Shown here: in pieces, positions 1 through 64,000 of the stretch
How the letters are laid out: each line of letters opens with the position of its first letter
Numbering within the stretch: the first letter of the stretch is position 1
Assembly (NCBI GenBank): GCA_039809245.1
Contig: JBDHUP010000001.1
Coordinates: 100,137-164,136, forward strand
DNA from: Minisyncoccia bacterium
GTDB taxonomy: Bacteria; Patescibacteriota; Minisyncoccia; Phycocordibacterales; UBA9973
Reading direction: 5' to 3'
DNA length: 64,000 nt
The notes under the pieces: generated by a model
What the model was told of the DNA's origin: nothing
Seen by the model: only the letters and a program-made list of their open reading frames with translations
Database searches by the model: none
Position numbers and translations under genes: made by a program

Positions 1-742
1 CCCATTCTATTTCTGTTGATTTTGATGGAGACATTCCAGCTTCAATAAGGGCTTGATCTTCCTGTCGCTTCTTAAAAAGCTTCCCTTTGAGCATTTCTAT
101 CGCTTTCTCACGGTTTTGCTCTTGTGAACGTTCGGTTGTAACGTGAACTGAGATGTTAGTAGGAATATGGACAATTCGCACTGCCGTCTCACGCTTGTTT
201 ACATTCTGTCCACCAGGACCACCTGACTTTGAAAACTCAATTTTCATATCTTCTGGGCGAATTTCAATAGCACTATCATCTGCCGTAAACTTCGGCACGA
301 CTTCCACAAGCGAGAATGAAGTATGGCGAAGTGACTTAGCATTAAATGGCGATATGCGCACAAGTCGATGGACTCCAGATTCATTCTTTAGAGTCCCATA
401 TGCATTTTTACCTACTACTTCAATAGAGACATTACGGTAACCACCAACTTCATTCTTGTTCTCATGGATAAGCCCTACCTCCCAACCCATCTTCTCGATA
501 TATTTAAGATACATTCGAAGAAGCATAGAAGAGAAATCTTCAGCATCATCCCCTCCTGCACCAGAAACAATGGAAAGGATTGCATTTCCTTTGTCGTATT
601 TTGCAGCACCTAGGAGTTCGTTTTTAAGTTCGGCTATTTTTTTGATTACACTTTGAGCTTTTGCCTTATCTTTCCAGAAATCCACACTGTTCATATCGGC
701 TTCTAGAATTTCTATCTCTTTTTGTATCGCATCTTTATCCAT
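1..742 (-). CDS. prfB: Peptide chain release factor 2-like protein. The C-terminus runs off the window start. The reading frame is contiguous with no frameshift, and domain 1 is short.
   Basis: Minus-strand translation from the ATG at 740-742 reads MDKDAIQKEIEILEADMNSVDFWKDKAKAQ...SGAGGDDAEDF...GVHRLVRISPF...SGGPGGQNVNKRETAVRIVHIPT...STEIEW. It carries the GGQ motif and the RF2-type EIEWG motif after the coiled region. It is not in the ORF track because it has no stop codon inside the window. Confidence 0.8.
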   Translation of the reverse strand, partial: MDKDAIQKEIEILEADMNSVDFWKDKAKAQSVIKKIAELKNELLGAAKYDKGNAILSIVSGAGGDDAEDFSSMLLRMYLKYIEKMGWEVGLIHENKNEVGGYRNVSIEVVGKNAYGTLKNESGVHRLVRISPFNAKSLRHTSFSLVEVVPKFTADDSAIEIRPEDMKIEFSKSGGPGGQNVNKRETAVRIVHIPTNISVHVTTERSQEQNREKAIEMLKGKLFKKRQEDQALIEAGMSPSKSTEIEW

Positions 743-763
743 CGAAACATTATAACAAAAATG

Positions 764-836
764 AGCCGAAGGACAGAATTGAACTGTCGACCTACCCCTT
801 ACGAAGGGGTTGCTCTACCAACTGAGCTACTTCGGC
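764..836 (-). tRNA. tRNA-Thr (anticodon CGU)
   Basis: Reverse complement is GCCGAAGTAGCTCAGTTGGTAGAGCAACCCCTTCGTAAGGGGTAGGTCGACAGTTCAATTCTGTCCTTCGGCT. It folds as a cloverleaf with anticodon loop TTCGTAA. Confidence 0.8.
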
Positions 837-1002
837 AATATTTTACATATTACACTATTGCAATAGAAAATTGCATATGATACATTTGAAATATGAGTCG
901 CAAAATATATTTCAATACACCCTTTATCTGCCTCCCTTGGAATCCAAGTGAAGGGTTGTCTTTTGTAATGTAGCGAACTATCTCTCCGTTAAATTATAAA
1001 AA

Positions 1003-1035
1003 AGAGCCCTCCACTCGGGGCTCTTTTAAATTTTT
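1003..1035. terminator. Hairpin (AGAGCCC/GGGCTCT) followed by a T-run. It lies upstream of the proC-like gene and could be a terminator or attenuator.
   Basis: Inverted repeat at 1003-1009 and 1018-1024, then tttaaattttt. Confidence 0.35.
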
Positions 1036-1073
1036 GTACATTCACAATTTCATAACACTTAAAACTTAAACCC

Positions 1074-2042
1074 ATGAGTAAGAAAATTGGCATTGTTGGC
1101 CCAAAAGGAAATGTTGGTAATGCATTTATTAATGCATTTACTAATTACAGTAATGAATTTGGTGCAGAGGATATCTATCCTATTACCAGAGATTACTTTG
1201 ATAGCGATATACGTTCCGGCTTAAGAGATATCAATCTCAAAGAAATGGATATGGTTATCTTAGCGGTAAAACCAAAAGACGCTATCCAAGCGCTGAGCCT
1301 TATGAGAGGTGAAATTTCTCCTTATACTTTAATAATTTCGCCGGTCTCTGGCTTAAGTATTAATGTAATTGGAGATATGCTTCGTATTAAACAAGACCGT
1401 ATTGTGAAAATTACACTCAATACAAATATTGAGTACAGTAATGGTATTGTTATTTACAACACAGCCTCAAAAAGTGTAGGGAGGCAGGTTGAAGAAATTT
1501 TTTCATCATTTTGTAAAGCAGTAATTGAAAAACCAGGAAGAAAAATAACTCCTGCCATTACAACAGTTGGATCAGGAAATGCATTCTTCGCTAAGCTGAT
1601 TTTATTACGTTATGAGCAATTCTCAGATATTCCTTTTGTGGAGTTTATTAAAGGGATATCTATGAATGACATTTTCATTGAAAAATATATAGATGCGGTA
1701 GAAAAAGCATCTAGAAAATTATTCAATGATGATTCACTCATAAGGATAGGCTCAGAAAGCACCTTGCATGCACTTAGAAAATCTTGCACAAGCAAAGATG
1801 ATGTAAAATTACACATCGAGAAAGTAGCTACTAAGGGCGGATGTACAAGAGTAGGTATTGATGACTTTGATACCTTGGAAAAAGTTACTGAGGAATTTTT
1901 CACTCCAACCTTTGCAAAAGTTCACAAAAAGGCAAAATCATTTCAAAGACTTATTAATGGTGATTTTAAGAAATGGAAAGAATTTAATTCCATTAAAAGA
2001 ATTACTAAATCACCTGATGGTTATTGCCAGCCACTGTGGTAA
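1074..2042 (+). CDS. Pyrroline-5-carboxylate reductase-like NAD(P)-binding oxidoreductase (ProC family)
   Basis: N-terminal Rossmann motif IGIVGPKGNVGNAF, and a P5CR-like C-terminal dimerisation region. Confidence 0.45.
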   Translation: MSKKIGIVGPKGNVGNAFINAFTNYSNEFGAEDIYPITRDYFDSDIRSGLRDINLKEMDMVILAVKPKDAIQALSLMRGEISPYTLIISPVSGLSINVIGDMLRIKQDRIVKITLNTNIEYSNGIVIYNTASKSVGRQVEEIFSSFCKAVIEKPGRKITPAITTVGSGNAFFAKLILLRYEQFSDIPFVEFIKGISMNDIFIEKYIDAVEKASRKLFNDDSLIRIGSESTLHALRKSCTSKDDVKLHIEKVATKGGCTRVGIDDFDTLEKVTEEFFTPTFAKVHKKAKSFQRLINGDFKKWKEFNSIKRITKSPDGYCQPLW

Positions 2043-2094
2043 AGTTCAAAAAACAAGATTAATTCCCTTCTCTCTAGAGGGGAATTTTTTATTG

Positions 2095-2166
2095 AGCCGT
2101 CGGTGAGAATCGGACTCACGGTCTCTGTCTTACCAAGACAGTGCTTTACCACTAAGCTACGACGGC
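2095..2166 (-). tRNA. tRNA-Thr (anticodon GGU)
   Basis: Reverse complement is GCCGTCGTAGCTTAGTGGTAAAGCACTGTCTTGGTAAGACAGAGACCGTGAGTCCGATTCTCACCGACGGCT. Anticodon loop is TTGGTAA. Confidence 0.8.
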
Positions 2167-2261
2167 AAACTAATAGCGCTCATAGTACTATAATTGTGAC
2201 TTATTTTCAAACAAAAAAAGATCCTTCCTAAGAAAAATCTTTTTATTCTATTCTTTATTGT

Positions 2262-2483
2262 TTACTCCCATAACCATATTATGTCATGAAAAGGATCCGC
2301 CTTTTCTATTTTCATATGATATGTAATCCCATTAGCAATCAGAATTTCATCTTTAGGATTTAATCTGATTTCCATTAAAAGAGAGTAATCAAAGAAATGG
2401 ACTGTTTCAATTATTTTAGTTTCCCCAAATTCTTTCCATGCTTCTGCGTGTTGGGTCAATAAAACTGATACATATATATGCAT
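2262..2483 (-). CDS. Hypothetical small protein (73 aa)
   Basis: ORF only. No recognisable motif. Confidence 0.2.
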   Translation of the reverse strand: MHIYVSVLLTQHAEAWKEFGETKIIETVHFFDYSLLMEIRLNPKDEILIANGITYHMKIEKADPFHDIIWLWE

Positions 2484-2645
2484 AATAAATTTTTAGAAAT
2501 GAACAATGTTTTAAATATAACTGTAATATTAAACTATCTTGTATTTTTGTCAAAAAGATTTTAAATATAGTAATTGCAAAATTCCTAATTTTAAGTATAA
2601 TAACGAATAGGCTCTTAGGAGCGTTTTATTATAGTAAAATAACGC

Positions 2646-2651
2646 TATAAT
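2646..2651 (+). promoter_or_regulatory. Candidate -10 box (TATAAT) 10 nt upstream of the first tRNA of the cluster
   Basis: gctataatatggtaata sits immediately before the tRNA start at 2662. Confidence 0.3.
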
Positions 2652-2661
2652 ATGGTAATAT

Positions 2662-2732
2662 AGCGGGGTAGAGAAATGGTATCTCGCAAGGCTCATAACC
2701 TTGAGGCCCTAGTTCGATTCTAGGCCCCGCAA
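2662..2732 (+). tRNA. tRNA-Met (CAU), initiator-like. It has an A1:A72 mismatch and an A11:U24 pair.
   Basis: AGCGGGGTAGAGAAATGGTATCTCGCAAGGCTCATAACCTTGAGGCCCTAGTTCGATTCTAGGCCCCGCAA. T8, the CTCATAA loop and TTCGATT are all present. Confidence 0.7.
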
Positions 2733-2789
2733 CAAGCTAGGCATAGTGGCAGTGCCATAAATAACTAAGCCTTGGTGATTATGTTTTAT

Positions 2790-2866
2790 GTCGGCGTAGC
2801 TCAGCTGGTTAGAGCGTGGGACTCATAAGCCCAAGGTCGGTGGTTCGATCCCACCCGTCGACACCA
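2790..2866 (+). tRNA. tRNA with CAU anticodon (elongator Met or Ile2-type). CCA is encoded.
   Basis: GTCGGCGTAGCTCAGCTGGTTAGAGCGTGGGACTCATAAGCCCAAGGTCGGTGGTTCGATCCCACCCGTCGACACCA. Confidence 0.75.
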
Positions 2867-2896
2867 GTCGGAGATAAACCGACAAGTTTAAAAAAT

Positions 2897-2950
2897 GCAG
2901 TCGTAGCTCAACTCAATTAGAATACAGCGAGCACCCGCCTAGGCGGTCGC
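2897..2950 (+). pseudogene. tRNA-Asp fragment (disrupted partial copy of the downstream tRNA-Asp)
   Basis: Its first 17 nt (GCAGTCGTAGCTCAACT) and a later 12 nt (GAGCACCCGCCT) are identical to the intact tRNA-Asp at 2988. A 15-nt insertion interrupts it, and the sequence diverges after the anticodon stem 5' strand. The upstream aaaaatgcagtcg context is also duplicated. Confidence 0.5.
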
Positions 2951-2987
2951 TTAAAAAATTGATAAAGTTATAGTGCAATATAGAAAT

Positions 2988-3061
2988 GCAGTCGTAGCTC
3001 AACTGGTTAGAGCACCCGCCTGTCACGCGGGAGGTTGAGGGTTCAAGTCCCTTCGACTGCG
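2988..3061 (+). tRNA. tRNA-Asp (GUC)
   Basis: GCAGTCGTAGCTCAACTGGTTAGAGCACCCGCCTGTCACGCGGGAGGTTGAGGGTTCAAGTCCCTTCGACTGCG. Discriminator is G. Confidence 0.85.
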
Positions 3062-3065
3062 CAAT

Positions 3066-3098
3066 AACAAAACACCGCACTAGTGCGGTGTTTTGTTA
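3066..3098. terminator. Bidirectional rho-independent terminator between tRNA-Asp (+) and ORF206 (-)
   Basis: Perfect inverted repeat aacaaaacaccgcac/gtgcggtgttttgtt with loop tagt. Confidence 0.7.
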
Positions 3099-3716
3099 TA
3101 TCACCCCAGCTTCTTCAAAAAAGTTCTGGAACATCTTAATAACTCGACGTCCTTCAACTTGCGACAATGGGAAATCTGAGCCTTTATGAGCGATCTGGTT
3201 TCTTACAATATGAGCATCCCAAGCACTTTGAATAGTTTGGTAACCACTAGATCTAGCTCCCTCAAGTAGCTCATTAACAGTATCACCTGAAAATCCTTTT
3301 TCTCTTAGAACCTCCTCTAACATTGAATCAGCCTCAATCACTGCCACTCGCCAATCAGAATCATTAGAACTTTCAATTAAGGTAAGTATATAATGCCAAC
3401 GTGGATTTTCAGCTATTTCTTTTTCTCTGTCGTGCATTAGAGCTTCATGTATCTCATGGTCTATTTCTCTCTTTTCTTCTAACTGGATCTCTCTCATACG
3501 AACCAAAGAATATATTATGATTGCTATAGCGAGCAAAGATATTAATGAAGAAATAACTCCAAGCACAGTCCATGTATGCGGATTAGCAAAGAAAGCTATT
3601 ATCGGTTTGAGAAAAGCCAATATCTTATTGAAAACATATTCGATGTTCAAATATGTAGGGTCAAAAAGTGGTTGGTTTATTATAGGCTCAACTATGCCTT
3701 GCTGTTCCATATGCAA
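3096..3716 (-). CDS. Membrane-anchored hypothetical protein. The C-terminal region carries an HEPN-like Rx4H motif (RNQIAH).
   Basis: One predicted TM segment (LGVISSLISLLAIAIIIYSL). C-terminus reads SAWDAHIVRNQIAHKGSDFPL. The start overlaps the gatA stop region, so it is the last gene of the operon. Confidence 0.4.
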   Translation of the reverse strand: MHMEQQGIVEPIINQPLFDPTYLNIEYVFNKILAFLKPIIAFFANPHTWTVLGVISSLISLLAIAIIIYSLVRMREIQLEEKREIDHEIHEALMHDREKEIAENPRWHYILTLIESSNDSDWRVAVIEADSMLEEVLREKGFSGDTVNELLEGARSSGYQTIQSAWDAHIVRNQIAHKGSDFPLSQVEGRRVIKMFQNFFEEAGVI

Positions 3717-3724
3717 GTATTATA

Positions 3725-5146
3725 CTAGTTTTTTATTGTATTCTCAAAGGTTTTACCAACACTAAAGAGTATATCCTCTCGGAAACGTGGAGCGGTGATA
3801 TGGAATCCGAGTGGTAAACCATTTGAAGTTAATCCTGAAGGAATTGATATAGCAGGAAGTCCAGCAATACTTGCGGGCACTGTAAATAAATCAGACATAT
3901 ACATCGCGATAGGATCATTTGATTTCTCGCCAAATTTAAATGGTGGAAATGGTACGGTCGGAGTAATGATAGCGTCCACATCTTCAAAAACATTTGCAAG
4001 TTCAGCCTTTATGGATTCACGTACGTTAACGGCTTTGTTATAGTAAGCATCGTAGTATCCATGAGATAGAATATAAGTCCCTAAAAGAATTCGGCGTTTA
4101 ACCTCTTTACCGAACCCCTCTCCCCTAGTTTTAGCATAAACATCAAAAAGTTTATCAGCTTCTACTGAGAGTCCATACCTTATACCATCATAACGAGCAA
4201 GGTTACTTGAAACTTCAGCCGGCATAACAATGTAATACACCGCAAGGGAGTATTTAATAAGAGGGAGTGAGACATCTACAAGCTCATAACCTTCACTCTT
4301 TAGCTTCTCACAACTCTCTTCAAAATTTTTTAGAACTTCTTTATCTATACCATCACCAGAAAGAAAAGCTCGCGGAACTCCCAACTTCTTTTTCAAAGGG
4401 AGCGGTTTGGTTCGAAGTTCTTTAGGGATAGAAGTACTATCTTTATCATCATAGCCACTTACTGCATCATAAAGTATTTCAACATCGCGGACAGTCTTAC
4501 CAATAGGACCAACCTGATCAAGAGAACTTGCCATAGATATAATTCCAGATCGAGAGATATTGCCATATGTTGGCTTCATCCCTACTACTCCGCAAAATGA
4601 GGCTGGTTGTCTAACAGAACCACCAGTATCACTACCTAGTGACACAAGAGCTCCATCCATAGCCACCACGGCGACTGACCCTCCAGATGTACCACCAGGA
4701 ACATATTCACGATTCACTGGGTTACGAGTAATACCAAAAGCACTAGTCTCAGTTGAGCTTCCCATAGCGAATTCATCCATATTGGCACGACCCATGATAA
4801 CTGCACCCTCTTCTTTTAATTGCTTTACTACTCCGCAATCATAAGTCGCTTTATAATTCTCTAGTATCTTTGACCCGGCTGATGAAATCTGTCCTTCAAC
4901 TAACATATTATCTTTAAGAGCAACGGGTATACCTGTCATTAATACTGCCTTTCCATCTTTAAACATTTGCTCTGCTCTCTTTGCCTGATCTAGAATATCA
5001 TTAAAAACTTCTAGGTATCCATTGATATCTTCATTTTTCTCTTTTATAACTTCAAGATAAGCATTTACTAAGTCTGTTACAGTAAAATCGCCTTTCTTTA
5101 GGCTCTCGTGAGCTTTTTCAATTGTAAGGTTTTTGAGATCTATCAT
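3725..5146 (-). CDS. gatA: Glutamyl-tRNA(Gln) amidotransferase subunit A
   Basis: 473 aa. Amidase signature region (GGSSGGSVAAVAM...), typical GatA N- and C-termini. Confidence 0.9.
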   Translation of the reverse strand: MIDLKNLTIEKAHESLKKGDFTVTDLVNAYLEVIKEKNEDINGYLEVFNDILDQAKRAEQMFKDGKAVLMTGIPVALKDNMLVEGQISSAGSKILENYKATYDCGVVKQLKEEGAVIMGRANMDEFAMGSSTETSAFGITRNPVNREYVPGGTSGGSVAVVAMDGALVSLGSDTGGSVRQPASFCGVVGMKPTYGNISRSGIISMASSLDQVGPIGKTVRDVEILYDAVSGYDDKDSTSIPKELRTKPLPLKKKLGVPRAFLSGDGIDKEVLKNFEESCEKLKSEGYELVDVSLPLIKYSLAVYYIVMPAEVSSNLARYDGIRYGLSVEADKLFDVYAKTRGEGFGKEVKRRILLGTYILSHGYYDAYYNKAVNVRESIKAELANVFEDVDAIITPTVPFPPFKFGEKSNDPIAMYMSDLFTVPASIAGLPAISIPSGLTSNGLPLGFHITAPRFREDILFSVGKTFENTIKN

Positions 5147-5418
5147 AGTATTTGTTTAACTTTCAAAAAGCCGTCCTGTGAGTCTGGCATTTGTTCTATT
5201 ATCTTGTCGCTGCATTCACCAGACTTATTAGTCACTACATCTTCACGCATAACATTCTCTAATACATAGACTGGAGTTGTGTCAGACTGTTTTACCTCCT
5301 GGACTTGGCCAACATACGCTAAAATAGGGTCAAATTCATTGGCCATATTCTCAAGCTCCTCTTCACTCATATCGAGCCTGGCCATAGTAGCCAGCTTTTT
5401 AATATCGTCTAATTGCAT
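5143..5418 (-). CDS. gatC: Glutamyl-tRNA(Gln) amidotransferase subunit C
   Basis: 91 aa. Reads MQLDDIKKLATMARLDMSEEELENMANEF..., GatC-like. Overlaps the gatA start by 4 nt. Confidence 0.8.
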   Translation of the reverse strand: MQLDDIKKLATMARLDMSEEELENMANEFDPILAYVGQVQEVKQSDTTPVYVLENVMREDVVTNKSGECSDKIIEQMPDSQDGFLKVKQIL

Positions 5419-5436
5419 TTCCTCAGAATAGCATAT

Positions 5437-7437
5437 TTAAAGAATCTTTAAAAACTCTTTTTCATTTAGAATTTTTACTCCTAATTTCTGGGCATCATTA
5501 TATTTACTACCTGGTTCATCCCCTGCTACCACATAATTTGTAGCTTTAGAAACCGAACTTGATACTTTGCCACCTTGCGATGTGATTTTTGCTTTAGCTT
5601 CATTGCGCCCCATAGATGATAGAGTCCCAGTAAGAACAAAAGTCTGCCCCGTGAGCTTACCACCTTTTGTAACTTTTGCTTTTTCTACAATAACTCCATT
5701 CTCTAAAAGTTTTTTAATAAAATTAATATTTTCTTTCTGTCTAAAGAAATCATTTACACTCTTGGAAACCACAGGCCCAATATTTTCAATACTATTAATA
5801 TCATCAATGCTTGCTTTTGAGATTTTATCTAAAGTTCCAAAATGGTTGGCGATATCTTGAGCTGTTTGCTCCCCTACATGAAGTATTCCAAGGGCATATA
5901 TAAATCGCCAAAGTGGAACTTTCTTATGAGATTCAATTGAAGAAATAATATTCTCAGCAGACTTTTCTCCGAAACGCTCGAGTCCGGATAAATCGGCAGT
6001 CTCTAGAGTGAATAGATCAGCAGTGTCACTTATAAGACCTTCATCTTTTAGGCGATCGAGAATTTTAGGACCAATAGTATATATTTCAAAAATATTTACA
6101 AAGTGCTGCATCCCCCTTCTGTTCTTCGCTGGACAATTCCTATTTGTGCAATAATATGCGACACTTGTTTTCTCTGATTCTCTTTTTTCAACTAGAGAAT
6201 TACACACAGGGCATTTCTCTGGCATTTTAAATTTTTTCTCTTTACCTGTACGCATTTTTACTAAAGTTTCTACAACTTCAGGAATAACATCCCCAGCTTT
6301 TTGAATAACAACTGTATCACCGATACGAATATCGAGCCGATTAATCTGATCCATATTATGGAGTGTAGCTTTAGATATTGTAGATCCTGCAACAAATGTA
6401 GGTTTAAAATGAGCAAGAGGTGTAAGTACTCCTGTTCGCCCAACATTTACAGTTATATCGGTCACAGTGGTTGTAGCGCGTTCTGCTGGATACTTGAAAG
6501 CTACCATATAACGCGGAGCCTTACCGACAACTCCAATAATATCCTGGAGTTCTAATTCATCAACAGATACGACAATACCATCAGTACCATATGGTAATTT
6601 ATCTCGGATTAAACCGACCTCATCTATAAATGAAAATATACCTTCTAGATTCTTAGATTTCTTTTCATAAGGAGCAACTTGAAACCCTAATTCTCTTAAA
6701 TACTTGTGCTCTTCTGAATGTGTTTCAATTTTTAACTTCTCTTTATCAGATTGTAGTTGTTTTATATCCCAAGCAAAGAAATCTAAACCTCTTTCTAAAA
6801 CAATTTTGGGGTCAAGCTGGCGTAGCGACCCTGCGGCTGCATTTCGAGTGTTAGCAAAAGGTATTTTACCCTCACGTTCTTGGATTTTGTTTAATTTACG
6901 CCAAGCTCTTTTGGGCATCACAACCTCACCACGAACTTCTACATACTCGGGAGAGAATTTAAGTTTAAGTGGTATTGTATTTATCATTTTCAAATTCTCA
7001 GTTATATCTTCTCCTATAAATCCATCACCACGAGTTCCACCTTGGGCAAAAGTACCATTTTTATAAATAAGAGATACTGCAAGTCCATCAAGTTTTAATT
7101 CGCAAAAATATGTATGTGGTTTGTCTATTAACTTCTCTACTCTCTTCTCCCAATCTTTTACTTCATCTTTATTAAATGCATCGTTAAGAGATAGCATTCT
7201 TTTCTCATGTTTTAGTTTCTTGAATTTATCAAGAGGCTTCCCTGCCACACGATTAACGGCGCTGTTTATATCAGCATATTTTGGATATTCCTTCTCTAGT
7301 TGAGATAGTTCCCTTGTTAGAGATTCATATATATCATCTGTAGTTTTTGGGTCATTCTCCACATGATATTTAAAACGCAATCTAGAAATCTCTTCCCGAA
7401 GTTTTTGTATTCGGTTTTTAGCTTCGATATCTTTCAT
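5437..7437 (-). CDS. ligA: NAD-dependent DNA ligase
   Basis: 666 aa. Adenylation motif KLDGLAVSL, Zn-finger cysteines, and HhH and BRCT-like C-terminus. Confidence 0.9.
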   Translation of the reverse strand: MKDIEAKNRIQKLREEISRLRFKYHVENDPKTTDDIYESLTRELSQLEKEYPKYADINSAVNRVAGKPLDKFKKLKHEKRMLSLNDAFNKDEVKDWEKRVEKLIDKPHTYFCELKLDGLAVSLIYKNGTFAQGGTRGDGFIGEDITENLKMINTIPLKLKFSPEYVEVRGEVVMPKRAWRKLNKIQEREGKIPFANTRNAAAGSLRQLDPKIVLERGLDFFAWDIKQLQSDKEKLKIETHSEEHKYLRELGFQVAPYEKKSKNLEGIFSFIDEVGLIRDKLPYGTDGIVVSVDELELQDIIGVVGKAPRYMVAFKYPAERATTTVTDITVNVGRTGVLTPLAHFKPTFVAGSTISKATLHNMDQINRLDIRIGDTVVIQKAGDVIPEVVETLVKMRTGKEKKFKMPEKCPVCNSLVEKRESEKTSVAYYCTNRNCPAKNRRGMQHFVNIFEIYTIGPKILDRLKDEGLISDTADLFTLETADLSGLERFGEKSAENIISSIESHKKVPLWRFIYALGILHVGEQTAQDIANHFGTLDKISKASIDDINSIENIGPVVSKSVNDFFRQKENINFIKKLLENGVIVEKAKVTKGGKLTGQTFVLTGTLSSMGRNEAKAKITSQGGKVSSSVSKATNYVVAGDEPGSKYNDAQKLGVKILNEKEFLKIL

Positions 7438-7445
7438 AAATTTTA

Positions 7446-7943
7446 CTAATAGGTAACTTTAATCTCACGTTCAACAGTCTTAGGATTTAGTTTGTTGCAA
7501 CTATTATAACCTCGAGCAAATATATTAGTTTTTATTAAACCAGTTCCATCATCGGCTTTAACAACTTCGAAATCAAAACATGGTATGGATTGACCAGACA
7601 AACTAGAGAATGTAGTGTAATTATCTCCAGTTCCTGATATCGAAAATGACATATCATTACCATTTAAATCTTTTCCACAGCTCCAGCTTGGAGGAAGACT
7701 TGAAGACATATCTAAAACATTATCTGCATAGAGTGCACACTCTGTCGCTGTATCAGATTGGAAAAAAGATAATTGTGAATCATTAGCTAAAGATGACAGA
7801 ACCAACTGCTTATAAGTTGAGTTAGATAAACCTAAAGCTATCATAGATATGATACTAACAACTACTACTGCAAATAGTACAGCATATCCTTTATTATTAA
7901 ATTTTAGTGTTTTAATAATTTTCATAATTTTTATTGTTGCCAA
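7446..7943 (-). CDS. Pilin-like or pseudopilin-like secreted protein with a degenerate prepilin signal (KGYAVLFAVVVV, no Glu5)
   Basis: Lies in the minor-pilin run. It has a hydrophobic N-terminal helix and Cys pairs in the C-terminal region. Confidence 0.35.
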   Translation of the reverse strand: MATIKIMKIIKTLKFNNKGYAVLFAVVVVSIISMIALGLSNSTYKQLVLSSLANDSQLSFFQSDTATECALYADNVLDMSSSLPPSWSCGKDLNGNDMSFSISGTGDNYTTFSSLSGQSIPCFDFEVVKADDGTGLIKTNIFARGYNSCNKLNPKTVEREIKVTY

Positions 7944-8536
7944 TTCAATAGACTAACTCTAGATGATCTAGATTTCACAAGGTTACCATTACGCCATTCC
8001 ACTACAACCTTTATATCTAGCTCGTTTGAGTTATTAATAAGTGGGTTTATCGACATACTTACCATTCGTTTAAAACTACTAGGTTTACCAGCTTTGTATG
8101 TATAAAAATCTTTATTAGCAGCAGTTTCATCATAATTAAACAATTTACAATCTATAGTACCGAAATTATTTGTATGCGGTGTATTACAAACATTTATATT
8201 ATCAGAAGAAGTATTAGCCGGCTCTATTTCACATCCAGCAGCTGAGAAGCATGAACTAGAGGTAGAGTAACCGTACTTATTTAAGAAATTAAACCATCCT
8301 CCGTCTATATCTGCACTTTTTTGAAATGCATAAGTATCACGATCATTTCTTATATAATCTATAGCTTCTTGAATTAAATAGTTTGCGGTTATGTCATTTT
8401 TTGAATATCGAGCTGAAAACAAACTGCTAGATATAAGGCCGAGTAAACCATTCATAGCCACAGCAAGGATAAAAACTGCTATCATCGTCTCTATAAGAGT
8501 AAAACCTTTATTGTGTTTTTTATTAAAAATTTTCAT
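7931..8536 (-). CDS. Type IV minor pilin (prepilin N-terminal methylation motif)
   Basis: KGFTLIETMIAVFILAV class III signal. Confidence 0.75.
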   Translation of the reverse strand: MKIFNKKHNKGFTLIETMIAVFILAVAMNGLLGLISSSLFSARYSKNDITANYLIQEAIDYIRNDRDTYAFQKSADIDGGWFNFLNKYGYSTSSSCFSAAGCEIEPANTSSDNINVCNTPHTNNFGTIDCKLFNYDETAANKDFYTYKAGKPSSFKRMVSMSINPLINNSNELDIKVVVEWRNGNLVKSRSSRVSLLNWQQ

Positions 8537-8537
8537 A

Positions 8538-9143
8538 TTATTCAGTTGATCTTTGAGATGTCATTGTTTGAATAGCAAAAGCATTAGCCTCACCTTTAAT
8601 AGTTATCACCCCTTTCATAATTATATATACACTCGGCTGTATTTTATCTGTAGGACTAGATCCATTAACAAAGAAGTTAAGCGTCTGGACATCTACATTC
8701 TGTGCTACTAGATCAACACAAGCTGGACTACAACTTTGCAAACTAAACGTCCCATTAGTATCATAACCACCTGTTAAACGAGGAGTTATCTTATAAGCAG
8801 TGTCTCTAGGAGTTGGATGAAGTGGTGGTGTAAATAACAGAGCACCTCCCCCACTACCAGAGAGTGAACAATCTCTATTTGTAGTTGCTCCGAATGGAAT
8901 TATCCCTCCAGCATCTACACAATAATAATCTGTCCCCATTCTTATAGATCTAGTCATACTCTCCATAGCGAAATTTACGTTGTCCATAGCTATTCTTAAT
9001 GCTTGAGCTTTTTTAGCTGTATCAGAACTTGATATAAGAGCACCCATAGCTATTAACATTATAATCATGAAAATAGAAGTAGCCACCATTATCTCTACAA
9101 GAGTAAAACCTTTCATTCTAATTTTTTGATATTTTTGGTTCAT
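8538..9143 (-). CDS. Type IV minor pilin (PilV/PilW-like)
   Basis: KGFTLVEIMVATSIFMI class III signal. Confidence 0.75.
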   Translation of the reverse strand: MNQKYQKIRMKGFTLVEIMVATSIFMIIMLIAMGALISSSDTAKKAQALRIAMDNVNFAMESMTRSIRMGTDYYCVDAGGIIPFGATTNRDCSLSGSGGGALLFTPPLHPTPRDTAYKITPRLTGGYDTNGTFSLQSCSPACVDLVAQNVDVQTLNFFVNGSSPTDKIQPSVYIIMKGVITIKGEANAFAIQTMTSQRSTE

Positions 9144-9144
9144 A

Positions 9145-9807
9145 TTATTTTACACTAATCTGACCTACGCTTGATATTGAAATTGTTTTTGTTTCTCCAC
9201 TCTGATCATTTTTTATAATAACATCAACACTTGAAATTGGCCCAGAACATGACCCTCCTATAGAACCAGAACAAATATATGCATCAGGGTTCGGTCTAAG
9301 AAATGTTACATCTGCATAGCCAGATGTAGTACAATTTGCTCCATTTGGACAAATCTGATAAACACTATCGTTACTTGTAATGTTTAACATATCAATACAC
9401 TCATCATTAGCCTGGATCAAGATATTACTACCGCAAATTGTCGAAGTTGATACAGCATAATTATACTCCTTATTTGAATTCAAGTCATTAAATATAATAA
9501 AATTCTTTTTAGATCCTGCTCTGGCATCTAGTCCGTTATAATTAGCCGTTGAGAAATGTATTCCGTATCCATAGGAGAAATTAGATGCTTGGCTACTATG
9601 TACTCCAATAGCATAATTCTGAGCACGACGAATTGATAAAGCTATATCATCACCTAAATTTTGTAGTGACACATTTGAGCGGAAACGACTATAATCAAAA
9701 ATTGTAATCCCTGCAACAATTATAAAAATCGCAAGAACCACCATTAGTTCAACTAAAGTCATTCCATTTTGAGTATTTTTAAAATAACTTTTTTTGTAGA
9801 TTTTCAT
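9145..9807 (-). CDS. Type IV minor pilin (FimT/GspH-like)
   Basis: NGMTLVELMVVLAIFII class III signal. Confidence 0.7.
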   Translation of the reverse strand: MKIYKKSYFKNTQNGMTLVELMVVLAIFIIVAGITIFDYSRFRSNVSLQNLGDDIALSIRRAQNYAIGVHSSQASNFSYGYGIHFSTANYNGLDARAGSKKNFIIFNDLNSNKEYNYAVSTSTICGSNILIQANDECIDMLNITSNDSVYQICPNGANCTTSGYADVTFLRPNPDAYICSGSIGGSCSGPISSVDVIIKNDQSGETKTISISSVGQISVK

Positions 9808-9810
9808 TTT

Positions 9811-10623
9811 TTATATATGAAATAATGATACTAATGAAAAAATATCTAAATTACAAAGAAATACGATCAGAGCGCTTATAATTAAGAATGGAGCAAATGG
9901 TATTTCTGTTTTCATATTTATTTTCTTATGTGTAAATAAGATTACAGCTAGACTAACAACAGATCCTATCCAAAATGATATCATAATTACCGCAAGCCCC
10001 GAAAGAGTGCCGAGCATCCAACCTATACCGAGCATTAGCTTAGCATCACCTAGACCCATCCATCGTCCTTTTGAGACAAGCCACAGAAGTGCAAAAGGTA
10101 GTGCTAGAAGCGGGCCAGCAACAACATCAAGTAATGATGCTTTTACAAAGAGTGAACCAACACCGGTCTGATTTATAAATATAGATAAAAAGGAAATAGC
10201 AGCATATATATAAACTAATTTATCAGGTATAATTTTATGACGAATATCATAAACCGAAATAACAATAAGCAAAGAGAATATAAAAGAAAATATAGTTAAA
10301 AATAAAACATAGTGGCTTTGAGAAAACGATAAGACTGGTAAGAAATGTAATGCTATTAAAACAAAAACTAGCCCTGTACCAAACTCAACAATAGGATACT
10401 GGTGAGATATATTACTAGCGCATCTACGGCATTTGCCTGATTGAATTAGAAAAGAGAAGATTGGGATTAACTCATACCACCTAAGAGTGTGGTTACAAGT
10501 CATGCATATAGACCTTCCGGCGACTATTGATTTACCAGTATTAAACCTATAAATAACGACATTCAGAAAACTACCAATTAGTGTCCCTAGAAGAAAAATA
10601 AAGACGATAGCTAAAATATACAT
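9811..10623 (-). CDS. pilD: Prepilin peptidase (A24 family) with an N-terminal CxxC...CxxC zinc-binding domain
   Basis: Polytopic membrane protein. Contains CMTCNH...CRRCAS, and the catalytic Asp-containing regions are conserved. Confidence 0.85.
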   Translation of the reverse strand: MYILAIVFIFLLGTLIGSFLNVVIYRFNTGKSIVAGRSICMTCNHTLRWYELIPIFSFLIQSGKCRRCASNISHQYPIVEFGTGLVFVLIALHFLPVLSFSQSHYVLFLTIFSFIFSLLIVISVYDIRHKIIPDKLVYIYAAISFLSIFINQTGVGSLFVKASLLDVVAGPLLALPFALLWLVSKGRWMGLGDAKLMLGIGWMLGTLSGLAVIMISFWIGSVVSLAVILFTHKKINMKTEIPFAPFLIISALIVFLCNLDIFSLVSLFHI

Positions 10624-10651
10624 ACAAATATTATATCACTCTATTGTTAAA

Positions 10652-10681
10652 AACAAAAACACTCCTAAGAGTGTTTTTGTT
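10652..10681 (-). terminator. Rho-independent terminator downstream of pilA
   Basis: aacaaaaacactc/gagtgtttttgtt stem with loop ctaa, followed by a T-run on the minus strand. Confidence 0.6.
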
Positions 10682-10704
10682 AAATATAAGAAAAATATTT
10701 TCTT

Positions 10705-11151
10705 TTATCCGCAAACTGTATCCGCACTTGAGGCACCTGCTGTAATAGTTGAAGAAGCTTTAGCTCCTGAGAATCCTGTACTATCTACACAGTAGTAGTT
10801 TGTACCACCAGTAGGTAATAATGCTTCAAAAGCCCAACTAGCTGAAACTGCACCAGCAGCACCTGACATTGCACATTTTGTTGAAGTAGCACCTCCGTTA
10901 GTAACAGCAGTTATAAGTGCAGTTATACTTCCAGTTGTAGCGGCAGAACAAAGATCAGCTACATATTGTCCAGATGAGTTAACCCCTAATTCTGCTTGTG
11001 TTCGCATAGAACTCATAGTAGATATAACAGATGCATCTCTACCCTTGTTTCTTGCTGTACTCAAAGAAGCGAGGACAACTGAAGCTAGGATACCGATGAT
11101 TGCGATAACGACCAAAAGTTCGATAAGTGTAAAACCTTTATTTTTATTCAT
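10705..11151 (-). CDS. pilA: Type IV major pilin
   Basis: MNKNKGFTLIELLVVIAIIGILASVVLASL class III signal peptide. Ala/Ser/Thr/Gly-rich body with a C-terminal Cys pair. Confidence 0.9.
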   Translation of the reverse strand: MNKNKGFTLIELLVVIAIIGILASVVLASLSTARNKGRDASVISTMSSMRTQAELGVNSSGQYVADLCSAATTGSITALITAVTNGGATSTKCAMSGAAGAVSASWAFEALLPTGGTNYYCVDSTGFSGAKASSTITAGASSADTVCG

Positions 11152-11217
11152 ACTAAAATGTAAATCTATTAATTTGTATCTTTTATAAAAAGATGCGACC
11201 TTATTTTTAATACTCTT

Positions 11218-11226
11218 ATTATATCA
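11218..11226 (-). promoter_or_regulatory. Candidate extended -10 promoter (TGATATAAT) for pilA
   Basis: Minus-strand TGnTATAAT lies about 65 nt upstream of the pilA start codon. Confidence 0.3.
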
Positions 11227-11272
11227 TATAAAGCTTAAAAAAGCGCAACAACACAATAACTGTGGATATCTT

Positions 11273-12481
11273 TTAGTGTATTCCTCCGGCAATGTTGTAG
11301 ATAGGCATCAAAACAGAAGTCAGAAGAAGTCCTACTCCAAGACCAAGACCAACTATCATTAATGGCTCAATAAGACTAACGAGAGTATCTATAGCTTCAT
11401 TCACTTCACGAGCATAGAAGTGCCCTAGAGTTTTAAGTATGCTACCCATTGAACCAGTTTCTTCTCCAACTTTTACCATACCAGTCATAATGGAAGGAAT
11501 TTCTGGATGTGGTGCCAATGAATCAGAAAAAGAACTTCCACTCTTCACTTTCTCTGTGACATCCTTTAATATTCCTTCGTATACACTATTACCCACTACA
11601 CTTGAAGTAAGTTCTATGGCTCGAATAATAGGAATACCAGATGAAAGCATCGTGTCCATATTATCCGAAATGCGTGATAAATATAATTTAATATATATAT
11701 TCTTAAAAATTGGAACTGAAATTTTTACTCTATCTAGATATTGTTTACCAGACTTTGACTGAGTTAGTCTAACAAGATATATAACAAACAAAATAAATCC
11801 AATTAAAATAAATATTCCATAATTAACTAATAAGTCACTAATACCCATAACAATCTTAGTAGATAAAGGTATTTCTTGACCAGATTCCTTGATTATAACG
11901 GCTAGTCTAGGAACAATAAAAACAAACATTAATGTCATAACCGCAATAAAAACTCCAACTACGAACCCTGGATAAACCAGGGCGTTTTTAGTTTTTGAAG
12001 TTAATTGGTATTGGCGATCAAGATATTCTGCTAAATATGAAAATGTTTGAGTAAGCTTTCCAGATTCTTCACCAGCCTTTACCATATTTACATAAAAATC
12101 TGAAAAGGCTTCTGGATGTTTAGCGAGTGCTTGAGATATAGTGACACCTGAAGAAATATCGGCAGATACACTATTTAGAACTTTAACCAACGCTGCATTC
12201 TCAGTATTTGAAGCAAGAAGATTAAAAGCTTTAAGGGCTGAAACTTGAGCTTCAAAGAGCGTAGATATCTGTCGTGACATAATAACCACATCTTTCTGTG
12301 CAACACCTTTTTCAAAAAAAGACATTTGCAATAATCCTTTCTTCTCAGTTTCTTCATTTATTGAAAGAACTATAAGACCTCTACGCTGTACCGCAATAAC
12401 AGCCAAATCTTTGGAAGCAGCGTCTACCGTTCCTTTCTTTTTCTCACCTGTATTTGTAATAGCGTCATAAGTAAATAACAT
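11273..12481 (-). CDS. pilC: Type IV pilus assembly platform protein (GspF family)
   Basis: 402 aa polytopic protein with two GspF-type repeats. Confidence 0.85.
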   Translation of the reverse strand: MLFTYDAITNTGEKKKGTVDAASKDLAVIAVQRRGLIVLSINEETEKKGLLQMSFFEKGVAQKDVVIMSRQISTLFEAQVSALKAFNLLASNTENAALVKVLNSVSADISSGVTISQALAKHPEAFSDFYVNMVKAGEESGKLTQTFSYLAEYLDRQYQLTSKTKNALVYPGFVVGVFIAVMTLMFVFIVPRLAVIIKESGQEIPLSTKIVMGISDLLVNYGIFILIGFILFVIYLVRLTQSKSGKQYLDRVKISVPIFKNIYIKLYLSRISDNMDTMLSSGIPIIRAIELTSSVVGNSVYEGILKDVTEKVKSGSSFSDSLAPHPEIPSIMTGMVKVGEETGSMGSILKTLGHFYAREVNEAIDTLVSLIEPLMIVGLGLGVGLLLTSVLMPIYNIAGGIH

Positions 12482-12487
12482 AAGAAA

Positions 12488-13546
12488 TTATAACATTCGC
12501 TCTAGAGCTTTAGGATTAATTGAATATTGGTATGCGCTCTCCATACTTATTTCCCCTCTTTGTACAAGTTCAACAAGAGATCTATTCATATCAACCATTC
12601 CAGATTCTGAAGAAGTTTCTATAACATTATTTATCTCATGTGTACGCTTTTCTCGAATAAGATTTGATACTGCGTTATTATTTATCAAAAGTTCATATGC
12701 TGGAACACGTCCTCCAGCTATACGAGGAACAAGTCTTTGAGAAAAAACGGCAATTAAACTAGATGCGAGTTGTAAACGAATTTGATCTTGCTGAGATGCT
12801 GGGAATGAATCGATAATACGGTCTATTGTTTGTGATGCATTATTTGTATGAAGGGTTGAGAGAACTAAGTGTCCAGTTTCTGCGGCTGTTACAGCTGCAG
12901 AAATAGTAGCTGCGTCACGCATTTCACCTATAAAAATAACATTAACATCTTCACGAAAGACTGATTTTAAAGCCCCATTAAAACTCTCTGTATCAATACC
13001 AACTTCTCTTTGATCAATTATAGATTTATCAGGTTTATACACAAACTCTATAGGATCTTCAATAGTGACAATATGTGCTGCTCTTTCACTATTAATCATA
13101 TTTATCATAGTAGATAAAGTTGTTGATTTACCTTGACCAACTGGACCGACTACAAGAAAGAAACCTTGATTCTTCTGAGCAAAACTGGCAAGAATTGGAG
13201 GAAGGTTTAATTCTTCAAATGACTTTGCTTTCGGGATAAGACGAAGAGCAATACCAATAAGACCTCTCTGATAGAAAGCGTTGCCACGTAAATGTGTATC
13301 TTCTTCAAAAGAGTAAGAGAAATCGGCTTCTTTTTCTTCGGTAAATTTTTTAGTTTTTTCTGAGCCTAGAATTACAGTTAGTATTCCAATCATATCTTCA
13401 TTTGTTAAGACTTCTTGATTAGCTAGAAACAGAAGTTGCCCAGCAATACGCATAGCTGGCTTTCTACCTGCTCCTAAGTGTAGATCTGATCCATCTTCAC
13501 GCATAAGGCTGGTAAGTAATTCATTTAAAAATTTTTTATAATCCAT
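12488..13546 (-). CDS. pilT: Twitching-motility/retraction ATPase PilT
   Basis: 352 aa. Walker A GPVGQGKSTT, Asp box and His box of the PilT family. Confidence 0.85.
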   Translation of the reverse strand: MDYKKFLNELLTSLMREDGSDLHLGAGRKPAMRIAGQLLFLANQEVLTNEDMIGILTVILGSEKTKKFTEEKEADFSYSFEEDTHLRGNAFYQRGLIGIALRLIPKAKSFEELNLPPILASFAQKNQGFFLVVGPVGQGKSTTLSTMINMINSERAAHIVTIEDPIEFVYKPDKSIIDQREVGIDTESFNGALKSVFREDVNVIFIGEMRDAATISAAVTAAETGHLVLSTLHTNNASQTIDRIIDSFPASQQDQIRLQLASSLIAVFSQRLVPRIAGGRVPAYELLINNNAVSNLIREKRTHEINNVIETSSESGMVDMNRSLVELVQRGEISMESAYQYSINPKALERML

Positions 13547-13554
13547 AATAATTT

Positions 13555-13947
13555 TTATTTATTATTTACAGTACTAATAATACTATTAACTTTATCTATA
13601 ACTTCAGAAGGAGTGCTAGATGCTTTTACTATATAACCTGCTGCTCCTAATGATTCCCCTCTCGCTATATCTGATGGTTGACCTCGGTTAGATAAAACAA
13701 CGCGGATAGCTCCTGGTGCTAATTTTTCCTCATTCATTTTTTCCATAAGTTCAAATCCGTCCATAACAGGCATTACTATATCTAAGAGTATTATATCTGG
13801 ATTAAGACCTAAATGAAGTTTCTCTAAGGCTTGTTCAGAACCAAGTGAAGTAGTTACGTCAAAATTAGACTGATGGAATTTCAATGCATACATATCGAGA
13901 AGGAAGCTATCATCGTCAATAATCAAAATTTTTTTCTTTACTTCCAT
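13555..13947 (-). CDS. Stand-alone CheY-like response-regulator receiver domain (PilH-like), embedded in the pilus operon
   Basis: KILIIDDDSFLLDMY...DIILLDIVMPVMDGFEL... Confidence 0.8.
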   Translation of the reverse strand: MEVKKKILIIDDDSFLLDMYALKFHQSNFDVTTSLGSEQALEKLHLGLNPDIILLDIVMPVMDGFELMEKMNEEKLAPGAIRVVLSNRGQPSDIARGESLGAAGYIVKASSTPSEVIDKVNSIISTVNNK

Positions 13948-13984
13948 ATAAGGATATTATAATACAGTTACTATACTTTGCCTA

Positions 13985-15730
13985 CTAAAAGTTATAAACC
14001 TCCTGGAAAGGAATACTACCATTTAGACTCTTTACAATTGCATCTTCTCTTATAGAAAGCATTCCACGAGATCTAGCGAGTTTATAAATCTCTTGTTCTT
14101 GTGGTTTCTTAAGTATTATATTTTGCATTTCTTTATCAATTTCAAACATTTCAAACAAAGCAATACGACCTCTCATTCCAGATGGACATTCAGGTGAAGG
14201 AACAGCTTCGTACATTGACTTACCTATATTTAACTTACTCTTGTATTCTTCTGGTAAATCTTGGAATTGTTTTTCGAGCATTATCTTAGTAGCTTCATCT
14301 ATAGGAATTTCATGTTTTGAGGCTGGGAAAATACGGCGAGCTAGACGCTGAGCAACACATAATATAAGTGTAGGAGCGATAAGGTAAGGATCAATTCCCA
14401 TATCTATTAGACGTGGTATAGCTCCAACAGAAGAGTTAGTGTGGAGAGTAGAGAAAACTAAGTGACCAGTAAGAGCTGCTTGAATTGCAAGCTCGGCTGT
14501 TTCTTTATCTCTTATCTCTCCAACATATATTATATCTGGGTCCTGACGTAAAATTGACCTAAGTCCTGAAGCAAAAGTATAACCAATTTCAGGAGTAACT
14601 TGAGATTGATTTACTCCATCAATATGATATTCAACTGGATCTTCTAGAGAAACTATATTCTTTTCTTCATGATCAAGTTCATTTAGCATAGAATAAAGTG
14701 TTGTTGTCTTACCAGAACCAGTTGGACCTGTAAGGAGTATTAAGCCATAAGGTTTCGTGAGAGCGCTCCTAACCAGAGCTAAGTTTTCTTTAGACATATC
14801 TAGATTCCCTAGAGATTGAACTCCTTTATCAGAATCAAGGATACGCATAACAATTTTTTCTCCATAGTATGATGGCATTGTAGAAACACGAAAATCGATT
14901 TTTCGACCATCAATCTTGGCAGAGAATCCTCCATCTTGAGGTTTTCTTTTCTCATCAAGTCTTAACTTCGCTAATATTTTTATACGGGCAACTACTCCAT
15001 TATAGACATTTATAGGCAGTACAAGTGAAGTGTGTAAAACACCGTCAATACGAAATCTTACTCTGACTTTATCACCAACATTTTCAATATGTATATCAGA
15101 AGCAGAACCTTCTGTCGCATGTCTTAAAATAACTGCAACTATTTTAATGATTGGAGCATCTTCAACAATCCTTTCTTCTTCACCTGGTTTTAAAGAATCA
15201 GAAGTTTTTGTATTTTTCTCAATTGTAACACCCTCATCCCCCTCTCCTTTTGCTCCAGCTATTTCAGAATCAAGTTCTGAAAGAGCTTGGTCAACTTCGC
15301 TACCTAATCCTTCGTATGCTTGAATAAGTTGATTGTAAGTTGAAGTTTTAATCAAAAATAACTTGAACGGCTTATTCATTTTTGAAGTTATAAATGTAAG
15401 TGCATCTATAGCTTGAACGTTTTCTGGGTCTGTTATTCCTATTTCAAGAACACTATCAGAAACTCCTATAGGAACAAAGTGGTAAATCTTTGCCGATTCA
15501 GCTGGAATTAACTCTAGCGTTGATGGAACCACTCTCTTAGGATCAATATCTTTTATTGGAACATTGAAAATAGCTCCTTTTGCTTGAAGGATAGCATTCT
15601 CATCCAAATTAAAATCTAATAGGGCTTGGTCGACATTACCACTATATTTCTCATCAGCAATTTTTAAGACTTCAGGTATTTGTATTTCTTTTAGGATGCC
15701 TCTTTTTACTAATTCATCAAGAATTATCAT
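13985..15730 (-). CDS. pilB: Type IV pilus assembly ATPase PilB (GspE family)
   Basis: 581 aa. N-terminal GspII-like domain, Walker A LLTGPTGSGKTTTLYS, and a tetracysteine region. Confidence 0.9.
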   Translation of the reverse strand: MIILDELVKRGILKEIQIPEVLKIADEKYSGNVDQALLDFNLDENAILQAKGAIFNVPIKDIDPKRVVPSTLELIPAESAKIYHFVPIGVSDSVLEIGITDPENVQAIDALTFITSKMNKPFKLFLIKTSTYNQLIQAYEGLGSEVDQALSELDSEIAGAKGEGDEGVTIEKNTKTSDSLKPGEEERIVEDAPIIKIVAVILRHATEGSASDIHIENVGDKVRVRFRIDGVLHTSLVLPINVYNGVVARIKILAKLRLDEKRKPQDGGFSAKIDGRKIDFRVSTMPSYYGEKIVMRILDSDKGVQSLGNLDMSKENLALVRSALTKPYGLILLTGPTGSGKTTTLYSMLNELDHEEKNIVSLEDPVEYHIDGVNQSQVTPEIGYTFASGLRSILRQDPDIIYVGEIRDKETAELAIQAALTGHLVFSTLHTNSSVGAIPRLIDMGIDPYLIAPTLILCVAQRLARRIFPASKHEIPIDEATKIMLEKQFQDLPEEYKSKLNIGKSMYEAVPSPECPSGMRGRIALFEMFEIDKEMQNIILKKPQEQEIYKLARSRGMLSIREDAIVKSLNGSIPFQEVYNF

Positions 15731-15731
15731 A

Positions 15732-16412
15732 CTAATTTGTATTAAATGAAACTACATCACCATATATCGGTGCAGTTCCTACTTTTGCGACTGCCCTATA
15801 AAAGTAAGTAGTCTCTGGAGTTAATCCTTTAATACTTGTAACGAAAGTACCGACTAAAGATTGTTTTACTGGAGATGTGGATTGGCCTAGCTCTGGATCT
15901 GCTCCATATTCAAAGAAAACACTAGTAACTCCACTAAGATTATTTATTGTTCCATTTAAAATTGCACTCTTATCAGTAACCTGAGTTGGGTCATTTGTAA
16001 CAACAGGAGACAAAGCAGAGTTGCTAGAAGAAACTTCGGAAGAAAACGGAGCAAAAGGGTTAGGACGTCCAGGAACTGCAGCTTCTAAATTAACAGTATT
16101 ATCATTAAGCGATAAGAATTCTTGACTGTTAAATATAGTAGTATCAATTTTAATTTTTTTTAGAGATGTGAGTGTCGCAAGAAAAGCAGTATCTTCGGCA
16201 ATTTTATCTTCATTATTTATCCCTAAGACTGAAGAAGAACTACCATTTTGAGATACAAGAGAAGAATTTGCAGAGACAGGAGTATCTAAAGCTTGGACAT
16301 ACAAACTATTTGAAAAATAACTATAAACACCGCCTACTAATAGAGCGAGAGATGTTATTATTAAAAATTTGTTATATGATTTATTCATATTATTTAAGCC
16401 AGTAAGTTTCAA
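15732..16412 (-). CDS. Hypothetical secreted or membrane-anchored pilus-associated protein with a C-terminal beta-sandwich (FN3-like) domain
   Basis: N-terminal TM segment, a Ser-rich linker, and the C-terminal motif LNGTINNLSGVTSVFFEYGADPELGQ...TTYFYRAVAKVGT. Confidence 0.4.
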   Translation of the reverse strand: MKLTGLNNMNKSYNKFLIITSLALLVGGVYSYFSNSLYVQALDTPVSANSSLVSQNGSSSSVLGINNEDKIAEDTAFLATLTSLKKIKIDTTIFNSQEFLSLNDNTVNLEAAVPGRPNPFAPFSSEVSSSNSALSPVVTNDPTQVTDKSAILNGTINNLSGVTSVFFEYGADPELGQSTSPVKQSLVGTFVTSIKGLTPETTYFYRAVAKVGTAPIYGDVVSFNTN

Positions 16413-16980
16413 CTTTTAATGAAAATTCATAAATATTTGGGTCAACTCCATTTTGCTTAGAATCAGGAACTGTAAAACTAACAGATTTAATATCTACTAA
16501 TCGTAGATTATGCTCTACCTCAGATAAAAACTTCGCAAATGAATCATATGTTCCTTTTGTCGAAAACTCTACTGGGAAAACTCCATAAGGCAGAGCACTC
16601 GACGCTCCACTAGAGGCAACTACTGCACCATTATTATTCTTAGAAACTTCAGGGGCATTCTGCTGTGTTTGGAATTTAATATTTTCGACTGGCATGCCAT
16701 GAAGATTTGCTAATTGCTCTATCTCTAGTATAAACCTTATATTATTTACTGTGTTTGGTAAGAAATGAGCAAGGCGATCCTTATCAGCTTGGCTGATATT
16801 CTTATATGCATCAACTAATTTATCTCTAGTCTTTTGAAGATCAGTTGAATTATCTAATGCAACATTATAAACAAGAACATCAGCTTTTAATTGAGAAACT
16901 TCGGCTCGTATTGGATTTACAACTACAAAAAATAGTATGCCAGCGATTAGTATTAAAGATAGTGGAAATAGAAATCTCAT
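16390..16980 (-). CDS. pilO: PilO-like pilus assembly protein
   Basis: Single N-terminal TM segment plus a coiled-coil. Sits between the pilN-like gene and the ORF226/pilB genes. Confidence 0.55.
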   Translation of the reverse strand: MRFLFPLSLILIAGILFFVVVNPIRAEVSQLKADVLVYNVALDNSTDLQKTRDKLVDAYKNISQADKDRLAHFLPNTVNNIRFILEIEQLANLHGMPVENIKFQTQQNAPEVSKNNNGAVVASSGASSALPYGVFPVEFSTKGTYDSFAKFLSEVEHNLRLVDIKSVSFTVPDSKQNGVDPNIYEFSLKVETYWLK

Positions 16981-16982
16981 AT

Positions 16983-17717
16983 TTATTGGTTAGAGTTATT
17001 AGCCGGTAATGAAGTCTCTGGAGGATTAGAAACGGCAGGAGCAACTTGGTTGCTTTGTGTAGTAGAAGTGTCTTGGGTAGCAGGGCTATTATCTTCCGTG
17101 GTTGGTTGTAATTTTAACTGAGTTTGTTCTAGTAACAAATTCTTCTGATATGAAAGAAGCTCTGGGTCAACAATAAAATCTATATCAAAAGTAACATATC
17201 CATTCTTATTCCTCGTTAAGTTTGAAAAAACTACATTTTTAAAAGATCGTCCTTTAGCAGTATTAAAAACATCAGCTTGCAAGGCAATTGATCTATAATC
17301 ACGAGCAATTCCACTCATTTTTACAAAGAAACCTTTATCATTTGTTTGATGGTCAAATTTTGTATACTGAACTCCTGCTATGGTTAAATCACCGAGTAAT
17401 TTAAACAGCGGAGAAAGAACAATGTGACCGTTCAAAACTTGTTTAGCTGAAGATACACGCTTATCGTACAGTTCAAGTTCATCAATGGTGTCTTTCTCAA
17501 AACTATCTCTAACCTTCTCTAATGATGCAGATAGGATTTGCTTTTCTTTTATAAGATAGTTTTTATAAACATATAAACCTCCAGATGCTACCCCAGTAAC
17601 AATAAGAATTAATACGGAAAAAACCATAAAAAGATTCGTAGCTGGTTTACTTTTTGAAACACCAGAAGATGTAATGGGCTTTTTAGGTATAAATGATGTT
17701 TGAAATGAATTTTCCAT
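16983..17717 (-). CDS. pilN: PilN-like pilus assembly protein
   Basis: Single TM segment (LFMVFSVLILIVTGVASGGLYVY) followed by a coiled-coil. Immediately downstream of pilM. Confidence 0.55.
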   Translation of the reverse strand: MENSFQTSFIPKKPITSSGVSKSKPATNLFMVFSVLILIVTGVASGGLYVYKNYLIKEKQILSASLEKVRDSFEKDTIDELELYDKRVSSAKQVLNGHIVLSPLFKLLGDLTIAGVQYTKFDHQTNDKGFFVKMSGIARDYRSIALQADVFNTAKGRSFKNVVFSNLTRNKNGYVTFDIDFIVDPELLSYQKNLLLEQTQLKLQPTTEDNSPATQDTSTTQSNQVAPAVSNPPETSLPANNSNQ

Positions 17718-17725
17718 AATTATAG

Positions 17726-18895
17726 TTAAGATAGTTGGCGTAATGCAAGACCAACCGCCACAGCAAACTCAGGACCGCTTGTTTGTAGGACTGGTTCAAG
17801 AAAGGCTGGTGCCTCTGTTTTCGAAAATGGATTACCGTAGACTACTTCCATATTAAAATTTGCAATAGCATGCTCAAGTAATCCTTTAAGTAGAGAACCT
17901 CCTCCCGTCATAATAACCTTACTTATATTTTTATTATACTTCTTCTCGTAAGCAAGCACAACACTATTTGTCTCTGAGAATATATAATCTGTGGATAGAC
18001 GAACAATGTCAGATACTTGTGAATTCGCTAGTGCATCTAGTCCAATTGATCGCTTCAGTTTTTCAGCTTCATTAAAAGGAATAGTTAGAGATTGTGAAAT
18101 ATTTTTTGATATATCTTGTGAACCACGATTAACTATATGAAATACTCTCACAACACCAGCTTCTACAATAGAAAGCTTTGTTTTTGAAGCTCCAAAATCC
18201 ATCAAAAGTACGGGGGCAAGGTCGTTATTGAAAGTTGAACGAATATTACTAAATACTTCCATCTCAAAAGAATCAGAATGTATCTCAGTCTTTGTTAGAA
18301 TTTCTTGAAACCTAGATAGTGTATCATTGTGTATAGCTACAACTAAAATTTCTAATTTCGGTTCAGCAACTTTTTTATCTTTTTGTTCATTCATCGAATC
18401 TTCAAAATTATCAATTTCCTGTGGAATAACAAACCAGTCAAGCGATACTTCAGAAATAGGAACTGGAATATACTTTCTAGCTTCAATTGGAACTATAGAA
18501 GCGAGTTGATCTTCATTAACTTTAGCAGGAAGAGATATTGTAAAAATCAAACTTGCTGCTGAAGGAATAGCTATAACTCCTGACATGGTCGTGATATTAG
18601 ATTCCTTTATAACATCGGTTAGAGCTCTGGCAATATCATCTGTTGACAGATTTGTGACAACTCCTACATCTGTATTGCCATATGGACCCAATGAAAGAGC
18701 ACCATAAGTTTCAAGAACAGCTTTGCCACCTTTCTTTTTAAGTTGGACAACTTTTATTGCAGATGAACCTATATCTATGCCTAGTACACTTTCTGATGCT
18801 TTTTCAGATTTAAATATATTAGATAAACTAGATAGCCCCCCAGAAATTATTTTCTTTAGTGAATTGTCCATATATACTACTATGTAGTATACCAT
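17726..18895 (-). CDS. pilM: Type IV pilus assembly protein PilM (actin-like ATPase)
   Basis: IGIDIGSSAIKVVQL... actin/HSP70-like fold. Its start is probably the internal Met (MDNSLKK) near 18871. Confidence 0.8.
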   Translation of the reverse strand: MVYYIVVYMDNSLKKIISGGLSSLSNIFKSEKASESVLGIDIGSSAIKVVQLKKKGGKAVLETYGALSLGPYGNTDVGVVTNLSTDDIARALTDVIKESNITTMSGVIAIPSAASLIFTISLPAKVNEDQLASIVPIEARKYIPVPISEVSLDWFVIPQEIDNFEDSMNEQKDKKVAEPKLEILVVAIHNDTLSRFQEILTKTEIHSDSFEMEVFSNIRSTFNNDLAPVLLMDFGASKTKLSIVEAGVVRVFHIVNRGSQDISKNISQSLTIPFNEAEKLKRSIGLDALANSQVSDIVRLSTDYIFSETNSVVLAYEKKYNKNISKVIMTGGGSLLKGLLEHAIANFNMEVVYGNPFSKTEAPAFLEPVLQTSGPEFAVAVGLALRQLS

Positions 18896-18915
18896 AGCTA
18901 TAGTAAAATAAAGCT

Positions 18916-19590
18916 GTGGAATTAGGCCTTTCTTTTATTAAATCAATAACTAAATGGGTGCTTAACGTACTATTCCCTGATAAGTGCTTAGGGTGTCGTA
19001 TTAAAGGTGATATTCTATGTTTAAAATGTTCTTACAAGATAAGGAGAGCTGAAAGAGAAACAAAATCTGGTATTTTTGCAGCTTACGATTACAGAGACCC
19101 TATAATAAAGAAGGTCATCTGGAATTTGAAATACTATAAAAGAAAAGATCTTGGTGAAAAGCTTGGTAAAATGCTTTATGAGGCATTAATAGAAGAAGTC
19201 GCAGATATCGAAATTTTTACAAAAGGACAACCTATACTAGTACTACCTGTCCCCCTATCAAGAACCAGAAGGAAATTACGAGGTTATAATCAAGCAGAAA
19301 TAATAGCTGATGGATTCTGTAGTTTAGAGAAAGGTAATAAACTTCAATTAGCAAAAAAAGTTATAGCTAAAAAAATTGATACTCTACCTCAAGCCCGTAT
19401 AACAAACAGAGTAATAAGACTTAAAAATATTCATAATGCATTTCAGATTATTAATACAGATATCATAAAGGGCAGAACCATAATCATAATAGACGATGTG
19501 ACTACCACAGGTGGCACAATCTTAGAAATATCAAAACTACTAAAAAAACACGGGGCTAAAAAAGTAGTCGGTTTTGCGATTGCTCATTAA
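18916..19590 (+). CDS. comF: Competence protein ComF (ComFC-type phosphoribosyltransferase domain with N-terminal Zn-ribbon)
   Basis: CLGCRIKGDILCLKC zinc ribbon. C-terminal PRTase motif IIIDDVTTTGGT. Confidence 0.8.
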   Translation: MELGLSFIKSITKWVLNVLFPDKCLGCRIKGDILCLKCSYKIRRAERETKSGIFAAYDYRDPIIKKVIWNLKYYKRKDLGEKLGKMLYEALIEEVADIEIFTKGQPILVLPVPLSRTRRKLRGYNQAEIIADGFCSLEKGNKLQLAKKVIAKKIDTLPQARITNRVIRLKNIHNAFQIINTDIIKGRTIIIIDDVTTTGGTILEISKLLKKHGAKKVVGFAIAH

Positions 19591-20798
19591 TTATTCCAAA
19601 GGTCCCAAATCATACCAGCTATATTTCGTGGTTTTCCTTCTAAAGCATAATAATGTAAATCTATGAATGGCAGTGTATTACATTCTATTATTCCCCACCT
19701 CTGAGTACCTTGATCTTTTGTTGGATCTGGAATAATACAATCAAATCCAACAACCGAAAGTCCTACAACATTAGCTGCTTTTTCTAAGATTGGAATAAAG
19801 CTTGGATGTAGATCATCTATCATTTCTTTTGTTGTTCCTCCAAATAACCTTCCTATCCTATGAGATAGAGTGAGCAAGAATCCATCGGGTAAAATATCAT
19901 CGATTTTAAATCCAAATTTTGAAATGTGATTATATAATTCATCTCCTAAGCGTATAGCTTCAACTCTATCATTACGCAAAAAATCTTTCTCGTTTATTAA
20001 TTGTCTTATCGTTTTATTTCCATCACCAATCACAAACGGTGCTTGCCCTCTGTAAAAACCTGCTAATTTGCCCCCTACAACAGTTGCCCTACAAACATAT
20101 CCATACAAATTTTCTTCTACAACCAAGTGCGCAGATATTTGGCGTGCTATAGAAACTCCCTCTTTAAATTGTTCGAGTGTTTTTATATTAGTAATTGTAT
20201 GTCTAGCTCGAGAACCAATTTTTGGTTTTACTATAACAGGAGTTTTGAATTTTGAAAAAATACTACTCAAACTTTTGAATCTAATAAGGGGAATAAGTGC
20301 ATATTCAGGTACTGGTATGTCGTATTTTGACAATTCTTTCTTTAAAAGAATTTTATTATCCCAATCTTTTCTAAAGTCTAAAAACTCAGGTTGTATAGGT
20401 ATACTTTCAAAATAGATTGTTTTATTTTTTATTTTCGCTCTATACCAATCCAAGGGTTTCTTCCTTAAAATAATTTGGTCCATTTCTATTCCTCTTTTCC
20501 TTGCTTCATCCCATATTACACGAGATCTAAAAGAACTAGCTTTATCAATATCTGAAGAGAAACTTGCTAATCTAAAGACAATAAGTGCCTTAAAAAGAAA
20601 AGTAGGTATCCAACTTGCAAAATCTTTCAGAAACTTTGGTGCATAATTAGTAACTCTCACCATATGGGAATCACTAATTGATGACACGAAGTTTTCCACA
20701 AAAAAAACCTTGTGATTAACCTGAGCATCTCCACAGTAAGAGCATCTTCCGTTTTTTATAATAGTTGGTTCCAACATTGTACATTTAGTATTATACAC
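19587..20798 (-). CDS. ATP-grasp family ligase (cyanophycin-synthetase-like or RimK-like ATP-grasp domain)
   Basis: Central region reads VIVKPKIGSRARHT...YGYVCRATVVGGKLAGFY..., typical of the ATP-grasp fold. The first ATG is at 20777; the ORF track starts at GTG 20798. Confidence 0.5.
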   Translation of the reverse strand: MYNTKCTMLEPTIIKNGRCSYCGDAQVNHKVFFVENFVSSISDSHMVRVTNYAPKFLKDFASWIPTFLFKALIVFRLASFSSDIDKASSFRSRVIWDEARKRGIEMDQIILRKKPLDWYRAKIKNKTIYFESIPIQPEFLDFRKDWDNKILLKKELSKYDIPVPEYALIPLIRFKSLSSIFSKFKTPVIVKPKIGSRARHTITNIKTLEQFKEGVSIARQISAHLVVEENLYGYVCRATVVGGKLAGFYRGQAPFVIGDGNKTIRQLINEKDFLRNDRVEAIRLGDELYNHISKFGFKIDDILPDGFLLTLSHRIGRLFGGTTKEMIDDLHPSFIPILEKAANVVGLSVVGFDCIIPDPTKDQGTQRWGIIECNTLPFIDLHYYALEGKPRNIAGMIWDLWNN

Positions 20799-20944
20799 AA
20801 AGAGACAGCAATTGCTGTCTCTTTGTGGGCGAAATAAATCGCTTTTAATGGTCTCCTTTTACCATAAAAATAATTCATATTATTACGGTTAATAAACGAC
20901 CCATCTGCATATTGTATCACAGTAAAAATTTAATGTTAAATACT

Positions 20945-21457
20945 TTAAGTTATTTTATCTATGGTAATTTCTGATTCTGGAGCTGTCTGCATATCAGGTT
21001 TTAGGTGTGAAGTATATTTCTTTTTAACCATATATCCTTCCAGAAATTTTTCAAATTCATTTTTACGAGATTCTTCATCAACTTCAGTGAAGTGTGATAT
21101 TGGCTTACTCTCAGGAGTGTATTCATAATGACCACGTAATTCCCCGTCAGAAAATACTCTTATATGATACTGATGGTCAAAATCAACTAGCTTCCTCCAC
21201 GAAAGAACCTGACCGCTATCTACCCAAGCAATAAAATGATTACCAAAACCCCATTTAGTATGTAAATGATTTTCTAAATCTTTTAGTGTCTTACCAGGAG
21301 CAAGCCATCCTATGTGGAAATGTTGTCTTTTTTTATCATGCCAAACTATTCTCCATTCTATTAAATGTTTCTGCCACCAAGGGAATATTTTATATAAAGA
21401 ATGCCAAATGGCATTCTTTATCTTCTGGCTTCTTGTTAACTGTATCGTTTTCTTCAT
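20945..21457 (-). CDS. Hypothetical Trp/His-rich protein (170 aa)
   Basis: ORF with coding-like composition. No recognisable family. Confidence 0.35.
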   Translation of the reverse strand: MKKTIQLTRSQKIKNAIWHSLYKIFPWWQKHLIEWRIVWHDKKRQHFHIGWLAPGKTLKDLENHLHTKWGFGNHFIAWVDSGQVLSWRKLVDFDHQYHIRVFSDGELRGHYEYTPESKPISHFTEVDEESRKNEFEKFLEGYMVKKKYTSHLKPDMQTAPESEITIDKIT

Positions 21458-21498
21458 ATTATAGGCATATAATACAGTTTATTTACTATTTATCAAAT

Positions 21499-21651
21499 TT
21501 ATTTGGGCTGTATTAGGCTTTCTGCTTGCGCATCAACTGTATACGCGGTCACAAGGATTTCTAAACGTTTAGAAAAAAAGAAGAAAATACCGATATTTGC
21601 GATTATAATAAGAGATATTAGGACCCAGTATTTTCTAAATTTAAATGTCAT
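21499..21651 (-). CDS. Small single-TM protein (about 50 aa) immediately downstream of the DoxX-like gene
   Basis: Reads MTFKFRKYWVLISLIIIANIGIFFFF.... There is a 1-nt gap to the upstream gene. Confidence 0.25.
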   Translation of the reverse strand: MTFKFRKYWVLISLIIIANIGIFFFFSKRLEILVTAYTVDAQAESLIQPK

Positions 21652-21652
21652 A

Positions 21653-22099
21653 TTATTTTTTATATGGTACGGGGTGTAGATTTGCTGCAATACCAAAAGC
21701 TGCTGCGATTAATGCTAAATTTTTAATAATATACTGGCCCTCAAGTGTAGGTGTTAAGAATCCAGACCATGTCTCTCCTTTTAGTAAAAATAGTGGCATA
21801 AAAGTTGTGATCATATGCATAAGAAGTAGTGGAATAACAACTCTCTCTGCCCCCTTTATTAAGAATAACACACCTATCAACATTTCGAGTAACCCAAATA
21901 AAATAATAAATGCTGAGAAGGACATCCAGGGTATAGTGGTTTCAAAAAGTCTCTGTACGACACCACTTGCAGGTGAAAGACCTATAACCTTAAGAACCCC
22001 AAACCAGAAAAATATAACAAATAACCCAAAACGAGCAACAGGCACGGATATCTTTCTAAAAAAATGTATTACTTCTATATCAGTTTTTCTAAAGTTCAT
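21653..22099 (-). CDS. DoxX/DUF417-like small polytopic membrane protein
   Basis: Four predicted TM helices (FGLFVIFFWFGVLKV, FIILFGLLEMLIGVLFLI, etc.). Confidence 0.4.
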   Translation of the reverse strand: MNFRKTDIEVIHFFRKISVPVARFGLFVIFFWFGVLKVIGLSPASGVVQRLFETTIPWMSFSAFIILFGLLEMLIGVLFLIKGAERVVIPLLLMHMITTFMPLFLLKGETWSGFLTPTLEGQYIIKNLALIAAAFGIAANLHPVPYKK

Positions 22100-22113
22100 A
22101 CTTCGGTTAAGTT

Positions 22114-22398
22114 TTAATTTAAAGTTGAATTATTTATAGGTAGTTCTTTGGTTGAATTCTGTAATTTTTGAATCTCTTCTTTAGATAAAGGTTTACTATT
22201 TTTTGAAGTAAAATTGTATATTGATACAGCCATAAATATTACTATGATTACAAGTAATATGTTTGAGGCTTGTTTTTCAGTTTTTACTCGACCACCAGAG
22301 AGCTTCATAACCAAACTTACTGCCCATGACTTTTTAGGAGCGGAAGTTTGGACCTTAAAAGGTTTATATGTTTCAGCTTCAAATTCAATATTTTCCAT
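22114..22398 (-). CDS. Small membrane protein, paralog A (MENIEF...LVMKL...TM)
   Basis: Starts at the internal Met of ORF 22114..22458. Paralogous to the 22938..23201 protein. Confidence 0.45.
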   Translation of the reverse strand: MENIEFEAETYKPFKVQTSAPKKSWAVSLVMKLSGGRVKTEKQASNILLVIIVIFMAVSIYNFTSKNSKPLSKEEIQKLQNSTKELPINNSTLN

Positions 22399-22447
22399 AC
22401 ACTTATTATAACAGTAATTAAAATAATAATAAAATACAACTATGGGA

Positions 22448-22936
22448 TTAATTTCCATCTAAATAATTCAGATTTGGGTTCCCCCATCCATCATAAGTTG
22501 TATTAGAAGTAACTTCAAGACGCATCCCAAATATATAATCAGTATTATTACCAGTAAAAATGAATGAACTTGTTCCAGTTTTGCGATACCCTCTTGCATA
22601 ATAGTATGCATAACCGTTGTTATTTAAGGGATCATTCTTTATCTGTGGGATGTATGTAGGCACAATTCCAAGGGTATTTATTGGACTCAAAGCTCCAGAT
22701 CCCGTTGAATCACAAAGATCATCTCCTGAGCAAGTCGGGTAATAGTTATAAGTGTTTAAATATAACTCTAATGCTGTTTTAATCTGTCTTAAATCAGAAT
22801 ATCTAACCGCATCTCTGGCTTTTGACTTTGCAGTGCTAAGAGAAGCAAAAATAACACTAGACAAAATACTTATAATAGATATTACAACGAGTAGTTCTAT
22901 GAGGGTGAAGCCTTTTTGTGTATTTTTACTTCTCAT
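22448..22936 (-). CDS. Type IV pilin (second, unlinked pilin gene)
   Basis: QKGFTLIELLVVISIISILSSVIFASL class III signal. Cys pair in the C-terminal domain. Confidence 0.85.
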   Translation of the reverse strand: MRSKNTQKGFTLIELLVVISIISILSSVIFASLSTAKSKARDAVRYSDLRQIKTALELYLNTYNYYPTCSGDDLCDSTGSGALSPINTLGIVPTYIPQIKNDPLNNNGYAYYYARGYRKTGTSSFIFTGNNTDYIFGMRLEVTSNTTYDGWGNPNLNYLDGN

Positions 22937-22937
22937 A

Positions 22938-23201
22938 TTAATTACGATGTGATTGCATTTGCATTAAAATTGTATTTCTATCTAAAATAACAGGTTTTAG
23001 ATCAGTCTTTGAACTTCCTGGAAATATAAACAAGAACACAGATACGACAATCAGTGTAAATGATAGAACTAGTAATATATAGTTTGCTTTCATCGGATCT
23101 GAAATACCCAATTTCATTACAAGCCTAATCATAGTGGGCTGTCTTTCTTCTGTATATATTCTTTGAGGAGAAGCGTCATTATTAAATTCAATTCCTTCCA
23201 T
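22938..23201 (-). CDS. Small membrane protein, paralog B (MEGIEF...LVMKL...TM)
   Basis: Aligns with paralog A across the MExIEF, LVMKL and K.A..ILLV motifs plus the TM segment. It ends 2 nt before the pilin start. Confidence 0.45.
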   Translation of the reverse strand: MEGIEFNNDASPQRIYTEERQPTMIRLVMKLGISDPMKANYILLVLSFTLIVVSVFLFIFPGSSKTDLKPVILDRNTILMQMQSHRN

Positions 23202-23286
23202 ATTTAAATAGTATAACAAAACTTTAAAATAAGATATACAAATATAAAATAACTACTATTTTAATAGTAGTTATTTTTGTGAAAAT

Positions 23287-23445
23287 CTATATCCAGTGAG
23301 CTAGATATGCAATAAACAAACCGAGTGAGATAAGCCCTAGTATTGCATGAATCCTAAAAAGAATTGCAATAATTAAAACTGCAATTATTGATTTCATCCA
23401 ACCTAACACTAATATTGAGGCCCATAGTACCTGCAAGAATGCCAT
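23287..23445 (-). CDS. Candidate 52-aa two-TM micro-protein
   Basis: Reads MAFLQVLWASILVLGWMKSIIAVLIIAILFRIHAILGLISLGLFIAYLAHWI. It falls below the ORF-track size cutoff. Confidence 0.2.
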   Translation of the reverse strand: MAFLQVLWASILVLGWMKSIIAVLIIAILFRIHAILGLISLGLFIAYLAHWI

Positions 23446-23514
23446 ATAAGATTATTATATATTTAGTATAGTTAATAGTCAAAATTTCTAATACCAAAGT
23501 TTAGATGTTATAAT

Positions 23515-24150
23515 TTGTATACTAAAATCATATCAATGAACTTAACTGTACACATATTTCTACCGTATCTACTTCTCTATAAATATTGGGCTATATTCGG
23601 AATAACACTCATAGCAGCACTTGCTCTACCTATACCTCCAGGAGCACTTTTAATGGCTTCTGCCGCATTTGCTAGTCAAGGATATTTTTCCTTTCCTTTA
23701 GTTGTTATAGTTGGAATACTCGGTAATATCGCTGGTGATAATATTGGATATTGGATAGCCAGAAAATACGGTAAAAGGGTTTTATATAAAATGGGTTTTC
23801 GTAGAAAAATTGAATCTCAAAAATACAGAAACATAGAAACCCGTATTAAGCGACACCCAGGCGCTTTAATATTCTTTAGTAGATTCGAAGTTTTTTCAAA
23901 CTTAGCGGTTAACCTTATTTGTGGTTTAAGTAGATTAAATTATAGAAAATATTTATTTTTTGAAATAATTGGAGAAGCTCTACAGGTTTTTATATACTGC
24001 TCTATAGGTTACCTAGTTGGTGATAATTGGGTAACTATTAGTGGAATTATTACTAAATTCCTAATCTTTATAATTCTAGTAGCATCACTTTTGATAATAA
24101 TATATGGTAAAAAAATCTGGCGCTATATAACCAGAGATATTAAAAATTAA
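23515..24150 (+). CDS. dedA: DedA/SNARE-associated family membrane protein
   Basis: GILGNIAGDNIGYWIARKYGKR motif and the typical TM topology. Confidence 0.75.
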   Translation: MYTKIISMNLTVHIFLPYLLLYKYWAIFGITLIAALALPIPPGALLMASAAFASQGYFSFPLVVIVGILGNIAGDNIGYWIARKYGKRVLYKMGFRRKIESQKYRNIETRIKRHPGALIFFSRFEVFSNLAVNLICGLSRLNYRKYLFFEIIGEALQVFIYCSIGYLVGDNWVTISGIITKFLIFIILVASLLIIIYGKKIWRYITRDIKN

Positions 24151-24154
24151 TTTG

Positions 24155-24240
24155 CGGAGGCGGTGAGATTCGAACTCACGGTCCTTTAAAGGGACGACGG
24201 TTTAGTAAACCGTTGATTTAAACCACTCATCCACGCCTCC
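24155..24240 (-). tRNA. Type II (long variable arm) tRNA-Ser-like gene with anticodon loop TTACTAA (anticodon ACU, A34)
   Basis: Reverse complement is GGAGGCGTGGATGAGTGGTTTAAATCAACGGTTTACTAAACCGTCGTCCCTTTAAAGGACCGTGAGTTCGAATCTCACCGCCTCCG. 3-bp D-stem, discriminator G, long variable hairpin. Confidence 0.7.
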
Positions 24241-24362
24241 ATCGTTTCACTCAGTCGGCGTGTCTTCGTGTCCTCCCGGACCCTTCCCTCAAACGGTTCT
24301 CTGCACATCGCTTGTCGGCCTATCGACCGAACGGATGAAATATAAAGCAGTTTATATTTCAT

Positions 24363-24376
24363 ATCCACGCCTCCAT
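24363..24376 (-). repeat. 14-nt exact duplicate (ATGGAGGCGTGGAT on the minus strand) of the 5' end and leader of the tRNA-Ser-like gene, 134 nt upstream of it
   Basis: + strand atccacgcctccat occurs at 24229-24242 and 24363-24376. Confidence 0.6.
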
Positions 24377-24440
24377 ATTAGTGTTTGTCTAGCATAGCAA
24401 ATAGTCTGGTCTTTTTCCAGAGGTAAGGTAAACTAGGTAG

Positions 24441-25589
24441 ATGAACGACGATATATATAAAAAATCATTGGAACTCCATAGTAAACATCATGGTAAATTA
24501 GAAACGGTAAGTAAGATTAAATTAGACTCTAAGGAAGCTTTATCTCTTGCTTATAGTCCTGGAGTAGCGGAAGTTTCAAGAGAAATATTTCGTGATCCAT
24601 TTCTTGCTCGAGAATATACTCTTAAGAGAGACACAGTAGCTATAGTTAGTGACGGTTCAGCAATACTAGGTCTTGGTAATTTAGGAGCACTCGCTGCGAT
24701 TCCAGTGATGGAAGGTAAGGCTGCAATCTTTAAAGAGTTCGCGGGTTTAAATGCCTTCCCTATTTGTCTTGATACACAAGATACCGAAGAAATAATAAAA
24801 GCAGTAAAACAAATCGCTCCAGTTTTCGGAGGAATTAACTTAGAAGATATCTCTGGGCCAAAATGCTTCGAAATAGAATCAAGGTTAAGAAATGAATTAA
24901 CTATACCAGTAATGCACGATGATCAGTGGGGAGCAGCAACTGTTATACTTGCTGGAATTATTAATTCTCTAAAACTAAGCGGTAAATCAAAAGAAGGTGT
25001 TCGAGTAGTATTAAGTGGGATTGGAGCAGCAGGCGTAGCTACCGCTAGATTGCTTTTTATTTATGGAATAAAAAATATAATATTTTGTGACAGTAAAGGT
25101 ATTGTTTATCATGGACGCGAAGGTATAACAAAAGAGAAAAAAGAACTTCTTGATGGAAGTCTTATCGACGGTTGGCAAGGTTCTCTTCTAGATGCAATTA
25201 AGAACGCTGATATATTCATAGGATTATCAAAAGGTGGAACACTTACAAAAGATATGGTCTCATCTATGGCCGAGAAGCCTATAATATTTGCTCTTGCAAA
25301 TCCAACACCAGAAATTATGCCAGACGAAGCAAAGGAAGCAGGAGCTTACATTGTCGCCACTGGCCGCAGCGACTTTCCAAACCAAGTAAACAACTCATTA
25401 GTATTCCCTGGGGCATTTAAAGGGATGCTTGAGGCTAATATCCCTCAATTTAAAATAGATATGTTCTCTGGTATAGCAGAAGCTTTAGCGAACTATGTTA
25501 TAGACCTATCTACAGATAAAATACTGCCAACAATGTTCGATACTGGAGTTGTAGAAATAGTTTCTAAAACAATCCAAAAATATAAATAA
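24441..25589 (+). CDS. NAD(P)-dependent malic enzyme (short form)
   Basis: Signature regions AYSPGVAEVS..., VSDGSAILGLGNLG, and GIGAAGVA (NAD-binding). Confidence 0.85.
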   Translation: MNDDIYKKSLELHSKHHGKLETVSKIKLDSKEALSLAYSPGVAEVSREIFRDPFLAREYTLKRDTVAIVSDGSAILGLGNLGALAAIPVMEGKAAIFKEFAGLNAFPICLDTQDTEEIIKAVKQIAPVFGGINLEDISGPKCFEIESRLRNELTIPVMHDDQWGAATVILAGIINSLKLSGKSKEGVRVVLSGIGAAGVATARLLFIYGIKNIIFCDSKGIVYHGREGITKEKKELLDGSLIDGWQGSLLDAIKNADIFIGLSKGGTLTKDMVSSMAEKPIIFALANPTPEIMPDEAKEAGAYIVATGRSDFPNQVNNSLVFPGAFKGMLEANIPQFKIDMFSGIAEALANYVIDLSTDKILPTMFDTGVVEIVSKTIQKYK

Positions 25590-25630
25590 AACTTTTTGAG
25601 TAAAAGACTCAAATATGATAAGGTATCTAC

Positions 25631-25717
25631 GGAGACGTGTCAGAGTGGTCTAACGTACCTCCTTGCTAAGGAGGCAGGCTTTAATCGGCCTCGAGAGTTC
25701 GAATCTCTCCGTCTCCG
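25631..25717 (+). tRNA. tRNA-Ser (GCU), type II
   Basis: GGAGACGTGTCAGAGTGGTCTAACGTACCTCCTTGCTAAGGAGGCAGGCTTTAATCGGCCTCGAGAGTTCGAATCTCTCCGTCTCCG. Confidence 0.8.
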
Positions 25718-25727
25718 CACATAAAAA

Positions 25728-25759
25728 ATAAAAGCTTAGTGGGTAACTAAGCTTTTATT
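25728..25759. terminator. Bidirectional terminator hairpin between tRNA-Ser (+) and the arsR-like gene (-)
   Basis: ataaaagcttagt/actaagcttttat inverted repeat flanked by A/T runs. Confidence 0.6.
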
Positions 25760-26078
25760 TTTTATGTGCGAGTTTATGTAAAATGCGACAAGGTTCAACT
25801 ATACGAGGATCTATAATATTATAGTAACCATTTAAACCCTTACGATGAACAGTTACAAGTTTAGCATGGCGAAGCAAGGCTAAATGCTGAGAAACATTCG
25901 CTTTTGAAATACCTAGAGTTTTAACAAGGTCTTCAACTGGCATTTCTTGTTCACGTAATAGGTTTAATATTTCTAAACGTTTTGGATTAGAAAGAATCTT
26001 ATATATTTCAGCATTTCTCTGATATGCAATTCGTGGTAGAGGTTGTTTAATCTTCATAGTTTCTAAAGTATGCAACAA
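25755..26078 (-). CDS. ArsR/SmtB-family HTH transcriptional regulator
   Basis: ILSNPKRLEILNLL...VEDLVKTLGISKANVSQHLALLRHAKLV wHTH motif. Confidence 0.8.
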   Translation of the reverse strand: MLHTLETMKIKQPLPRIAYQRNAEIYKILSNPKRLEILNLLREQEMPVEDLVKTLGISKANVSQHLALLRHAKLVTVHRKGLNGYYNIIDPRIVEPCRILHKLAHKK

Positions 26079-26100
26079 TTAAACTTAAAAAGCAACCGAG

Positions 26101-28047
26101 CTATAACTTAATAAAATAAGATAAAATTATAACAATAAAAGCAAGTAAAGATGATAATGCAATAACATTATCTATATGGAAATTACTCGATATAGCAGCT
26201 GCTGGTAAATTCGCGAGCTCTGTGTTACCTATGCTTTTTTCTGGTTTATCTAAATTAACTGTATTTGATGATGCTAAATTTTTAGTATTTTTTGGTTTAT
26301 TTATTTTGGTTTCAATAATCGATTTATTTACTTCGACAGGAGTTTCAGTTAAATCGTTATTAACCTTTTCAATAGTTTCCACTTTGGGTTCTATAGCATT
26401 AGATGTTTCTTCTACTTTTTTAGATATTGTTGATTTTCCAACATGGTGAAAAACTAGGGGCCATGGCTTCTCAAGTGACCCTAAGATAGCATAGCTGGTA
26501 GCCCAAATTCTATTTGAGATTGATTCGTTTTCATCAAGTAAGCCGCTGTCTTGCATTTGGTTATTAGCTAAGTAATCAATTGTATTATTATTTACTGATA
26601 AACCTAAAGCACCTACGGACTGCAATACCCAACTAGTCGAGTAGACACTCCCCCAACCTCCAGTAACATTCTCTGTTGTCTTAATATATGAGCTAGCTAA
26701 ATCTAAAGATTGTGAAACATAAGTCAGAGATCGGAATTGAGATAATGCTTCAATGCTAGCAGCTGTCATATCAACACTTTCTTCCCAAGAACCATCTGCT
26801 TTTTGTTTTGAAATAATATATTGTAAATCTTTTAAAATTATAAGGTCATCAATTGTATAACCAGAGCCCTCAAGAACAATAATCGCAAATATATCATCAT
26901 TAATGAGCGAGTCATCACCAAATTGTGCACCATCAAATGCATTTACTATCGGTGAAATAAAATCCTTATCATTAAATGAATATGGATTTTCGTTTAAAGA
27001 AAGAAGTGCCATAGCATGACGTTCGTTATCTGTAATATTTTTACTAATACCATAATTTGATTTAAAATAACTTATAATTTTTTCTTTTACTTCGGTTTGG
27101 TTTGTAACCGAACCCAAAGCAATACCAGCCCAGTCAGTATACATTTCATTATTTTCAAAAGATCCATTATTATCTTGGTGTGAAATAATAAAATTAACTG
27201 CTCCTTGTAAATCAAAAATTTTTTTATTTATAGATCCACCTCCTCCCCCACCTTGGTTTGATATTTTCTCAACTATAAGCTCCTCAGTCGGGAAATAAAA
27301 ATCTTCTTTGACCCCGACATTATAAGTACCTGGTTCAATTTTTGTAAAAGTAGCTTGACCACTTTGATCTACCTTCTCTGTTTTTATTTCGATTGGATTC
27401 CAAGGATCATCGGGGTTATTTTGGGTTATACCTATTGTCACATCGTCCCTATCGAGCCATTGATTATTTTGATAATCATATTTATATGAAGTGACTGTTA
27501 AACTATCTTCGGTTGTTACTTTTTTTGAACTAAGAGAGATTTTATATTGTTGACCAAAATAAACATAGATATTTTCACCCCCAGATAATATACTTTTATC
27601 CATACCTACACTTCCGTACGCATTATCGACTGCAAATTGCCAATTGTCACATTGCTCAACCGACTTAGAAATATTGTTTATACATTTTATATACAGAGAA
27701 TCAAAAGATGTATAGTATTCTAAGTCTGAAATACTAAAATTTTGACTCTCTTCTGCTACTTTATTTATAACCGCAAGAATGCTTCTATTATCGACACTGT
27801 GTAAAACACCATCTTTATCGGTCAAATCTATATTTTTCTCTTCATCTAGAGTGACATCTCCAGAAAAAATAATATCTTCCCCATCTCTAATCGATAATTT
27901 TACAGTCTGTAAAATCACAGGTTCCTCTTCTGTTAAAGATATTTCAGGTGCGATAGTATCAATGGGTAGAACTTCGTCTTCAGCATGAATAACAAAAAAC
28001 GGTATGACTATAAGAAGAATGTATGTGAGGAGTTTAATTGGTTTCAT
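26101..28047 (-). CDS. Large secreted protein with prenyltransferase/squalene-cyclase-like alpha-alpha toroid repeats and a C-terminal membrane anchor
   Basis: N-terminal signal peptide. Repeats of Q..DG(S/G)W type (QDNNGSFE, QKADGSWEE, NVTGGWGS), a GGGGGGS linker, and a C-terminal hydrophobic segment. Confidence 0.45.
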   Translation of the reverse strand: MKPIKLLTYILLIVIPFFVIHAEDEVLPIDTIAPEISLTEEEPVILQTVKLSIRDGEDIIFSGDVTLDEEKNIDLTDKDGVLHSVDNRSILAVINKVAEESQNFSISDLEYYTSFDSLYIKCINNISKSVEQCDNWQFAVDNAYGSVGMDKSILSGGENIYVYFGQQYKISLSSKKVTTEDSLTVTSYKYDYQNNQWLDRDDVTIGITQNNPDDPWNPIEIKTEKVDQSGQATFTKIEPGTYNVGVKEDFYFPTEELIVEKISNQGGGGGGSINKKIFDLQGAVNFIISHQDNNGSFENNEMYTDWAGIALGSVTNQTEVKEKIISYFKSNYGISKNITDNERHAMALLSLNENPYSFNDKDFISPIVNAFDGAQFGDDSLINDDIFAIIVLEGSGYTIDDLIILKDLQYIISKQKADGSWEESVDMTAASIEALSQFRSLTYVSQSLDLASSYIKTTENVTGGWGSVYSTSWVLQSVGALGLSVNNNTIDYLANNQMQDSGLLDENESISNRIWATSYAILGSLEKPWPLVFHHVGKSTISKKVEETSNAIEPKVETIEKVNNDLTETPVEVNKSIIETKINKPKNTKNLASSNTVNLDKPEKSIGNTELANLPAAAISSNFHIDNVIALSSLLAFIVIILSYFIKL

Positions 28048-28050
28048 ATA

Positions 28051-28527
28051 TTATTTTAATTTCCATTCTATTAAATCGTTATTTTTAGGAACGTAATTTG
28101 AAATACCAGTTGAAGTTTCTTTTTGATTTACATAATACATTAGATATTTCCCGTCTTTTTGATGTAAATCACCTATATCTGTTACAAAAAAACCTAATCC
28201 TTGATAATCTTTACCATTAAAATTTATGTCGCCATTTTTTTTAGCTAACTTTAATAGATCGTATAAAGTTTCTCCCTCTATTAATGGTATTCTCATTTCT
28301 ACACCATTAATTATCAAAAATATTGAACTATTCCCTTTGCTTGTATTAACTGCTATATCTTTACTTAAATTATTATCTAGAGAACTTGTCTTTACGGGTT
28401 GCTGTGTATTTTGAAATTCATCTTCTCTTGTACTTTCTTCACTAATAGATGCTATAAATACAAGTGCTGTTATAAAAATAAAGACGCCAAGACCTATTAT
28501 GTATTTTTTATACAACTTTTTTTTCAT
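28051..28527 (-). CDS. DUF4430-like membrane-anchored protein (similar to the beta-domain of transcobalamin/intrinsic factor)
   Basis: N-terminal TM anchor. C-terminus reads GDINFNGKDYQGLGFFVTDIGDL...KYLMYYVNQKETSTGISNYVPKNNDLIEWK, the characteristic DUF4430 ending. Confidence 0.5.
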   Translation of the reverse strand: MKKKLYKKYIIGLGVFIFITALVFIASISEESTREDEFQNTQQPVKTSSLDNNLSKDIAVNTSKGNSSIFLIINGVEMRIPLIEGETLYDLLKLAKKNGDINFNGKDYQGLGFFVTDIGDLHQKDGKYLMYYVNQKETSTGISNYVPKNNDLIEWKLK

Positions 28528-28539
28528 ATATTTTATTTA

Positions 28540-29109
28540 TTAAATATAATTTGGCTTACTTTCAGAATAACCTTCTTGATAGTTTGCAAAGCGCGCTAGA
28601 GCGTACAGAGCGCTTGATAATCTGTTTAAATAAATAATACTTTCATTATTTATTTTGCGTTCGTTTTTATCTTTTAGAGACACTAGCTGTCTCTCAGTCC
28701 TTCTTGCGATAGTTCTACAGATATCAAGGTAAGCTGAACTTTCTCCGCCACCTGTGATAACAAATGATTTAATCGGTGGTAAGACTGTATCTACTTCATA
28801 AATAACTTTCTCAAGATATAAAATATGTTCTTTTTTTATATGGATGTCAGATCCAGCAAGTTCTGCTTGAATTGAAAATATGTTTTGTTGGAAAATTTCA
28901 ATTATGTCTTGATATTTTATATTTTTTAGATCAACACTTAGGTAATTTTTATATCTTGATGATAATGCTTTCGCATAACCCATAGAAGAATTAAGTTCAT
29001 CTAATGTGCCAAGTACCTCAAAAACAAAAGAACCTTTAGATAATCTAGTCCCTTCCGGGCAATTAAAGAGCTTGGTTGTTCCATTGTCTCCTTTTCTTGT
29101 ATACAACAT
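28540..29109 (-). CDS. PduO-type ATP:cob(I)alamin adenosyltransferase
   Basis: N-terminal YTRKGDNGTTKL motif and a helical-bundle C-terminus (RRTERQLV). Confidence 0.75.
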   Translation of the reverse strand: MLYTRKGDNGTTKLFNCPEGTRLSKGSFVFEVLGTLDELNSSMGYAKALSSRYKNYLSVDLKNIKYQDIIEIFQQNIFSIQAELAGSDIHIKKEHILYLEKVIYEVDTVLPPIKSFVITGGGESSAYLDICRTIARRTERQLVSLKDKNERKINNESIIYLNRLSSALYALARFANYQEGYSESKPNYI

Positions 29110-29114
29110 AAATT

Positions 29115-31397
29115 TTATATTTCACACAACCCCCCTACACATGCAAGTTCACGTTTTGCTTCAGTCTCATCTTCTTTTTCATAAGTGACAATTTTTGAGA
29201 AATCAAGGTGACCGAGACGTTTAATCATTTCCTCATACTTTTCTTTATTTATCGTTTCATATGGGGCAAGCTGATAGACATGATTTGACCTAGGTAAGAA
29301 TGATAACCCTCCAACTAGATCCCAATTTTCATATACCCAGTTCGCAACTTTTAACCATTCTTCATCACCGACTGAAATCGTAACTGAAGGATTATGCTCT
29401 GTATAATGTTCTTTAACTATTTTCCAATGTTCAAGCTGAGTAATAGCGTTAACATCATCTTTACAGATAGCACCTTCTGGAGCTTTCACAGGGAATTCAA
29501 ATACAAATGTTGTCGCGTTTTCAATTGTTTGACCAACTTCGGGAAAATATGGAACCCCTTGATCTTTTAACATTTTAAAAAGTGCATCAGTCGCTGAAAT
29601 TCTTATGCGACGAATATAATACGGAGCATGTCTTGGGTGCATACCAGAAGCACAATCAACAGTCTGGGAAACTGTACCTGATGGTTTTACGCAAGTTATA
29701 CATGTTGAAGTCCCAATACCAAAGCGCTTTGAGTACTTTTTATTAGTCTCTATGGCAACAGCTTTTATTTTCTCTAATACTTTCGGATCGCGAACTGTTT
29801 TACAATCCCACTGTCCAGTTATAGATACACCCAGTAACCTTTCTTGTTCGCAATTCTTTTTCCATTCTTTTGAGAGATAAGGAAAATAGGTCAGAGTTGA
29901 TTGGTAAGTACCTATAATAGTAGCAATGCGAGCTTTTTTTAGTAAAGTCTCCTCAGTGTCATCGGCACGAGCAACAACTTCAGATAAATTACAAAATTGT
30001 TTTGATTGTAAAATTATTTCTCCACAAGGATTTGTCCCCCATGATGGATGTTCATTTTCTTTCCATTGATCAAGTCTTCTTTTTGGCAGAGTTCCAGCAA
30101 GACCACCTCGATTAAATATTCCACGCTCACCACTTCCACTTTTCACTAAGGCAATCCATTCATCCATAAACTCTGTAGTTGATGGTTTTGATGTATAAAC
30201 AGCAGAGTTATTTGCGAGCATTCTCTGACCCTCTGTTACATAGAATTGTCCTTTCTTTGAATCACGAATAGCTTCATCGTCTAAATCAGACAACGATATC
30301 ATAGCACTTCTTCGCACTCCTCCAGCAACTACACATTCACCGATTTTACATATAATATCGTGTGCATCTAGGTTTGAAAGATGTCTTCCAGCTTTTCGTA
30401 TAATGCGTTCCCTCGTAAATGTGAGTAAAGATTCGAGCGGTGCTGGACCTGAACTTTTACCACCCATAGTTTTTAGCCTTGATCCGGCTGGACGAATTTT
30501 AGAATAATCGAAAGTTACATCTTCTCCTTCAAACCAAGTTTTCATCCCAAATGCAAACGCATCAGCCCAACCTTCTTTACTATCCTCAATAATGTAAACT
30601 GGTAACATTTTGCCTGTCTGTTTTAGAATTTGAGGAAGCGCTTGTATGTTCTCGCTCTCAACAGACCAGCCGACACCAGTCCCACACATAGATATATACA
30701 TAACCTCTGCAAAATCTTGGAAGGTTCTAGGGGCGATGAATGAACAGTTATAAGCACACACATTTGTCCTTCTAGCAGCCTTACCAGCAAATTGTAATAA
30801 TCGCATAGAAGGCATTGATTCTTGGTTTAAGATTGCTTCTCTAATGTCTTTGTATTCAACTTCAGTAAGCTTAGTGCCAAGATTATCACGCATGAAATTC
30901 ATATATCGATCGATTGTCTCTATCCATGTCTCCCTGCGTCCTTCTTCAATAATCCATTTAGCATATGTCCTATAATATACAAATTCAGCAAGTGGATTTC
31001 TAAAATATTTTTTACTTTCAGTAACCAATTCTTTTACTTTTTCAGGCACAAAGCCAATTTTTTCTCTCACTATTGAACGTTCTTTCCTGTATAGAATATA
31101 TGCTTTTGCTGTTTTTAGAAAATCCGCAATAATAAGTTCATTTTCAACTATATCTTGAATTGTCTCTACATTCGGAACAAAATCCTTTATGTTTTTTTCT
31201 TTTTTGTATTCAATTAATGCATCTAAAACTTTATACATCAGTTTTTCTGCGGTAATTTCGTCACCTTCTTTTACAGACTGCATAGCACGAAAAATAGCAC
31301 GAGTTATCCTCTTTCCATAAAACGGAACAATTGTACCATCACGTTTCTGAATTTTCTTAAGTACTGAATATTTTTTTGTATCTAATTTATTTTTCAT
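29115..31397 (-). CDS. nrdJ: Adenosylcobalamin-dependent (class II) ribonucleotide reductase
   Basis: 760 aa. NPCGEIIL active-site motif and a C-terminal Cys pair. It is long and has no radical-generating partner subunit nearby. Confidence 0.8.
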   Translation of the reverse strand: MKNKLDTKKYSVLKKIQKRDGTIVPFYGKRITRAIFRAMQSVKEGDEITAEKLMYKVLDALIEYKKEKNIKDFVPNVETIQDIVENELIIADFLKTAKAYILYRKERSIVREKIGFVPEKVKELVTESKKYFRNPLAEFVYYRTYAKWIIEEGRRETWIETIDRYMNFMRDNLGTKLTEVEYKDIREAILNQESMPSMRLLQFAGKAARRTNVCAYNCSFIAPRTFQDFAEVMYISMCGTGVGWSVESENIQALPQILKQTGKMLPVYIIEDSKEGWADAFAFGMKTWFEGEDVTFDYSKIRPAGSRLKTMGGKSSGPAPLESLLTFTRERIIRKAGRHLSNLDAHDIICKIGECVVAGGVRRSAMISLSDLDDEAIRDSKKGQFYVTEGQRMLANNSAVYTSKPSTTEFMDEWIALVKSGSGERGIFNRGGLAGTLPKRRLDQWKENEHPSWGTNPCGEIILQSKQFCNLSEVVARADDTEETLLKKARIATIIGTYQSTLTYFPYLSKEWKKNCEQERLLGVSITGQWDCKTVRDPKVLEKIKAVAIETNKKYSKRFGIGTSTCITCVKPSGTVSQTVDCASGMHPRHAPYYIRRIRISATDALFKMLKDQGVPYFPEVGQTIENATTFVFEFPVKAPEGAICKDDVNAITQLEHWKIVKEHYTEHNPSVTISVGDEEWLKVANWVYENWDLVGGLSFLPRSNHVYQLAPYETINKEKYEEMIKRLGHLDFSKIVTYEKEDETEAKRELACVGGLCEI

Positions 31398-31939
31398 GCT
31401 TGTTTTGGATTAAAAAATCTAATAATTGATTCATTTTCAAATCTTTTATTTTTAATAACAAAATTATAAATTAAAGGAGAGAGAATAAATGCAAATGATA
31501 CATTTCCAATTAAATGGAGAATCGTAAATGGAATCTGCCCTGTAACAGCTTCTATGAATGGTTGGTGAAAAAATAATGGACCAATTGATAGACCTGTTGC
31601 TATGTCATATGCAATTGTTCCGAAAATGGCAAATTTAGCATAATTCCATGAGTTGTTTTTTTTATTTTTAAAATAAATTGCCGCCCAAAAACCTAATAAA
31701 CCGTAAGCACTCGCAGTAATGAATGTCCACACTCCTATGCCTGAAGTAAAAAGATCAAAGAGAATAATTCCTATAAATGAGAATAAGAAGCCAGCTAGTT
31801 TTCCGTATGCTTTTGAGAAAGGCATCTGTGTTGCTAGAATCGGCTCAATGTTTGGCGGACGGAAAGGTATAATCCTAATTAGAAAACATGCAACAAAACC
31901 AATAAGATATTTAAACCAGTTTTTTTTATATGTTTCCAT
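31394..31939 (-). CDS. ECF-transporter S-component-like membrane protein, possibly cobalamin-specific (CbrT-like). The function assignment is inferred from context.
   Basis: 181 aa with 5-6 TM helices. Its stop overlaps the nrdJ start (ATGA). Confidence 0.35.
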   Translation of the reverse strand: METYKKNWFKYLIGFVACFLIRIIPFRPPNIEPILATQMPFSKAYGKLAGFLFSFIGIILFDLFTSGIGVWTFITASAYGLLGFWAAIYFKNKKNNSWNYAKFAIFGTIAYDIATGLSIGPLFFHQPFIEAVTGQIPFTILHLIGNVSFAFILSPLIYNFVIKNKRFENESIIRFFNPKQA

Positions 31940-32124
31940 AGTATTTATTTAATCCACTTGGCAACAATTCAAGTGAAGTGTATAATATTGATAGTTGCAT
32001 AGTTTCGAAACTACTAAATCAGTATACTCCAGTTTTGAAAACTTCTGCAACAGTGGATAACTTAATTAAAAGGATGGGGGGTCGACAAATTATTATAATT
32101 TATAAATTAATTAATATTTTATAT

Positions 32125-32487
32125 ATGAACAACAACAATCGCGCACTTTGGGCGTTAAAAATAGGAGTTGCAGGTGAATTTATAGGCCATGGGGCCTTAG
32201 CAATTGGAGGAAAGGCTGACTGGGTTGGATGGGTACAAAAGCTTTCTGGTTTAAATCAAACAACATCATTAAATATTATTATTGCAATAGGTATAGTAGA
32301 TGTATTACTTGCTCTTATCGTTTTACTCCGTCCAGTTAAACCATTGTTATTATGGATGGCATTTTGGGGATTTTTCACTGCTATTTTACGCCCAATAGTC
32401 GGGCAATCAATATGGGATTTCATAGAGAGATTTGCAAACTGGGGAGCACCACTTGCTTTATACTTCCTAGTAAGTAAAAACGATTAG
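32125..32487 (+). CDS. Small polytopic membrane protein. The likely start is the internal Met of ORF 31978..32487.
   Basis: Reads MNNNNRALWALKIGVAGEFIGHGALAIGG... with 3-4 TM helices. The upstream part of the ORF is low-complexity. Confidence 0.35.
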   Translation: MNNNNRALWALKIGVAGEFIGHGALAIGGKADWVGWVQKLSGLNQTTSLNIIIAIGIVDVLLALIVLLRPVKPLLLWMAFWGFFTAILRPIVGQSIWDFIERFANWGAPLALYFLVSKND

Positions 32488-32531
32488 TTAAAGAAATAAC
32501 TTCTTCGCATAAATTCTGATATACTATATTT

Positions 32532-33272
32532 ATGGAAGAAGTAGAAAATCTGAAAGCTGAAAATGAGAAGTTGAAACAGATGAATGCAGTTAAATCTGAC
32601 CTTATTTCAATTTCGGCACACCAGCTTCGTACTTCACTGTCTGCTCTAAAGTGGATTCTAAAAATGTTTATAGATGAGGATATTGGTAAACTCACAAACG
32701 AGCAGTCAAGTTTCGTTCAGAAAGCTTATAATAGTAATGAGAGGATGATCGCTCTTGTAAACAATCTACTTTTGCTAAATCACACAGAAGACACTGCTAT
32801 CCCTTTTAGTTTCAAGAAGGTTGATATTTTGAACTTAGTTGATCAAACTATGTTTGAATTCTCTGGAGAAACAAATAAAAAAAATATCGAGTTAATATTC
32901 CTAAAACCAGAATCTCCCCTGCCTTTAGTAAATTGTGACGAAGATATGATTAGAGTTGTTCTTCAAAATTTAATTGAAAATGCTATAAAATATAGTAACT
33001 CGAATGACAAAGTTTTTGTATCGCTAAAACAAGTTGATGATAATGTACAAATATCAGTCCATGATACTGGTATAGGTATCAGTGAAGATGATAAAAATAA
33101 TATCTTCAAAAAGTTCTTCCGAGCTTCAAATGCTAAAGAAAAAGACAGTGTAGGGTCAGGGTTAGGCCTGTTTACAACCCACAATATAGTGGAAAGGCAT
33201 AAAGGTAAGATATGGTTTGAGAATACAAATGGAGGTGGGACAACCTTCTTCGTCACATTGCCTATAATATAA
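32532..33272 (+). CDS. Cytoplasmic sensor histidine kinase (HisKA + HATPase_c), no TM segments
   Basis: H-box SAHQLRTSLSAL. N-box LIENAIKYS. G-boxes DTGIGI and GSGLGL. Confidence 0.85.
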   Translation: MEEVENLKAENEKLKQMNAVKSDLISISAHQLRTSLSALKWILKMFIDEDIGKLTNEQSSFVQKAYNSNERMIALVNNLLLLNHTEDTAIPFSFKKVDILNLVDQTMFEFSGETNKKNIELIFLKPESPLPLVNCDEDMIRVVLQNLIENAIKYSNSNDKVFVSLKQVDDNVQISVHDTGIGISEDDKNNIFKKFFRASNAKEKDSVGSGLGLFTTHNIVERHKGKIWFENTNGGGTTFFVTLPII

Positions 33273-33293
33273 TCGCTATGGTACAATAACCCA

Positions 33294-33659
33294 ATGAGAA
33301 AAATACTAATAATAGAAGATGATAGTTTCTTGCAAGGTCTTGAGGCTGGCAAATTAAAGAAAGATAACTATGATATCCTAACTGCTTCTACCGGAGATGA
33401 GGGAATGGAAAAAATTAACGAACCTGGTATTGATCTTATTCTTCTAGATCTTATTCTTCCTAAATTTGACGGATTCGAAATATTAAAAAAAGTTAGAGAA
33501 ACAGAATCATTGAAAAAAGTCCCGGTCATCGTATTCTCCAACCTTTCAGAAGATAAAGATATAAAAAGAGCTGAAGAATTAGGAGCTACAGATTTCATGG
33601 TTAAGTCAAATTTCACCCTAGACGAACTAGTAGAACATATAAACAAGATCTTGAAATAA
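33294..33659 (+). CDS. Stand-alone CheY-like response-regulator receiver
   Basis: KILIIEDDSFL...DLILLDLILPKFDGFEI... Confidence 0.85.
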   Translation: MRKILIIEDDSFLQGLEAGKLKKDNYDILTASTGDEGMEKINEPGIDLILLDLILPKFDGFEILKKVRETESLKKVPVIVFSNLSEDKDIKRAEELGATDFMVKSNFTLDELVEHINKILK

Positions 33660-33785
33660 CTCAGTAAAATCTGAGTTATTTCTTTGCGTGCTATAATCAA
33701 AGAATGGCAGAGATTACAAAACGAGAAAAAACTAGAGCGATAATTTTACTTTTAATATTAGTAGCCATAGGTGGTGTAATCCTAT

Positions 33786-35972
33786 ATGGAACTCCACGAT
33801 AGTATAGAGAAATGGTTTAGAATTGATCAAAACCAAAGAAGAGCTTTAGCTCGACTTGGGCTTTTTACGGTACAAGATCTACTCTACCACTTTCCAACTC
33901 GTTACACTGATATATCTAACATCAAATCAATAGGGGAATTAGAAGAAGGAGAAACAGCTACTGTCTTAGGAACAATATCTAAATTAAAAACAAAGAAGGG
34001 GTTCAAGAGTAAAATCCCTATGGGTCAGGCAACCTTATCTGACCTAACCGGTACCATAAACATAGTCTGGTTTCACCAGCCATACTTAGCAAAAATGCTA
34101 AAAGAAGGTAATACTGTTCGTGTAACTGGTAAAATTTCAAACAGTAAAACCTATGGCCTAACTCTTACGAATCCAGAAATACAAAAGGAGGATATATTAC
34201 CAATAGATATACATGATTCATTATTCGCTAAAGATAGCGAAAAGAAACAAAACTTTGGTTTCCCTGTATACAGAGAATCAAAAGGTATTACATCACTATG
34301 GATTCATCATTCAATTCAAAAGATATTAAAACAGGATTGTGTGAAAAAAGTAGAAGATTATATACCTAGTAATATTATAAAGAAATATGGTTTACCAGCC
34401 CTCCATACCGCTCTTATTTGGATTCATATGCCACAAAAGAAAGAGCATGCTGAATTTGCTCGTAAACGTTTTGCTTTTGAAGAAGTATTCTTCATCCAGC
34501 TCAAAAGACAACAAGAGCGTAAAGAATATGAGTCATTATTCTCATATAAACTAACAATTCCAGAGAAAGATATTAAAGATTTTATTTCTAGATTTCCTTT
34601 CACTCCTACAAAAGCACAGAGTGGTGCACTAAGAGCAATCCTAGATGATCTTAAACGAGATAAACCGATGTCGCGCCTTGTTGAAGGAGATGTAGGGAGT
34701 GGAAAAACCTTTGTCGCCGCAACTGTAGCATATGCAGTCATTAAAAATAGGCCAGTTGGTCAGAATTTCGGAAACTTGCAAGTCGCTTATATGGCACCAA
34801 CTGAAGTACTAGCTACTCAACTGTTTGAAAACTTTATTTCTTACTTTGAACATACTGGTATATCAATAGCTCTTATCACAGGCTCAGGTTGTCGTAAATA
34901 TCCAAGCAAAAGTGCCCACTGGGAAAATGGAAAGCAAGTCAAAACCTGGACTCCAATATCTCGTAATCAACTACTTAAATGGGTTAAGAATGGTGAGATT
35001 CCAATTGTTATTGGTACTCACGCTCTAATATCTAAAAATGTAGAGTTCGAAGATTTGGGATTGGTCGTAATAGATGAACAACACAGATTCGGAACAAATC
35101 AACGAATGAAATTAGCAAAGAAGGAAGGTCACGCTCCTCATTACCTTTCTATGACTGCAACACCTATTCCCCGTACACTTGCACTGACTATTTATGGAGA
35201 TCTAGATTTATCTATCATCGACCAAATGCCAGCTGGTAGGAAGGACGTTATCACAAAGATAGTCGCACCAGATAAACGCGAAGATGCATATGAAGCAATT
35301 CATAGTGAATTAGAACAAGGTCGCCAAGCCTATATTATCTGTCCAAGAATAGATGAACCAGATCCAGATCGCGAACAATCTGTGATTGCTAAGTCTGTCA
35401 TCGCTGAAGCAAAACGCCTAGCTAAAGATGTATTCCCTAAATATAGAATTGGGGTAATGCACTCTAAAATGACAAAACAGAAGAAGGAAGATATTATGCA
35501 AGAATTCAAAGACCATGAGCTCGATATACTAGTATCTACTTCTGTTATCGAAGTCGGAGTAAATGTGCCAAATGCTACATCTATAATCATAGAAGGTGCG
35601 GAGCGTTTTGGCCTTGCCCAACTTCATCAGTTACGCGGCCGAGTTATACGAAGCAACCATCAATCATACTGCTATCTATTTGCCGATGCGAAAACTGATA
35701 AGACAGTTGATAGACTAAAAGCCTTAGTAAAAGCTGCAAATGGATTTGAGCTCGCTGAGCTTGATCTTACTCTTCGCGGTGCAGGGCTTCTATCTGGCGA
35801 TAAACAATGGGGCATTACAGATCTAGGAATGGAAGCCATTAAAAATATCAAGATGGTAGAAGCTGCTCGAACAGAAGCTTTGGCTCTAATAGAAAAAGAC
35901 CAGGATCTTTCTGGCCTCCCTCTCCTTGCACAAGCACTCTCTTCTAAAAATCTAGATTTACATTTTGAGTAA
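33786..35972 (+). CDS. recG: ATP-dependent DNA helicase RecG
   Basis: 728 aa. Wedge domain, Walker A GDVGSGKT, DEQH box, helicase C-terminal motifs. Confidence 0.9.
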   Translation: MELHDSIEKWFRIDQNQRRALARLGLFTVQDLLYHFPTRYTDISNIKSIGELEEGETATVLGTISKLKTKKGFKSKIPMGQATLSDLTGTINIVWFHQPYLAKMLKEGNTVRVTGKISNSKTYGLTLTNPEIQKEDILPIDIHDSLFAKDSEKKQNFGFPVYRESKGITSLWIHHSIQKILKQDCVKKVEDYIPSNIIKKYGLPALHTALIWIHMPQKKEHAEFARKRFAFEEVFFIQLKRQQERKEYESLFSYKLTIPEKDIKDFISRFPFTPTKAQSGALRAILDDLKRDKPMSRLVEGDVGSGKTFVAATVAYAVIKNRPVGQNFGNLQVAYMAPTEVLATQLFENFISYFEHTGISIALITGSGCRKYPSKSAHWENGKQVKTWTPISRNQLLKWVKNGEIPIVIGTHALISKNVEFEDLGLVVIDEQHRFGTNQRMKLAKKEGHAPHYLSMTATPIPRTLALTIYGDLDLSIIDQMPAGRKDVITKIVAPDKREDAYEAIHSELEQGRQAYIICPRIDEPDPDREQSVIAKSVIAEAKRLAKDVFPKYRIGVMHSKMTKQKKEDIMQEFKDHELDILVSTSVIEVGVNVPNATSIIIEGAERFGLAQLHQLRGRVIRSNHQSYCYLFADAKTDKTVDRLKALVKAANGFELAELDLTLRGAGLLSGDKQWGITDLGMEAIKNIKMVEAARTEALALIEKDQDLSGLPLLAQALSSKNLDLHFE

Positions 35973-35973
35973 A

Positions 35974-35998
35974 AAAACTCCATTAAAATAATGGAGTT
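35974..35998. terminator. Bidirectional terminator hairpin between recG and the ORF92 gene
   Basis: actccatt/aatggagt inverted repeat with an AAAAT loop, flanked by A/T runs. Confidence 0.55.
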
Positions 35999-36015
35999 GT
36001 GTTGAATAAAAGATA

Positions 36016-36294
36016 TTATATAATTTTATAGATATTACTGAACGGTAGTGCTGTTACAAGCTTATTGGTTTTACGATTTTTAACTACTAAAACCCAATTA
36101 CGGTGGATAATTAATAGACCTATAAATGTATTCTCGGCATCTTTTTTTAATACTTTAACAGATTTTTTACATAATTCTATATATTTTTTATATGTAATAT
36201 TGATATCATATCTTTCATTGAGTCTTTCATTAAAGTGATAGTAAGAACTTTTCCACTCATTTTCTATGAGTTGTTCTTTTGTTAAAAAGATCAT
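36016..36294 (-). CDS. Hypothetical protein (92 aa)
   Basis: ORF only. Confidence 0.3.
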   Translation of the reverse strand: MIFLTKEQLIENEWKSSYYHFNERLNERYDINITYKKYIELCKKSVKVLKKDAENTFIGLLIIHRNWVLVVKNRKTNKLVTALPFSNIYKII

Positions 36295-36459
36295 TATTAT
36301 TAGTTTTAGATTTTAAAAATTAACCTTATTTTTAGACTATCTATTAAACAAGTTATTGTCAATCAAAATTGTCATCACAAATAATTCCGCACCGTCGTTA
36401 CGGAATTTTTGCGATCCCGGCTCGCAATTTTTCCTACTGGAAAAATAATGCTCCGCCCT

Positions 36460-36509
36460 GGACTACATAGAAAAAGGAGTACGCAGATACTCCTTTTTCT
36501 ATGTAGTCC
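36460..36509. repeat. 50-bp perfect palindrome (22-bp arms, 6-nt loop) abutting the 3' end of tRNA-Ile. A terminator or a MITE-like insertion.
   Basis: ggactacatagaaaaaggagta cgcaga tactcctttttctatgtagtcc. Flanked by tccgccct / tccaccct. Confidence 0.6.
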
Positions 36510-36580
36510 ACCCTCTTGGATTCGAACCAAGGACCCCAGAGGTATAAGCTCTGTGCTCTAACCAACTGAGCTAAGGGTGG
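36507..36580 (-). tRNA. tRNA-Ile (anticodon UAU, reads AUA)
   Basis: Reverse complement is CCACCCTTAGCTCAGTTGGTTAGAGCACAGAGCTTATACCTCTGGGGTCCTTGGTTCGAATCCAAGAGGGTGGA. Anticodon loop is CTTATAC. Confidence 0.75.
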
Positions 36581-36631
36581 AAATATGGTTAGCTATGAAC
36601 TTCTACATACTAACCAAATTTTGCTTATTTG

Positions 36632-38536
36632 TTAAGCTTTTGCTTCTTCTTTCTTTTTAGGCATTATGCCGTGAGTGGTTATTATCTGATTGTACTCATC
36701 TTGCTCGAGAGTTTCTACTTCTACTAATTTCTTAGCGATAGCTTCTAAAACTTTACGGTGCTCCGTAAGAGTTTGTTTGGCTACTTCAAGAGCCTTGTTC
36801 ATTATTTTAGAAACTTCACCATCAATGAGAGCACTAACTCTTTCAGAATATTCTTGTTCGTTCACACCGCGACCAAACATTGTTCTACCTCCATCACTCT
36901 CTAGTGCCATAGGACCTATCTCGTCACTCATACCCCATCGTGTCACCATAGCACGAGCAAGACCAGTTGCAACTTGCAAATCATTGGATGGGCCAGTAGT
37001 GATATCACCAAAGATCATTTGTTCAGCTGCATAGCCACCCATTGCCATCGCGATATCATCTAAGAATTCTTTTTTACTTTGCAGACGTCTCTCTTCAAGA
37101 GGTAGTTTAAGTGTATAACCTCCAGCAGATCCTCGAGATACAATAGAAACTTTGTGTACTGGATCTGCATAAGGAAGCACCGATGCCACAAGTGCATGAC
37201 CTGCTTCATGGTAAGCTGTAATCTCTTTCTCTTTCTTTGACAGTAAGTGACTCTTGCGCTCAGGACCCATCATGACTTTCTCTATTGAACGTATCAGGTC
37301 GAACTGTGCAACTTTCTTGCGATCTTCACGAGCTGCAAGAATCGCGCCTTCGTTCATAAGTGAATAAAGATCAGCTCCAGAGAATCCAGGAGTGCGCTCG
37401 GCAATGATTTTCAAATTTACATCTTCAGCAAATGGTTTTTTATGTGAGTGTATAGTAAGTATTTCTTCACGATCTGATCGATCTGGAAGATCTAGAAGAA
37501 CTCTTCGATCAAAACGTCCTGGACGTAGGAGCGCAGGGTCGAGCACATCGGAACGGTTCGTCGCAGCCATAACTATTACCTTTTCATTCGGCTCGAATCC
37601 ATCCATCTCGACTAGTATCTGGTTTAGAGTTTGTTCGCGTTCATCATTTCCTCCTCCAACACCAGAACCACGTACACGTCCAACTGCATCTATCTCATCG
37701 ATAAATATTATCGCTGGTGCTGCTTTCTTTGCCATCTTGAACAAGTCGCGAACACGAGAAGCTCCAACTCCGACGAACATTTCGACGAATTCAGAACCAG
37801 ACAAGTGGAAGAATGGCACACTCGCTTCCCCTGCTACCGCACGAGCAAGTAGAGTCTTTCCTGTTCCTGGAGCACCTGTTAAGATAACTCCTTTCGGAAT
37901 ACGAGCACCTATATCAAGAAACTTTTTCGGGTTCCTCAAGAAGTCTACGATCTCTTTCAATTCTTCTTTAGCTTCTTTTGCTCCGGCAACATCTTTGAAT
38001 GTCACACGATTATTCTTATCATTTGGGTCAGTGATACGAGCTTTTGATTGACCGAAAGTGAAGGCTTGCATACCTTGGCCTTTCACTTGCCTTGTCAGCA
38101 TCCAGATAAAGAATATAACAAGTACAACTGGTAGAAGGAATGGGAGTATATTGAGCAACCAATATCCGAAACCACCCTGATCTTTCACTTCTATTGGTGT
38201 CTCAGCTAGCTGAGCTGGAGTAACACCATAGTTATATAGAGTCTCAGAAAGTGAACTCTCTATTTCTTTTTTTGCTTTGCCTAGTGTATCGTCTTTGAAA
38301 GTAACATCAATCTCTTGTCCTATAACTTCTATCTTCTTTATTGTACCTTCGGTAACACTCTTGGCTACATCAGAAATAGTAAGATCTTTTATGGTCTCAG
38401 GGGTTTTAGCTAATAGTGAGTAAATAATCGTAATACTAATAAATATAAAGATAGCAATGACGATTTGACTGCCAATTTTAGGTATTTTCTGTTGGGGTTT
38501 CCTTTTGTTCTTATCCATAGTATGGCCATTATACAC
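36632..38536 (-). CDS. ftsH: ATP-dependent zinc metalloprotease FtsH
   Basis: Two N-terminal TM helices. AAA Walker A GAPGTGKT. Zinc motif HEAGHAL. Confidence 0.95.
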
Positions 38537-38606
38537 GAAAGAGGAGTAAATAAAAAACCGCTTGCAATTGCTTGCAAACGGTTCCTAAAAGACTAAATTA
38601 AAAAGT

Positions 38607-38945
38607 CTATGCAGTTTTCAAAAATGGCATATGATTGCCAAAGTTTGCTTTAAACTTACTCAGGATATCCTTTGCTTTTTCATAGTCATCTCCAGTAAAA
38701 ACCTGGCTATCCTTTAAAGTTTTCTTATAAAGGGATTCCAATTTGGAAAAATATGCCGGTTTTTTGTTTACTGGTATTGGATCACTTTTTTTGCCATCTT
38801 TTAAACCCATTTCAATATGTATGAAAGTTATGAGTTTAATAAGATTTTCTACAAATGAACTTTTCTGGTTCTTGATCACAAACTTACTTTTACCGAACCA
38901 GTTTGGCATTGAGCCACATTTCTTTAACTTTTTCATAACATTCAA
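38607..38945 (-). CDS. Hypothetical protein (112 aa)
   Basis: ORF only. Lys-rich. Confidence 0.3.
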   Translation of the reverse strand: MNVMKKLKKCGSMPNWFGKSKFVIKNQKSSFVENLIKLITFIHIEMGLKDGKKSDPIPVNKKPAYFSKLESLYKKTLKDSQVFTGDDYEKAKDILSKFKANFGNHMPFLKTA

Positions 38946-39146
38946 TTTTAGGGGTTAAATAAATATTTTTGTCCATACTGCCATAATAAGTGATATAAAT
39001 CAATATCTGTGGAGATGGGCTGGACCGTGAGTACACTTGTTGATCCTTACAGGATCTGTACACCTTTTCCATTCGCGATTACACTCATGAGGAAAAGGTC
39101 TTCACCTCCGCCACATAAGCAAAGCAGTTTGCTTGTTCACTCCACA

Positions 39147-39180
39147 ATATAAAAACTCCGCTTGCGCAGAGTTTTTATAT
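39147..39180 (-). terminator. Rho-independent terminator of ssrA
   Basis: aaaaactccgc...gcagagttttt inverted repeat directly downstream of the tmRNA 3' end. Confidence 0.55.
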
Positions 39181-39182
39181 TG

Positions 39183-39578
39183 TGGAGATGGGCGGAGTTG
39201 AACCGCCATGCAAAAGAAGTTCATAGGTGAATCTACATGTTTATCATGTTCGATTGGGTTTAAACGGGAAAGCTAGAGAACAGGCAATATACTTTCGCGC
39301 CGAGCTCTTCATTGTCGGAATTCTATGCAAGCGGTATAAAATTCGTAACCCGATTAATTATGCCTCCCCTATTTATCGGATGTCGATAAGAGAGACACCT
39401 GACCGGCTTAAGTTAAGCGAGTACAGGAGCAAAGTTTAAACCAAATGCGTTAGCAAATGGTGACTTTACTGAAGCGACTTTGTTTGCACTTAGTCTTTTC
39501 CAAGAAGTTTAGAAAGATTCCTGGGTACTTTACATGCACATCTATGAGTGACGTCCTTTGTCGAAGCCCGTCATCCCC
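39183..39578 (-). ncRNA. ssrA: tmRNA (SsrA), standard one-piece form. The tag reading frame at 39413..39487 encodes ANKVASVKSPFANAFGLNFAPVLA-stop.
   Basis: 5' end is GGGGATGACGGGCTTCGAC. 3' end is GGCGGTTCAACTCCGCCCATCTCCA, with acceptor GGGGATG/CATCTCC including the G3:U70 pair. Resume context GACUAAGU GCA AAC matches the E. coli UAGUC GCA AAC context. smpB is adjacent. Confidence 0.85.
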
Positions 39579-39597
39579 ATTATTCTTTTATCAAAGA

Positions 39598-40047
39598 TTA
39601 TCTTTTATATTCTCGATCGATTTCTCGATCTGTCTCGCGCTTCTTGATAGTCTCGCGTTTGTCATAGTTCTTCTTTCCTTTTACTACAGCAAGCTCTACC
39701 TTGATAAGGCGCCCCTTACTATACAACGAAAGTGGCACCAGCGTCAAACCTTTCATATTATCACTTGGAGCTATTTCCTTTATTTGCTTCTTACTAAGCA
39801 GGAGTTTGCGAGTCCGGGTTGGATCATAATCGAGTGGAGTGTTGCCAACTTGGTATGGTGGAATCTGCATATTCATAAGGTAGACTTCCCCACCACGAAC
39901 TATTGCGAATGCTCCGGCTAGTATCGCTCGGCCACTCTTTATAGACTTCACCTCAAATCCAAAAAGCTCAATACCGGCTTCGTATTTCTGTATAACTTCA
40001 TAATTAAAATGGGCCTTTCGGTTATCTATCAAGACTGTCATATCCAT
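39598..40047 (-). CDS. smpB: SsrA-binding protein SmpB
   Basis: 149 aa. Reads NRKAHFNYEV...GIELFGFEVKSIK.... Sits directly upstream of ssrA. Confidence 0.9.
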   Translation of the reverse strand: MDMTVLIDNRKAHFNYEVIQKYEAGIELFGFEVKSIKSGRAILAGAFAIVRGGEVYLMNMQIPPYQVGNTPLDYDPTRTRKLLLSKKQIKEIAPSDNMKGLTLVPLSLYSKGRLIKVELAVVKGKKNYDKRETIKKRETDREIDREYKR

Positions 40048-40140
40048 ATATTAGCATATTATCTATCCGTATTTAGGTAAAAAAATAACCGCACTCATTC
40101 CTGAGGTACGGTATTTTGTGTGGGTTGAGAAGTATTAATT

Positions 40141-40587
40141 TTAAACGAACTCTGCTTTCTTTAATTCTCTTTTTAGCATCATGGATCTTTTATCTTTTTT
40201 CGGGATATCAAACCATGGAGTACCAGTCTTTCTTGATTCATCAATCTGATCACGGTGCTTTTTATGGAGCTTATGCCAGTGTTTGTGAATATCTTGAAAG
40301 TAATACATGCCAGTTTCTTTATCTATTTTTACTGGGACATCTTTCCGGAGAATTGTTTCAGTTTCTGTATCCATTTCATCAATACGTCTACTAATATATC
40401 CAGTACAAAATAAATATTCATACTTTTGTTTTTTGGGTATACACTGATTCAAGATAACAAAAGTTATTACTAATATTGCAATAAAAATTGCAACAGGTAT
40501 GTAGTATTCGCTTAAAAATTTTCCAGTAGACTTTATCCAGCCAGCCCATTCAGTCGATAAAAGAGTTAGTGTGTTCATGATTTTCAA
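40141..40587 (-). CDS. Hypothetical membrane-anchored protein (148 aa)
   Basis: One TM segment (IPVAIFIAILVITFVIL), then a charged and His-rich C-terminal region. Confidence 0.35.
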   Translation of the reverse strand: MKIMNTLTLLSTEWAGWIKSTGKFLSEYYIPVAIFIAILVITFVILNQCIPKKQKYEYLFCTGYISRRIDEMDTETETILRKDVPVKIDKETGMYYFQDIHKHWHKLHKKHRDQIDESRKTGTPWFDIPKKDKRSMMLKRELKKAEFV

Positions 40588-40722
40588 TTTTAGTTTCTAT
40601 TTTTTATAACGCAATACTATATAAATTGCAAGTTACATAAAAACACCATCCGATTTTAAAGGATGGTGCTGTTCATGCTTGAAATTGAGGTAAGCATGCT
40701 TTGTGCTTGGTTGTAATATTTT

Positions 40723-40989
40723 TTATTCTGTCTGCTGGTTGCTTGGTCCAGCAATTTTTTTACATCCATTTATTAACCAATACAATGAGGTCAAAAATAC
40801 GAGCCCAGCTAAGAGAAATCCGAACCAGTCAGAATCTCCTGTATTTTTGTCATGTATTGATATTAAAAATATGATACAAAAAAGTGATCCAAACAACCCT
40901 GAAGCAGAAATATTTACTATTTGTTTAGGAGTTAACTCCTGTTCATTTTTTTTCATAAAACAATTTTTAATGGGTTTAGAATCCAACAA
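40723..40989 (-). CDS. Hypothetical small two-TM membrane protein (88 aa). The strand call against the overlapping + ORF is uncertain.
   Basis: Hydrophobic segments LFGSLFCIIFLISI and FGFLLAGLVFLTSLYWLI. Confidence 0.25.
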   Translation of the reverse strand: MLDSKPIKNCFMKKNEQELTPKQIVNISASGLFGSLFCIIFLISIHDKNTGDSDWFGFLLAGLVFLTSLYWLINGCKKIAGPSNQQTE

Positions 40990-41054
40990 TATGTTCTGAA
41001 AAATCTTGCTTGTATTATATCAGATACAAGCCGAAAAGTCAAGCGAATCAAGCC

Positions 41055-41897
41055 TTATTTTGTATAGTTCCCTACCTTTGTACGCTTTATGGAGTACGTC
41101 ACTAAAGGTAAGCCTATCTTGTCGCTTATATCTGAAACAAGCTGTCTGATATATGTGCCACTACTGCATTCGGCTACACAAGATACTATCGTATACTCTG
41201 CCTCAGCTGATTGTTTAAATACTTCGTTCCATTTAGCTTTTATATCTTCTTGTCTGAAGTCACCGTGCACTTTCGATAAACGCTCTAATATATCTTTCTG
41301 TAAATCATCTTTGGTCACAGTTCTTTGACTGATAAGTTCAAGTTTATGTATAGCAACTTCATGTTCTGGTAGGTCTTCCGGTAGTTCGTCATCCTTTGAA
41401 AGCTGGAAAAGTTGTTTCCCTCCGATAGTCTTGGATGAAAAGCTCGGGTACTTCTGTATAAAAGTCCCAACAAAAGATTCAAGTTCATATGCGAAGCTGG
41501 AGATGGATTTTGGAATGGTCTGGCCCCGCCCGTCAAATTCTTCGGTGGGGAGATCCGAGGACCTTCCAAAATCCATCTCCAGCGAAGCAGTTTTTTCCAA
41601 AGGACCAGAAATTTTATCTTCTGACGAAGCAACTTTTCCTAGTAAATCATAAGTATCAGTTTCAAATCCAACGAGGATTTCAAATTTGTATGTTTTATCT
41701 AAACCAAGATATTGATCTTTATTCTTACATTCTTCCCCGACAAGTAGAATCATCACCCCTTCAGCCATAGGGTCAAGCCGTCCAGCATAAGTCATAGGTA
41801 TATCAGCTGAAATAGAGTGCTCTTTTCGAACTTTTTCTAGAGATTCTAGGGGTGTCTCCCCTTGGTTTTTATAGGTTATGATGACATTCTCAGGCAT
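41055..41897 (-). CDS. truB: tRNA pseudouridine(55) synthase TruB, with an in-frame insertion of about 33 aa
   Basis: Catalytic motif YAGRLDPMAEGVMILLVG. The insertion (LEMDFGRSSDLPTEEFDGRGQTIPKSI...) coincides with a DNA palindrome. Confidence 0.75.
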   Translation of the reverse strand: MPENVIITYKNQGETPLESLEKVRKEHSISADIPMTYAGRLDPMAEGVMILLVGEECKNKDQYLGLDKTYKFEILVGFETDTYDLLGKVASSEDKISGPLEKTASLEMDFGRSSDLPTEEFDGRGQTIPKSISSFAYELESFVGTFIQKYPSFSSKTIGGKQLFQLSKDDELPEDLPEHEVAIHKLELISQRTVTKDDLQKDILERLSKVHGDFRQEDIKAKWNEVFKQSAEAEYTIVSCVAECSSGTYIRQLVSDISDKIGLPLVTYSIKRTKVGNYTK

Positions 41898-41948
41898 ATT
41901 GCCATACTAACATAGATATGCTAGTATTCTAGCTAGGTAGGCTTAGTC

Positions 41949-42527
41949 TTGCTTATAAGCAAGCAATCTATTTATACTATCGAGGGTAATTATAATTTGA
42001 GAGAAAGAACCAACAATCAAATAAGAGCTAATGAGATTCGTGTAATCTCAAGCACAGGCGAAAACCTTGGCGTTTTGAGTTTTAAGGAAGCATTCGCTTT
42101 AGCCCAAAAAGAAGGCCTTGATTTGATTGAAATTTCTCCAAATGCTAAACCACCAATAGTCAAAATAGCAAACTACGGCAAATACCAATATGAGCAGAAC
42201 AAGAAGCAGAAGAAAGCTAAAGCAGGAGCAAAAACAACAGAAACCAAATCTATCCAGATAAAGATAGGTACTGGCGACAATGATCTTGCTCTGAAAGCTC
42301 GCAAGGCTTCCGAATGGCTCAAGGAAGGTCACCGTATCAAAGTAGAACTTTTCTTATCAGGCCGTTCCAAGTTTATGCCAGACCCATTCCTAAAAGAACG
42401 ACTAGATAGAGTTCTCCACCTAATAACAGAGAATTTTAAAATAGCAGAAGATTATAAGAAGGGACCGAAAGGACCAACAATTACTATTGAAAGAGATAAA
42501 GGAACTACAACAACTCCAAAATCTTAA
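41949..42527 (+). CDS. infC: Translation initiation factor IF-3. The true start is probably the downstream TTG at 41997, preceded by GAGGG.
   Basis: NEIRVISSTGENLGVLSFKEAFALAQKEGLDLIEISPNAKPPIVKI matches the IF3 N-domain. Confidence 0.85.
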   Translation: MLISKQSIYTIEGNYNLRERTNNQIRANEIRVISSTGENLGVLSFKEAFALAQKEGLDLIEISPNAKPPIVKIANYGKYQYEQNKKQKKAKAGAKTTETKSIQIKIGTGDNDLALKARKASEWLKEGHRIKVELFLSGRSKFMPDPFLKERLDRVLHLITENFKIAEDYKKGPKGPTITIERDKGTTTTPKS

Positions 42528-42540
42528 GTAAAAATATTTT

Positions 42541-42735
42541 ATGAGTATAAAAACAAACAAATCATTAACAAAGCGTCTAAAGGTTACTAAGAACGGTAAG
42601 ATCCTAGCGAGAGCTCCAGGTTTCAACCACTTTAATGCTAGACAGACACGAAGAAAGCAGCTAAATGGTAAAAAGATGCAGGATTTTGCTATTTCAAATA
42701 AGAACGCTCGTACATATCTTGCTAATGCAAAATAA
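42541..42735 (+). CDS. rpmI: 50S ribosomal protein L35
   Basis: 64 aa basic protein with a KTNKSLTKRLKVTKNGKIL start. Sits in the infC-rpmI-rplT order. Confidence 0.85.
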   Translation: MSIKTNKSLTKRLKVTKNGKILARAPGFNHFNARQTRRKQLNGKKMQDFAISNKNARTYLANAK

Positions 42736-42762
42736 TTAATAATTACTATTTAATATAAATAT

Positions 42763-43104
42763 ATGACAAGAGTAAAAAGAGGAACAATGAAGAATAAGCG
42801 TCGCAAGAATATCCTAGCTCAGACAAAAGGATTTCGTTTCGGTCGCAGTACGAAAGTCGCTCAAGCAACAGAAGCACTTGCTCATGCAGGAGCTTACTCA
42901 TTTGCACATCGCAAAGACAAGAAAGCAGATGCTCGCAGTCTATGGACTACTCGTATAAATGCAGCTGTTAGACCTATGGGTCTCTCATACAGTAAACTAA
43001 TCGACGGACTAGCAAAGAAGAAAATCGGACTCGATCGTAAAATACTTTCAGACCTTGCACAAAACAATCCTGAAACATTCGAAAGAGTAGTAAAAAGTAT
43101 ATAA
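42763..43104 (+). CDS. rplT: 50S ribosomal protein L20
   Basis: Reads MTRVKRGTMKNKRRKNILAQTKGFRFGRS... Confidence 0.9.
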   Translation: MTRVKRGTMKNKRRKNILAQTKGFRFGRSTKVAQATEALAHAGAYSFAHRKDKKADARSLWTTRINAAVRPMGLSYSKLIDGLAKKKIGLDRKILSDLAQNNPETFERVVKSI

Positions 43105-43106
43105 AT

Positions 43107-43140
43107 AAAATCCTCGCTTTTGCGAGGATTTTATTTTTTC
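43107..43140. terminator. Bidirectional terminator after rplT
   Basis: aaaatcctcgc tttt gcgaggatttt hairpin followed by ttttttc. Confidence 0.65.
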
Positions 43141-43748
43141 TTATCTTTTAAAGCCATCTCTATGACTTTCTTAACTAGATTTTTTGGATCAGTATCGAAA
43201 ACTACATGATCACTGGGTTTATTACTTTTCTCAATCATATCTTTGATTGTATCTGCCATTGTCCAATCGCCTTCTAGTACTCCGACAGTCTTACCGTCTT
43301 CAAACGCAATAGTGAACTCATGTATAGTCCCCATGCGACCACATCCAATGATGACAGCATCACAGCTACGAGTAAACAATAGATCTCTTCCGGAAAATCC
43401 AAACCCTGTATAAATAATGAGATCCATATAATCGAGTGGTAATCGATAAGTACTGACATGCTCCTTTTCATTAGCAGCTGGGGAGATTCCTATACTCAAA
43501 CCTTTCTCTTCTTTTGCTCCCATAGCGCTCCATAATGGAAAGCCAGTGCTAGCACCAGTGACTACTACCCCACCTTGGCGAATTATTTCACGTCCAAGCT
43601 CTTTAGATTGGTCAAAAGCATTCATACCACAAGTCCCAGTCTCGGCAGCTCCTGATACACCAATCTTTAACTTTAGATGATTATGCTTGTCACCATTACC
43701 CATCTGACCGTTGTAGCAAATATATTCTGTTTTACCATTTAAATCCAT
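43131..43748 (-). CDS. LOG/TIGR00725-like Rossmann-fold protein
   Basis: Reads KIGVSGAAETGTCG...VVVTGASTGFPLWSAMGA...AVIIGCGRMGTIHEF. Confidence 0.4.
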   Translation of the reverse strand: MDLNGKTEYICYNGQMGNGDKHNHLKLKIGVSGAAETGTCGMNAFDQSKELGREIIRQGGVVVTGASTGFPLWSAMGAKEEKGLSIGISPAANEKEHVSTYRLPLDYMDLIIYTGFGFSGRDLLFTRSCDAVIIGCGRMGTIHEFTIAFEDGKTVGVLEGDWTMADTIKDMIEKSNKPSDHVVFDTDPKNLVKKVIEMALKDKKK

Positions 43749-43757
43749 AAATATTTT

Positions 43758-45146
43758 TTAGCACTCTAATATTACTTTCTCTCCAGCTTCTGGAGCGTAA
43801 GTCTTTATACCAAAGTTATCTCTTAATTTCTGAGCTAGGAAAAGTGAAGATTTTGGTTCACCCATAACAACAAAAATCTTTTTTACTGTATCTGCTGTAT
43901 TATGTACAAATTCTACCAAATTATCAGAATCTTTGTGTCCAGAATATCCACTTATCATTTCTAGGTGCGCCCGGACTGGTATTTCCTGACCTTGAATATG
44001 GACTGTACTAGCACCTTCTTGAATACGACGCCCAAGTGTACCTACTGATTGATATCCAGTTAGGAGGATGGTGTTGTTTGGATCTGGGAGATAGTTTTTC
44101 TCGTGGTGTATAATTCTACCCCCATTAGACATTCCACTTCCAGCAATAATAATTTTAGGATTTGGAGCGTGTAGTATAGCTTTGGATTCTTCTGTATCTG
44201 GAGTTTCTTTCAAACCTTCGAATTCAAATATATTATCACCCGAAGCTATTATTTTCTGTGTTGCTTCATTAAAATATTTCCCGTACTTCATATATACATC
44301 TGTTAGTTTAATAGCAAGTGGTGAATCGAGAAACATTGTCATTCTTGGGATTCTTTTCCCTTCGACAAATGAATCTATCTCATAGAGTAGCTCTTGGGTT
44401 CGCTCTAGTGAAAACGTAGGGATGATGAGTGTACCATTTCGCTTATAGTTATCTTCTATAACTTGTTCTAATTTTTTCTTTCGTTCATCTCTATGTTCGT
44501 GATTACGATCACCATATACAGATTCCATTATTAGGTAATCTGCATCAGAAACTACTTCAGTATCGCGAAGAAGTGGTGATGGAGAATTACCAAGATCTCC
44601 AGTGAAAATGATTTTCTTCCCATTATAAACTACCTCAAGCATTCCAGAGCCGAGTATATGACCTGCATCTTTATATGAAAACTGGAATCCATGATCAACA
44701 TTCAGCTTCTGACCATACTCTAGAGTCTCCCAAGAATCCATAGCTTTCTTTATATTCTCGACGCTATATATCTCTGGTAGATTATGTTCTTTGTCATGTG
44801 AAAGCAGGTGCGCAGTATCAGCAAGCATTATCTCTGTAATGTCTTTGGTTGGGATAGTAGATATGATTTTACCTTTAAATCCTTCGCTTATGAGCTTCGG
44901 AATACGCCCTATGTGATCTATATGACCATGGGTTATAAAAAGTATGTCTATTTGTGAAGCTTCATAAGGAAATTTATCCCAGTTTAGATCGTCAGCGAGC
45001 TTTTCGCCTTGGATTAAACCACAATCAATAAGAAATTTCTTACCATTACCTTCTAAAAGAAAATTTGCTCCTGTGACTGTCCCTGCTCCCGAACAAAACG
45101 TAACTGAAAGATTTGAATCGTTTGCCATATATGCTCTATTATACAC
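43758..45146 (-). CDS. Metallo-beta-lactamase fold beta-CASP-type ribonuclease/hydrolase
   Basis: HxHxDH motif (ITHGHIDHIG). 462 aa with beta-CASP-like length. Confidence 0.65.
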   Translation of the reverse strand: MYNRAYMANDSNLSVTFCSGAGTVTGANFLLEGNGKKFLIDCGLIQGEKLADDLNWDKFPYEASQIDILFITHGHIDHIGRIPKLISEGFKGKIISTIPTKDITEIMLADTAHLLSHDKEHNLPEIYSVENIKKAMDSWETLEYGQKLNVDHGFQFSYKDAGHILGSGMLEVVYNGKKIIFTGDLGNSPSPLLRDTEVVSDADYLIMESVYGDRNHEHRDERKKKLEQVIEDNYKRNGTLIIPTFSLERTQELLYEIDSFVEGKRIPRMTMFLDSPLAIKLTDVYMKYGKYFNEATQKIIASGDNIFEFEGLKETPDTEESKAILHAPNPKIIIAGSGMSNGGRIIHHEKNYLPDPNNTILLTGYQSVGTLGRRIQEGASTVHIQGQEIPVRAHLEMISGYSGHKDSDNLVEFVHNTADTVKKIFVVMGEPKSSLFLAQKLRDNFGIKTYAPEAGEKVILEC

Positions 45147-45458
45147 GAGATTATTAAAATAAACGAAAATTTAAGACTCAAAAATAAAAAATCCTTCCGA
45201 AAAATAGGAAGAATCTCTTATTAGGACTATCTGATAGATATTACCATAGCCATTAAGCTACGTGGGACTATGAATAATGCAGATTTGTTCACATTAATAA
45301 CGTTACAGCACTGTATTAAAACAATTTGTCCCCTAAAATTTTGATCTAGGTAATACAAATCAAATAACCCTACCTTAATTATACGCCTCTCTCTCATCTA
45401 CGCAAGTTTTTTGGTCAAAGGGGCACATATTTGACAATATTTCAAATAAAGTCTCTAT

Positions 45459-46097
45459 CTAGATTTCAAAATTTTTCAATTCTTCAATGATTTCCGCCAC
45501 CGATTCATCATTTATGTCTTCTGGTTTAATATTTGAGTGTGAAAAAATTTGTTTTTCGATTTCTCTACCACAGTTTATTAACCTATCTCGCTCTTCTTCA
45601 TGGAAACTTGTAGTTTTATATCTTTTGTTTGCATCATTCATTCTTTCATTAAACGAAAGAACTCCATGAGGCCCTACTCTACCATCAACATAGTGGATTA
45701 ATTTCTGAATAAAATTTTCCCCTTCTTTGTGTTTACACATATAAGGAAATCTATTCTCACCTGCATAGTTTATAACCTCACTAGATTGATTAAGTTCTTT
45801 TATAATCTTGATAGTTGCTTCATGTTCATCATTTCCATACTTTTCAATAAATCCATCTTTGACGTTTTGCCAATATTCTATACCTTCTGGCTGAACAAAC
45901 TCTGGAAAATAATCTAACTTTGATTTAATAATATTACCCATATCGTGAAGCAAACAAACTCTAATAACGATATCTTTGTCTATATCAAGACTGAGTGATT
46001 CACAAATTTGTTTAGCTACTGCCGCCACTCGCAATTGGTGTAATTGTAGATTTGGCATTATTTTATACTCTTCGTATATATCTTTGATTTTCCGCAT
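45459..46097 (-). CDS. HD-domain phosphohydrolase
   Basis: His...HD signature: LHQLRVAAVAKQI ... LLHDMGN. Confidence 0.6.
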   Translation of the reverse strand: MRKIKDIYEEYKIMPNLQLHQLRVAAVAKQICESLSLDIDKDIVIRVCLLHDMGNIIKSKLDYFPEFVQPEGIEYWQNVKDGFIEKYGNDEHEATIKIIKELNQSSEVINYAGENRFPYMCKHKEGENFIQKLIHYVDGRVGPHGVLSFNERMNDANKRYKTTSFHEEERDRLINCGREIEKQIFSHSNIKPEDINDESVAEIIEELKNFEI

Positions 46098-46143
46098 ATG
46101 GCTATATTAGCATAAAATCCCCTTTCGGGGATTTTATTGCGAT

Positions 46144-46665
46144 CTATTTTTTATGATGTTCTTTTGTTTGAGTAAACTTATCATGAGCAGTTTCATAATC
46201 AAAAAGTTCACTTTCTGAGAACCAGTGCTTTATTTCTTCTTCAGCTTCTTTCGAATCACCAGAGGCGTGCAAGATATTTGGTAGGCCGATACCCATCTTA
46301 TCTGCATGACCATAACTCATATGAGAATAATCTCCTCGAATAGTACCTGGAAGTGCACTTTTTGATTCAGTCGCTCCAACCATTTTACGTATTACAGTCA
46401 CTGCATCAACACCTTCAAGAACGAAAGCGATAACTGGACCATTTTGCATCATTTTGACTGTTGTATCGAAAATCTTCTGACCATGACGAGTAATCATAGT
46501 TCCTATTTTTTCATAGTGGTGATGATAAAACTCTGTGTCAGGTTTTAACATTTTAGAGCCAACAATTTTTAGACCAACTTTTTCAAACCTTGCAAGAATT
46601 TCGCCGACAATTCCACGCTGTACAGCATCAGGTTTAAAAACTATAAGAGAACGTTCTGTAATCAT
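46144..46665 (-). CDS. ndk: Nucleoside diphosphate kinase
   Basis: Reads RSLIVFKPDAVQRGIVGEIL... with active-site region NILHASGD. Confidence 0.85.
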   Translation of the reverse strand: MITERSLIVFKPDAVQRGIVGEILARFEKVGLKIVGSKMLKPDTEFYHHHYEKIGTMITRHGQKIFDTTVKMMQNGPVIAFVLEGVDAVTVIRKMVGATESKSALPGTIRGDYSHMSYGHADKMGIGLPNILHASGDSKEAEEEIKHWFSESELFDYETAHDKFTQTKEHHKK

Positions 46666-46738
46666 ATTTTAATATAAATAAATAATAAAGTAGGTATAGT
46701 ATACCAGAAAAACCTTAAATCGCAAGCTATTTTCTATA

Positions 46739-49480
46739 TTATCCTTGCTGTCTATACTTATCCATAATCTCGGCTTCGACTTCTTCGCGCTCACGGCCAA
46801 ACTTCAAATATGAAAGCTCTTTAATCTTCTCGACTATCTCTGGTGTCCCTTGTGGTGGTGGAAATGTGGCAATATTGAATGGCTTTGTCGGCTGGCCATT
46901 TATGAGCATCGATATATATGCATTACGATTCTCAATTTTCATAATATCAGCTGCAGAGAATACAGGCTTGAATTTGTTTTCGAGGAATTGCGCATCTTCG
47001 CCACCGACTCGGAACACAGCCATAGAACCAACGTTGCCGAAAACAGCATCTCGAATATTCTCTTCAAGTTGAGCTATATACTGGTGAGCAACAGTTAGAG
47101 ATAAGCGGTACTTACGAGCTTCAGATAGAATAGATTCTATGGAGTCAGTAGTCACGTTTTGGAACTCGTCTATATACAAGAAGAAGTCTTCCATTTTTTT
47201 ACCATACATATCTACACGAGAAAGCGCGGCCATTTGTATCTTGTTTACAATTAAAAGACCTATTAGATTCGCATTTATATCGCCAAGGCGTCCTTTCGAA
47301 AGGTTCACAAGCAAAATCTTTTTATTATCCATGATATCTCGGAAGTTGAACACTGATTTCTCTTGAAGGACCACAGGGCGCATGATGTCATTCGAAATAA
47401 AATTATCGAATTTTGAAGTGATATATGGCACGAAGTTGGCAATAGATTGATCACCTGTTGTTTGCTCTGCACTCCTCCAGAACTGAGTTATTATTGGGTT
47501 CTTACAGTGTGAAAGCTTCATATCACGGAATTCTTTATCCGCAAGAACGCGACCAATCTCAAGTAAAGTTGCTCCAGATTCAGGATGCTCCATCACAAGG
47601 AAAGCTGAGTTTTTGAAATACTGTTCGAACATTGGACCTCCAGATGTCTTCATATCAAAAAGCTTGTTAAAGATATTCATTAATTCGTTAACTACAAAAG
47701 TCTTCTGCTCTGGATACTTTGGATCATACTCAAGCATATTGAGCCCCATAGGTCGCGCTGTGTAAGCCGGATCGAAATAAATAACGTCGTCAATTCGCTC
47801 TTTTGGAATGTAGCTAAGAATATCTTGGATATCTGTACCATGCGGATCAATATAACAAACTCCGTGACCGGCTTTGATATCCTGAGCGATCATATTCTTC
47901 ATAATTGTAGTCTTTCCTGTACCTGTTTGACCTATAACATACAAATGGCGCATTCGATCTTCATCAGCAAAGTGTACTTCGGTATCTTTCCCTCTATAAC
48001 TATTTATACCGAGCTTAATACCTTCTGATCCCATCTCTATTGGAGCAGGGGCTATGCCAGCACGAGCTTGTTTGAGCTGAGGAGAGACGATGCCATATGG
48101 GAAGTGAAAGATTGTAGCAAGCTCTTTGAGATTTAGTGGCATAGAATACTTCTGTGAAAACATACGATATGAGAAATCGTGAACCAGTGCATTCAAGTCA
48201 GAACCTTGTGGGTGATTAAAATTAAAACTATTACGGTGTGATTCAGTGAATTGATTAAAAGAAGATTCAATATCAGCTAGAATCTGATCCGCGCGAGTTT
48301 TGCTTTCCGCCGAAGCAACGATACGAATATTGGCAGCCATTATAGTACTCTTCATTTTCTCTGTAATGCTTTCTATCGCTTTGTCGTTGATCTTTTTCTC
48401 TTCTTTTTCTTTTGATTCACCGAAAATCATGCCTTTTGCTAACTTACCGAACTCTTTACCGAATTGACGAACAACACTAGAAGCTGTTTTAACTGACATT
48501 CCCTCTTTGACATCACCTAATATAGTGTGGAATTTTTTTATTATTTCATCATCCTCTGGACATATTGTGAATTGTATTGAGGCTCCTTCACCAGACTTCT
48601 TAAGTTTAGTGAAAACATTAAGAATTATATTTAGTGGATCGTGGTCTATGGCGTCATATAATTTGATAGGATAGACCTCGTAAGAATCAAGGGTGGCATA
48701 AGAAGCTGAGATGGCTCCCCCTTCGGAGAAAATATTATAATCATCAGGCACTTCGACAATCTTGGCATGAGAATGGACTCCGAGTAACTGTTTCTCAAAT
48801 AGATCAGCTTTATGAGTAGGGACAGCTGTGTAGAATATAAAATGGTCAGTATCTTCTGCTAGAGCAATCTCGAGAGTAAAGTGATTACGGTTATAATTCT
48901 CACGACCTTCACCGACTGAATGCATACCGGCATAGAACTGCTCCATAGCTGAAAGTAACTCCTTTAAACTTTTCTTATTCTTCTCATCATCTTCTGGGTC
49001 AGGTAGAGTGATCTCGAAAAGCTTCATATCTAGAGATTTAAACAGTGGTGTTCCCTCCTTGAGTCCTGGAATCTTATGTGTACTATATAAATACTGGACT
49101 AAGAAACGATGGAAATCATCATCTAGATGGGGATTATTCATCTTACTTATTACAGAAAGAGCGCTAGATATACCTTTACTTAGAAGGACTCCTAGCATTT
49201 CCTCCATTTTATTATCATGTGACTCTGGGTGAAGACGAAGAACAAGCTTTTCTTCTTCTCCTTCTTTCATTACCACATTCTTATGCATTACTTCGTGTGG
49301 TTCAAGCTTTTTGTACTCTTGGATTACATCGTGAGCGAGTGCTTCCTTCGAATATTCTTGACCTTGTTCGCTTAGAGATCTTTCTTTCTCGGCGAGATGC
49401 GCACGTAAAAATTCAAGCTCCTCTTGTGGAGTTTTGAACTTTGGAGCATTGTTTAAATTAAAACCTTCCATTGTATTCAT
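46739..49480 (-). CDS. Large P-loop NTPase of the VirD4/TraG/HerA-FtsK-like superfamily, preceded by a roughly 470-aa N-terminal region of unknown function
   Basis: Walker A VIGQTGTGKTT. Walker B FFLYIDEF. Arginine-finger-like YRLSLTVAHQ. 913 aa. Confidence 0.45.
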   Translation of the reverse strand: MNTMEGFNLNNAPKFKTPQEELEFLRAHLAEKERSLSEQGQEYSKEALAHDVIQEYKKLEPHEVMHKNVVMKEGEEEKLVLRLHPESHDNKMEEMLGVLLSKGISSALSVISKMNNPHLDDDFHRFLVQYLYSTHKIPGLKEGTPLFKSLDMKLFEITLPDPEDDEKNKKSLKELLSAMEQFYAGMHSVGEGRENYNRNHFTLEIALAEDTDHFIFYTAVPTHKADLFEKQLLGVHSHAKIVEVPDDYNIFSEGGAISASYATLDSYEVYPIKLYDAIDHDPLNIILNVFTKLKKSGEGASIQFTICPEDDEIIKKFHTILGDVKEGMSVKTASSVVRQFGKEFGKLAKGMIFGESKEKEEKKINDKAIESITEKMKSTIMAANIRIVASAESKTRADQILADIESSFNQFTESHRNSFNFNHPQGSDLNALVHDFSYRMFSQKYSMPLNLKELATIFHFPYGIVSPQLKQARAGIAPAPIEMGSEGIKLGINSYRGKDTEVHFADEDRMRHLYVIGQTGTGKTTIMKNMIAQDIKAGHGVCYIDPHGTDIQDILSYIPKERIDDVIYFDPAYTARPMGLNMLEYDPKYPEQKTFVVNELMNIFNKLFDMKTSGGPMFEQYFKNSAFLVMEHPESGATLLEIGRVLADKEFRDMKLSHCKNPIITQFWRSAEQTTGDQSIANFVPYITSKFDNFISNDIMRPVVLQEKSVFNFRDIMDNKKILLVNLSKGRLGDINANLIGLLIVNKIQMAALSRVDMYGKKMEDFFLYIDEFQNVTTDSIESILSEARKYRLSLTVAHQYIAQLEENIRDAVFGNVGSMAVFRVGGEDAQFLENKFKPVFSAADIMKIENRNAYISMLINGQPTKPFNIATFPPPQGTPEIVEKIKELSYLKFGREREEVEAEIMDKYRQQG

Positions 49481-49602
49481 TATATCATAACGAAAAAAAC
49501 TACATACTTTTAAATAAGCTCGAGAGCGCGACGGCGCGAACGATTGAGTAAATTTTAAGCTTCAAAATTTACGTGTCATTTAAAAATATGTAGTTTTAGA
49601 AC

Positions 49603-50370
49603 CTAAGCGATAGTTAAAATCTCCGCTTCACCTTCTGTTATTAGAACCGTGTGCTCAAAGTGAGCACTGCGAGAACCATCGGCAGTTTTAATAGTGTATC
49701 CATCAGACATACTTATAATCCCAGCTTTACCTATATTGAGCATTGGTTCTATAGCTACTACCATACCAGGAATAAGTTTCTGCCCTTTGCCTTTTTTACC
49801 AAAGTTTGGAATATATGGATCTTCGTGGATTTTCTTCCCTACTCCATGACCAGATAGCTCACGAACGATACCATACTTCTTCCCAACAAACTTCTCTATC
49901 GCATAGCCTATATCTCCTACTGTATTACCGCCTTTCGCTTGCTCTATTCCCACTAGGAGTGCTTCGTGTGTAATCTCGAGGAGCTTTTGTGAATCTTTAT
50001 TTATCTTACCGACTGGGACAGTCATGGCGTGGTCAGTAAATAGGCCTTTGTGCTTTAGTCCGAGATCAATAGAAATAATATCTCCTTCTTTAAGAATTCT
50101 ACTTTCTTTTGGAATACCGTGAACTATCTCGTTATTTACTGACGTACAGAGCGAGGCAGGATAAGCTTTCGGATGGCCTTCAGGTTTATAGTTTAAGAAA
50201 GCTGGCTCATCTCCACCCTCTTTTATGAGTTTATAAGCATAATCATCGAGCTCCTTTGTAGTCACTCCTGGAGCCACTTTCTTCGCCACCTGCGCCAAAA
50301 TAGAAGCAAGCCTATGCCCCCCTTCCCTTATAATCTCTATTTCTTCAGGCGTTTTAATGATAACTGCCAT
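49603..50370 (-). CDS. map: Methionine aminopeptidase type I
   Basis: Pita-bread fold metal ligands (D...D...H...E...E) in the canonical order. 255 aa. Confidence 0.9.
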   Translation of the reverse strand: MAVIIKTPEEIEIIREGGHRLASILAQVAKKVAPGVTTKELDDYAYKLIKEGGDEPAFLNYKPEGHPKAYPASLCTSVNNEIVHGIPKESRILKEGDIISIDLGLKHKGLFTDHAMTVPVGKINKDSQKLLEITHEALLVGIEQAKGGNTVGDIGYAIEKFVGKKYGIVRELSGHGVGKKIHEDPYIPNFGKKGKGQKLIPGMVVAIEPMLNIGKAGIISMSDGYTIKTADGSRSAHFEHTVLITEGEAEILTIA

Positions 50371-50399
50371 ATAAGGCTTATACTACCAGAACCACCGTT

Positions 50400-51014
50400 T
50401 TATACAACTTCCTGCTGATAGCAGGATTCACAATACAAAATAGGAGCAGTTTCTTTGCTTAAATTAGTAGTTACTTCTTTATTACAATTTGAACACTCTC
50501 TTGTAAAGAATTTGAATTCACCACGACGAGTGAGGCGATCCTTATGGCGACAGAAGAAACATTTACGTGGTAATGGTAAGTACATCTTCTTGTAGAAAAG
50601 TAATTCTTGCTCAGTAATTTTATAATTACGTTCGCAGTCCTTACAAACTAAAATTTCATTTGTAATACTATCTAATACCTCATCTATATGGTCAGGGATT
50701 TGTTCAGGTTTAAGTGTTTCTTTACCTTTTGTCATCTGAATATCATCTTCCCATCGAAAACCTAAAGACAAAGCTTCTTCTTTAGTTAAAGGAAAATTAT
50801 CTTGACCAATTGTTTCATTGTAAGCAAAAGGTGCAATATGTGCTGGCATCATCAGACCATGTACTCCTTTGTCTGTAAGCTCTCTTACAATATGATCTTT
50901 CAGTTTTAAATATTCTTCTTTCGAATACTCTTTATTAAAAATTGAATACTTACCATTTTTAAGAGCATCACAACCAATACATTCTTGGCAGTTCCTAATA
51001 TCAAAAGAATACAT
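50400..51014 (-). CDS. Cys-rich zinc-ribbon protein with a C-terminal CxxC...FYKKM.LP.P..C..CR module
   Basis: Reads CKDCERNYKITEQELLFYKKMYLPLPRKCFFCRHKDRL...CSNCNKEV...CESC. Confidence 0.5.
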   Translation of the reverse strand: MYSFDIRNCQECIGCDALKNGKYSIFNKEYSKEEYLKLKDHIVRELTDKGVHGLMMPAHIAPFAYNETIGQDNFPLTKEEALSLGFRWEDDIQMTKGKETLKPEQIPDHIDEVLDSITNEILVCKDCERNYKITEQELLFYKKMYLPLPRKCFFCRHKDRLTRRGEFKFFTRECSNCNKEVTTNLSKETAPILYCESCYQQEVV

Positions 51015-51133
51015 AATATCACTTGAATTTTCAGCCCAATATGAGCCAATAATATTACTAGAATAACCTGTAGCTACAACTTCAAGTAGTCGCTCAGATT
51101 TTGTACCATAGCCTATAGTTCCAAGAGAATCTT

Positions 51134-52066
51134 TTATTTTGTTTTAGATGAAAATAAATAACGACAATCTTCAGCCTTTGCGGCCTCAAAAGAATTAAAA
51201 ACATTTTTGCATTCATTTAAATAATCCCCAATTGAATTTGTTGTTTTTAAATTATTATTTTCCCTTCTTGGCAAAGTTTTACAAAATTCTTTAAACTTTT
51301 CTTTAGCTTCTTCAAATTTTTGATAGCTTCCTTTTATCTCCTTAAGCTTATTTAAATATTCTTCAGAACTTAATTGTTCATTAAACCAACAATGACTCTT
51401 ATTTCTTAAGTTAACACAACCAAAACAATTAGTTAGTCCACTACCATTTAATATGAAATATGAATCCACGCAACCATTAACATTTTGACCCCATATAGTG
51501 CTTGCTGATTCTTGAACGTTAACACACTCATAACAACGTTCAAAACTGACTCCAAAATAAATATCTGATGAATCAAGACCATTTTTAACACCTCGAGAAT
51601 AGAGTAATTCGTCAGCGGGACTTGTATTAAAAACAAGATAGCAATTTTTACAACCACCAGCCATATTTACATATTCACTATTTATATTTTGACCATCTCC
51701 AGTAGAAATACCCAAGTTTATTTTTGGTACTTTTATTAAAAATTCTTTCATTTGATCGAAGAATGGGCGTGATATATCATAATCTATAGAATAATCTTTT
51801 GGGTCCCATTTCTCAGAATAAAAACAATCATAACAATAAATTGTATATGGTGATTTAGGGTTATACATAGACATTACACTTTTTTCGCATAATCCGCATT
51901 TTCTTCCTGAATATAATGTCAGCTCATTACGCCAAACAGCTCTCATCTTAAAACGACATTCGGGGCAAACATGTGGAACAGGAACTTTCATCTTCTTATA
52001 GAAAGAAAAGTCGTCGGATTCGATATTGAAGGAGTTTTTGCAGTTTTGGCAGACACGAGTTTCCAT
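51134..52066 (-). CDS. Cys-rich zinc-ribbon protein with an N-terminal CxxC...FYKKM.VP.P..C..CR module
   Basis: Reads CQNCKNSFNIESDDFSFYKKMKVPVPHVCPECRFKMRAVWRNELTLYSGRKCGLCEKSV, plus further CxxC pairs. Confidence 0.5.
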   Translation of the reverse strand: METRVCQNCKNSFNIESDDFSFYKKMKVPVPHVCPECRFKMRAVWRNELTLYSGRKCGLCEKSVMSMYNPKSPYTIYCYDCFYSEKWDPKDYSIDYDISRPFFDQMKEFLIKVPKINLGISTGDGQNINSEYVNMAGGCKNCYLVFNTSPADELLYSRGVKNGLDSSDIYFGVSFERCYECVNVQESASTIWGQNVNGCVDSYFILNGSGLTNCFGCVNLRNKSHCWFNEQLSSEEYLNKLKEIKGSYQKFEEAKEKFKEFCKTLPRRENNNLKTTNSIGDYLNECKNVFNSFEAAKAEDCRYLFSSKTK

Positions 52067-52089
52067 ATATTGTATTGTACACGAGGAGC

Positions 52090-52776
52090 TTAATGTATCA
52101 CAGTACCCAAGAATTTGTCTCCATTTAAGTAATTTTTAAGATTATCTATATTCTTACCATTCATTATGACTACTTCGAGCTCTAGTTCTTCCGCTTTCTC
52201 TGCGGCTATTGGGTCAAATGGTGCGTTGAGTCCTGGGTTCCATTCTGAAGGAAGAATTTTACGGAAGTCTGCCCATGAAGATTGCTCTATCTTTACTGCA
52301 TCTGGGAACTTTTTCGGATCTTTATCATAAGCATAATCAATATTTGAAAGATTAATCACAACTTTGGCTTTAACGCTATTTGCAGCGTGAACAGCAGCAA
52401 GGTCACTAGAGTTCCCTGGTTTCCAGCCACCACCAAGAATAACACCTTTATCGGTTTGTGGGACAGCATCTGGATCCATCACTATAGAACTATGAGCTAT
52501 ATCACCGAAGCTGACTCGCAAGAGTTCAGCATTGAGTCTAGTAGAAGCAATTCCTATCCAATCTAAATCAATATCATTTGAATCTGATATTTTTTTTAAT
52601 GATTCTATGTAGTTGCGCGCAGTATGTCCGCCACCAGTAATGACGACAAATCTAAAACCTTTATCTATATATTCTTTTATAGTGTTAACAAACTCTTTAA
52701 TGAAAACTACATCTATCTCATTAGGAACAATGAGTGACCCACCAAGTGAGATGATAATGTAATCTTCTTTATTCAT
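52090..52776 (-). CDS. pyrH: Uridylate (UMP) kinase, amino-acid-kinase fold
   Basis: Reads IIISLGGSLIV...FVVITGGGHTARNYI.... 228 aa. Confidence 0.6.
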   Translation of the reverse strand: MNKEDYIIISLGGSLIVPNEIDVVFIKEFVNTIKEYIDKGFRFVVITGGGHTARNYIESLKKISDSNDIDLDWIGIASTRLNAELLRVSFGDIAHSSIVMDPDAVPQTDKGVILGGGWKPGNSSDLAAVHAANSVKAKVVINLSNIDYAYDKDPKKFPDAVKIEQSSWADFRKILPSEWNPGLNAPFDPIAAEKAEELELEVVIMNGKNIDNLKNYLNGDKFLGTVIH

Positions 52777-52777
52777 A

Positions 52778-53371
52778 CTAGAGGCCCAAAGTCTTAATTA
52801 ATTCATTGTGAACATCTTCTATGCTCTGCTCACCATTTACTGTATATATTGTGTATCCACCTTTATCTTTGAAGTAGAGCATCGCTGGTACGACATTGTT
52901 CACATATTCATCGAAACGCTTTGCTATACCTTCATCTGTATCGTCTGAGCGTCCACGGAGTTTCATTCTTTTAACTGCTTCTTCTTTCTCAACTTTAATA
53001 TAAACTATCTTTATATCTTCTCTTTTATAGAAATCCATCGCAGCTTCAAGAACTTCTGACTGAGTAGTAGTACGTGGAAAACCATCAACTATAAGGTTAG
53101 TCTCCGGTTCAAGTGAAGAGATGAGAATGTTAGTGAAAACTCCAATTGTAAGGAAGTTCGGTTGTAGCCAACCTTGTTCTAGTGTCTCTTTTACAAGTTG
53201 ACCTGTGTAGTTACCACTCTCTACGATCTTCCTGAATTCAGATCCTGGGTAGATAGAGGCAATGTTTAGATTTGAGTTTTTTTCTTTTAAATACTTTTTT
53301 AGTAATTCTATTTGAGTTCCTTTTCCAGAACCAACGATACCAAAGAATATAAATGTTTGTGGTTTTTGCAT
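52778..53371 (-). CDS. adk: Adenylate kinase (short type)
   Basis: P-loop FFGIVGSGKGTQ. DGFPRT motif. Follows secY as in the canonical operon. Confidence 0.85.
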   Translation of the reverse strand: MQKPQTFIFFGIVGSGKGTQIELLKKYLKEKNSNLNIASIYPGSEFRKIVESGNYTGQLVKETLEQGWLQPNFLTIGVFTNILISSLEPETNLIVDGFPRTTTQSEVLEAAMDFYKREDIKIVYIKVEKEEAVKRMKLRGRSDDTDEGIAKRFDEYVNNVVPAMLYFKDKGGYTIYTVNGEQSIEDVHNELIKTLGL

Positions 53372-53429
53372 ATGTTTTTATTATATACTAAAAATTTGGG
53401 ATTAAAAAATCCCATAATAATGGGATTTT

Positions 53430-54701
53430 TTAATACTCTCTCATTGATAGTTGAGCTTCAACTTTCTTGATTAGATCAAGAACAACAGAAACAACAATCA
53501 GAAGAGCTGTACCCCCGATAGCGAAAGCTGTAATACCTGTGACTGCTCGAACAATAAGAGGAAGTACAGCAATTAATCCAAGAAATACAGCGCCCATCAT
53601 AGTGATACGATTCAAAATCTTCGCAATGTAATCACGAGTAGCCGGACCTGGACGGATACCTGGGATAAACGCACCGTTTTTCTGAAGATTAGTAGAGAGT
53701 TGGTCAGGATCAAAAGTAACAGCAGTATAGAAATATGTAAACAAAAATACAAAGATAAAGTAGAAGAGTGAATACAACCAAGTATTACCAACGAACCATA
53801 GAAGTCCCTTTGAGATACTTAGTAATATATGATTACTACTAGCGGCAAGGAAGTTACCAATCAGCTGAGGAAATAGCATTATAGAAAGAGCGAAGATTAT
53901 CGGGATAACTCCTGCTTGGTTCACACGTAGTGGTAGATATGTCTGAGTACCACCGGCAACCTTGTCCCCTCTGACTTGCTTAGCATAAGTTACAGGGATT
54001 GGTCTTTCAGCTTCAGAAACAACAACAACACCAGCAACAATAAGAAATCCTACAGCAAGGAAAAGGATATAGACTGGAAGGTTAGACATATCGAAAGTAA
54101 ATAGGAATTGAGAAACTTCCTTTGGAATGTTCGCTACTATACCAGCAAAGATTATAAGTGAGACACCATTACCAATACCGAACTCAGACATTAACTCTCC
54201 GATCCACATTATAAGAATTGAACCAGCTACAACAACTGAAAGGTTAGCAAACATCGCAAATGGTGTTAGGTCTACAAGGATACCTTGACGCTTTAGAACT
54301 ATAAGCAAACTCAAGCCTTGAATAACTGCAAGCGGGATAGTTATCATTCTACTTAGCTGTGTAAACTTCTTGCGTCCAATCTCCCCATCTTCCTGATATA
54401 AAGCTTTAAGTCTTGGAGACATTATAGTTAGAAGTTGCATTATGATTGATGAAGTAATGTATGGACCTACTCCAAGCATAAGAATAGATAAGTGAGATAG
54501 CCCACCACCAGAGAAAAGGTTTAGCACTCCAAGGAACTGATTATTAGCTATAAAAGACTGAAGTTTTACTGAATCGATTCCAGGAATAGGAATGACTGAA
54601 AGTAGTCGGAACACAATAAATGCACCTAACACGAATAAGACACGAAATCTCAGTGCCTTATCGGTGAATATCATTTTTATTTTGTTCCAAACAGTTTCCA
54701 T
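53430..54701 (-). CDS. secY: Preprotein translocase subunit SecY
   Basis: 423 aa with 10 TM helices and canonical SecY motifs. Confidence 0.95.
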   Translation of the reverse strand: METVWNKIKMIFTDKALRFRVLFVLGAFIVFRLLSVIPIPGIDSVKLQSFIANNQFLGVLNLFSGGGLSHLSILMLGVGPYITSSIIMQLLTIMSPRLKALYQEDGEIGRKKFTQLSRMITIPLAVIQGLSLLIVLKRQGILVDLTPFAMFANLSVVVAGSILIMWIGELMSEFGIGNGVSLIIFAGIVANIPKEVSQFLFTFDMSNLPVYILFLAVGFLIVAGVVVVSEAERPIPVTYAKQVRGDKVAGGTQTYLPLRVNQAGVIPIIFALSIMLFPQLIGNFLAASSNHILLSISKGLLWFVGNTWLYSLFYFIFVFLFTYFYTAVTFDPDQLSTNLQKNGAFIPGIRPGPATRDYIAKILNRITMMGAVFLGLIAVLPLIVRAVTGITAFAIGGTALLIVVSVVLDLIKKVEAQLSMREY

Positions 54702-54703
54702 AT

Positions 54704-55132
54704 TTATTTAACGCTCCCTCCTGCTTTTTCGATTTTAGTACGAGCAGAAGCTGAGACTGTACATCCTTCGATAGATAACTTCACATTTATCTCTCCGTTG
54801 CCGAGTATCTTTACACTAGAAGCTGTTCCACCTGATCGTCGGATAAGGTTCTTCTCAAGTAGTGTTTTAGGATTTACAACTGATCCTGAAGCAAAAACGT
54901 TAAGTTCTCCTACATTCACTGGAGTTGCTTTCTCTGTGTGAGAAGCAAATCTATATCCTCGAAGTTTCGGGATCTTCTTTATTATATCACGCATCTGTGG
55001 GCGACGTTTATTACCTGCGCGAGCTGTCTGACCCTTACCTCCACGGCCTGAAGTCTTACCACGAGTACCTCCACGACCTACTTGTCGTGCTTTCTTATTT
55101 GGATGTTCTCTTTTTAGTGTGTTTAATTGCAT
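54704..55132 (-). CDS. rplO: 50S ribosomal protein L15
   Basis: GRGGTRGKTSGRGGKGQ motif. Confidence 0.9.
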   Translation of the reverse strand: MQLNTLKREHPNKKARQVGRGGTRGKTSGRGGKGQTARAGNKRRPQMRDIIKKIPKLRGYRFASHTEKATPVNVGELNVFASGSVVNPKTLLEKNLIRRSGGTASSVKILGNGEINVKLSIEGCTVSASARTKIEKAGGSVK

Positions 55133-55138
55133 AAAATA

Positions 55139-55744
55139 TTATTTAACTTCTTCTTTATCTTCAGCTATAGCATCAGTTACTACTGGAGCCACTTTCGGAA
55201 GTGAAGATTTAGCACGAAGCTGATAAAGTGTCGCATATGCTACACGGGCATTGTTAAGTTTATTCTTACTACCTGAGTTAAGCTTAGCTGTAACGTTCTT
55301 TAGTCCTGCAAGAATCAGCATATCGCGAACAGTACTACCAGCTACAAGACCTTTGCCTCGATTAGGCATCATTGTGAGTTTTGAACTTGAGAATTTATCA
55401 GATACTTCATGAGGGATAGACATATCCTTTGTTGTCTTTATCTTGAACATATTCTTCTTTGCTTGGCGAAGAGCCTTTGCAATAGCAAGAGCAGTATCTC
55501 CACCCTTACCTGTTCCAAGTCCAATTGAACCTTTCTTATCACCAATAGCAAGAGCAACAGCAAATGTCATACGGCGTCCTCCAGCAACCACACGAGTCAC
55601 ACGGCGGATAGAAACCATCTTCTGGTCAAATTCTGGCTTTGGTCTCTCGAAGAAAGCACGTGGCTTGCGCTCACCTCCTTCTCTACGTGGACCATTTGAA
55701 GATCTTGTACCTGCTGTATTATGATTTTTCTTTGTTGTATCCAT
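55139..55744 (-). CDS. rpsE: 30S ribosomal protein S5, with an N-terminal basic extension
   Basis: IRRVTRVVAGGRRMTFAVALAIGDKKGSIGLGTGK. Confidence 0.9.
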   Translation of the reverse strand: MDTTKKNHNTAGTRSSNGPRREGGERKPRAFFERPKPEFDQKMVSIRRVTRVVAGGRRMTFAVALAIGDKKGSIGLGTGKGGDTALAIAKALRQAKKNMFKIKTTKDMSIPHEVSDKFSSSKLTMMPNRGKGLVAGSTVRDMLILAGLKNVTAKLNSGSKNKLNNARVAYATLYQLRAKSSLPKVAPVVTDAIAEDKEEVK

Positions 55745-55753
55745 ATATTTATA

Positions 55754-56095
55754 TTAAAACTTAAGACCAGCTTCACGAGCTCCATCTGCTAGGGCTTTCA
55801 CACGACCAGTGTATTTAAAACCATTACGATCAAATACGACTGCTTTGATTCCCTTCTCTATAGCAAGTTTTGCAACTGTAGCACCAGTAGCTTGAGCTCT
55901 CTCTGTCTTTGTGCCTTTCTTAGTAGCCATATCAGAAGCAGATACTAATGTAAGTCCTTTTGCATCATCGATAACCTGCGCATAGATAAACTGATTTGAT
56001 CGGAAAACAGAAAGGCGAGGCTGTGTAGAAGTACCGTTTATCTTGTTGCGGATTTTTTTCTTTAATCTTATTCTTTTTTCTAATTTTTTGTTCAT
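55754..56095 (-). CDS. rplR: 50S ribosomal protein L18
   Basis: Reads [18 protein letters not shown]... Confidence 0.9.
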
Positions 56096-56112
56096 AATAG
56101 AAATTTAAATAA

Positions 56113-56649
56113 TTATGCAGCCTTCTTACCTTGCTTGCGACGGATAACTTCATCAGAGTATCGGAATCCTTTACCTTTGTATGGTTCTGGTTTCTTCATT
56201 CCACGGACTGAAGCAGTAAATGAGCCAACTAATTCTTTATTCATCCCTGAAACAGTAATAATATTCTTATCAGCAGTGACAGTAAGACCTTCTGGGATTG
56301 GGACTTTCACAGGGTGTGAAAATCCTAATGCAAGGTTTAGAACTGAACCTGCGACATCTGACTTGAATCCAACTCCTTCTAGAATAAGCTTCTTAGTGAA
56401 ACCATTATTTACTCCTTCAATCATATTCTTCACGTGTGAAGCGTATGTGCCCCATAGTGCGTTTACTGTTCTGTCTCCTACTTTATTTGGAGTGAAAGTT
56501 ATCTCACTTCCATTGATATTTATAGTTATATCACCAGGAAAATCGCGAGTAAGTGTACCCTTTGGTCCTTTCACAGAGAAAGTAACACCAGATAGATTTA
56601 CTTCTGTACCTGTGGGAACTATTACTGTTTGTTTTCCTATACGTGACAT
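56113..56649 (-). CDS. rplF: 50S ribosomal protein L6. The start is the internal Met of the ORF-track entry.
   Basis: Reads MSRIGKQTVIVPTGTEVNLSG.... Both L6 repeat domains are present. Confidence 0.9.
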   Translation of the reverse strand: MSRIGKQTVIVPTGTEVNLSGVTFSVKGPKGTLTRDFPGDITININGSEITFTPNKVGDRTVNALWGTYASHVKNMIEGVNNGFTKKLILEGVGFKSDVAGSVLNLALGFSHPVKVPIPEGLTVTADKNIITVSGMNKELVGSFTASVRGMKKPEPYKGKGFRYSDEVIRRKQGKKAA

Positions 56650-56653
56650 ATAA

Positions 56654-57040
56654 TTACCAAAGTTTAAATAAAACTTCACCGCCGACCATTTCTTTGCGAG
56701 CTTGTTTGTCTGTTAAAATTCCTTTTGGTGTTGTAAGAACCATTAATCCGAAACCATTGCGTGTAGGCTTAATAGCTTTTACTCCTTTGTAGACTCTGCG
56801 TGATGATTTTGAAACGCGTTCTACTCCATTAACTCTAGGTTTACCATCTGCATAAGCAAGGCCAAGTTCAAGAATTGGAAAGCCTTTCTTTGTCTTTTTT
56901 GATACTGAAGTAAGGAATCCTTCTTTTACTAGGCATTCTGCTATAGCAAATTTAATCTTTGAATATGGAACAGTAACAAACTCGTGTTCAGCACGAGAGC
57001 CATTCTTTATCATATTCACCATGTTTGCGATTTGATCCAT
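56654..57040 (-). CDS. rpsH: 30S ribosomal protein S8
   Basis: Reads MDQIANMVNMIKNGSRAEHEFVTVPYSK... Confidence 0.9.
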   Translation of the reverse strand: MDQIANMVNMIKNGSRAEHEFVTVPYSKIKFAIAECLVKEGFLTSVSKKTKKGFPILELGLAYADGKPRVNGVERVSKSSRRVYKGVKAIKPTRNGFGLMVLTTPKGILTDKQARKEMVGGEVLFKLW

Positions 57041-57052
57041 ATAGTTTAATTA

Positions 57053-57238
57053 TTACCAACTTGATTTACGAACACCTGGAAGCATACCTTCGTTTGCCAT
57101 TTCACGGAAACAGATACGGCAAAGTCCGAAATCTCTCATATATGCATGACCGCGTCCACAGCGAAAACAACGATTTGTTTCTCGTGTTGAAAATTTTGAT
57201 TTCTTATGATGTCTTGCTAATACTGATGTTTTTGCCAT
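57053..57238 (-). CDS. rpsN: 30S ribosomal protein S14, type Z (zinc-binding)
   Basis: 61 aa with [20 protein letters not shown]. Confidence 0.9.
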
Positions 57239-57382
57239 AAATAATGAAAGGGATTTTGTTCCCCTAGTGATTTCGAGATATCTCGTTCTTTTTCTTAAAA
57301 GCTTTGGCCCTTAAGGAGAAGCACGGATCTACGACTCACGTTCCCCTATACTAGCAGATAGGGTTATCTATGTCAAACTATT

Positions 57383-57805
57383 CTATTTACAGTTAATACC
57401 AGCTCTATATCCTGGTTCTTCTAGTTCAGTAGTATAGAAACCTTTACTGTCAGCACAATAGTACTTACCTGCTGGGACCTTGATACGAGCTGTGAATGTA
57501 TGGACATTGGCAACACATTCGACAGGGTTATCTATCACCTTCTTTAAGGCATCGAACTTAGATTGCATACTTACACAGATGTTGTTGTACTTAGAAATAA
57601 AGTAGTTATTGTGATCGTAGAAGAACTTTTGAGCTTGGATTTGAAGCTGATTTGAGACAACGTCTTTAATTATAGCTTCAGCAGAAGCTGTATCCTTTGC
57701 TTTTAGAGATCTTTGGAATTCAGCATTCTGATCGAGTTTGAAATATTTATATCCAGCGAATATTAGTATCGCAAATCCTATAATAAACAATATTAGCTTA
57801 GTCAT
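57383..57805 (-). CDS. Hypothetical membrane-anchored protein inserted between rplE and rpsN
   Basis: N-terminal TM segment (LILFIIGFAILIFAGY). C-terminal domain has 4 Cys. Sits between rplE and rpsN. Confidence 0.45.
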   Translation of the reverse strand: MTKLILFIIGFAILIFAGYKYFKLDQNAEFQRSLKAKDTASAEAIIKDVVSNQLQIQAQKFFYDHNNYFISKYNNICVSMQSKFDALKKVIDNPVECVANVHTFTARIKVPAGKYYCADSKGFYTTELEEPGYRAGINCK

Positions 57806-57836
57806 ATTTTCATTATACCATCTACCTCCAAATCAA

Positions 57837-57858
57837 AAAGCCCTTTGCGGGGCTTTTA
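57837..57858 (-). terminator. Strong rho-independent terminator immediately downstream of rplE, inside the spc block
   Basis: aaaagccc tttgcg gggctttt hairpin, followed by a T-run on the minus strand. Confidence 0.65.
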
Positions 57859-57865
57859 TGGAAAC

Positions 57866-58405
57866 CTACTTTTTGAATGGGAACCCGATGAGTTCGAAGA
57901 ATTCGGTTGCTTCAGGCTTTGTTTTAGCTGTTGTAACGATTGTTACGGCCAGTCCGAATATATCTTTGATATCTTCATCACCTGTCTCAGGGAAAATAGT
58001 GTGCTCCTTGATACTCATAGTTAGGTTTCCTATATTATCCACGATCTTTCGATCAACTCCACGGAAGTCTTTTGTTCGAGGGATAGCTACATTAATTAGC
58101 TTATCTAAGAATCCATACATGCGTGCTCCACGAAGAGTAACCATAACACCGATTGGGTCACCTTGGCGCATCTTGAAGCTTGCGATAGATTTCTTTGCTC
58201 CACGAGTTGCAGGCTTCTGACCTGTAATCTTTGCTAGACGCTCCATGATGAACTTATTGCGATCTTTATCACGCTTGATACCACTTCCAGTACCTGAAGC
58301 CACAACAACTTTTACAAGATGAGGCGCGGCCATAGAACTCTTATATCCATACTTAGATTTTAGAGTCGTATATGCTTTCTTTTCTTTTTGTTTTACTGTT
58401 TCCAT
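57866..58405 (-). CDS. rplE: 50S ribosomal protein L5
   Basis: 179 aa with canonical L5 sequence. Confidence 0.9.
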   Translation of the reverse strand: METVKQKEKKAYTTLKSKYGYKSSMAAPHLVKVVVASGTGSGIKRDKDRNKFIMERLAKITGQKPATRGAKKSIASFKMRQGDPIGVMVTLRGARMYGFLDKLINVAIPRTKDFRGVDRKIVDNIGNLTMSIKEHTIFPETGDEDIKDIFGLAVTIVTTAKTKPEATEFFELIGFPFKK

Positions 58406-58423
58406 AATATTTAAATTCTTACG

Positions 58424-58642
58424 TTACTTTTGTAGAGCTACATTTGATACGTGTATAGGCATTGCGATCTCAAGTATTTGACCTTGCTCACCACGCTTTG
58501 TAGCCTTGCGAGACTTCTTTCTCACGTTTACACCTTCAACTACCACCTTATTCTCGGCTGGAATTGCTTTGATAACTTTGCCTTTCTTTCCTTTGTTTGC
58601 TCCGGCAATTACTATTACATTGTCTCCTTTCTTGATTTTCAT
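58424..58642 (-). CDS. rplX: 50S ribosomal protein L24. The start is the internal Met MKIKKGD.
   Basis: KOW motif [20 protein letters not shown]. Confidence 0.85.
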
Positions 58643-58652
58643 ATAAATGTAT

Positions 58653-59024
58653 TTAAATAACTTCTTGTGCAAGTGAAATAATCTTCTGGTATCCTCGCTC
58701 TGCAAGCTCGCGTGGAATAGGACCGAATACACGACCACCTCTTGGATCTTGCTTATCTTTTTCTAAAATAACAACCGCATTGTCGTCAAAGCGAATATAT
58801 GATCCATCCTTTCGGCGGAAAGCCTTCACTGTACGAACAACAACGGCCTGACATACATCCTTTTTCTTCACTCCTTTACGAGGTTCAGCAATCTTCACTG
58901 AGATGATAACTTTATCACCTATACCAGCATAGCGACGCTTAGAAGATCCAAGCACCTTGAAAACTTTTCCCACCTTTCCACCGGCGTTATCTGTTATATT
59001 TACTACTGTTCCATCTTGTATCAT
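58653..59024 (-). CDS. rplN: 50S ribosomal protein L14
   Basis: [17 protein letters not shown]. Confidence 0.9.
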
Positions 59025-59031
59025 ATAATTT

Positions 59032-59277
59032 TTATGCTACTACTTTAAACTTCTTATCTTTAGAAATTGGACGAGTTTCCTCTATTTCAACCATATCACC
59101 AATCTTCTTCGTATTATCCTCATCATGAGCTTTGTATTTCTTTGACTTCTTAATGCGCTTGCCGTACTTACTGTGCTCCACGAAACGTGTAACTTCTACG
59201 ACAATTGTCTTATTCATCTTGTCTGAAACGACAACACCTTTAAGAATTTTATTTGGTTTTATATCTTTTTTATCCAT
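59032..59277 (-). CDS. rpsQ: 30S ribosomal protein S17. The start is probably the internal Met MDKKDIK.
   Basis: Reads [29 protein letters not shown]... Confidence 0.85.
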
Positions 59278-59281
59278 ATAA

Positions 59282-59698
59282 TTATCGTGCAACTACGCGA
59301 GTGGTAACTGGTAATTTTGTACCGGCTTTGCGAAGAGCTTCTTTAGCAACAGCTTCAGATACTCCATCAACTTCAAATAGTACTCGGCCTGGGCGAACGT
59401 CTAGGCAGTAACCTTGTGGATCACCTTTACCCTTTCCCATTCCTACTTCTGCCGGCTTTGCTGTAAAAGGTCTGTCAGGGAAAACTCGAATCCACATACG
59501 GCCAGTCTTGCCGATAGTACGTGAAGTAACTTTACGTGCTGATTCTATCTGATTTGCACGGATACGTCCACCTGCAGTAGCTTTCAAGCCATATGATCCG
59601 AAGGCAACAGTAATACCACGAGTGTCAGGAGTGACCTTTGTCATGTCGGTACGGCTTGTTTGCCATTTTCTAAATTTTACTTTTTTTGGTGTTAACAT
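59282..59698 (-). CDS. rplP: 50S ribosomal protein L16
   Basis: Reads [16 protein letters not shown]... Confidence 0.9.
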
Positions 59699-59712
59699 AA
59701 AATTATTTATTA

Positions 59713-60375
59713 CTATTTTTTATCTGCATTAAAAACTTCTCCACGGTAAATCCATACTTTAATACCGATATCTCCATAACTCATATGAGCTTTCTCGCGA
59801 GCGAAATCAACATCAGCACGGAAAGTCTGAAGTGGGATTGAACCACGTTTGATCTGTTCAGAACGAGCAATTTCAGATCCAGCTAGACGGCCTCCAATGT
59901 AAATACGTGCCCCTTTTACTCCTCGAGCAGACATTATCTTCTCGATACTCTGCTTCATCACACGTCGGTAAGGAAGACGCTTCTCTAAACCTTCAGCAAT
60001 CATGCAAGCAACAATAGCAGCATCAGCATCAGGATTTGTAACTTCAACAATGTCGAATTTAAAGTCTTCAGCCATAACAATACCTTTCTTTTGCATTGCT
60101 TTTAGAAGATCAGCTTTTAACTTAGCAGCCCCCTCACCAGAACGGCCAATAATCATACCAGGGCGTGATGTGTGGACCATAACCTTTGTCGCTTTAACGT
60201 TTCTTTCGATCTCAACTCGAGATACATAGAATCCACGTAGTTTCTTTAGAAGAAATTCACGGATAACAACATCACTCTTTAGAAGATCTTTATATTTCTT
60301 ATCAGCAAACCAGCGTGATTTCCAATCACGAAGGGTTACAAGTCTATGTGCATATGGGTGTACTACTTTTGACAT
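59713..60375 (-). CDS. rpsC: 30S ribosomal protein S3
   Basis: 220 aa with KH domain and S3 C-terminal domain. Confidence 0.9.
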   Translation of the reverse strand: MSKVVHPYAHRLVTLRDWKSRWFADKKYKDLLKSDVVIREFLLKKLRGFYVSRVEIERNVKATKVMVHTSRPGMIIGRSGEGAAKLKADLLKAMQKKGIVMAEDFKFDIVEVTNPDADAAIVACMIAEGLEKRLPYRRVMKQSIEKIMSARGVKGARIYIGGRLAGSEIARSEQIKRGSIPLQTFRADVDFAREKAHMSYGDIGIKVWIYRGEVFNADKK

Positions 60376-60377
60376 AA

Positions 60378-60809
60378 TTATTTATCCTCTTTTATAACTT
60401 TCTTTTTAGCGACTTTTTTAACTTTTGGTGTCTTTTCTTTCATTTCTGCTTTTTCTTCCTTTGTAGCCTTTACCTTCTTAGCCACTGTCTTCTCTACAAG
60501 AGTAAGAGCCACGTGGCTAGTACGCTTGTTGATACGTGAAGCAGATCCTTGAGCACGAGGCATAGAACGCTTCAAGACAATACCTTTATTTACTGTAACA
60601 TTTTCAACATATAAATCAGTATCTGAGATACCAGCTTGGCGAGCATTAGCAACAGCTGACTTCAAAAGGTCTTCTATCGGCTTTGAAGCTCTCTTTGGCA
60701 TTGCGTGCAAATGAACAAAAGCATCAGCAACCCTTTTGCCTTTTAGTAAGTCTGCTACAAGGCGAACCTTGCGTGGAGACTGTCTATAGTTTTTCAAAAA
60801 TGCTTTCAT
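60378..60809 (-). CDS. rplV: 50S ribosomal protein L22, with a Lys-rich C-terminal extension
   Basis: Reads MKAFLKNYRQSPRKVRLVADLLKGK... Confidence 0.9.
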   Translation of the reverse strand: MKAFLKNYRQSPRKVRLVADLLKGKRVADAFVHLHAMPKRASKPIEDLLKSAVANARQAGISDTDLYVENVTVNKGIVLKRSMPRAQGSASRINKRTSHVALTLVEKTVAKKVKATKEEKAEMKEKTPKVKKVAKKKVIKEDK

Positions 60810-60818
60810 AGTTTAATG

Positions 60819-61160
60819 TTATTTCTTTGAGTCAGTCGAAGCTTTCGCGGCTTTGGAAGCGGATATTTCGGCTTCTTTCTTCTTAATCTCTAATTCTTTC
60901 TGCATCTTACCTCCGTGTCTGACGAACTTACGAGTTAGGGAGAATTCACCGAGTCGGTGACCTACCATATCTTCACTCACCAGGACTTCTACGTGTGTCT
61001 TACCATTATGAACTCCGAACACGAATCCTACCATTTCTGGAGAAATTACGCATGCGCGAGACCAGGTTTTAATCATACCTGTTTCAATAGGTTTCTTGCC
61101 GGCAATCTTTTTCAAGAGCCTTTCGTCTACGTATGGACCTTTTTTGAGTGACCTTGTCAT
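60819..61160 (-). CDS. rpsS: 30S ribosomal protein S19, with a Lys/Ala-rich C-terminal tail
   Basis: Reads [19 protein letters not shown]...GHRLGEF. Confidence 0.9.
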
Positions 61161-61336
61161 ATACAATATAAATAAGCTCTTCTGAGCTCGTCCGTCTATA
61201 CTAGCAAATATAGAAATAAAGTCAAATTACTTCCCCTCCCCTATATCATATACATAACCCTTATTTGACAAAACCCACAATAAAGGTAGGATTAAGAAAA
61301 ATTCACAATATTTCAAAACAAACAAAATAATAGAGT

Positions 61337-62098
61337 ATGAACAAGTCACAAACTCAAGATTTGATTAACCAATATGGTTATGACAATCTTAAACTTCTTG
61401 AAGCTGTTGGTGGTTTTTATGAAGTTGCAAAAAATGCCGAGGGTAAACGTTTAACACCTTTAGTTGGCTATGCTGGTAAATACCCAAAAAATGGCCAGGA
61501 ATTTCAATACGTTGGGGAAGTTTATGTGAACTTTGCGAAAGCAGAGGAGCATCCCCACATAATGTACAACTTCGCCAAAAAGCTTTGGGACAAGTTAAAA
61601 ATCCATGAGCCTATAGTATTTATTGGGCCAGCAATGGGTGGCATTTCGGTGGCACAACTCTTAACACTACATGCTTCACAAGACACCAAAGCCAGGTATG
61701 CTTGTGCTGAGAAAATTGTTACGGTAGCAAAAACTGCAACCACTGAAGAACAATCTTCTTTTTCTATCTTAAGGCACAGCCTCTACCCCGGAGAAACAGT
61801 TGGAATTGTTGAAGATGTATTGAACAATTTTTCTACAACGGATAAATTAATCCGGCTTGTAGAATCGTACGGGGCAAAGGTTGGTATTATTGTTGGACTT
61901 TTAAACCGTTCAACAAAAATTGATTCAGTATACATGCACAGAGGTCAACCAATCCCTGTTGTTTCTTTAATAAGAAAATTATTTGAAAGTTACGAGCAGG
62001 AAGATCTGTATGTAATTGAAGATGTGGCAACCGACAATGTAGTTTGGAAGCCAAAGAATGACTGGGATAAATTAAAAAAGGCTGCTGAGAAAAAATAA
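61337..62098 (+). CDS. pyrE: Orotate phosphoribosyltransferase-like type I PRTase
   Basis: PRPP-binding motif VGIVEDVLNNFSTTDKLI. pyrF is adjacent. Confidence 0.5.
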   Translation: MNKSQTQDLINQYGYDNLKLLEAVGGFYEVAKNAEGKRLTPLVGYAGKYPKNGQEFQYVGEVYVNFAKAEEHPHIMYNFAKKLWDKLKIHEPIVFIGPAMGGISVAQLLTLHASQDTKARYACAEKIVTVAKTATTEEQSSFSILRHSLYPGETVGIVEDVLNNFSTTDKLIRLVESYGAKVGIIVGLLNRSTKIDSVYMHRGQPIPVVSLIRKLFESYEQEDLYVIEDVATDNVVWKPKNDWDKLKKAAEKK

Positions 62099-62118
62099 CT
62101 CAACAGCAAGGCAAAAAT

Positions 62119-62150
62119 AAAAAGCAGAATTTAATAATTCTGCTTTTTAA
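62119..62150. terminator. Bidirectional terminator between pyrE (+) and pyrF (-)
   Basis: aaagcagaatta/taattctgcttt palindrome flanked by A/T runs. Confidence 0.6.
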
Positions 62151-62165
62151 ATTTATTCTCTTTTT

Positions 62166-63110
62166 TTATGCAAACTCGCCATATTTTTTACGGCGGAATG
62201 CCATGATCTTACCATTCAAATCCACAATATAATTGTTACACACCTCGGCATAATCTTCATTTTTGGAACCATACAACGCTGCCCGGGAAACATTAAGGAC
62301 AATTCGTCCTCTTCTCGTCATGCCGGCATCAAGCGATGCTTCAAGATCACCTTCCTGTGTACCGTGACCAGGAATTAGTAAGTAGCGATCGTCACCAATT
62401 ATTCGGCGAACAGCTGCCATGTTTTCAGGATACGTTGCCCCGGTAACAAGGCCTACATTAGGTGACCAGGTAATAGCTTTCTTTGCCACGTTTTGATAAA
62501 GCGGTAAAATTTCACCGTTCAAATTAGCTGTAACAATTTTATCCCACCAATCCATCTTGCCAACTCCATCTGGTATGGCAGCAGGATTAAAAGGAAGAGT
62601 CCATAAACCTTGGATTTCATCAGCTTTTTCATTCGATGTCTGGCAAAGGACAAAAACTAACTTATCTCTTAATACTTCTTTTTCATCAACCATCTTAAAA
62701 AAGAACGGCTTATTAGCTTCGCCACCTAAATAAGGAGCAATTGTAAAGGCATCAAATATTTCCAGCATTTCCATATAAGCCATGTTTGTATTGCCAATGT
62801 CTCCACGTTTTCCATCTCCAATTAAAAAAACATCTGGAAATTTTTTTCTGATATACCTTACAATTTCCTCAAGCATTGATATGCCCTCGCCACCAAACCG
62901 TTCGAAAAAAGCCAGGTTGGGTTTATATGATTGTACATTACCACCGGTGGCAACAATGATATTAAGAAGAAAATCATAACAAGCAGTTATTTTTTCCTTT
63001 AAACCATCGCCTTTTACACTTTTTGGTAGTTTATCATAGTCTACATCGAGACCAAGACAACTGTAGCGCCCTAAGGCAGCTAAATTAGAGAGAATCTTGT
63101 TGTAATTCAT
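62166..63110 (-). CDS. pyrF: Orotidine-5'-phosphate decarboxylase, long type-2 form
   Basis: DxKxxDIxxT motif (IGDGKRGDIGNT). 314 aa. Confidence 0.7.
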   Translation of the reverse strand: MNYNKILSNLAALGRYSCLGLDVDYDKLPKSVKGDGLKEKITACYDFLLNIIVATGGNVQSYKPNLAFFERFGGEGISMLEEIVRYIRKKFPDVFLIGDGKRGDIGNTNMAYMEMLEIFDAFTIAPYLGGEANKPFFFKMVDEKEVLRDKLVFVLCQTSNEKADEIQGLWTLPFNPAAIPDGVGKMDWWDKIVTANLNGEILPLYQNVAKKAITWSPNVGLVTGATYPENMAAVRRIIGDDRYLLIPGHGTQEGDLEASLDAGMTRRGRIVLNVSRAALYGSKNEDYAEVCNNYIVDLNGKIMAFRRKKYGEFA

Positions 63111-63240
63111 CGTATTTAGTTTTAAGTGAAAATTATTGTTTGATTCAAAAGCCCAGAAAAGGCGCTTAAATCAAACAATAATAACCATCACAATTTCGTG
63201 AAATTCTACTGTAAATATAATAATTAGTCAAACAGAGGTT

Positions 63241-63627
63241 TTAGAAGATAAAAATTTTCGGGAGGAAAATTATCAGTCCGACTAGGCCGGCGATGGCGAC
63301 GGTTATGAGAACTGCACCAGCGGCGACATCTTTTGTATCGCGAGCATATGGATGATAGTTCGGACTAGTAAGGTCAACTTCAATTTCAATAGCAGTATTT
63401 ATCGTCTCAGCGAGAATAACGAGGCCGATTGCGAAAATTATAGCGATCCACTCCAAAGATGATATATGTAAGATAATACCAAGATATATAGCTAAAACTG
63501 AAAAGAAAACGTGGACCCATGCATTGTGAGTAGTCCTGATGAAAACTCCTATGCCACGAAATGCATGAGTAGTACTCTTTATCCTTTTGACTATTGAGAA
63601 TCTTTTCTTTTCTGATAGCTTTTCCAT
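63241..63627 (-). CDS. dgkA: Diacylglycerol/undecaprenol kinase (DgkA family). The start is the internal Met MEKLSEKK.
   Basis: Three TM helices and the motif ETINTAIEIEVD. Confidence 0.7.
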   Translation of the reverse strand: MEKLSEKKRFSIVKRIKSTTHAFRGIGVFIRTTHNAWVHVFFSVLAIYLGIILHISSLEWIAIIFAIGLVILAETINTAIEIEVDLTSPNYHPYARDTKDVAAGAVLITVAIAGLVGLIIFLPKIFIF

Positions 63628-63642
63628 TGCTTTAGTATACAA

Positions 63643-63670
63643 CAAAAATACCCCTTTCGGGGTATTTTTG
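63643..63670 (-). terminator. Rho-independent terminator immediately after rplB
   Basis: caaaaatacccc tttc ggggtatttttg hairpin flanked by T-runs. Confidence 0.6.
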
Positions 63671-63675
63671 TTTTT

Positions 63676-64000
63676 TATCCTTTCTTTGATTTTCCTACCT
63701 TTCGGCGAGAAACAATCCACATATTTGAGTACTTCTTTGGAGTGCGAGTCTTCTGACCTTTTCCAGATGGCTTACCCCACTTAGTCTTAGCACGGCGTAG
63801 ACCTCGTCCTTGTGCTCCTTCACCTCCTCCGTATGGGTGATCAACTGGGTTCATAGCACTTCCTCGAACTGTAGGTCGGATACCCTTCCAGCGAGAACGT
63901 CCTGCTTTACCAAAGTTTTGAAGTTTATATTCAGAGTTTGAAACTTCACCAATTGAAGCGTAACAATTTTCAGAAACTTTTCGAACTTCTGTTGATGGCA
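63676..64000 (-). CDS. rplB: 50S ribosomal protein L2. C-terminal part only; the N-terminus lies beyond the window end.
   Basis: Translation reads ...[62 protein letters not shown]-stop. Confidence 0.9.

Follow-up and report, generated by a model that had tools for sequence, protein, structure and literature searches.

A gene for a stand-alone response-regulator receiver, here termed pil-RR, lies between the genes for the extension and retraction motors of a type IV pilus cluster, and this placement is the one unreported feature of a locus that otherwise is a standard pilus cluster of an ultra-small CPR bacterium; searchable literature yielded no mention of a receiver embedded in a pilus locus. 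We hold it to be rather probable, as a single joint reading, that a Paceibacteria (Patescibacteria/CPR) bacterium has here its main pilus locus, secretin-less and type IVa-like, and that pil-RR serves as a phospho-switch. The switch would most likely act on the pilus motor, probably on its PilB/PilC side, as suggested by synteny, co-variation and the precedents of DrdR, PixG/PixE and PilG/PilH, which also make control of extension versus retraction a reasonable inference.

Organization of the pilus locus

Within the 64-kb window (the whole stretch of DNA analysed), ORF calls together with Pfam and NCBIfam searches delimit a minus-strand block of 19 genes and 15.8 kb (3096-18895), larger than the 11-kb single-strand locus of the preliminary description. 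All genes listed there were found at the positions and on the strands given, and profile searches for PilM/N/O, GspE/F and PilT, together with a fold prediction for PilN, upheld every gene identity. Read along the minus strand from the divergent comF, the features are:

18916..19590, plus strand: comF, ComFC-type phosphoribosyltransferase with a zinc ribbon (TIGR00201 6e-25, below cut-off; Pfam Pribosyltran and DZR_2)
17726..18895, minus strand: pilM, actin-like cytoplasmic platform protein (TIGR01175 1e-45, 156 bits vs cut-off 133; PF11104 3e-35)
16983..17717, minus strand: pilN, no family match alone
16390..16980, minus strand: pilO (PF04350 8e-8)
15732..16388, minus strand: FN3 protein, a 218-aa bitopic membrane protein starting at ATG 16388
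13985..15730, minus strand: pilB, extension ATPase with an N-terminal MshEN-type domain (PF00437 1.7e-119; PF05157 6e-13)
13555..13947, minus strand: pil-RR, stand-alone receiver, REC only, 130 aa (PF00072 1.3e-17)
12488..13546, minus strand: pilT, retraction ATPase (TIGR01420 PilT/PilU family 4.7e-127, 424 bits vs cut-off 319)
11273..12481, minus strand: pilC, platform protein (PF00482, two repeats, 6e-53)
11218..11226, minus strand: putative extended -10 element TGATATAAT, 67 nt 5' of the pilA ATG, by direct reading
10705..11151, minus strand: pilA, major pilin with a G/FTLIE prepilin signal (PF07963 3.5e-11; TIGR02532)
10649..10678, minus strand: terminator-like hairpin AAAAACACTC-TTAG-GAGTGTTTTT then GTTTTT, right after pilA, by direct reading
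10630..10638, minus strand: second putative TGATATAAT, by direct reading
9811..10623, minus strand: pilD, prepilin peptidase/methyltransferase (PF06750 3e-32; PF01478 1.5e-12)
9145..9807, minus strand: minor pilin 1, GspH/FimU/ComGD-like (N_methyl 3e-7; weak GspH and ComGD matches)
8538..9143, minus strand: minor pilin 2, GspJ/PilW-like (N_methyl 6e-7; weak GspJ and ComGE matches)
7931..8536, minus strand: minor pilin 3, PilV/GspI-like (N_methyl 7.5e-8; TIGR02523 PilV 9e-8, below cut-off)
7446..7925, minus strand: minor pilin 4, pilin-like ORF with G/YAVLF (independent gene call: start 7925, 159 aa)
5437..7437, minus strand: ligA, NAD-dependent DNA ligase (PF01653 1.4e-86 and five further ligase domains)
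5143-5418, minus strand: gatC (PF02686 1.4e-15)
3725-5146, minus strand: gatA (PF01425 3e-140), with a 4-nt overlap with gatC
3096..3716, minus strand: 206-aa membrane protein, conserved C-terminal domain with R-N-x-I-A-H (Rx4H), final gene of the block

According to an independent gene call, pilM probably starts at 18871 (381 aa). The pilN product combines an N-terminal FIPKKP motif, one TM helix, a long coiled coil and a ferredoxin-like domain with a disordered, Pro/Thr/Gln-rich tail, and the ortholog profile of pilO matches Myxococcus PilO (3jc8) at 3e-10 over nearly its full length; both assignments stand, PilN by its predicted fold and PilO by comparison with a solved structure. The adjacent product, earlier called an FN3-like secreted protein, does end in an FN3 domain, preceded by a TM helix, a helix and an invariant GRPNPFAP motif (residues 107-114), but it is membrane-anchored rather than secreted, and it occupies the slot held by PilP in diderms. 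Against TIGR02538, pilB scores 495 bits, under the equivalog cut-off of 675, and pilC matches GspF/PilC NCBIfam models at 1e-99 to 8e-82.

Because PilT and PilM/N/O are present, the locus specifies a type IVa-like pilus rather than a ComG pseudopilus, and its former label of competence locus is imprecise; DNA uptake is plausibly one of its uses. As initially described, comF is divergent from pilM, a placement shared by 49 of 54 related loci. Pfam and NCBIfam profile searches found no secretin among ORFs of at least 250 aa in the window, and the nearest genomes are Paceibacteria/Patescibacteria MAGs, which places the organism in class Paceibacteria, in agreement with the suggestion of a CPR-like envelope lacking pilQ.

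The promoter and terminator ascribed to pilA, which occurs in one to four tandem copies in relatives, are both visible on direct reading, but a scan for consensus promoters and terminators returned a total not above chance and missed the hairpin. Across related loci, the only gaps that are always long are pilC to pilA (median 132 nt, above 20 nt in all 60 loci) and pilA to pilD. Together with the directly readable signals around pilA, these gaps support three likely transcription units: pilM-pilN-pilO-(GRxNPFAP protein)-pilB-receiver-pilT-pilC, pilA alone, and pilD-4 minor pilins-ligA-gatC-gatA-membrane Rx4H protein. In the second TGATATAAT, 6 nt separate the end of the -10 hexamer from the pilD ATG, so that pilD may have a leaderless transcript.

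The "four or five" minor pilins proved to be exactly four. Three are N_methyl pilins in which Glu+5 is found in 46/50, 40/47 and 38/44 orthologs (minor pilins 1, 2 and 3, respectively), and the last is a pilin-like ORF with no Pfam or NCBIfam family match, in which position +5 is occupied by F, L or I across 45 orthologs, without a single E; by that missing Glu+5, minor pilin 4 would be GspK/PilX-like.

The block does continue into ligA-gatCA, and relatives keep this arrangement: ligA starts 8 nt 3' of minor pilin 4 and follows it in 41/41 loci, with ligA-gatC adjacency in 19/20 and gatC-gatA in 11/11. This tail appears to be a housekeeping operon turned fixed downstream neighbour, probably partly co-transcribed with the pilus genes, and would not contribute a pilus component. 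The gene for the 206-aa protein lies 3' of gatA in 23 loci. Its earlier designation as a membrane HEPN-like ORF holds as to the membrane; the HEPN label derives only from the Rx4H motif, kept in 16/18 orthologs, and from faint matches (HEPN_Swt1 in 3/18 orthologs, E 0.07), and the protein itself has no Pfam or NCBIfam match. A tRNA-Asp gene faces this ORF.

Conservation and co-variation of the receiver

PF00072 covers residues 7-118 of the 130 in pil-RR, with no extra domain, and the Asp pocket, on which the preliminary assignment depended, is intact (D12, D13, D56, S86, Y105, K108). Among 71 orthologs, D12/D13 are kept in 70/70, D56, S/T86 and K108 in 71/71, and Y/F105 in 65/71; judged by these residues, pil-RR is an intact phospho-acceptor without an output domain. 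Its closest solved relative is Thermotoga RR468 (profile E 2e-25), and the family has invariants of its own (Y20, N87, A109, P113) as well as family-specific surface residues away from the active site (Y20, A109, P113, E115, V116).

The same gene order recurs in 80 related genomes, and in 66 of 74 loci the receiver separates pilB from pilT. Here it lies 37 nt 3' of pilB and 8 nt 5' of pilT (medians across relatives, 39 and 11 nt). It is absent from the junction in the other eight, among them those of at least four scattered Paceibacteria lineages, and is thus dispensable or movable. The three most distant sampled loci, including that of a Levybacteria MAG, have no receiver. In our sample, Paceibacteria as a whole share three features: the receiver, the GRxNPFAP protein and the fixed ligA-gatCA tail. 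By PilT band, identity is 80/61/47% for pil-RR, 80/63/53% for PilB and 79/60/53% for PilC, and 30-60% for PilN, PilO and the minor pilins; at the sequence level, conservation of pil-RR equals that of PilB and PilC. Across 160 loci, no kinase-adjacent receiver is more than 50% identical to any pil-RR, which marks pil-RR as a paralogue group of its own, confined to the pilB-pilT interval.

Partial correlations computed from distance matrices of 29 genomes, with ligA as the single control gene, link pil-RR to PilB (r = 0.70), PilC (0.64) and PilM (0.58), and to PilT at 0.29, a value that may be depressed because PilT divergence is low (sd 0.12). The PilB-minus-PilT difference in correlation was positive in 1000/1000 subsamples.

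A candidate kinase module

The window, 64 kb of the genome, contains only one kinase and only two receivers, and no chemosensory genes were seen in it; further kinases may be encoded elsewhere. The kinase and the second receiver form a module (32532..33659, plus strand) followed by recG:

from 32532, plus strand: soluble 246-aa histidine kinase, DHp and CA only (HisKA and HATPase_c), without sensor domain or membrane segment
33294-33659, plus strand: RR2, 121-aa stand-alone receiver (Response_reg 1e-21), 21 nt 3' of the kinase

RR2 and pil-RR are 38% identical paralogues with a similar alpha4-beta5 motif. The kinase lies 13.6 kb from pilM; a conserved HK-RR2-recG module is found 1-6 kb from comF/pilM in four related loci, HK-RR2 adjoins comF in two more, and in one further locus it adjoins or sits a few kb from the pilus block. 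In locus L144, a kinase and a related stand-alone receiver are 5 nt upstream of pilB-pilC...pilM-pilN, the receiver directly before pilB and no pilT between pilB and pilC, and HK-RR-RR clusters occur in more distant relatives. The kinase at 32532 is a candidate partner of pil-RR, its tie to the pilus genes being circumstantial; its adjacent receiver and its distance from pilM speak against the pairing.

Proposed function of pil-RR

We propose that pil-RR, once phosphorylated on Asp56, would bind the cytoplasmic motor, more likely on the PilB/PilC extension side than on PilT, and that binding would shift the balance of pilus extension versus retraction. The phosphate donor would be a small soluble histidine kinase of the 32532 type that also serves a second stand-alone receiver, giving a one-kinase, two-receiver circuit resembling PilG/PilH or PixG/PixH in miniature.

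One kinase with two paralogous REC-only proteins in the window, and the HK-RR-RR clusters of distant relatives, would also suit a pil-RR that acts as a phosphate sink or competitor, draining a shared kinase and tuning RR2, with output via RR2 or another route. This reading, modelled on proposals for PilH or CheY2-type sinks (PMC11656802 cites such a role for PilH), seems unlikely to us: it would explain neither the fixed pilB-pilT position nor the co-variation with PilB and PilC, and the invariant surface residues off the active site also speak against it. Nor do we think it probable that the target is PilT, which pil-RR might recruit to or release from the platform. Of its two flanking gaps, that to pilT is the narrower, often 1 nt, suggesting translational coupling, and DrdR binds PilT besides PilB (PMC13507683), but PilT shows the weakest co-variation among the cytoplasmic components, and the receiver of L144 directly precedes pilB with no pilT between pilB and pilC.

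Since the gatCA genes, clearly unrelated to the pilus, hold their place in the block just as firmly, conserved adjacency alone is a weak argument in this locus, and pil-RR might likewise be a syntenic passenger with no pilus-specific role, frozen like ligA-gatCA in small, slowly rearranging genomes. Its loss from the junction on at least four occasions and its closest likeness to generic stand-alone receivers such as RR468 would fit. We nevertheless consider a passenger very unlikely: pil-RR is enclosed by the motor sub-block instead of sitting at an edge, its co-variation with PilB and PilC remains after control for ligA, and related kinase-receiver pairs lie independently next to pilus genes in other arrangements. 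Moreover, the opposite flank, past comF, is not conserved in relatives, indicating that conservation of the pilus block is not blanket synteny.

Comparison with known systems

To our knowledge, no receiver lies between pilB and pilT in monoderm type IV pilus loci. Those of Clostridium and Streptococcus sanguinis share with the present locus the lack of a secretin, PilM/N/O, PilB, PilT, PilC, PilD, minor pilins and an MshEN-type PilB N-terminus (review: ref. 43 in PMC6744442), and their known control is by c-di-GMP (PilB2 of C. perfringens, cited in PMC11656802) and riboswitches. Secretin-less type IV pili are well known in CPR bacteria and have been suggested to serve host attachment, twitching and DNA uptake (Meheust et al., 2019, PMC6744442; PMC12206443; PMC9894109). 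Their loci, including T4P-1 of Saccharibacteria TM7x (PMC12206443) and that of TM7i (PMC9894109), share clustered pilM/N/O, pilB, pilT, pilC, pilD and several pilins, the lack of a PilQ secretin and an association with competence genes; however, these descriptions list no receiver or two-component gene such as is present here.

Thermotoga maritima RR468/HK853 (PDB 3dge) likewise pairs a stand-alone REC with a HisKA kinase. RR468 is, however, only about 35-40% similar to the pil-RR family and is not associated with pili. As a membrane sensor kinase, HK853 differs from the kinase at 32532, which has neither sensor nor membrane segment. In the Pil-Chp system of Pseudomonas, two single-domain CheY-like receivers under one kinase, the antagonistic PilG and PilH (PMC10519157), govern type IV pilus deployment (PMC10519157; PMC12632253). 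Their genes accompany an MCP, CheW and the CheA-type kinase ChpA, and they act largely via polarity and cAMP, whereas the only kinase seen in our window is a 246-aa HisKA-type DHp-CA protein and one receiver lies between pilB and pilT. In Synechocystis, the PATAN-REC regulators PixG/PixE/PixH bind the pilus motor, PilB1, under phosphorylation control and with two antagonistic receivers under one kinase (10.1101/2021.06.11.447907; PMC11181946); they have a PATAN domain at the N-terminus and are part of chemotaxis-like Tax operons, whereas pil-RR has no extra domain. The mechanism proposed for pil-RR is that of DrdR of Xanthomonas campestris, an output-less response regulator that binds PilB and PilT and alters their ATPase activity (PMC13507683), although DrdR has two REC domains, one degenerate, and is called an orphan regulator, whereas pil-RR is a single canonical REC inside the motor operon.

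A secretin-less type IV pilus locus

The pilus block occupies 19 ORFs of the minus strand, from 18895 down to 3096, and only two of its intergenic gaps exceed 40 nt: one of 121 nt before pilA and one of 81 nt after it. Family searches identified its principal members, in the order of transcription:

Family assignments in and beside the pilus block
comF, divergent from pilM: ComFC-type phosphoribosyltransferase
pilM, minus strand: TIGR01175, above the NCBIfam cut-off
pilB, minus strand: T2SSE (1.7e-119) with an MshEN-type N-terminus; best NCBIfam model TIGR02538 (PilB), 495 bits, below the equivalog cut-off of 675
receiver (pil-RR), 13555-13947, minus strand: 130 aa, PF00072 (1.3e-17)
pilT, minus strand: TIGR01420, 424 bits against a cut-off of 319
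pilC, minus strand: PF00482
pilA, minus strand: PF07963, N-terminus MNKNKG/FTLIE (slash, prepilin junction)
pilD, minus strand: PF06750 and PF01478
ligA, gatC and gatA, minus strand: identified by family searches

These assignments, together with independent public gene calls on contigs carrying an identical receiver, confirm the gene list of the preliminary description; the independent calls recover the same gene set and shift the starts of pilM (381 aa), of an FN3 protein located between pilO and pilB (218 aa), and of the fourth minor pilin (159 aa). In agreement with that description, no secretin domain (PilQ) was found in any window ORF of at least 250 aa, and the locus is thus classed as a monoderm-type, secretin-less variant, in line with the CPR-wide absence of secretins (PMC6744442). 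The block encodes core parts of a retractile type IVa-like pilus (PilB, PilT, PilC, PilD, PilM-PilN-PilO, and a pilin with the G/F...E prepilin signal). A ComG-type competence pseudopilus (ComGA/ComGB/ComGC-GG), which would lack PilT and PilM/N/O, was rejected because these proteins are present; moreover, ComG models score far below those for PilB, GspF and PilT. Read by eye, the c-di-GMP-binding motif appears incomplete in the MshEN-type N-terminus of PilB, where its Arg, Gly and Gln seem to be missing.

Scanning one genome per species with PilT yielded 80 loci (best match, 86% identity), all from Patescibacteria MAGs labelled mostly Paceibacteria, Parcubacteria or Minisyncoccia; the GC content is close to 35%, and stop codons are rarely TGA. 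The locus itself is ordinary for CPR: type IV pili, called a hallmark of the phylum (PMC13293708), are regarded as the organelle by which CPR bacteria characteristically interact with hosts and take up DNA (PMC6744442, PMC13293708), secretin-less systems with co-localized components and a link to competence are established there (PMC6744442), and functional data are available from Saccharibacteria (PMC12206443, PMC9894109). Outside the main block, 3.5 kb past pilM, lies an extra type IV pilin gene (22448-22936, minus strand; GspG/pilin models, N_methyl motif), flanked by two small ORFs (22114-22458 and 22938-23219).

Conserved gene order and proposed transcription units

Mapping the window proteins onto the 80 loci by tblastn recovered a recurrent order: comF (divergent), then pilM-N-O-(small protein)-pilB-receiver-pilT-pilC-pilA (one to four copies)-pilD-four pilins-ligA-gatC-gatA, closed by a membrane ORF, orf206. 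The receiver lies between pilB and pilT in 66 of 74 loci, ligA is followed by gatC in 19 of 20, and comF diverges from pilM in 49 of 54. Past comF, any one gene is common to at most 14 loci; because this flank is not conserved, the order within the block reflects more than general synteny. Adjoining comF in the window is a 403-aa ATP-grasp protein (19587-20798, minus strand), which most resembles cyanophycin synthetase in its C-terminal half (5e-40) and is common to just 14 related loci.

The run-on of the pilus genes into ligA-gatCA, initially presented as a fusion, is real and conserved, with the fourth pilin leading into ligA in all 41 loci compared, and ligA-gatCA is most plausibly a housekeeping unit with a fixed place next to the pilus block. 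The block includes gatC and gatA (3725-5418) and not gatB, the next gene being that of an Rx4H membrane protein. This is the membrane-anchored orf206 (3096-3716, minus strand), which occupies the same place after gatA in 23 related loci. An R-N-x-I-A-H motif (HEPN-like Rx4H) is found in 16 of 18 orthologs; matches to HEPN families, whose all-helical domain carries an Rx4-6H motif, are faint (E 0.07-0.2: HEPN_Swt1 in three of the 18, RiboL-PSP-HEPN in two and pEK499_p136 in one), and searches against the PDB gave no match.

Across loci, the only consistently long gaps are pilC to pilA, with a median of 132 nt and more than 20 nt in every case, and pilA to pilD, a pattern that suggests three transcription units: pilM to pilC, pilA alone, and pilD to orf206. 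Scans of positions 3000-19700 gave no signal for either promoters (53 promoter-like sites against 67 expected) or terminators (9 against 7.6 expected), after which the flanks of pilA were read by eye: there is a putative extended -10, TGATATAAT, upstream, and a hairpin with a T-run downstream. The promoter and terminator of its own attributed to pilA in the preliminary description are retained as putative elements read by eye. The same 9-mer, TGATATAAT, recurs at 10630-10638 (minus strand) and ends 6 nt before the pilD ATG, so the mRNA of pilD, the minor pilins and ligA may be leaderless.

A receiver embedded in the motor genes

The protein encoded between pilB and pilT consists of a REC domain (residues 7-118) and no other domain. 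In an alignment of 71 orthologs, D12/D13, D56, S86, Y105 and K108 are each kept in 65-71 sequences, with position 86 being Ser/Thr and position 105 Tyr/Phe; the phospho-acceptor pocket of a CheY-like receiver, as originally proposed, is therefore conserved. Family-specific invariants are Tyr20, Asn87, Ala109 and Pro113. Conservation of the receiver reaches the level of PilB and PilC, far above that of PilN, PilO and the minor pilins, and among solved structures its nearest relative is RR468, a stand-alone receiver from Thermotoga.

Comparison of the 170 receiver ORFs in all fetched loci placed the pilus-embedded receivers in a separate group, with kinase-adjacent receivers at most 50% identical to them. 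The possibility that the second receiver of HK-RR-RR clusters is an ortholog of the embedded one was rejected: these proteins are likewise at most 50% identical to any pilus-embedded receiver, and they cluster together. Eight loci have no receiver in this position, among them the three most distant ones (L077, L079 and L080) and members of at least four scattered lineages in which the closest relatives do possess it, indicating that the receiver was lost or moved several times.

The literature searched, which covered few subscription-journal papers, makes no mention of a receiver inside a CPR pilus locus, and a 2024 review on PilB cofactors contains no embedded-receiver case. Experimental precedents for the mechanism proposed below exist elsewhere: DrdR binds PilB and PilT (PMC13507683), PATAN-REC proteins bind the Synechocystis motor, and PilG and PilH of the Pil-Chp system form an antagonistic pair. 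In none of these cases does the gene sit between pilB and pilT, as that of the window receiver does. PATAN-REC proteins additionally carry an N-terminal PATAN domain that the window receiver lacks, PilG/PilH work with a CheA-type kinase (ChpA), CheW (PilI) and an MCP (PilJ) whereas the window kinase is of the HisKA type, and PilR-type (NtrC) regulators join REC to an AAA+ sigma54-activator and an HTH domain, neither of which the window receiver has. The embedded, class-wide conserved receiver is, in modest terms, a new feature worth a targeted test. Beside the recent finding that receivers without an output domain can act on PilB and PilT directly, it places a genomic case from outside the Proteobacteria.

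A candidate partner kinase

The sole kinase in the window lies on the plus strand, upstream of recG:

32532-33272, plus strand: 246-aa HisKA + HATPase_c kinase (DHp and catalytic domain), with no sensor and no membrane part
33294-33659, plus strand: its own 121-aa stand-alone receiver (RR2)

The kinase has no Hpt, P2 or CheW domain, and none of the 40 window ORFs scanned gave a Pfam match to chemosensory families. A metagenome scan with the kinase as query showed that the HK-RR2-recG module is conserved in close relatives (L084, L085, L086 and L089), 1-6 kb from comF/pilM, and in two genome loci (L013 and L025) it adjoins comF. Another locus, L163, carries an HK-RR-RR cluster 2.5 kb past the opposite end of the pilus block. 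In a more distant metagenome contig, L144, a kinase and a stand-alone receiver lie 5 nt upstream of pilB-pilC-four unknown ORFs-pilM-pilN (9749-19576), with no pilT between pilB and pilC; this is an independent fusion of the same two-component family to a pilus locus. Given this repeated and variously arranged association with pilus genes, the kinase family is the best candidate partner for the embedded receiver.

In about 14 distant metagenome loci, a "pilB" match 3-5 kb from the kinase was set aside: the L111 example is a T2SSE ATPase of 435 aa beside ruvB, with tsaE and a 5'-3' exonuclease lying between it and the kinase. Distant relatives of the kinase (e.g., L111, 9491-10723) are 410 aa long and have an N-terminal PAS domain; it appears that the window's clade has lost this input domain.

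Possible partner and proposed function of the receiver

Pairwise distance matrices from 29 genomes, controlled for ligA, gave partial correlations with the receiver of 0.70 for PilB, 0.64 for PilC, 0.58 for PilM and 0.29 for PilT. PilB and PilC, a known physical pair, correlate with each other at 0.80, and the difference between PilB and PilT was above zero in all subsamples. Because ligA was the sole control gene and PilT diverges little, these values offer only a soft hint that PilB, rather than PilT, may be the partner.

We favour a model, which we regard as probable, in which the phosphorylated receiver, having no output domain, would bind the cytoplasmic motor (more likely PilB/PilC) and tip the balance between extension and retraction, with the minimal kinase serving both the embedded receiver and RR2. 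Ranked below it, and each improbable, are readings of the receiver as a phosphate sink, as a PilT-specific partner or as a passenger gene. A class-wide receiver in the motor operon and a minimal kinase would offer a concrete, testable way to study host sensing and response in ultra-small episymbionts.

PilN, PilO and the GRxNPFAP protein

The pilN-like ORF, hypothetical in public records, matches no Pfam or NCBIfam family as a single protein, a search of the PDB with its ortholog profile brought up no PilN, and hhalign of PilN against PilO alignments gave just 33% probability. Pfam PilN is matched weakly by 22 of 59 orthologs, and an AlphaFold2 model built with 70 homologs (pLDDT 76.6, above 90 in folded parts) comprises a TM helix, a long coiled coil and a ferredoxin-like domain. 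PilO passes the PF04350 cut-off, and its ortholog profile matches Myxococcus PilO (3jc8) at 3e-10. This model and this profile match support the PilN and PilO folds implied by the initial naming of the two ORFs. The PilN C-terminus (16983-17120) is a Pro/Thr/Ser/Gln-rich tail of about 45 residues, predicted to be disordered (pLDDT below 50) and variable among orthologs, which may be a cell-wall-spanning spacer.

The ORF following pilO (15732-16388, minus strand) encodes a TM helix, a further helix and an invariant GRPNPFAP motif, followed by an FN3 domain that is predicted with confidence. This domain is restricted to one clade and absent from most relatives; of 56 related (Paceibacteria) loci, 55 have the short core with G-R-x-[N/D]-P-F-A-P at this place, after pilO and before pilB. 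This GRxNPFAP protein is annotated as hypothetical everywhere and belongs to no Pfam family. Its gene position is that of PilP in diderm systems, and its short R-x-[ND]-P-F motif resembles PilP, a lipoprotein whose N-terminus binds PilN/O and whose beta-sandwich domain docks on the secretin. Identity with PilP was nevertheless rejected, leaving only the shared position: PF04351 (PilP) gave no match at E<=1 among 16 + 31 family members, PDB profile matches from two alignments included no PilP chain, and the C-terminal domain is FN3. The GRxNPFAP protein could be a fifth component of the alignment complex, specific to this lineage, and is worth targeted testing, second to the receiver.

A broader reading, which we put forward tentatively and hold to be rather less likely than motor binding as such, would make the receiver integral to a class-wide Paceibacteria pilus motor, as a PilB/PilT phospho-switch driven by a sensor-less mini-kinase, with the GRxNPFAP protein as a lineage-specific machine part replacing PilP. 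If so, the switch would be among the very few signalling pathways of these reduced genomes, and would set the timing of pilus extension (finding or holding a host or DNA) and retraction. A smaller gain is in annotation, where three proteins that public records label "hypothetical" (PilN, the GRxNPFAP protein and the fourth minor pilin) can be given a name or, failing that, a place.

Minor pilins and other features

Three of the four minor pilin genes encode N_methyl and Glu+5, and their orthologs almost always retain Glu+5. The fourth has a G/YAVLF junction, and Glu+5 is never present; a missing Glu+5 is a hallmark of GspK/PilX-type minor pilins. NCBIfam matches that would assign the four to H, J, I and K types are weak and sub-threshold.

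Elsewhere in the window, a tRNA-Ser (24154-24240, minus strand; Rfam tRNA score 57 bits) has a 7-nt anticodon loop, TTACTAA, corresponding to anticodon ACU with an unmodified-looking A34, which is unusual in a serine tRNA; a normal tRNA-Ser(GCU) lies 1.4 kb away (25631-25718). A tRNA-Ile with anticodon UAU (36506-36580, minus strand; ARAGORN) implies that AUA is decoded without the usual lysidine-modified CAU tRNA. Finally, a 913-aa VirD4/TraD-like coupling-protein ATPase (46739-49480, minus strand; T4SS-DNA_transf, TraG-D_C) is possibly part of the type IV secretion system that a 2025 preprint reports for Patescibacteria (10.1101/2025.01.22.634366).

Follow-up and report, generated by a model that had tools for sequence, protein, structure and literature searches.

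[quoted passage not shown] The leader described below, which precedes a tRNA-Ser(ACU) gene in a 64-kb stretch of patescibacterial DNA (the window), is likewise a short, putatively transcribed element that flanks a stable-RNA gene and whose end copies an end of that gene, and members of both families can be arranged in tandem (here at loci L149 and L204). It is, however, the mirror image of a TLR, lying upstream and copying the 5' end of its tRNA (12 of 12 nt, or 14 with leader bases included; this copy is called the decoy), and it goes beyond the TLRs in having an added strand complementary to the tRNA (the anti strand) and strong covariation support. It shows no sequence relationship to the E. 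coli TLR/rtT family: neither the window nor contig L143 matched it in Rfam at E ≤ 1.

Riboswitches, T-box leaders and attenuators share other properties with the leader, namely a multi-helix domain, a P1 closing helix and a 3' strand with an alternative partner downstream. Strands with two alternative partners usually show themselves by a duplicated sequence, and the leader combines a covarying 5' multi-helix domain with pairings that are, by computation, mutually exclusive. What sets it apart is the target, which is the acceptor/D region of a tRNA rather than a terminator or RBS; it contains no T-box motifs and falls into no Rfam family, and to our knowledge no described riboswitch gates a tRNA. 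Precursors of tRNAs and degenerate copies of tRNA genes can also give rise to functional RNAs, as with 3'ETS-leuZ, an sRNA from a tRNA-operon spacer, and tRNA-Other of B. cereus, a regulatory pseudo-tRNA; these are tRNA-derived, as the leader may be, but without a decoy and an anti strand aimed at a neighbouring tRNA. Several other RNAs were considered and set aside. SRP RNA looks similar by eye in its tetraloop and purine-rich flanks, but the bases of the symmetric loop differ and there is no Rfam match; GAGGGAAGGGUCCGGG resembles RNase P CR-I only superficially, as its GUCC pairs locally with GGAC and this pairing covaries; and RNase P RNA, the hammerhead, twister, pistol, hatchet and HDV ribozymes and group I/II introns all gave no Rfam match at E ≤ 1.

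Wobble position 34 is the other unusual property of the locus. Across prokaryotes, A34 tRNAs are nearly absent, fifteen ANN anticodons being treated as absent across bacteria, and the reason for this avoidance is an open question for which engineered E. coli strains are in use (2026 preprint, 10.64898/2026.05.15.725136). In the literature that we searched, we found no account of a bacterial tRNA-Ser(ACU) or of the leader, and the original prediction, made from the letters of the window, was right that A34 is unusual.

The window is low in G+C and contains pilin-like ORFs, as would be expected of a Patescibacteria (CPR) genome, and has no rRNA. A type II tRNA with A34 had been proposed from its letters, and both ARAGORN (tRNA-Ser(act), minus strand, 24154..24240) and Rfam agree on it. 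The gene scores 57.3 bits with RF00005, for which the gathering score is 29, and so scores higher than the window's own tRNA-Ser(GCU) gene at 25631 (45.8 bits); it has a 7-bp acceptor stem, a cloverleaf, the T loop GTTCGAATC, a long variable arm and G73. As the gene and the repeat both lie on the minus strand, "upstream" here means higher window coordinates, which corrects the earlier wording. The anticodon loop had also been taken for that of tRNA-Ser(GCU) but for a G-to-A change at position 34; this is true of the loop itself (UUACUAA versus UUGCUAA), but the D and anticodon stems of the two genes differ. The ACU gene is therefore no recent copy of the window's GCU gene, and a recent duplication of the latter is ruled out as its source. 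To judge by its G73, its long variable arm and its conservation (see below), the tRNA is probably charged with serine and used in translation.

Metagenomes were searched with the exact 5' half of the tRNA as the query and N at position 34. The search matched 96 contigs, all of which carry A34, and position 34 is thus A in 97 of 97 orthologous loci; a sequencing error at the anticodon (G, not A), the outcome by which the original prediction was to fall, is not what was found. The variable-arm helix covaries, with compensatory substitutions across the metagenome loci, and in most of these loci a divergent tRNA-Ser(GCU) with a different anticodon stem lies beside the ACU gene. Representative genomes were scanned with an anticodon-arm pattern in which position 34 was left free, and at least 120 loci were found; among the matches listed, 89 have G34 and 8 have A34, the latter from Saccharibacteria, Paceibacterota, an unclassified MAG (L003) whose tRNA is identical to the window's ACU tRNA, and two MAGs labelled Gammaproteobacteria. 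A look at other genomes, as had been proposed, therefore finds the ACU tRNA in Saccharibacteria, in Paceibacterota and on 96 metagenome contigs. The A34 genes of the CPR have in common a distinctive D arm, GGAUGAGUGGUUUAAAUC, that is absent from the G34 genes, so they form an orthologous family of their own; its D arm and anticodon stem are seen across CPR phyla, and in Saccharibacteria and Paceibacterota the ACU gene of the same backbone adjoins or lies near a separate GCU gene.

These data bear directly on the reading in which the ACU gene is a dead, mutated copy of tRNA-Ser(GCU), or a sequencing error, and the sequence upstream of it is irrelevant. The textbook rarity of bacterial A34 speaks for this and nothing else does, and we give it next to no weight, as the comparative data have already refuted it: A34 stands in 97 of 97 loci of the same backbone, the variable arm covaries, the Rfam score exceeds that of the window GCU gene, and across CPR phyla the family is set apart by its D arm and anticodon stem. 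The conservation of A34, the covariation and the spread of the family together exclude both sequencing error and pseudogene. On sequence grounds, tRNA-Ser(ACU) is a genuine, conserved isoacceptor of a Patescibacteria (CPR) lineage that stands alongside tRNA-Ser(GCU). Eleven viral contigs (L217 to L227, IMG/VR), several of them tRNA arrays, encode ACU serine tRNAs on non-CPR backbones, so A34 serine tRNAs are not confined to Patescibacteria. In the two MAGs labelled Gammaproteobacteria (L017:7189-7278 and L087:2811-2899), tRNA-Ser(ACU) has yet another backbone, GGAGAGGUGGCUGAGUGGCCGAAAGC; its presence there could reflect an independent origin, mis-binning or transfer.

An encoded, lineage-conserved wobble A is likewise found in bacterial tRNA-Arg(ACG) and tRNA-Leu(AAG), both of which carry I34 after deamination, and in tRNA-Thr(AGU) of Mycoplasma, in which the conserved genomic A34 is reportedly left unmodified. 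tRNA-Ser(ACU) differs from these A34 tRNAs in belonging to a split codon box, with AGY for Ser and AGR for Arg, in which inosine would lead to misreading of AGA; since AGA is Arg in the standard code, an I34 that read it would mistranslate. A code change from AGA to Ser is ruled out and the code of the window is standard, as AGA positions align with Arg and Lys in homologues (R at 54%, K at 20%); AGT positions align with Ser. The ORFs of the window contain 246 AGT, 69 AGC and 212 AGA codons, AGU being 3.6 times commoner than AGC. The loop does not match the TadA-substrate loop U33-A34-C35-G36 of tRNA-Arg(ACG), for it reads U-U-A-C-U-A-A and has U at position 36, and no deaminase motif (TadA gene) was found in the 64-kb window, the part of the genome within the scope of this work. 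Most likely, tRNA-Ser(ACU) is a dedicated reader of AGU. As a conserved natural A34 tRNA, it would be an exception to the avoidance of A34 that is almost universal in bacteria and, by its place in a two-fold codon box, a ready test system for A34 modification and AGA misreading; it is found in addition in phage tRNA arrays and in a lineage with cultivated members (Saccharibacteria).

The second claim, that the 5' end of the tRNA recurs exactly as a 14-nt repeat 134 nt upstream, is correct: ATGGAGGCGTGGAT occurs at 24229-24242 and at 24363-24376, both times on the minus strand and with a spacing of 134 nt, and none of 100 shuffles contained at least three matches to it at up to 2 mismatches, which places the repeat beyond chance. 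The 120-nt spacer had been described as highly structured, and so it appears, with a perfect 12-bp hairpin and a fold better than that of shuffled sequences (z-score −2.8); it has about 52 to 55% G+C in a neighbourhood of roughly 30% G+C. No match for the spacer was found among the 4227 families of Rfam at E ≤ 1, and the covariance-model scan that had been suggested for 24241..24376 returned no leader family at that threshold. The parts of the locus are listed in Table 1; the decoy is the 5' strand of the closing helix P1, and hairpin HP1 is common to both types of leader defined below and to the trailer family.

Table 1. Features of the tRNA-Ser(ACU) locus in the window, and positions of trailer RNAs on related contigs
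Feature	Location	Strand	Remarks
tRNA-Ser(ACU), type II	24155..24240	-	G73; CCA not encoded; Rfam RF00005, 57.3 bits
Anticodon A34-C35-U36	24206..24204	-	plus strand reads AGT
Upstream copy (decoy)	24363..24376	-	24374..24363 = tRNA nt 1-12, GGAGGCGUGGAU; rest of the 14-mer is two leader bases
HP1, 12-bp A/U-rich hairpin with CUGC loop	24335..24362	-	arms ATGAAATATAAA/TTTATATTTCAT 100% complementary; 3 pairs compensatory
HP2, UCGGUC-GAUA-GGCCGA	24315..24330	-	compensatory changes in 3 of 6 pairs
HP3, variable hairpin, base CAAG..CUUG	24290..24314	-	helices 4 and 5 together, 6 compensatory pairs
Purine-rich junction AGGGAAGG	24282..24289	-	near-invariant in type A alignment
HP4, GUCC-GGGA-GGAC	24270..24281	-	U-A to C-G in 5 of 11 sequences
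Anti strand CACGAAGACACGCCGAC	24254..24270	-	complement of tRNA nt 1-17 and of decoy nt 1-12
Purine-rich linker, immediate pre-tRNA leader up to RNase P site	24241..24253	-	two conserved variants, GAGUGAAACGA and GAACGAAGUGA
Putative extended -10 box (TGC TATGCT)	24391..24399	-	16 nt upstream of decoy
Terminator-like hairpin, then T run	24106..24135	-	downstream of tRNA
Trailer RNA	L163:1644-1779, L143:1001-1135, L149:3032-3179, L159:702-853	+	
Trailer RNA	L134:3120-3255, L141:9353-9518, L177:318-456	-	
Trailer RNA, further loci	L201, L204, L210, L211		two in tandem in L204
Trailer RNA, fused forms	L141, L148		

The upstream DNA of the 97 orthologous tRNA loci (window and metagenome) was then compared. 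Before the tRNA, most loci show just a short promoter region rich in A/T, and about 70% are without a leader. Eleven, including the window, carry a leader of 128 to 139 nt (type A) in which the order is GGAGGCGUGGAU, HP1 with its CUGC loop, CCGU, HP2, HP3, GAGGGAAGG, HP4 with a GNRA-like loop, CACGAAGACACGCCGAC, linker and tRNA; the decoy is invariant in nine of these eleven. Type B, of 104 to 120 nt, is present at seven loci and has the decoy and HP1 as in type A, a different body and a long closing helix, its decoy being about 18 nt long with one extra (bulged) A. A diverged type A-like form is found in L003 and L205 (22.5 bits), and seven loci (L128, L135, L142, L200, L202, L212 and L215) hold deletion remnants.

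Compensatory changes occur in 13 of the 39 pairs of type A, a number as high as which was seen in none of 500 shuffles, and sliding the 3' partners in the alignment abolishes the covariation signal; with its many G.U pairs, the structure points to the tRNA strand as the one transcribed. There are no compensatory changes in the closing helix P1, because its 5' strand is fixed, and most type A sequences have one mismatch there. By covariance model and blastn, the leader occurs once per locus and always immediately 5' of the tRNA, and neither 671 kb of related DNA nor the 64-kb window contained a copy away from the tRNA. Flanking genes differ among the leader-bearing lineages, and the junction sequences are near-invariant. 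We consider it very likely that this is a real tRNA and that its leader, of which the repeat forms part, is conserved and structured. The leader of the window also contains a 60-codon ORF that runs into the tRNA and whose start (GGAGG, 7 nt, AUG) looks like a start codon behind a ribosome-binding site. A leader peptide is ruled out, however, as the start in L154 is AUA with a compensating stem change and frames and stops vary by locus; moreover, substitutions in the stems are non-synonymous yet compensatory. Constraint is evidently on the structure of the RNA, not on the ORF.

Among relatives whose malic enzymes (MaeB) are 74 to 81% identical to that of the window, the same site holds a type A leader, a type B leader (L127) or none (L163 and L172), and leader-bearing loci are scattered over the variants of the tRNA variable arm. 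To judge from this patchy spread among close relatives, the leader is dispensable, turns over fast and is often decayed. About 50 nt upstream of the full type A leader of L149 (just above L149:2799, minus strand), a decayed remnant, GAAGG..AAGACAUGCUGACGAGUAAAACGA, stands directly 5' of it, and this tandem of remnant and full copy suggests unequal recombination between direct repeats. Direct repeats of 12 to 19 nt would favour duplication as well as clean deletion, and leaders could in addition be exchanged by homologous recombination at the flanking conserved tRNA genes.

The anti strand stands at the end of both leader types and is the complement of tRNA nt 1-17/18. This strand can pair with the decoy or with the real 5' end of the tRNA, which gives two mutually exclusive folds. 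The decoy has only nt 1-12 in common with the tRNA in the window and in type A, and the anti strand CACGAAGACACGCCGAC forms 11 Watson-Crick pairs and three tandem G.A pairs with tRNA nt 1-17; in L210 and L203 the tandem G.A pairs of the anti:tRNA helix are replaced by Watson-Crick pairs. The type B anti strand, CCACUCAUCCACG, pairs perfectly with tRNA nt 6-18 and with its decoy only around the conserved bulged A, and type-B-long has CCUCC in place of CCGAC; these variants lend support to the helix with the tRNA. In duplex predictions the anti strand binds tRNA nt 1-21 more strongly than the decoy in 17 of 17 leaders, by 2.7 to 9.4 kcal/mol, and this bias towards the tRNA is reached by two routes, a truncated decoy in type A and the conserved bulged A in type B; the asymmetry could have been inherited from the founding duplication and not selected.

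Minimum-energy folding of leader plus tRNA gave a "swapped" structure, in which the anti strand pairs with the 5' end of the tRNA and the decoy with its 3' acceptor strand, in all ten cases tested (four type A, five type B and the diverged L003). For the nine intact leaders the swapped fold is more stable than the separate folds taken together by 9 to 17 kcal/mol, and for L003 by a small margin (−71.8 against −70.1); tertiary structure and modifications of the tRNA do not enter the energy model, which may therefore overstate how far this fold dominates. When growing prefixes of the window transcript were folded, the anti strand flipped between its two partners as the chain grew. In L171 the decoy is mutated (G7A) and the anti strand still matches the tRNA, and in remnants that lack the decoy and keep the 3' part the anti strand is mutated and its duplex with the tRNA is at background level. 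Loop-loop kissing between HP1 and HP3 was ruled out, there being no consistent complementarity.

A second family of RNAs was seen at related tRNA genes. These trailer RNAs, of about 135 to 165 nt, lie immediately 3' of tRNA-Ser(GCU), of tRNA-Ser(ACU) or of one other type II tRNA (Table 1); the family is not present in the window and has no match in Rfam. A trailer starts with a copy of the 5' acceptor strand of the tRNA and ends with a copy of the neighbour's 3' end, and the T stem is copied as well. It contains an acceptor-like closing helix, a T-stem-like helix, a CUGC-capped hairpin like HP1 and two to three further hairpins, with 20 covarying pairs, and it fits the definition of the E. coli TLRs directly. 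The trailers show that mimicry of tRNA halves is a recurrent theme around these tRNA genes.

In most leader-bearing loci the decoy is preceded, 13 to 21 nt upstream, by a -10-like TATGCT box that in many cases has TG before it; this is about the distance of the box from tRNA G1 in leader-less loci, and the box is probably the promoter from which leader and tRNA are co-transcribed. Between it and the divergent start of the malic enzyme gene, there is a weak terminator-like hairpin at 24405-24421 (minus strand) of the window. The locus would thus be one minus-strand unit of promoter-like box, 134-nt structured leader, tRNA-Ser(ACU) and terminator-like hairpin, the leader running from the decoy (tRNA nt 1-12) through four covarying hairpins with purine-rich junctions to the anti strand and a linker that reaches the RNase P site. 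Of the explanations first offered for the repeat, that of a long processed leader is the one supported, by the conserved, covarying RNA and the promoter-like box upstream of the decoy, and processing would be expected at the RNase P site. A single strand that can choose between two partners, a functional target being one of them, has the architecture of a switch, hence our proposal that the leader gates its tRNA. With the anti strand on the decoy, the tRNA cloverleaf would form and RNase P would release the tRNA; with the anti strand on the tRNA, the acceptor and D stems would be sequestered and the decoy would pair with the tRNA 3' strand. [quoted passage not shown] Taken as a whole, a conserved tRNA whose leader acts as a folding and maturation switch is our preferred but tentative reading, which we regard as possible but short of probable.

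The leader might instead be a stand-alone small RNA derived from a tRNA, i.e., a heavily remodelled tandem copy of tRNA-Ser with an acceptor-like closing helix that is co-transcribed, released by RNase P at tRNA +1 and active in trans; it could bind a protein that recognises the CUGC-capped hairpin, and its complementarity to the tRNA would then be a by-product of its origin. The closed domain of type-B-long, which keeps both acceptor strands (GGAGGC...GCCUCC plus G), suits this reading, as does the order of the leader helices, which resembles that of tRNA-Ser, and the trailers are closed tRNA-like RNAs in which the CUGC hairpin recurs and 20 pairs covary; the E. coli TLRs at rRNA operons are a precedent for processed small RNAs (PMC8144298). 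A stand-alone RNA would, however, leave unexplained why in 17 of 17 leaders the tRNA is a better match for the anti strand than the leader's own 5' strand, and why the 5' strand stays identical to the tRNA while the 3' strand drifts; no copies were found away from the tRNA in the 671 kb and the window. We judge it rather unlikely. The original prediction had listed a tRNA duplication remnant among its options, and half of this stands: origin by partial duplication is plausible, given the two acceptor strands of type-B-long, but the leader is not a mere remnant.

The patchy turnover of the leader keeps two further readings alive. Were it a neutral tRNA-linked repeat, a functionless by-product of unequal recombination or slippage at a conserved tRNA gene, its patchy distribution and many deletion derivatives would be expected, as would the remnant and full copy in tandem in L149; direct repeats of 12 to 19 nt would promote duplication and clean loss, and for most TLRs of E. 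coli, which have no known function (PMC8144298), such persistence without a role has been assumed. Neutrality does not account for four hairpins with compensatory changes, for junctions that are near-invariant despite differing flanking genes or for two architectures that keep the same relation of decoy and anti strand, and a free 13- to 18-nt complement of the tRNA 5' end would do harm; this reading is unlikely. Insertion of a mobile element, either small and non-autonomous or itself the end of an integrated one, into the 5' part of the tRNA gene, with duplication of a 12- to 19-bp target, would similarly produce an insert flanked by direct repeats; it would fit the finding that the same site in close relatives is type A, type B or empty, and that trailers take the terminal sequences of whichever tRNA precedes them. 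Yet each locus has a single copy, with no other in the 671 kb of related DNA or the 64-kb window, no consistent transposase or integrase is nearby and the neighbours vary by locus, and the constraint is of an RNA-like kind (G.U pairs, compensatory changes), all of which makes such a footprint quite improbable. Direct repeats notwithstanding, a multi-copy MITE or transposon is rejected by the single copy per locus (blastn, covariance model), and an integrase att-site remnant by the fact that the repeat is the 5' end of the tRNA, not its 3' part, by the insert of 120 nt and by the lack of an adjacent integrase. Neither the leader core nor the exact tRNA had a match in 2.9 million viral contigs, which speaks against a phage or integrative origin. 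The site-specific recombination footprint that had been entertained at first thus finds no support in copy number, neighbouring genes or viral sequence.

Pre-tRNA leaders are usually treated as disposable. One that carries both a copy and a complement of its tRNA would point to control of tRNA supply at the RNA level in organisms that have very few protein regulators, and it suggests a possible role for the TLRs, a class that has been unexplained for 45 years. The most far-reaching version, in which this would be the first RNA switch to gate tRNA maturation through sequestration of the acceptor/D region, may have evolved to meter a potentially hazardous A34 tRNA of a split codon box and would form a class of tRNA-flanking "half-mimic" RNAs of Patescibacteria together with the trailer, is in our view doubtful.

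Further observations concern other tRNA genes of the window. The tRNA-Ser(GCU) gene at 25631 sits beyond the malic enzyme gene, and the last bases of its 3' end are overlapped by a perfect inverted repeat (25 nt, 5-nt loop; 25716-25770) that begins inside the gene, which is terminator-like, yet unusually long and perfect for a terminator. At 36506-36580 on the minus strand there is a tRNA-Ile with a UAU anticodon, an uncommon bacterial way of reading AUA; AUA is heavily used in the ORFs of the window (608 codons, versus 635 for ATT).

Follow-up and report, generated by a model that had tools for sequence, protein, structure and literature searches.

How does a bacterium with a reduced genome supply a B12-dependent ribonucleotide reductase (RNR) with its cofactor? 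This question is raised by a cluster of six genes in a 64-kb stretch of DNA from a Minisyncoccia bacterium (64,000 nucleotides, hereafter the window), in which a class II RNR gene lies among genes for a putative transporter, an adenosyltransferase, two membrane-anchored surface proteins and a regulator. Patescibacteria (CPR) are abundant, have minimal genomes and are for the most part uncultured, and the needs that they cover from their partners are poorly defined. In the literature that we searched, no paper dealt with class II RNR, cobalamin uptake or ECF transporters in relation to Patescibacteria, Parcubacteria or CPR. An earlier note on this DNA had read the cluster as a dedicated system that captures external corrinoid, adenosylates it and feeds it to a single enzyme. 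The homology of the transporter to CbrT, the gene set shared with a characterized cluster and the riboswitches of related loci are all in favor of this reading, although no EcfAA'T module, which CbrT requires, is in view. We consider it likely that the locus is a six-gene cobalamin-salvage operon for DNA-precursor synthesis and corresponds in Paceibacteria to the nrdJ-cbrS-cbrT-pduO cluster of Lactobacillales.

All six ORFs were found, consecutive and closely packed, on the minus strand between 25755 and 31939. The operon starts with a gene for a CbrT-like ECF S-component (31394-31939), the stop of which overlaps the start of nrdJ (29115-31397) by 4 nt, and continues, with gaps of 5, 12, 3, and about 22 nt after nrdJ, through the genes for a PduO-type ATP:cob(I)alamin adenosyltransferase (28540-29109), a membrane-anchored DUF4430/SLBB protein (28051-28527), an SLBB/Ig-like/toroid surface protein of 648 aa (26101-28047), and, finally, an ArsR/SmtB-family winged-helix regulator (25755-26078; alternative ATG start at 26057). 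A terminator scan gave no terminator-like site within the cluster, and sigma-70 promoter-like matches were about as numerous as in shuffled sequence (32 versus 30.4 expected). No cob or cbi gene, other B12 enzyme or second RNR was found elsewhere in the 64-kb window. Thus, the gene order, the overlap, the lack of visible corrin biosynthesis genes and the position of NrdJ as the only B12 enzyme in view are all as the earlier note had described them.

The class II assignment of the RNR, which had been based on its NPCGE motif, holds and can be refined to the monomeric RTPR type with an N-terminal ATP-cone. The 760-aa protein contains an ATP-cone (66 bits, residues 15-108), an RNR_Alpha domain, an RNR-II insertion domain (PF21995, 32.3 bits versus a cutoff of 27), and the barrel. 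NrdJ is a divergent RTPR member, with the RTPR model TIGR02505 being clearly its best family at a score (294.6 bits, E = 1.4e-87) that is below the trusted cutoff of 340.05. Its best solved relative is the Lactobacillus leichmannii RTPR (PDB 1L1L, E = 1.8e-50). The NPCGE motif occupies residues 456-460 within TNPCGE and provides the radical cysteine C458 along with the conserved N456 and E460. C218, C458, and C469 align with C119, C408, and C419 of 1L1L, and the C-terminal C753 and C758 align with C731 and C736, so that all five functional cysteines are retained. Like the L. leichmannii enzyme, NrdJ has a monomeric class II architecture with a dimer-mimicking insertion domain, the catalytic Cys/Asn/Glu, the redox cysteine pair and the C-terminal CxxxxC tail. 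However, it has in addition the ATP-cone, which carries a KRDG signature and implies on-off control by dATP/ATP, whereas RTPR is without such control. The neighboring protein is a full-length PduO-type adenosyltransferase, as had been proposed, with scores above cutoff for both PF01923 (149.5 bits versus 24) and TIGR00636 (149.5 bits versus 108.45). Homology and the adjacent PduO together point to adenosylcobalamin (AdoCbl) as the probable radical generator of NrdJ.

The first gene of the operon encodes a 181-aa multi-pass membrane protein, within the small size range of S-components (about 170-190 aa), with hydrophobic segments distributed along its length. The earlier description of it as ECF-S-like is borne out by a match to PF07155 (34.2 bits versus a cutoff of 26.7), and its relatives also match PF12822 and PF20221, like CbrT homologues do. 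Searches of the PDB with the single sequences of this S protein, the DUF4430 protein and the 648-aa protein returned nothing meaningful, and family profiles were needed. The profile of the S family has CbrT (6FNP_A) as its sole PDB match (E = 0.024, nearly full length, residues 16-156 versus 20-165), which is weak but specific, with PNxxP, HxxGN, Cys, and Arg positions in common. Comparison with Lactobacillus helveticus CbrT using hhalign gave a probability of 87.5% (E = 3.6e-6), likewise a weak similarity. More than 600 close homologues with 63-77% identity are found in Patescibacteria. The S protein is therefore predicted to be the cobalamin-binding and translocating subunit of CbrT type.

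We compared the window with 80 species-level related (Paceibacteria) genomes carrying the S gene, in which 77 loci were evaluable for the order of S and NrdJ. In 62 of these 77 loci, NrdJ is encoded immediately after S, and 44 of the 62 share the same 4-nt overlap. Of the 80 loci, 50 contain PduO, 26 a DUF4430 protein, and 28 a BIG-like protein, and in 32 an ArsR gene forms the 3' end of the cluster. In one locus (L075) S adjoins a dimeric-type class II RNR (PF08471 with TSCPD), and in another (L061) an RNR-PduO pair. Because S adjoins two types of class II RNR, its link is to B12 and not to one enzyme. A complete class I RNR lies 2 kb from the same cluster in one relative (L039), and the essential role that the earlier note had made conditional on NrdJ as the only RNR is not supported by the 64-kb window.

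The DUF4430-like membrane-anchored protein of the earlier note is a 158-aa protein with PF14478 at 50.4 bits (cutoff 23.8) and an N-terminal transmembrane (TM) segment at residues 5-33. It corresponds to the gene that occupies the cbrS position in Lactobacillus and is predicted to be an extracytoplasmic corrinoid binder beside the transporter. The large surface protein with toroid repeats was also found as described, with DUF4430-like and Ig-like domains in addition ahead of the toroid: signal/TM, SLBB (DUF4430-like), Ig-like domain, Gly linker, alpha/alpha toroid, disordered stalk and C-terminal TM segment. The 648-aa sequence itself gave weak matches to SQHop_cyclase_C, TED, DUF4430 (20.2 bits, below the cutoff of 23.8), and SpaA, and no match of its own to PF01122. 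Among 40 homologues, however, 23 match PF01122 and 15 match DUF4430. From this architecture we predict the protein to be a transcobalamin-like corrinoid trap. Two enzymatic or chemical roles were considered for the toroid and rejected, the protein being extracytoplasmic in either case. As a class II terpene cyclase it lacks the DxDD motif, since the family profile has S-V-D-M (residues 424-427) where squalene-hopene cyclase has D374-V-D-D, and the acid motif is thus lost; as a thioester (TED) protein it shows no CGEQ motif on reading the sequence.

The last gene was correctly taken for an ArsR regulator (NF033788, 83.9 bits versus 55; PF01022, 53.1 bits), and no CxC metal site in alpha3 was found on reading its sequence. 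Its candidate operator is the perfect 14-nt palindrome TAGTTTCGAAACTA at 32000-32013, a little beyond the range given in the earlier note and 61-74 nt ahead of the start of the S gene. The palindrome core AGTT[TG]CG[ACT]AAC occurs only once in the 64-kb window, and is present upstream of S in 26 of 33 ArsR-bearing related loci as compared to 6 of 48 without ArsR (Fisher p = 1.6e-9). We infer that ArsR binds this palindrome in response to a signal, and probably all six genes are under the control of the ArsR-family repressor that the operon itself encodes, acting at this site. A second, similar palindrome, AGTTTTCAAAACT (32031-32043), was seen in the window alone, about 30 nt farther upstream; it possibly forms another pair of operator half-sites.

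A cobalamin riboswitch, for which the earlier note had suggested a scan upstream of 31939, was not detected: none was found in the 64-kb window with Rfam at gathering threshold, none of clan CL00101 (RF00174, RF01482, RF01689) at E<=10 in 25000-33000, and the window gave no match to a profile made from the riboswitches of 22 relatives. By contrast, 24 of 30 related loci have an AdoCbl or AdoCbl-II riboswitch immediately ahead of the DUF4430/surface-protein pair. Riboswitches between PduO and the DUF4430 gene pass Rfam gathering in three of these relatives (L031, RF01689, 38.4 bits versus 36.5; L054, RF01689, 43.1 bits versus 36.5; L050, RF01482, 55.7 bits versus 50), and a homologous element, in which 16 of 30 pairs covary, is found in 25 loci. 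ArsR accompanies all six capture loci without riboswitch but only 7 of 24 with one (p = 0.003). In most relatives, it is an AdoCbl riboswitch that governs the two capture genes instead.

The transport step invites other explanations. Neither EcfT nor an ABC ATPase with Walker A and signature motif was found among the ORFs of the 64-kb window, and no EcfA, EcfA' or EcfT was found within +/-10 kb in the 80 related loci (1.2 Mb), where the 13 ABC ATPases are MacB/FtsE/ABC-F/SufC-like and include no tandem EcfA pair. Considering that a solitary CbrT without ECF module gave no B12-dependent growth of E. coli in a published test, there is either a module in another part of the genome or a different mechanism. 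In the latter case, the same B12-salvage operon might use the CbrT-like protein as a solitary transporter without ECF ATPase module, as proposed for BtuM and solitary BioY, and the surface SLBB/toroid proteins would provide the affinity gradient. In addition to the missing EcfAA'T-like genes, the unusual conservation of the S family is in line with this idea, as is its TM1. In Lactobacillus CbrTs, ALLTA or AMLTA precedes the conserved Cys, conforming to AxxxA, which we take to be the EcfT-docking motif of S-components; in the Patescibacteria family, G14-F-x-(A/V/T)-C18 (GFxA/V) stands in its place. Solitary transport, if true, would be a genuine break with the mechanism of ECF-CbrT, but group II ECF modules are usually encoded apart from S genes, chance can account for their absence within +/-10 kb (about 2 expected in 80 loci), and the inactivity of solitary CbrT in E. 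coli also speaks against it. We therefore regard it as rather unlikely.

Two further alternatives question the ligand rather than the energy source. The S protein could import another substrate for DNA-precursor supply, such as a (deoxy)nucleoside, cobalt or a vitamin other than B12, in which case nucleotide metabolism, and not B12, would explain why it is linked to nrdJ; the Pfam match is indeed to a riboflavin-type S-component model, the S gene is solitary in many loci, and in a few relatives it lies beside unrelated genes, for a PurN-like formyltransferase (L014) or GDPD (L085). This seems most improbable, however, since the sole solved relative is the cobalamin-specific CbrT, S co-travels with PduO and two unrelated class II RNR types, a near-threshold cobalamin riboswitch (RF00174, 31.1 versus 31.5 bits) is found upstream of a solitary S gene (L084), and the gene set is identical to that of the validated Lactobacillus B12 cluster. 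The 648-aa protein, in turn, might merely share the operon as a generic surface protein (adhesin, polysaccharide binder, alpha-2-macroglobulin/TED-like or terpene-cyclase-like) and not bind B12. Whole-model Foldseek matches to alpha-2-macroglobulin and complement proteins would fit such a role, as would the failure of the window protein itself to reach the Pfam cutoff of either DUF4430 or PF01122. Yet the AdoCbl riboswitch directly upstream of the gene pair in most relatives, the PF01122 and DUF4430 matches of the homologues, the lost DxDD and the missing CGEQ in an extracytoplasmic protein make a generic role very unlikely.

In the cobalamin-salvage operon that we favor, the C-terminally anchored 648-aa protein would trap external corrinoid between its SLBB and toroid domains, as transcobalamin and intrinsic factor do, and would hand it to the small membrane-anchored DUF4430 protein. 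The CbrT-like S-component would then move it across the membrane in a presumably energized step, PduO would adenosylate cob(I)alamin, and the ATP-cone-bearing RTPR-type NrdJ would reduce ribonucleotides with the resulting AdoCbl. The 4-nt overlap couples translation of the S gene to that of nrdJ. A bolder combination is conceivable, albeit unlikely: a Paceibacteria CbrT-like protein working without ECF module and fed by a surface two-protein, transcobalamin-like relay, together with an ArsR repressor at TAGTTTCGAAACTA replacing the riboswitch in B12 control, and DNA synthesis, and with it growth, gated by corrinoid from hosts or neighbors where NrdJ is the only RNR.

The retention of the cluster in most of the 80 S-bearing genomes, along with the unusual conservation of S, suggests that external corrinoid is a specific dependency tied to dNTP supply. 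This offers a handle for cultivation, by supplementation with B12 or cobinamide, and a handle on how an ECF-type S-component works in reduced genomes. It also allows two interchangeable controls, riboswitch and ArsR-type repressor, to be compared.

Several parts of this system have counterparts elsewhere. Extracellular bacterial proteins combining SLBB, Ig-like and alpha/alpha toroid domains have been predicted to scavenge B12 (Burroughs, Balaji, Iyer, Aravind 2007). The SLBB-then-toroid order of the 648-aa protein matches the 'Bacillus-type' of that study and is the reverse of the animal order in transcobalamin, intrinsic factor and haptocorrin; unlike the proteins described there, it is anchored by a C-terminal TM segment after a disordered stalk with no sortase motif, and its gene is linked to a CbrT-like S gene with no CbiO/CbiQ genes in the operon. 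BtuM, a Gram-negative transporter and decyanase for which B12 import in the absence of a genome-encoded ECF module has been proposed (Rempel 2018), is like the S protein a small S-component-like membrane protein. However, BtuM is absent from the PDB matches of the S profile at E<=10, and the conserved Cys18 of the Patescibacteria S family aligns with Cys22 in TM1 of CbrT. This position presumably differs from that of the Co-ligating Cys of BtuM. Bacteroides BtuG/BtuH are alike in role, with high-affinity corrinoid capture at the surface, delivery to a membrane transporter and cobalamin-riboswitch control, but the transporter there is the TonB-dependent BtuB, and BtuG is a beta-propeller of unrelated fold.

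The closest parallel is the Lactobacillales nrdJ-cbrS-cbrT-pduO cluster, the ECF-CbrT of which was shown to transport Cbl and Cbi (Santos 2018 eLife, PDB 6FNP), and which had been predicted earlier (Rodionov 2009, as cited in Santos 2018). In the L. helveticus locus of our set (L088), an RTPR-type NrdJ, a DUF4430 protein, CbrT and PduO are encoded, the gene at the cbrS position, between nrdJ and cbrT, being that for the 136-aa DUF4430 protein. Both clusters thus contain the same four families (RTPR-type RNR, DUF4430, CbrT-type S, and PduO), combine uptake, adenosylation and use in one operon, and have no ECF module inside. In contrast to the Lactobacillales cluster, the window has the order S-nrdJ-pduO-DUF4430 with S translationally coupled to nrdJ, an ATP-cone on NrdJ that the L. 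helveticus enzyme is without, and the additional 648-aa SLBB/Ig/toroid protein and ArsR with its palindrome. The proteins are also distant, NrdJ being 27% identical to L. helveticus RTPR and S detectable by profile only. Since predictions of 2007-2009 already covered the components and the way in which they work together, and these were validated in 2018 for Lactobacillus, the system is not new in kind; the window operon is a rearranged and extended version of the known operon of lactobacilli.

The six consecutive genes that the earlier note had read as a cobalamin module (25755-31939) were all found on the minus strand, and its assignments of class II RNR, PduO, DUF4430, and ArsR were borne out by profile searches. 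The first gene (31939-31394, minus strand) encodes an ECF S-component-like membrane protein (S; PF07155, 34.2 bits with a cutoff of 26.7) and overlaps nrdJ (31397-29115, minus strand) by 4 nt. The later intergenic gaps are 5, 12, 3, and ~22 nt, and no terminator-like site was found within the six-gene cluster. NrdJ contains an ATP-cone (66.2 bits), RNR_Alpha, the PF21995 insertion domain, and the barrel, and scored 294.6 bits (E=1.4e-87) against the TIGR02505 RTPR profile, which is below the trusted cutoff of 340. The remaining genes, also on the minus strand, encode PduO (PF01923 and TIGR00636, 149.5 bits each), a 158-aa protein (PF14478 DUF4430, 50.4 bits), a 648-aa protein with sub-threshold matches to SQHop_cyclase_C, TED, DUF4430 (residues 110-165), and SpaA (185-244), and an ArsR regulator (NF033788, 83.9 bits). 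Downstream, a long-arm tRNA (25631-25717, plus strand) converges on the ArsR gene at a distance of 38 nt, and a malic-enzyme gene lies between this tRNA and another long-arm tRNA (24155-24240, minus strand). On the other side, divergent from the S gene, a gene at 31978-32487 (plus strand) encodes a small hydrophobic protein, 169 aa as listed, for which no Pfam match was found; its true start is more likely the MNNNN... codon near 32126. Homologues of this protein occupy the same divergent place upstream of S in ~11 related loci of other genomes (e.g. L008, L017, L031, L050, and L087).

Among solved structures, NrdJ is closest to RTPR of L. leichmannii (1L1L, E=1.8e-50). In the alignment of the two, C119, C408, and C419 of RTPR correspond to C218, C458, and C469 of NrdJ, N406 and E410 are kept, and C731 and C736 correspond to C753 and C758. 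These aligned residues, along with the domain content, indicate that NrdJ is a monomeric RTPR-type enzyme with an additional N-terminal ATP-cone. Unlike NrdJ of the window, the RTPR-type enzymes of Lactobacillus have no ATP-cone. The fusion of the ATP-cone (residues 15-108) to an RTPR-type class II RNR is kept in relatives, and we came across no paper describing allosteric on/off control for such an enzyme. The cluster had been proposed to be essential if NrdJ is the sole RNR, and no second RNR was found among the Pfam-scanned ORFs of the 64-kb window. In the related locus L039, a complete class I RNR (13421-16498, minus strand) is located ~2 kb from the S-NrdJ-PduO cluster. Its components are a 576-aa NrdA-like protein without ATP-cone and a 438-aa NrdB with an N-terminal ATP-cone, an arrangement as in the NrdB of the PDB 5OLK type. 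Thus, sole dependence on NrdJ is not a clade-wide property. L039 is a case of a reduced genome in which two RNR classes are neighbours.

Searched against the PDB, the S-family profile matched only chain A of 6FNP (E=0.024), over nearly its full length. That chain is CbrT of L. delbrueckii, an S-component specific for cobalamin, with which the S family has conserved Cys, Arg, PNxxP, and HxxGN positions in common, and hhalign of the S family with L. helveticus CbrT gave a probability of 87.5%. Solitary CbrT was found to be inactive (Santos 2018). Neither an ABC ATPase nor EcfT was found in the 64-kb window, and no BtuCDF system was found among its Pfam-scanned ORFs. No ECF module is in view either; by chance, only ~2 would have turned up in the flanks of the related loci that were surveyed, and the absence is thus not significant.

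The 648-aa protein was modelled full length by AlphaFold2 (mean pLDDT 81) with a hydrophobic helix at the N-terminus and two beta domains (47-165 and 168-260), which a Gly linker joins to a 12-helix alpha/alpha toroid (280-532); after a disordered stalk of 85 residues, the chain ends in a C-terminal TM helix. Among 40 members of its family, DUF4430 is matched by 15 and PF01122 (eukaryotic cobalamin-binding protein) by 23, the best at 2e-8. The toroid was also considered as a terpene cyclase and rejected as such, since the alignment has SVDM in place of the lost DxDD motif. Burroughs et al. (2007) described bacterial secreted proteins uniting, in either order, a transcobalamin-type SLBB domain and an alpha/alpha toroid, often with Ig domains and with a second SLBB paralogue in the same operon. 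These proteins occur in organisms without B12 synthesis and were predicted to be B12 scavengers. The 158-aa and 648-aa proteins fit this description exactly.

Scanning of S-family patterns against one genome per GTDB species yielded 146 relatives; the best 80 of the 146 loci were examined, with their ORFs classified by phmmer against the window proteins. Among these best 80, 77 could be evaluated for the gene after S; 62 of them have RTPR-type NrdJ directly behind it, and in 44 the two genes overlap by the same 4 nt. PduO is present in 50 of the 80, ArsR at the 3' end in 32, a homologue of the 648-aa protein in 28, and DUF4430 in 26. The core is thus S-NrdJ-PduO(-ArsR), with the 158-aa and 648-aa pair as an optional insert; for example, the pair is missing in the relative represented by L002-L004. 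S abuts a dimeric-type class II RNR (PF08471 and TSCPD) in L075, and the gene order in L061 is RNR-PduO-S, which implies that the link is the use of B12 rather than one enzyme lineage. The B12 reading gives no account of two exceptions, L014 (10543-11166) and L085 (819-1520), where S overlaps not nrdJ but the start of a gene for a PurN-like formyltransferase and for a glycerophosphodiester phosphodiesterase, respectively. Several solitary S genes are further exceptions.

No cobalamin riboswitch, a check raised in the earlier note, was detectable anywhere in the window with Rfam or with a profile of the relatives' element. The window, with 12 nt between pduO and the DUF4430 gene, is among the minority without a riboswitch. 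Between these two genes, Rfam detects an AdoCbl-II aptamer in L031 (38.4 bits vs 36.5) and L054 (43.1 bits), and L050 contains an AdoCbl aptamer (55.7 bits vs 50). The element recurs in 25 loci; 37 of its positions are invariant, and 16 of 30 predicted pairs show compensatory changes. Of the 30 loci with capture genes, 24 have the element upstream of them. This compact AdoCbl-II-type riboswitch (5235-5322 in L031, with homologous elements in the 25 loci) is conserved in Paceibacteria, and the ribosome-binding site is probably part of an invariant TCCCGAGCAGGAA box behind it. Several copies of the element (e.g. in L025) fall below the Rfam gathering threshold. A near-threshold RF00174 match (31.1 bits vs 31.5) is located upstream of the solitary S gene in L084, a Parcubacteria locus with a group I intron (RF00028, 69 bits; 3618-3891, plus strand) a few hundred nt further upstream. 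The riboswitches in relatives provide independent evidence that the DUF4430/toroid pair responds to cobalamin status, and the S protein probably does so too.

A perfect palindrome, TAGTTTCGAAACTA, is present at 32000-32013, 61-74 nt ahead of the start codon of S, and its core occurs only once in the window. In relatives, this core precedes S in 26 of the 33 loci with ArsR vs 6 of the 48 without it (Fisher p=1.6e-9), and four of these six are truncated contigs. Furthermore, nearly all occurrences in 1.2 Mb of related loci are upstream of S. The ArsR-family protein, which by sequence reading has no alpha3 CxC metal site, probably autoregulates the operon at this palindrome. ArsR is found in all six capture loci without a riboswitch vs 7 of the 24 with one (p=0.003), which suggests that the two kinds of control are alternative solutions.

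As claimed earlier, no cob/cbi gene and no B12 enzyme other than the class II RNR were found in Pfam scans of the window, for which ~40 further ORFs were searched. The window otherwise contains type IV pilus genes, a ribosomal protein operon, gatCA, ligA, ftsH, recG, ndk, adk, phosphoribosyltransferases, and a VirD4-like ATPase. Its G+C content is even (30-40%), giving no sign of a foreign island, and the names borne by close homologues of its proteins put the organism among the Patescibacteria (Paceibacterota, Nomurabacteria, or Parcubacteria). Two paralogous proteins (50400-51014 and 51134-52066, minus strand) with zinc-ribbon-like CxxC...CxxC N-termini (MKVPVPHVCPECRFK-type motif) and no Pfam match lie beside the ribosomal/adk region, and L013 encodes a protein like them (8015-9742) near its S gene. 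A 913-aa protein (46739-49480, minus strand) with weak matches to VirD4/TraG-type coupling proteins and HerA-like ATPases stands alone among housekeeping genes, and a tmRNA gene is located at 39180-39578 (minus strand).

What is new here is the wide and strong conservation of the cluster in Paceibacteria, the ATP-cone carried by an RTPR-type enzyme, a transporter subunit translationally coupled to the reductase, and the ArsR/palindrome pair as candidate control, which appears to take the place of the riboswitch. CbrT itself belongs to an nrdJ-cbrS-cbrT-pduO cluster, and ECF-CbrT imports cobalamin and cobinamide (Santos et al. 2018); the cluster had been predicted by Rodionov 2009, as cited in Santos et al. 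2018. The L. helveticus locus (L088) encodes, in order, RTPR-type NrdJ (744 aa, no ATP-cone), a DUF4430 protein (136 aa, 69.7 bits), CbrT (174 aa), and PduO (186 aa). The NrdJ proteins of the window and L. helveticus are 27% identical, and no significant BLASTP similarity was found between their DUF4430 proteins; these are only distant relatives, and the cluster is not recently transferred. The proposal that the cluster captures external corrinoid, adenosylates it, and feeds it to the class II RNR is largely right, as the same four families, RTPR-type NrdJ, DUF4430, CbrT-type S, and PduO, make up the validated Lactobacillus cluster. The window cluster is of that type, already predicted in 2007-2009 with validation following in 2018, from which it differs by rearrangement and extension.

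Follow-up and report, generated by a model that had tools for sequence, protein, structure and literature searches.

The enzyme TilS is considered essential and nearly ubiquitous in bacteria, as well as a drug target specific to them, and papers of 2025-2026 describe tilS as nearly universal, with Mycoplasma mobile as the sole cited exception. TilS-independent AUA decoding by a tRNA-Ile(UAU) was listed in 2013 for nine species in three clades (PMC3575796), and UAU has been proposed as the ancestral AUA decoder (PMC3575796). M. mobile has a tRNA-Ile2(UAU) with a genomic TAT anticodon, abundant AUA codons, and a small, AT-rich genome (PMC1635315, PMC3575796); tilS is missing beside ftsH, and no CAU tRNAs are seen other than the initiator and the elongator tRNA-Met. 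Experiments on this species established a tilS-free whole genome, an unmodified U34, an IleRS with Arg865, and rejection of AUG by the ribosome. In Bifidobacterium, Neorickettsia, and the hemoplasmas, tRNA-Ile(UAU) replaces the lysidine system clade-wide (PMC3575796), and the first two have a eukaryote-type IleRS. A tRNA-Ile gene with a TAT anticodon also occurs sporadically, together with tilS, in Lactobacillus casei/plantarum, Cyanothece PCC 7424, and Ferrimonas (PMC3575796). Eukaryotic cytoplasmic tRNA-Ile(UAU) likewise uses a UAU-type anticodon for AUA, with pseudouridines at U34 and U36, and is encoded by an intron-bearing gene. This intron is required for the pseudouridylation.

We analyzed a 64-kb stretch of bacterial DNA (hereafter, the window) that carries a tRNA-Ile gene with a TAT anticodon. 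The kind of decoding to which it points, TilS-independent reading of AUA as in M. mobile, is known; what is new is its probable clade-wide occurrence in a lineage of the CPR. The likeness to M. mobile extends to the genomic TAT anticodon, the abundance of AUA in a small, AT-rich genome, the lack of tilS beside ftsH, and the presence of initiator and elongator tRNA-Met as the only CAU tRNAs seen. The experimental properties listed above were established in M. mobile, whereas here genes alone were read. Furthermore, M. mobile is a single species, whereas the gene described here extends over no fewer than 72 species of a CPR clade at class level, and the M. mobile tRNA was reported to be closest to tRNA-Ile(GAU), whereas the window tRNA has acceptor pairs of the Ile2 type. 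The window lineage shares clade-wide use of tRNA-Ile(UAU) with Bifidobacterium, Neorickettsia, and the hemoplasmas, which belong to other phyla. Unlike the sporadic genes of Lactobacillus, Cyanothece, and Ferrimonas, the gene is conserved and syntenic, with no tilS in the DNA examined, and in contrast to the eukaryotic gene it is intronless and has bacterial features. The lysidine system, in which TilS acts with tRNA-Ile2(CAU), also reads AUA and not AUG as Ile, and shares with the window the ftsH neighborhood and the Ile2-like acceptor pairs. That system combines a CAT anticodon with TilS, whereas the window tRNA has TAT and no TilS was detected in the DNA examined; because the anticodon is TAT and not CAT, modification of C34 is unneeded.

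Relatives of the window were collected by an FtsH search of one-genome-per-species contigs, which returned 80 loci (64–89% identity). Their labels are Candidatus Nomurabacteria, Taylorbacteria, Paceibacteria/Paceibacterota, and Parcubacteria, in addition to generic ones (uncultured bacterium, Candidatus Saccharibacteria) and a single Burkholderiales. Based on these FtsH relatives, we take the window to come from a Nomurabacteria-like bacterium of the CPR class Paceibacteria. The DNA covered comprises 64 kb of this genome and, for each relative, about 20 kb, and same-species contigs are present in three public runs. The window has a G+C content of about 36% and encodes core genes including gatA, ligA, a type IV pilus cluster, a B12-dependent ribonucleotide reductase, recG, ftsH, tmRNA, smpB, truB, infC-rpmI-rplT, and the spc ribosomal protein operon with secY. 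The FtsH protein translated from the ATG at 38518 is identical to a recorded product, whereas a look-up from the GTG start gave no match. About half of the relatives have a tmRNA gene in the 10 kb upstream of ftsH, and tmRNA, ftsH, and tRNA-Ile(UAU) thus form a loosely conserved block. In the spc operon, rpsN (S14) would be expected between rplE and rpsH, but this interval (57041-57805) contains a 140-aa ORF that matches no Pfam family, as well as a 340-nt gap. No L30 gene is present between S5 and L15 in this operon, a loss known for CPR bacteria.

The tRNA gene was called as tRNA-Ile(tat) by ARAGORN in the 64-kb window, and positions 36507-36580 match the Rfam tRNA model RF00005 with 69 bits (gathering score 29, E = 5.8e-13; Table 1). 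The preliminary description had placed a UAU-anticodon tRNA at 36507-36580 without stating its strand; the tRNA is real and lies on the minus strand, and the loop CTTATAC given there agrees with the anticodon tat returned by ARAGORN. Positions 1-73 of the tRNA correspond to 36580..36507, 36506 is one additional C, and the anticodon TAT occupies plus-strand positions 36544-36546. The tRNA has a canonical cloverleaf with the discriminator A73, and CCA is not encoded. From 5' to 3', its first part reads CCACCCU-UA-GCUC-AGUUGGUUA-GAGC-A-CAGAG-CUUAUAC-CUCUG and the remainder GGGUC-CUUGG-UUCGAAU-CCAAG-AGGGUGG-A. The D and anticodon arms were not recovered by a minimum-free-energy fold of this single sequence; comparative analysis recovers them.

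Table 1 Coordinates of the features of the window discussed in the text.
Feature	Position	Strand	Basis or remark
Initiator tRNA-fMet (CAU)	2662..2733	+	ARAGORN, Rfam, discriminators of PMC1635315
Elongator tRNA-Met (CAU), CCA encoded, A73	2790..2866	+	ARAGORN, Rfam, discriminators of PMC1635315
tRNA-Ser(ACU), A34	24154-24240	-	Paired with tRNA 25631-25718 (+)
Perfect 22-bp inverted repeat (hairpin)	36460..36509	-	Sequence reading
tRNA-Ile, anticodon UAU	36506..36580	-	ARAGORN, Rfam RF00005, 72 of 80 relatives, covariation
Anticodon loop C32-U33-U34-A35-U36-A37-C38	36542..36548	-	Sequence reading and 48 distinct orthologues
Promoter-like site TTAACA-17-TAGTAT	36607..36635	-	Consensus scan
ftsH, upstream neighbor and synteny anchor	36632..38518	-	NCBIfam TIGR01241, 782 bits
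tmRNA, tag ANKVASVKSPFANAFGLNFAPVLA, between smpB and ftsH	39180-39578	-	Window

A tRNA-Ile(UAU) gene adjoins ftsH in 72 of the 80 related species, and six of the eight relatives without it have less than 1 kb of sequence past ftsH. The tRNA follows the ftsH stop codon at a median distance of 157 nt in the relatives, compared to 51 nt in the window, and it is on the same strand as ftsH in 55 and on the opposite strand in 17 of these 72 relatives. The orthologues comprise 61 distinct sequences, 48 of which were aligned. Positions C32, U33, U34, A35, U36, and A37 are invariant among the 48, as are the D stem and A73, and C38 is present in at least 90%. Standard pairs make up 99.5% of the 1008 stem cells of the aligned cloverleaf, compensatory (both-sided) changes occur in 16 of the 21 stem pairs, and the covariation score is 0.759, compared to 0.09–0.15 in controls with partners slid by 1–3 columns. 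The recurrence in 72 of 80 species, the near-complete pairing, and the compensatory pairs place the tRNA far beyond chance. Judged from this pattern of substitution, the gene is functional and its anticodon is under strict purifying selection. A pseudogene or a recent mutation was considered and ruled out by the invariant anticodon together with the compensatory stem changes.

We also scanned metagenome data with a query consisting of the D-arm plus CT-N-ATAC, in which position 34 was left free. Among the matches listed (at least 120 contigs), 65 had T at position 34, 29 had G, 22 had C, and 4 had A; 18 of the 65 UAU contigs among the matches listed carry a Paceibacteria-like ftsH (48–86% identity). 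The strategy had been characterized beforehand as rare, which is correct for the kind itself, known as rare, but not within this lineage, where it is the rule (72 of 80 species and at least 65 further metagenome contigs). Metagenome data were previously found to contain 371 unique tRNA-Ile(TAT) genes of unknown origin (Taniguchi et al. 2013, PMC3575796), and Paceibacteria are a plausible source of many of these orphan genes.

On its upstream side, tRNA-Ile(UAU) is preceded at about 27 nt by a promoter-like site that overlaps the end of ftsH, from which the tRNA might be expressed; co-transcription with ftsH is equally possible. The downstream side is variable between strains. A same-species contig (L002) is 100% identical to the window across ftsH and tRNA-Ile(UAU), and this homology stops exactly at 36506. 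Beyond that point, the window has 533 bp (35973-36505) where L002 has 5.77 kb of unrelated DNA (12014-17781) encoding an M23 peptidase, a DUF5663 protein, and a 1499-aa protein; homology restarts at the recG stop codon, with an identity of only 95.3%. The onset of the variable segment is marked in the window by the inverted repeat (Table 1), which starts within the final bases of the tRNA, has the arms GGACTACATAGAAAAAGGAGTA ... TACTCCTTTTTCTATGTAGTCC, and is not present in L002; it may be a terminator or a recombination site. From the comparison of the two contigs, the segment at the 3' end of the tRNA looks like a strain-variable island or a recombination breakpoint.

Such a breakpoint could also suggest that the tRNA itself is an accessory gene delivered by a phage or mobile element, and among E. 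coli and phage records it is most similar by blastn to tRNAs of prophages or phages (~77–79% identity). Delivery of this kind is nonetheless very improbable here, given that the tRNA falls within the conserved part, 100% identical to L002, and that its position beside ftsH is constant in 72 species. Other elements commonly insert at the 3' ends of tRNAs, which accounts for the variable flank.

To establish what the tRNA decodes, we considered codon usage and the identity elements of the tRNA body. ATA accounts for 653 of the 17,946 codons in 67 window ORFs (36.4 per 1000) and for 41% of the Ile codons, about level with ATT. The preliminary description had named AUA codon usage as a check, and the outcome is in its favor: AUA is heavily used, and it encodes Ile according to the columns of the FtsH alignment. 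In this alignment of 81 sequences, residues aligned to ATA are ~61% I, 14% V, and 12% L, the same profile as for ATT/ATC. The 15 near-invariant Ile columns of the 81 ftsH genes contain 534 ATT, 374 ATA, and 279 ATC codons, whereas the eight near-invariant Met columns contain no ATA. The three codons thus replace one another freely where FtsH has a conserved Ile, so AUA means Ile in this lineage; as a major codon for this amino acid, it needs an efficient reader.

Assignment of the isotype by the nearest annotated tRNA (blastn of the three tRNAs, i.e., the UAU and two CAU tRNAs, against E. coli genomes and phages) was tried and rejected as uninformative at ~73–79% identity. The best matches of the three were to tRNA-Arg, Val, Asn, or Met, a mixture of isotypes that is due to the shared D-arm, and published discriminator positions were therefore used instead. 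The Ile identity marks A73, A35, U36, A37, and U12-A23 are invariant in the 48 orthologues of tRNA-Ile(UAU), C4-G69 is present in 41 and C5-G68 in 27 of them, and all 48 have the Ile2-type pair G3-C70 or A3-U70. Two E. coli Ile identity elements are absent, with C38 in place of A38 and G29-C41 in place of C29-G41.

The closest E. coli blastn match of the tRNA is a tRNA-Arg (77%), and E. coli tRNA-Arg(UCU) (argU) shares its acceptor stem with some of the orthologues. An Arg-like body with a mutated anticodon could thus be charged with another amino acid, or AUA could be reassigned; UGA is known to be reassigned in other CPR classes. Insertion of an amino acid other than Ile is, however, exceedingly improbable. 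ATA swaps with ATT and ATC in the invariant Ile columns of FtsH and never appears in the invariant Met columns. The ArgRS identity determinants are A20 and C35, and both are absent from tRNA-Ile(UAU), which carries A73, A35, U36, A37, C4-G69, and U12-A23. We therefore retain isoleucine as the meaning of AUA and as the amino acid that tRNA-Ile(UAU) would insert.

The two CAU tRNAs of the window were assigned with the same kind of evidence. A11-U24 and G12-C23 are the complete initiator discriminators (Silva et al. 2006, PMC1635315), Met and fMet tRNAs typically carry C3-G70, G3 or A3 with C70 or U70 is diagnostic of tRNA-Ile(CAU), and C4-G69 and C5-G68 are frequent in tRNA-Ile(CAU) (PMC1635315). 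The first CAU tRNA is the initiator, since it has A11-U24, G12-C23, and an A1xA72 mismatch, and the second is Met-like because of C3-G70, G4-C69, and G5-U68. The Ile2 marks (G3/A3, C4-G69, C5-G68) occur on neither of them and are found on the UAU tRNA instead. These published discriminators bear out, for the window, the earlier suggestion that the two CAU tRNAs are the initiator and elongator tRNA-Met. The single CAU tRNA seen in a relative (L028) adjoins tRNA-Asp and is Met-like in the same way as the second CAU tRNA of the window.

Some further features of this tRNA cluster were recorded. The initiator has A1xA72 where C1xA72 is usual, and its anticodon stem has two of the three consecutive G:C pairs (A29-U41). 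Just upstream of the intact tRNA-Asp gene (2988-3062), a truncated and diverged copy of the 5' half of tRNA-Asp (~2893-2950; atgcagtcgtagctcaact...) looks like a remnant of tRNA duplication.

We also searched for tilS. The PP-loop motif SGGxDS was found in no six-frame ORF of the 64-kb window, and in the first 83 related loci it occurred only in GuaA (L012) and as a chance match in an oligoendopeptidase (L047). A tblastn search with E. coli TilS against 1.36 Mb (the window and related loci) gave a best E-value of 6.5, and six metagenomic TilS queries gave nothing below E = 0.18 against 1.8 Mb of Paceibacteria or UAU-bearing DNA (i.e., DNA around ftsH or the UAU tRNA from 80 species and 65 listed metagenome contigs). 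The method works, because the same E. coli query detected TilS in at least six CAU-bearing control contigs (E-values from 8e-25 to 2e-7). Six unrelated metagenome contigs of 39–65% G+C (L157, L201, L145, L137, L146, and L113) have a tRNA(CAU) with the loop CUCAUAC, either Met or Ile2, immediately upstream of tilS; ftsH follows tilS in L157 and L201, giving the order tRNA(CAU)-tilS-ftsH.

Linkage of tilS to ftsH is known from mycoplasmas (pth-tilS-ftsH), and in Southlakia epibionticum, a cultured CPR Saccharibacterium, tilS (SEML1_0730, K04075) lies directly upstream of ftsH (SEML1_0729; PMC10633639). In all 80 ftsH loci from genomes the corresponding slot lacked tilS, and the 18 ftsH-bearing UAU metagenome loci among the matches listed, several of which are partial, gave no TilS match either. 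Upstream of the window ftsH, this slot holds only a species-specific 112-aa ORF, followed by the tmRNA. This ORF was considered as a remnant of TilS and rejected, as it has no Pfam match and no homologue outside the species. The conjecture in the preliminary description that the genome may lack tilS thus agrees with the searches, which found none in the 64-kb window or at the usual ftsH-linked position. In the loci examined, tilS is absent from its expected place beside ftsH across the lineage, and it was probably lost from an ancestral place upstream of ftsH. Given that 72 of the 80 relatives keep tRNA-Ile(UAU) beside ftsH, this large related group probably does without TilS.

The inspected DNA amounts to about 64 kb of this genome, and tilS, together with a lysidine-dependent tRNA-Ile2(CAU), could lie elsewhere in it, with the UAU tRNA as an auxiliary reader of AUA. 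Such redundant decoding has precedents in the mixed genomes of Lactobacillus, Cyanothece, and Ferrimonas introduced above, and nearly all bacteria are described as having tilS (PMC11947777). We nevertheless consider it unlikely. The persistence of the UAU tRNA in 72 of the 80 species of this deep clade, with its anticodon unchanged, fits an essential rather than an accessory gene. None of the 80 genome loci has tilS in the slot upstream of ftsH, where it is found in another CPR class and in the control contigs. The listed UAU metagenome loci with ftsH, several of them partial, likewise gave no TilS match, and the UAU tRNA itself carries the Ile2-type acceptor stem.

This acceptor stem also bears on the origin of the gene. 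The body of tRNA-Ile(UAU), with G3-C70/A3-U70, C4-G69, and C5-G68, suggests descent from a lysidine-dependent tRNA-Ile2(CAU) through a C34-to-U change, based on a few acceptor-stem positions of the UAU tRNA. Taking the results together, tRNA-Ile(UAU) is likely to be the working AUA decoder of this Candidatus Nomurabacteria (class Paceibacteria, CPR/Patescibacteria) genome. For the wider proposition, that Paceibacteria as a whole, including Nomurabacteria and Taylorbacteria, lost tilS upstream of ftsH and decode AUA with an Ile2-derived (C34-to-U) tRNA-Ile(UAU), the evidence leans toward acceptance, with somewhat less assurance.

If tRNA-Ile(UAU) is the AUA decoder, the following steps can be envisaged. 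The 3' CCA would be added and the tRNA then charged by an IleRS that accepts U34, as inferred from M. mobile. Acceptance of U34 could be provided by an IleRS with Arg/Lys at the position equivalent to E. coli W905 or by a eukaryote-type IleRS; no IleRS, sought as a long ORF containing KMSKS, was detected in the window or the fetched loci. A37 probably carries t6A, and AUA would be read by pairing of U34 with its A. Misreading of AUG by U-G wobble may be limited in the manner of M. mobile, through an unmodified or pseudouridylated U34, discrimination by the ribosome, and competition from tRNA-Met. Speculatively, codon binding could be tuned by the conserved C32 and C38.

In the literature searched, we found no paper that links lysidine or TilS with CPR, Patescibacteria, or Parcubacteria, and tilS is not mentioned in the supplements of a CPR metabolism paper. 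If the clade-wide reading is true, the exceptions to TilS would be greatly widened by a class-level, environmentally abundant CPR clade that reads a major codon (41% of Ile codons in the window) with a UAU anticodon that TilS cannot modify, by far the largest bacterial radiation known to lack lysidine. Its many independent sequences could then be used to study the adaptation of IleRS and the ribosome to U34 and their avoidance of AUG. In addition, the clade is relevant to the proposed ancestral role of UAU in decoding AUA. For annotation, TIGR02432 would be unsafe as a universal marker in this lineage, and its CAU tRNAs should not be annotated automatically as Ile2.

A second tRNA of the window, tRNA-Ser(ACU), may be more unusual than tRNA-Ile(UAU). 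It is accompanied by tRNA-Ser(GCU) and is shared by the window and 11 related species (L012, L014, L016, L020, L025, L026, L027, L030, L039, L060, and L083), with 12 distinct sequences. These sequences have an invariant loop U-U-A-C-U-A-A, compensatory stem changes, a long variable arm, and G73. Besides Arg(ACG), tRNAs with A34 are very rare (PMC11066159), and the A34 of tRNA-Ser(ACU) is probably unmodified, because inosine at this position would misread AGA (Arg). The occurrence of tRNA-Ser(ACU) and tRNA-Ile(UAU) in one lineage hints at a broadly reorganized wobble decoding with few modifications. Among the Ser codons of the window, AGU occurs 258 times and AGC 72 times.
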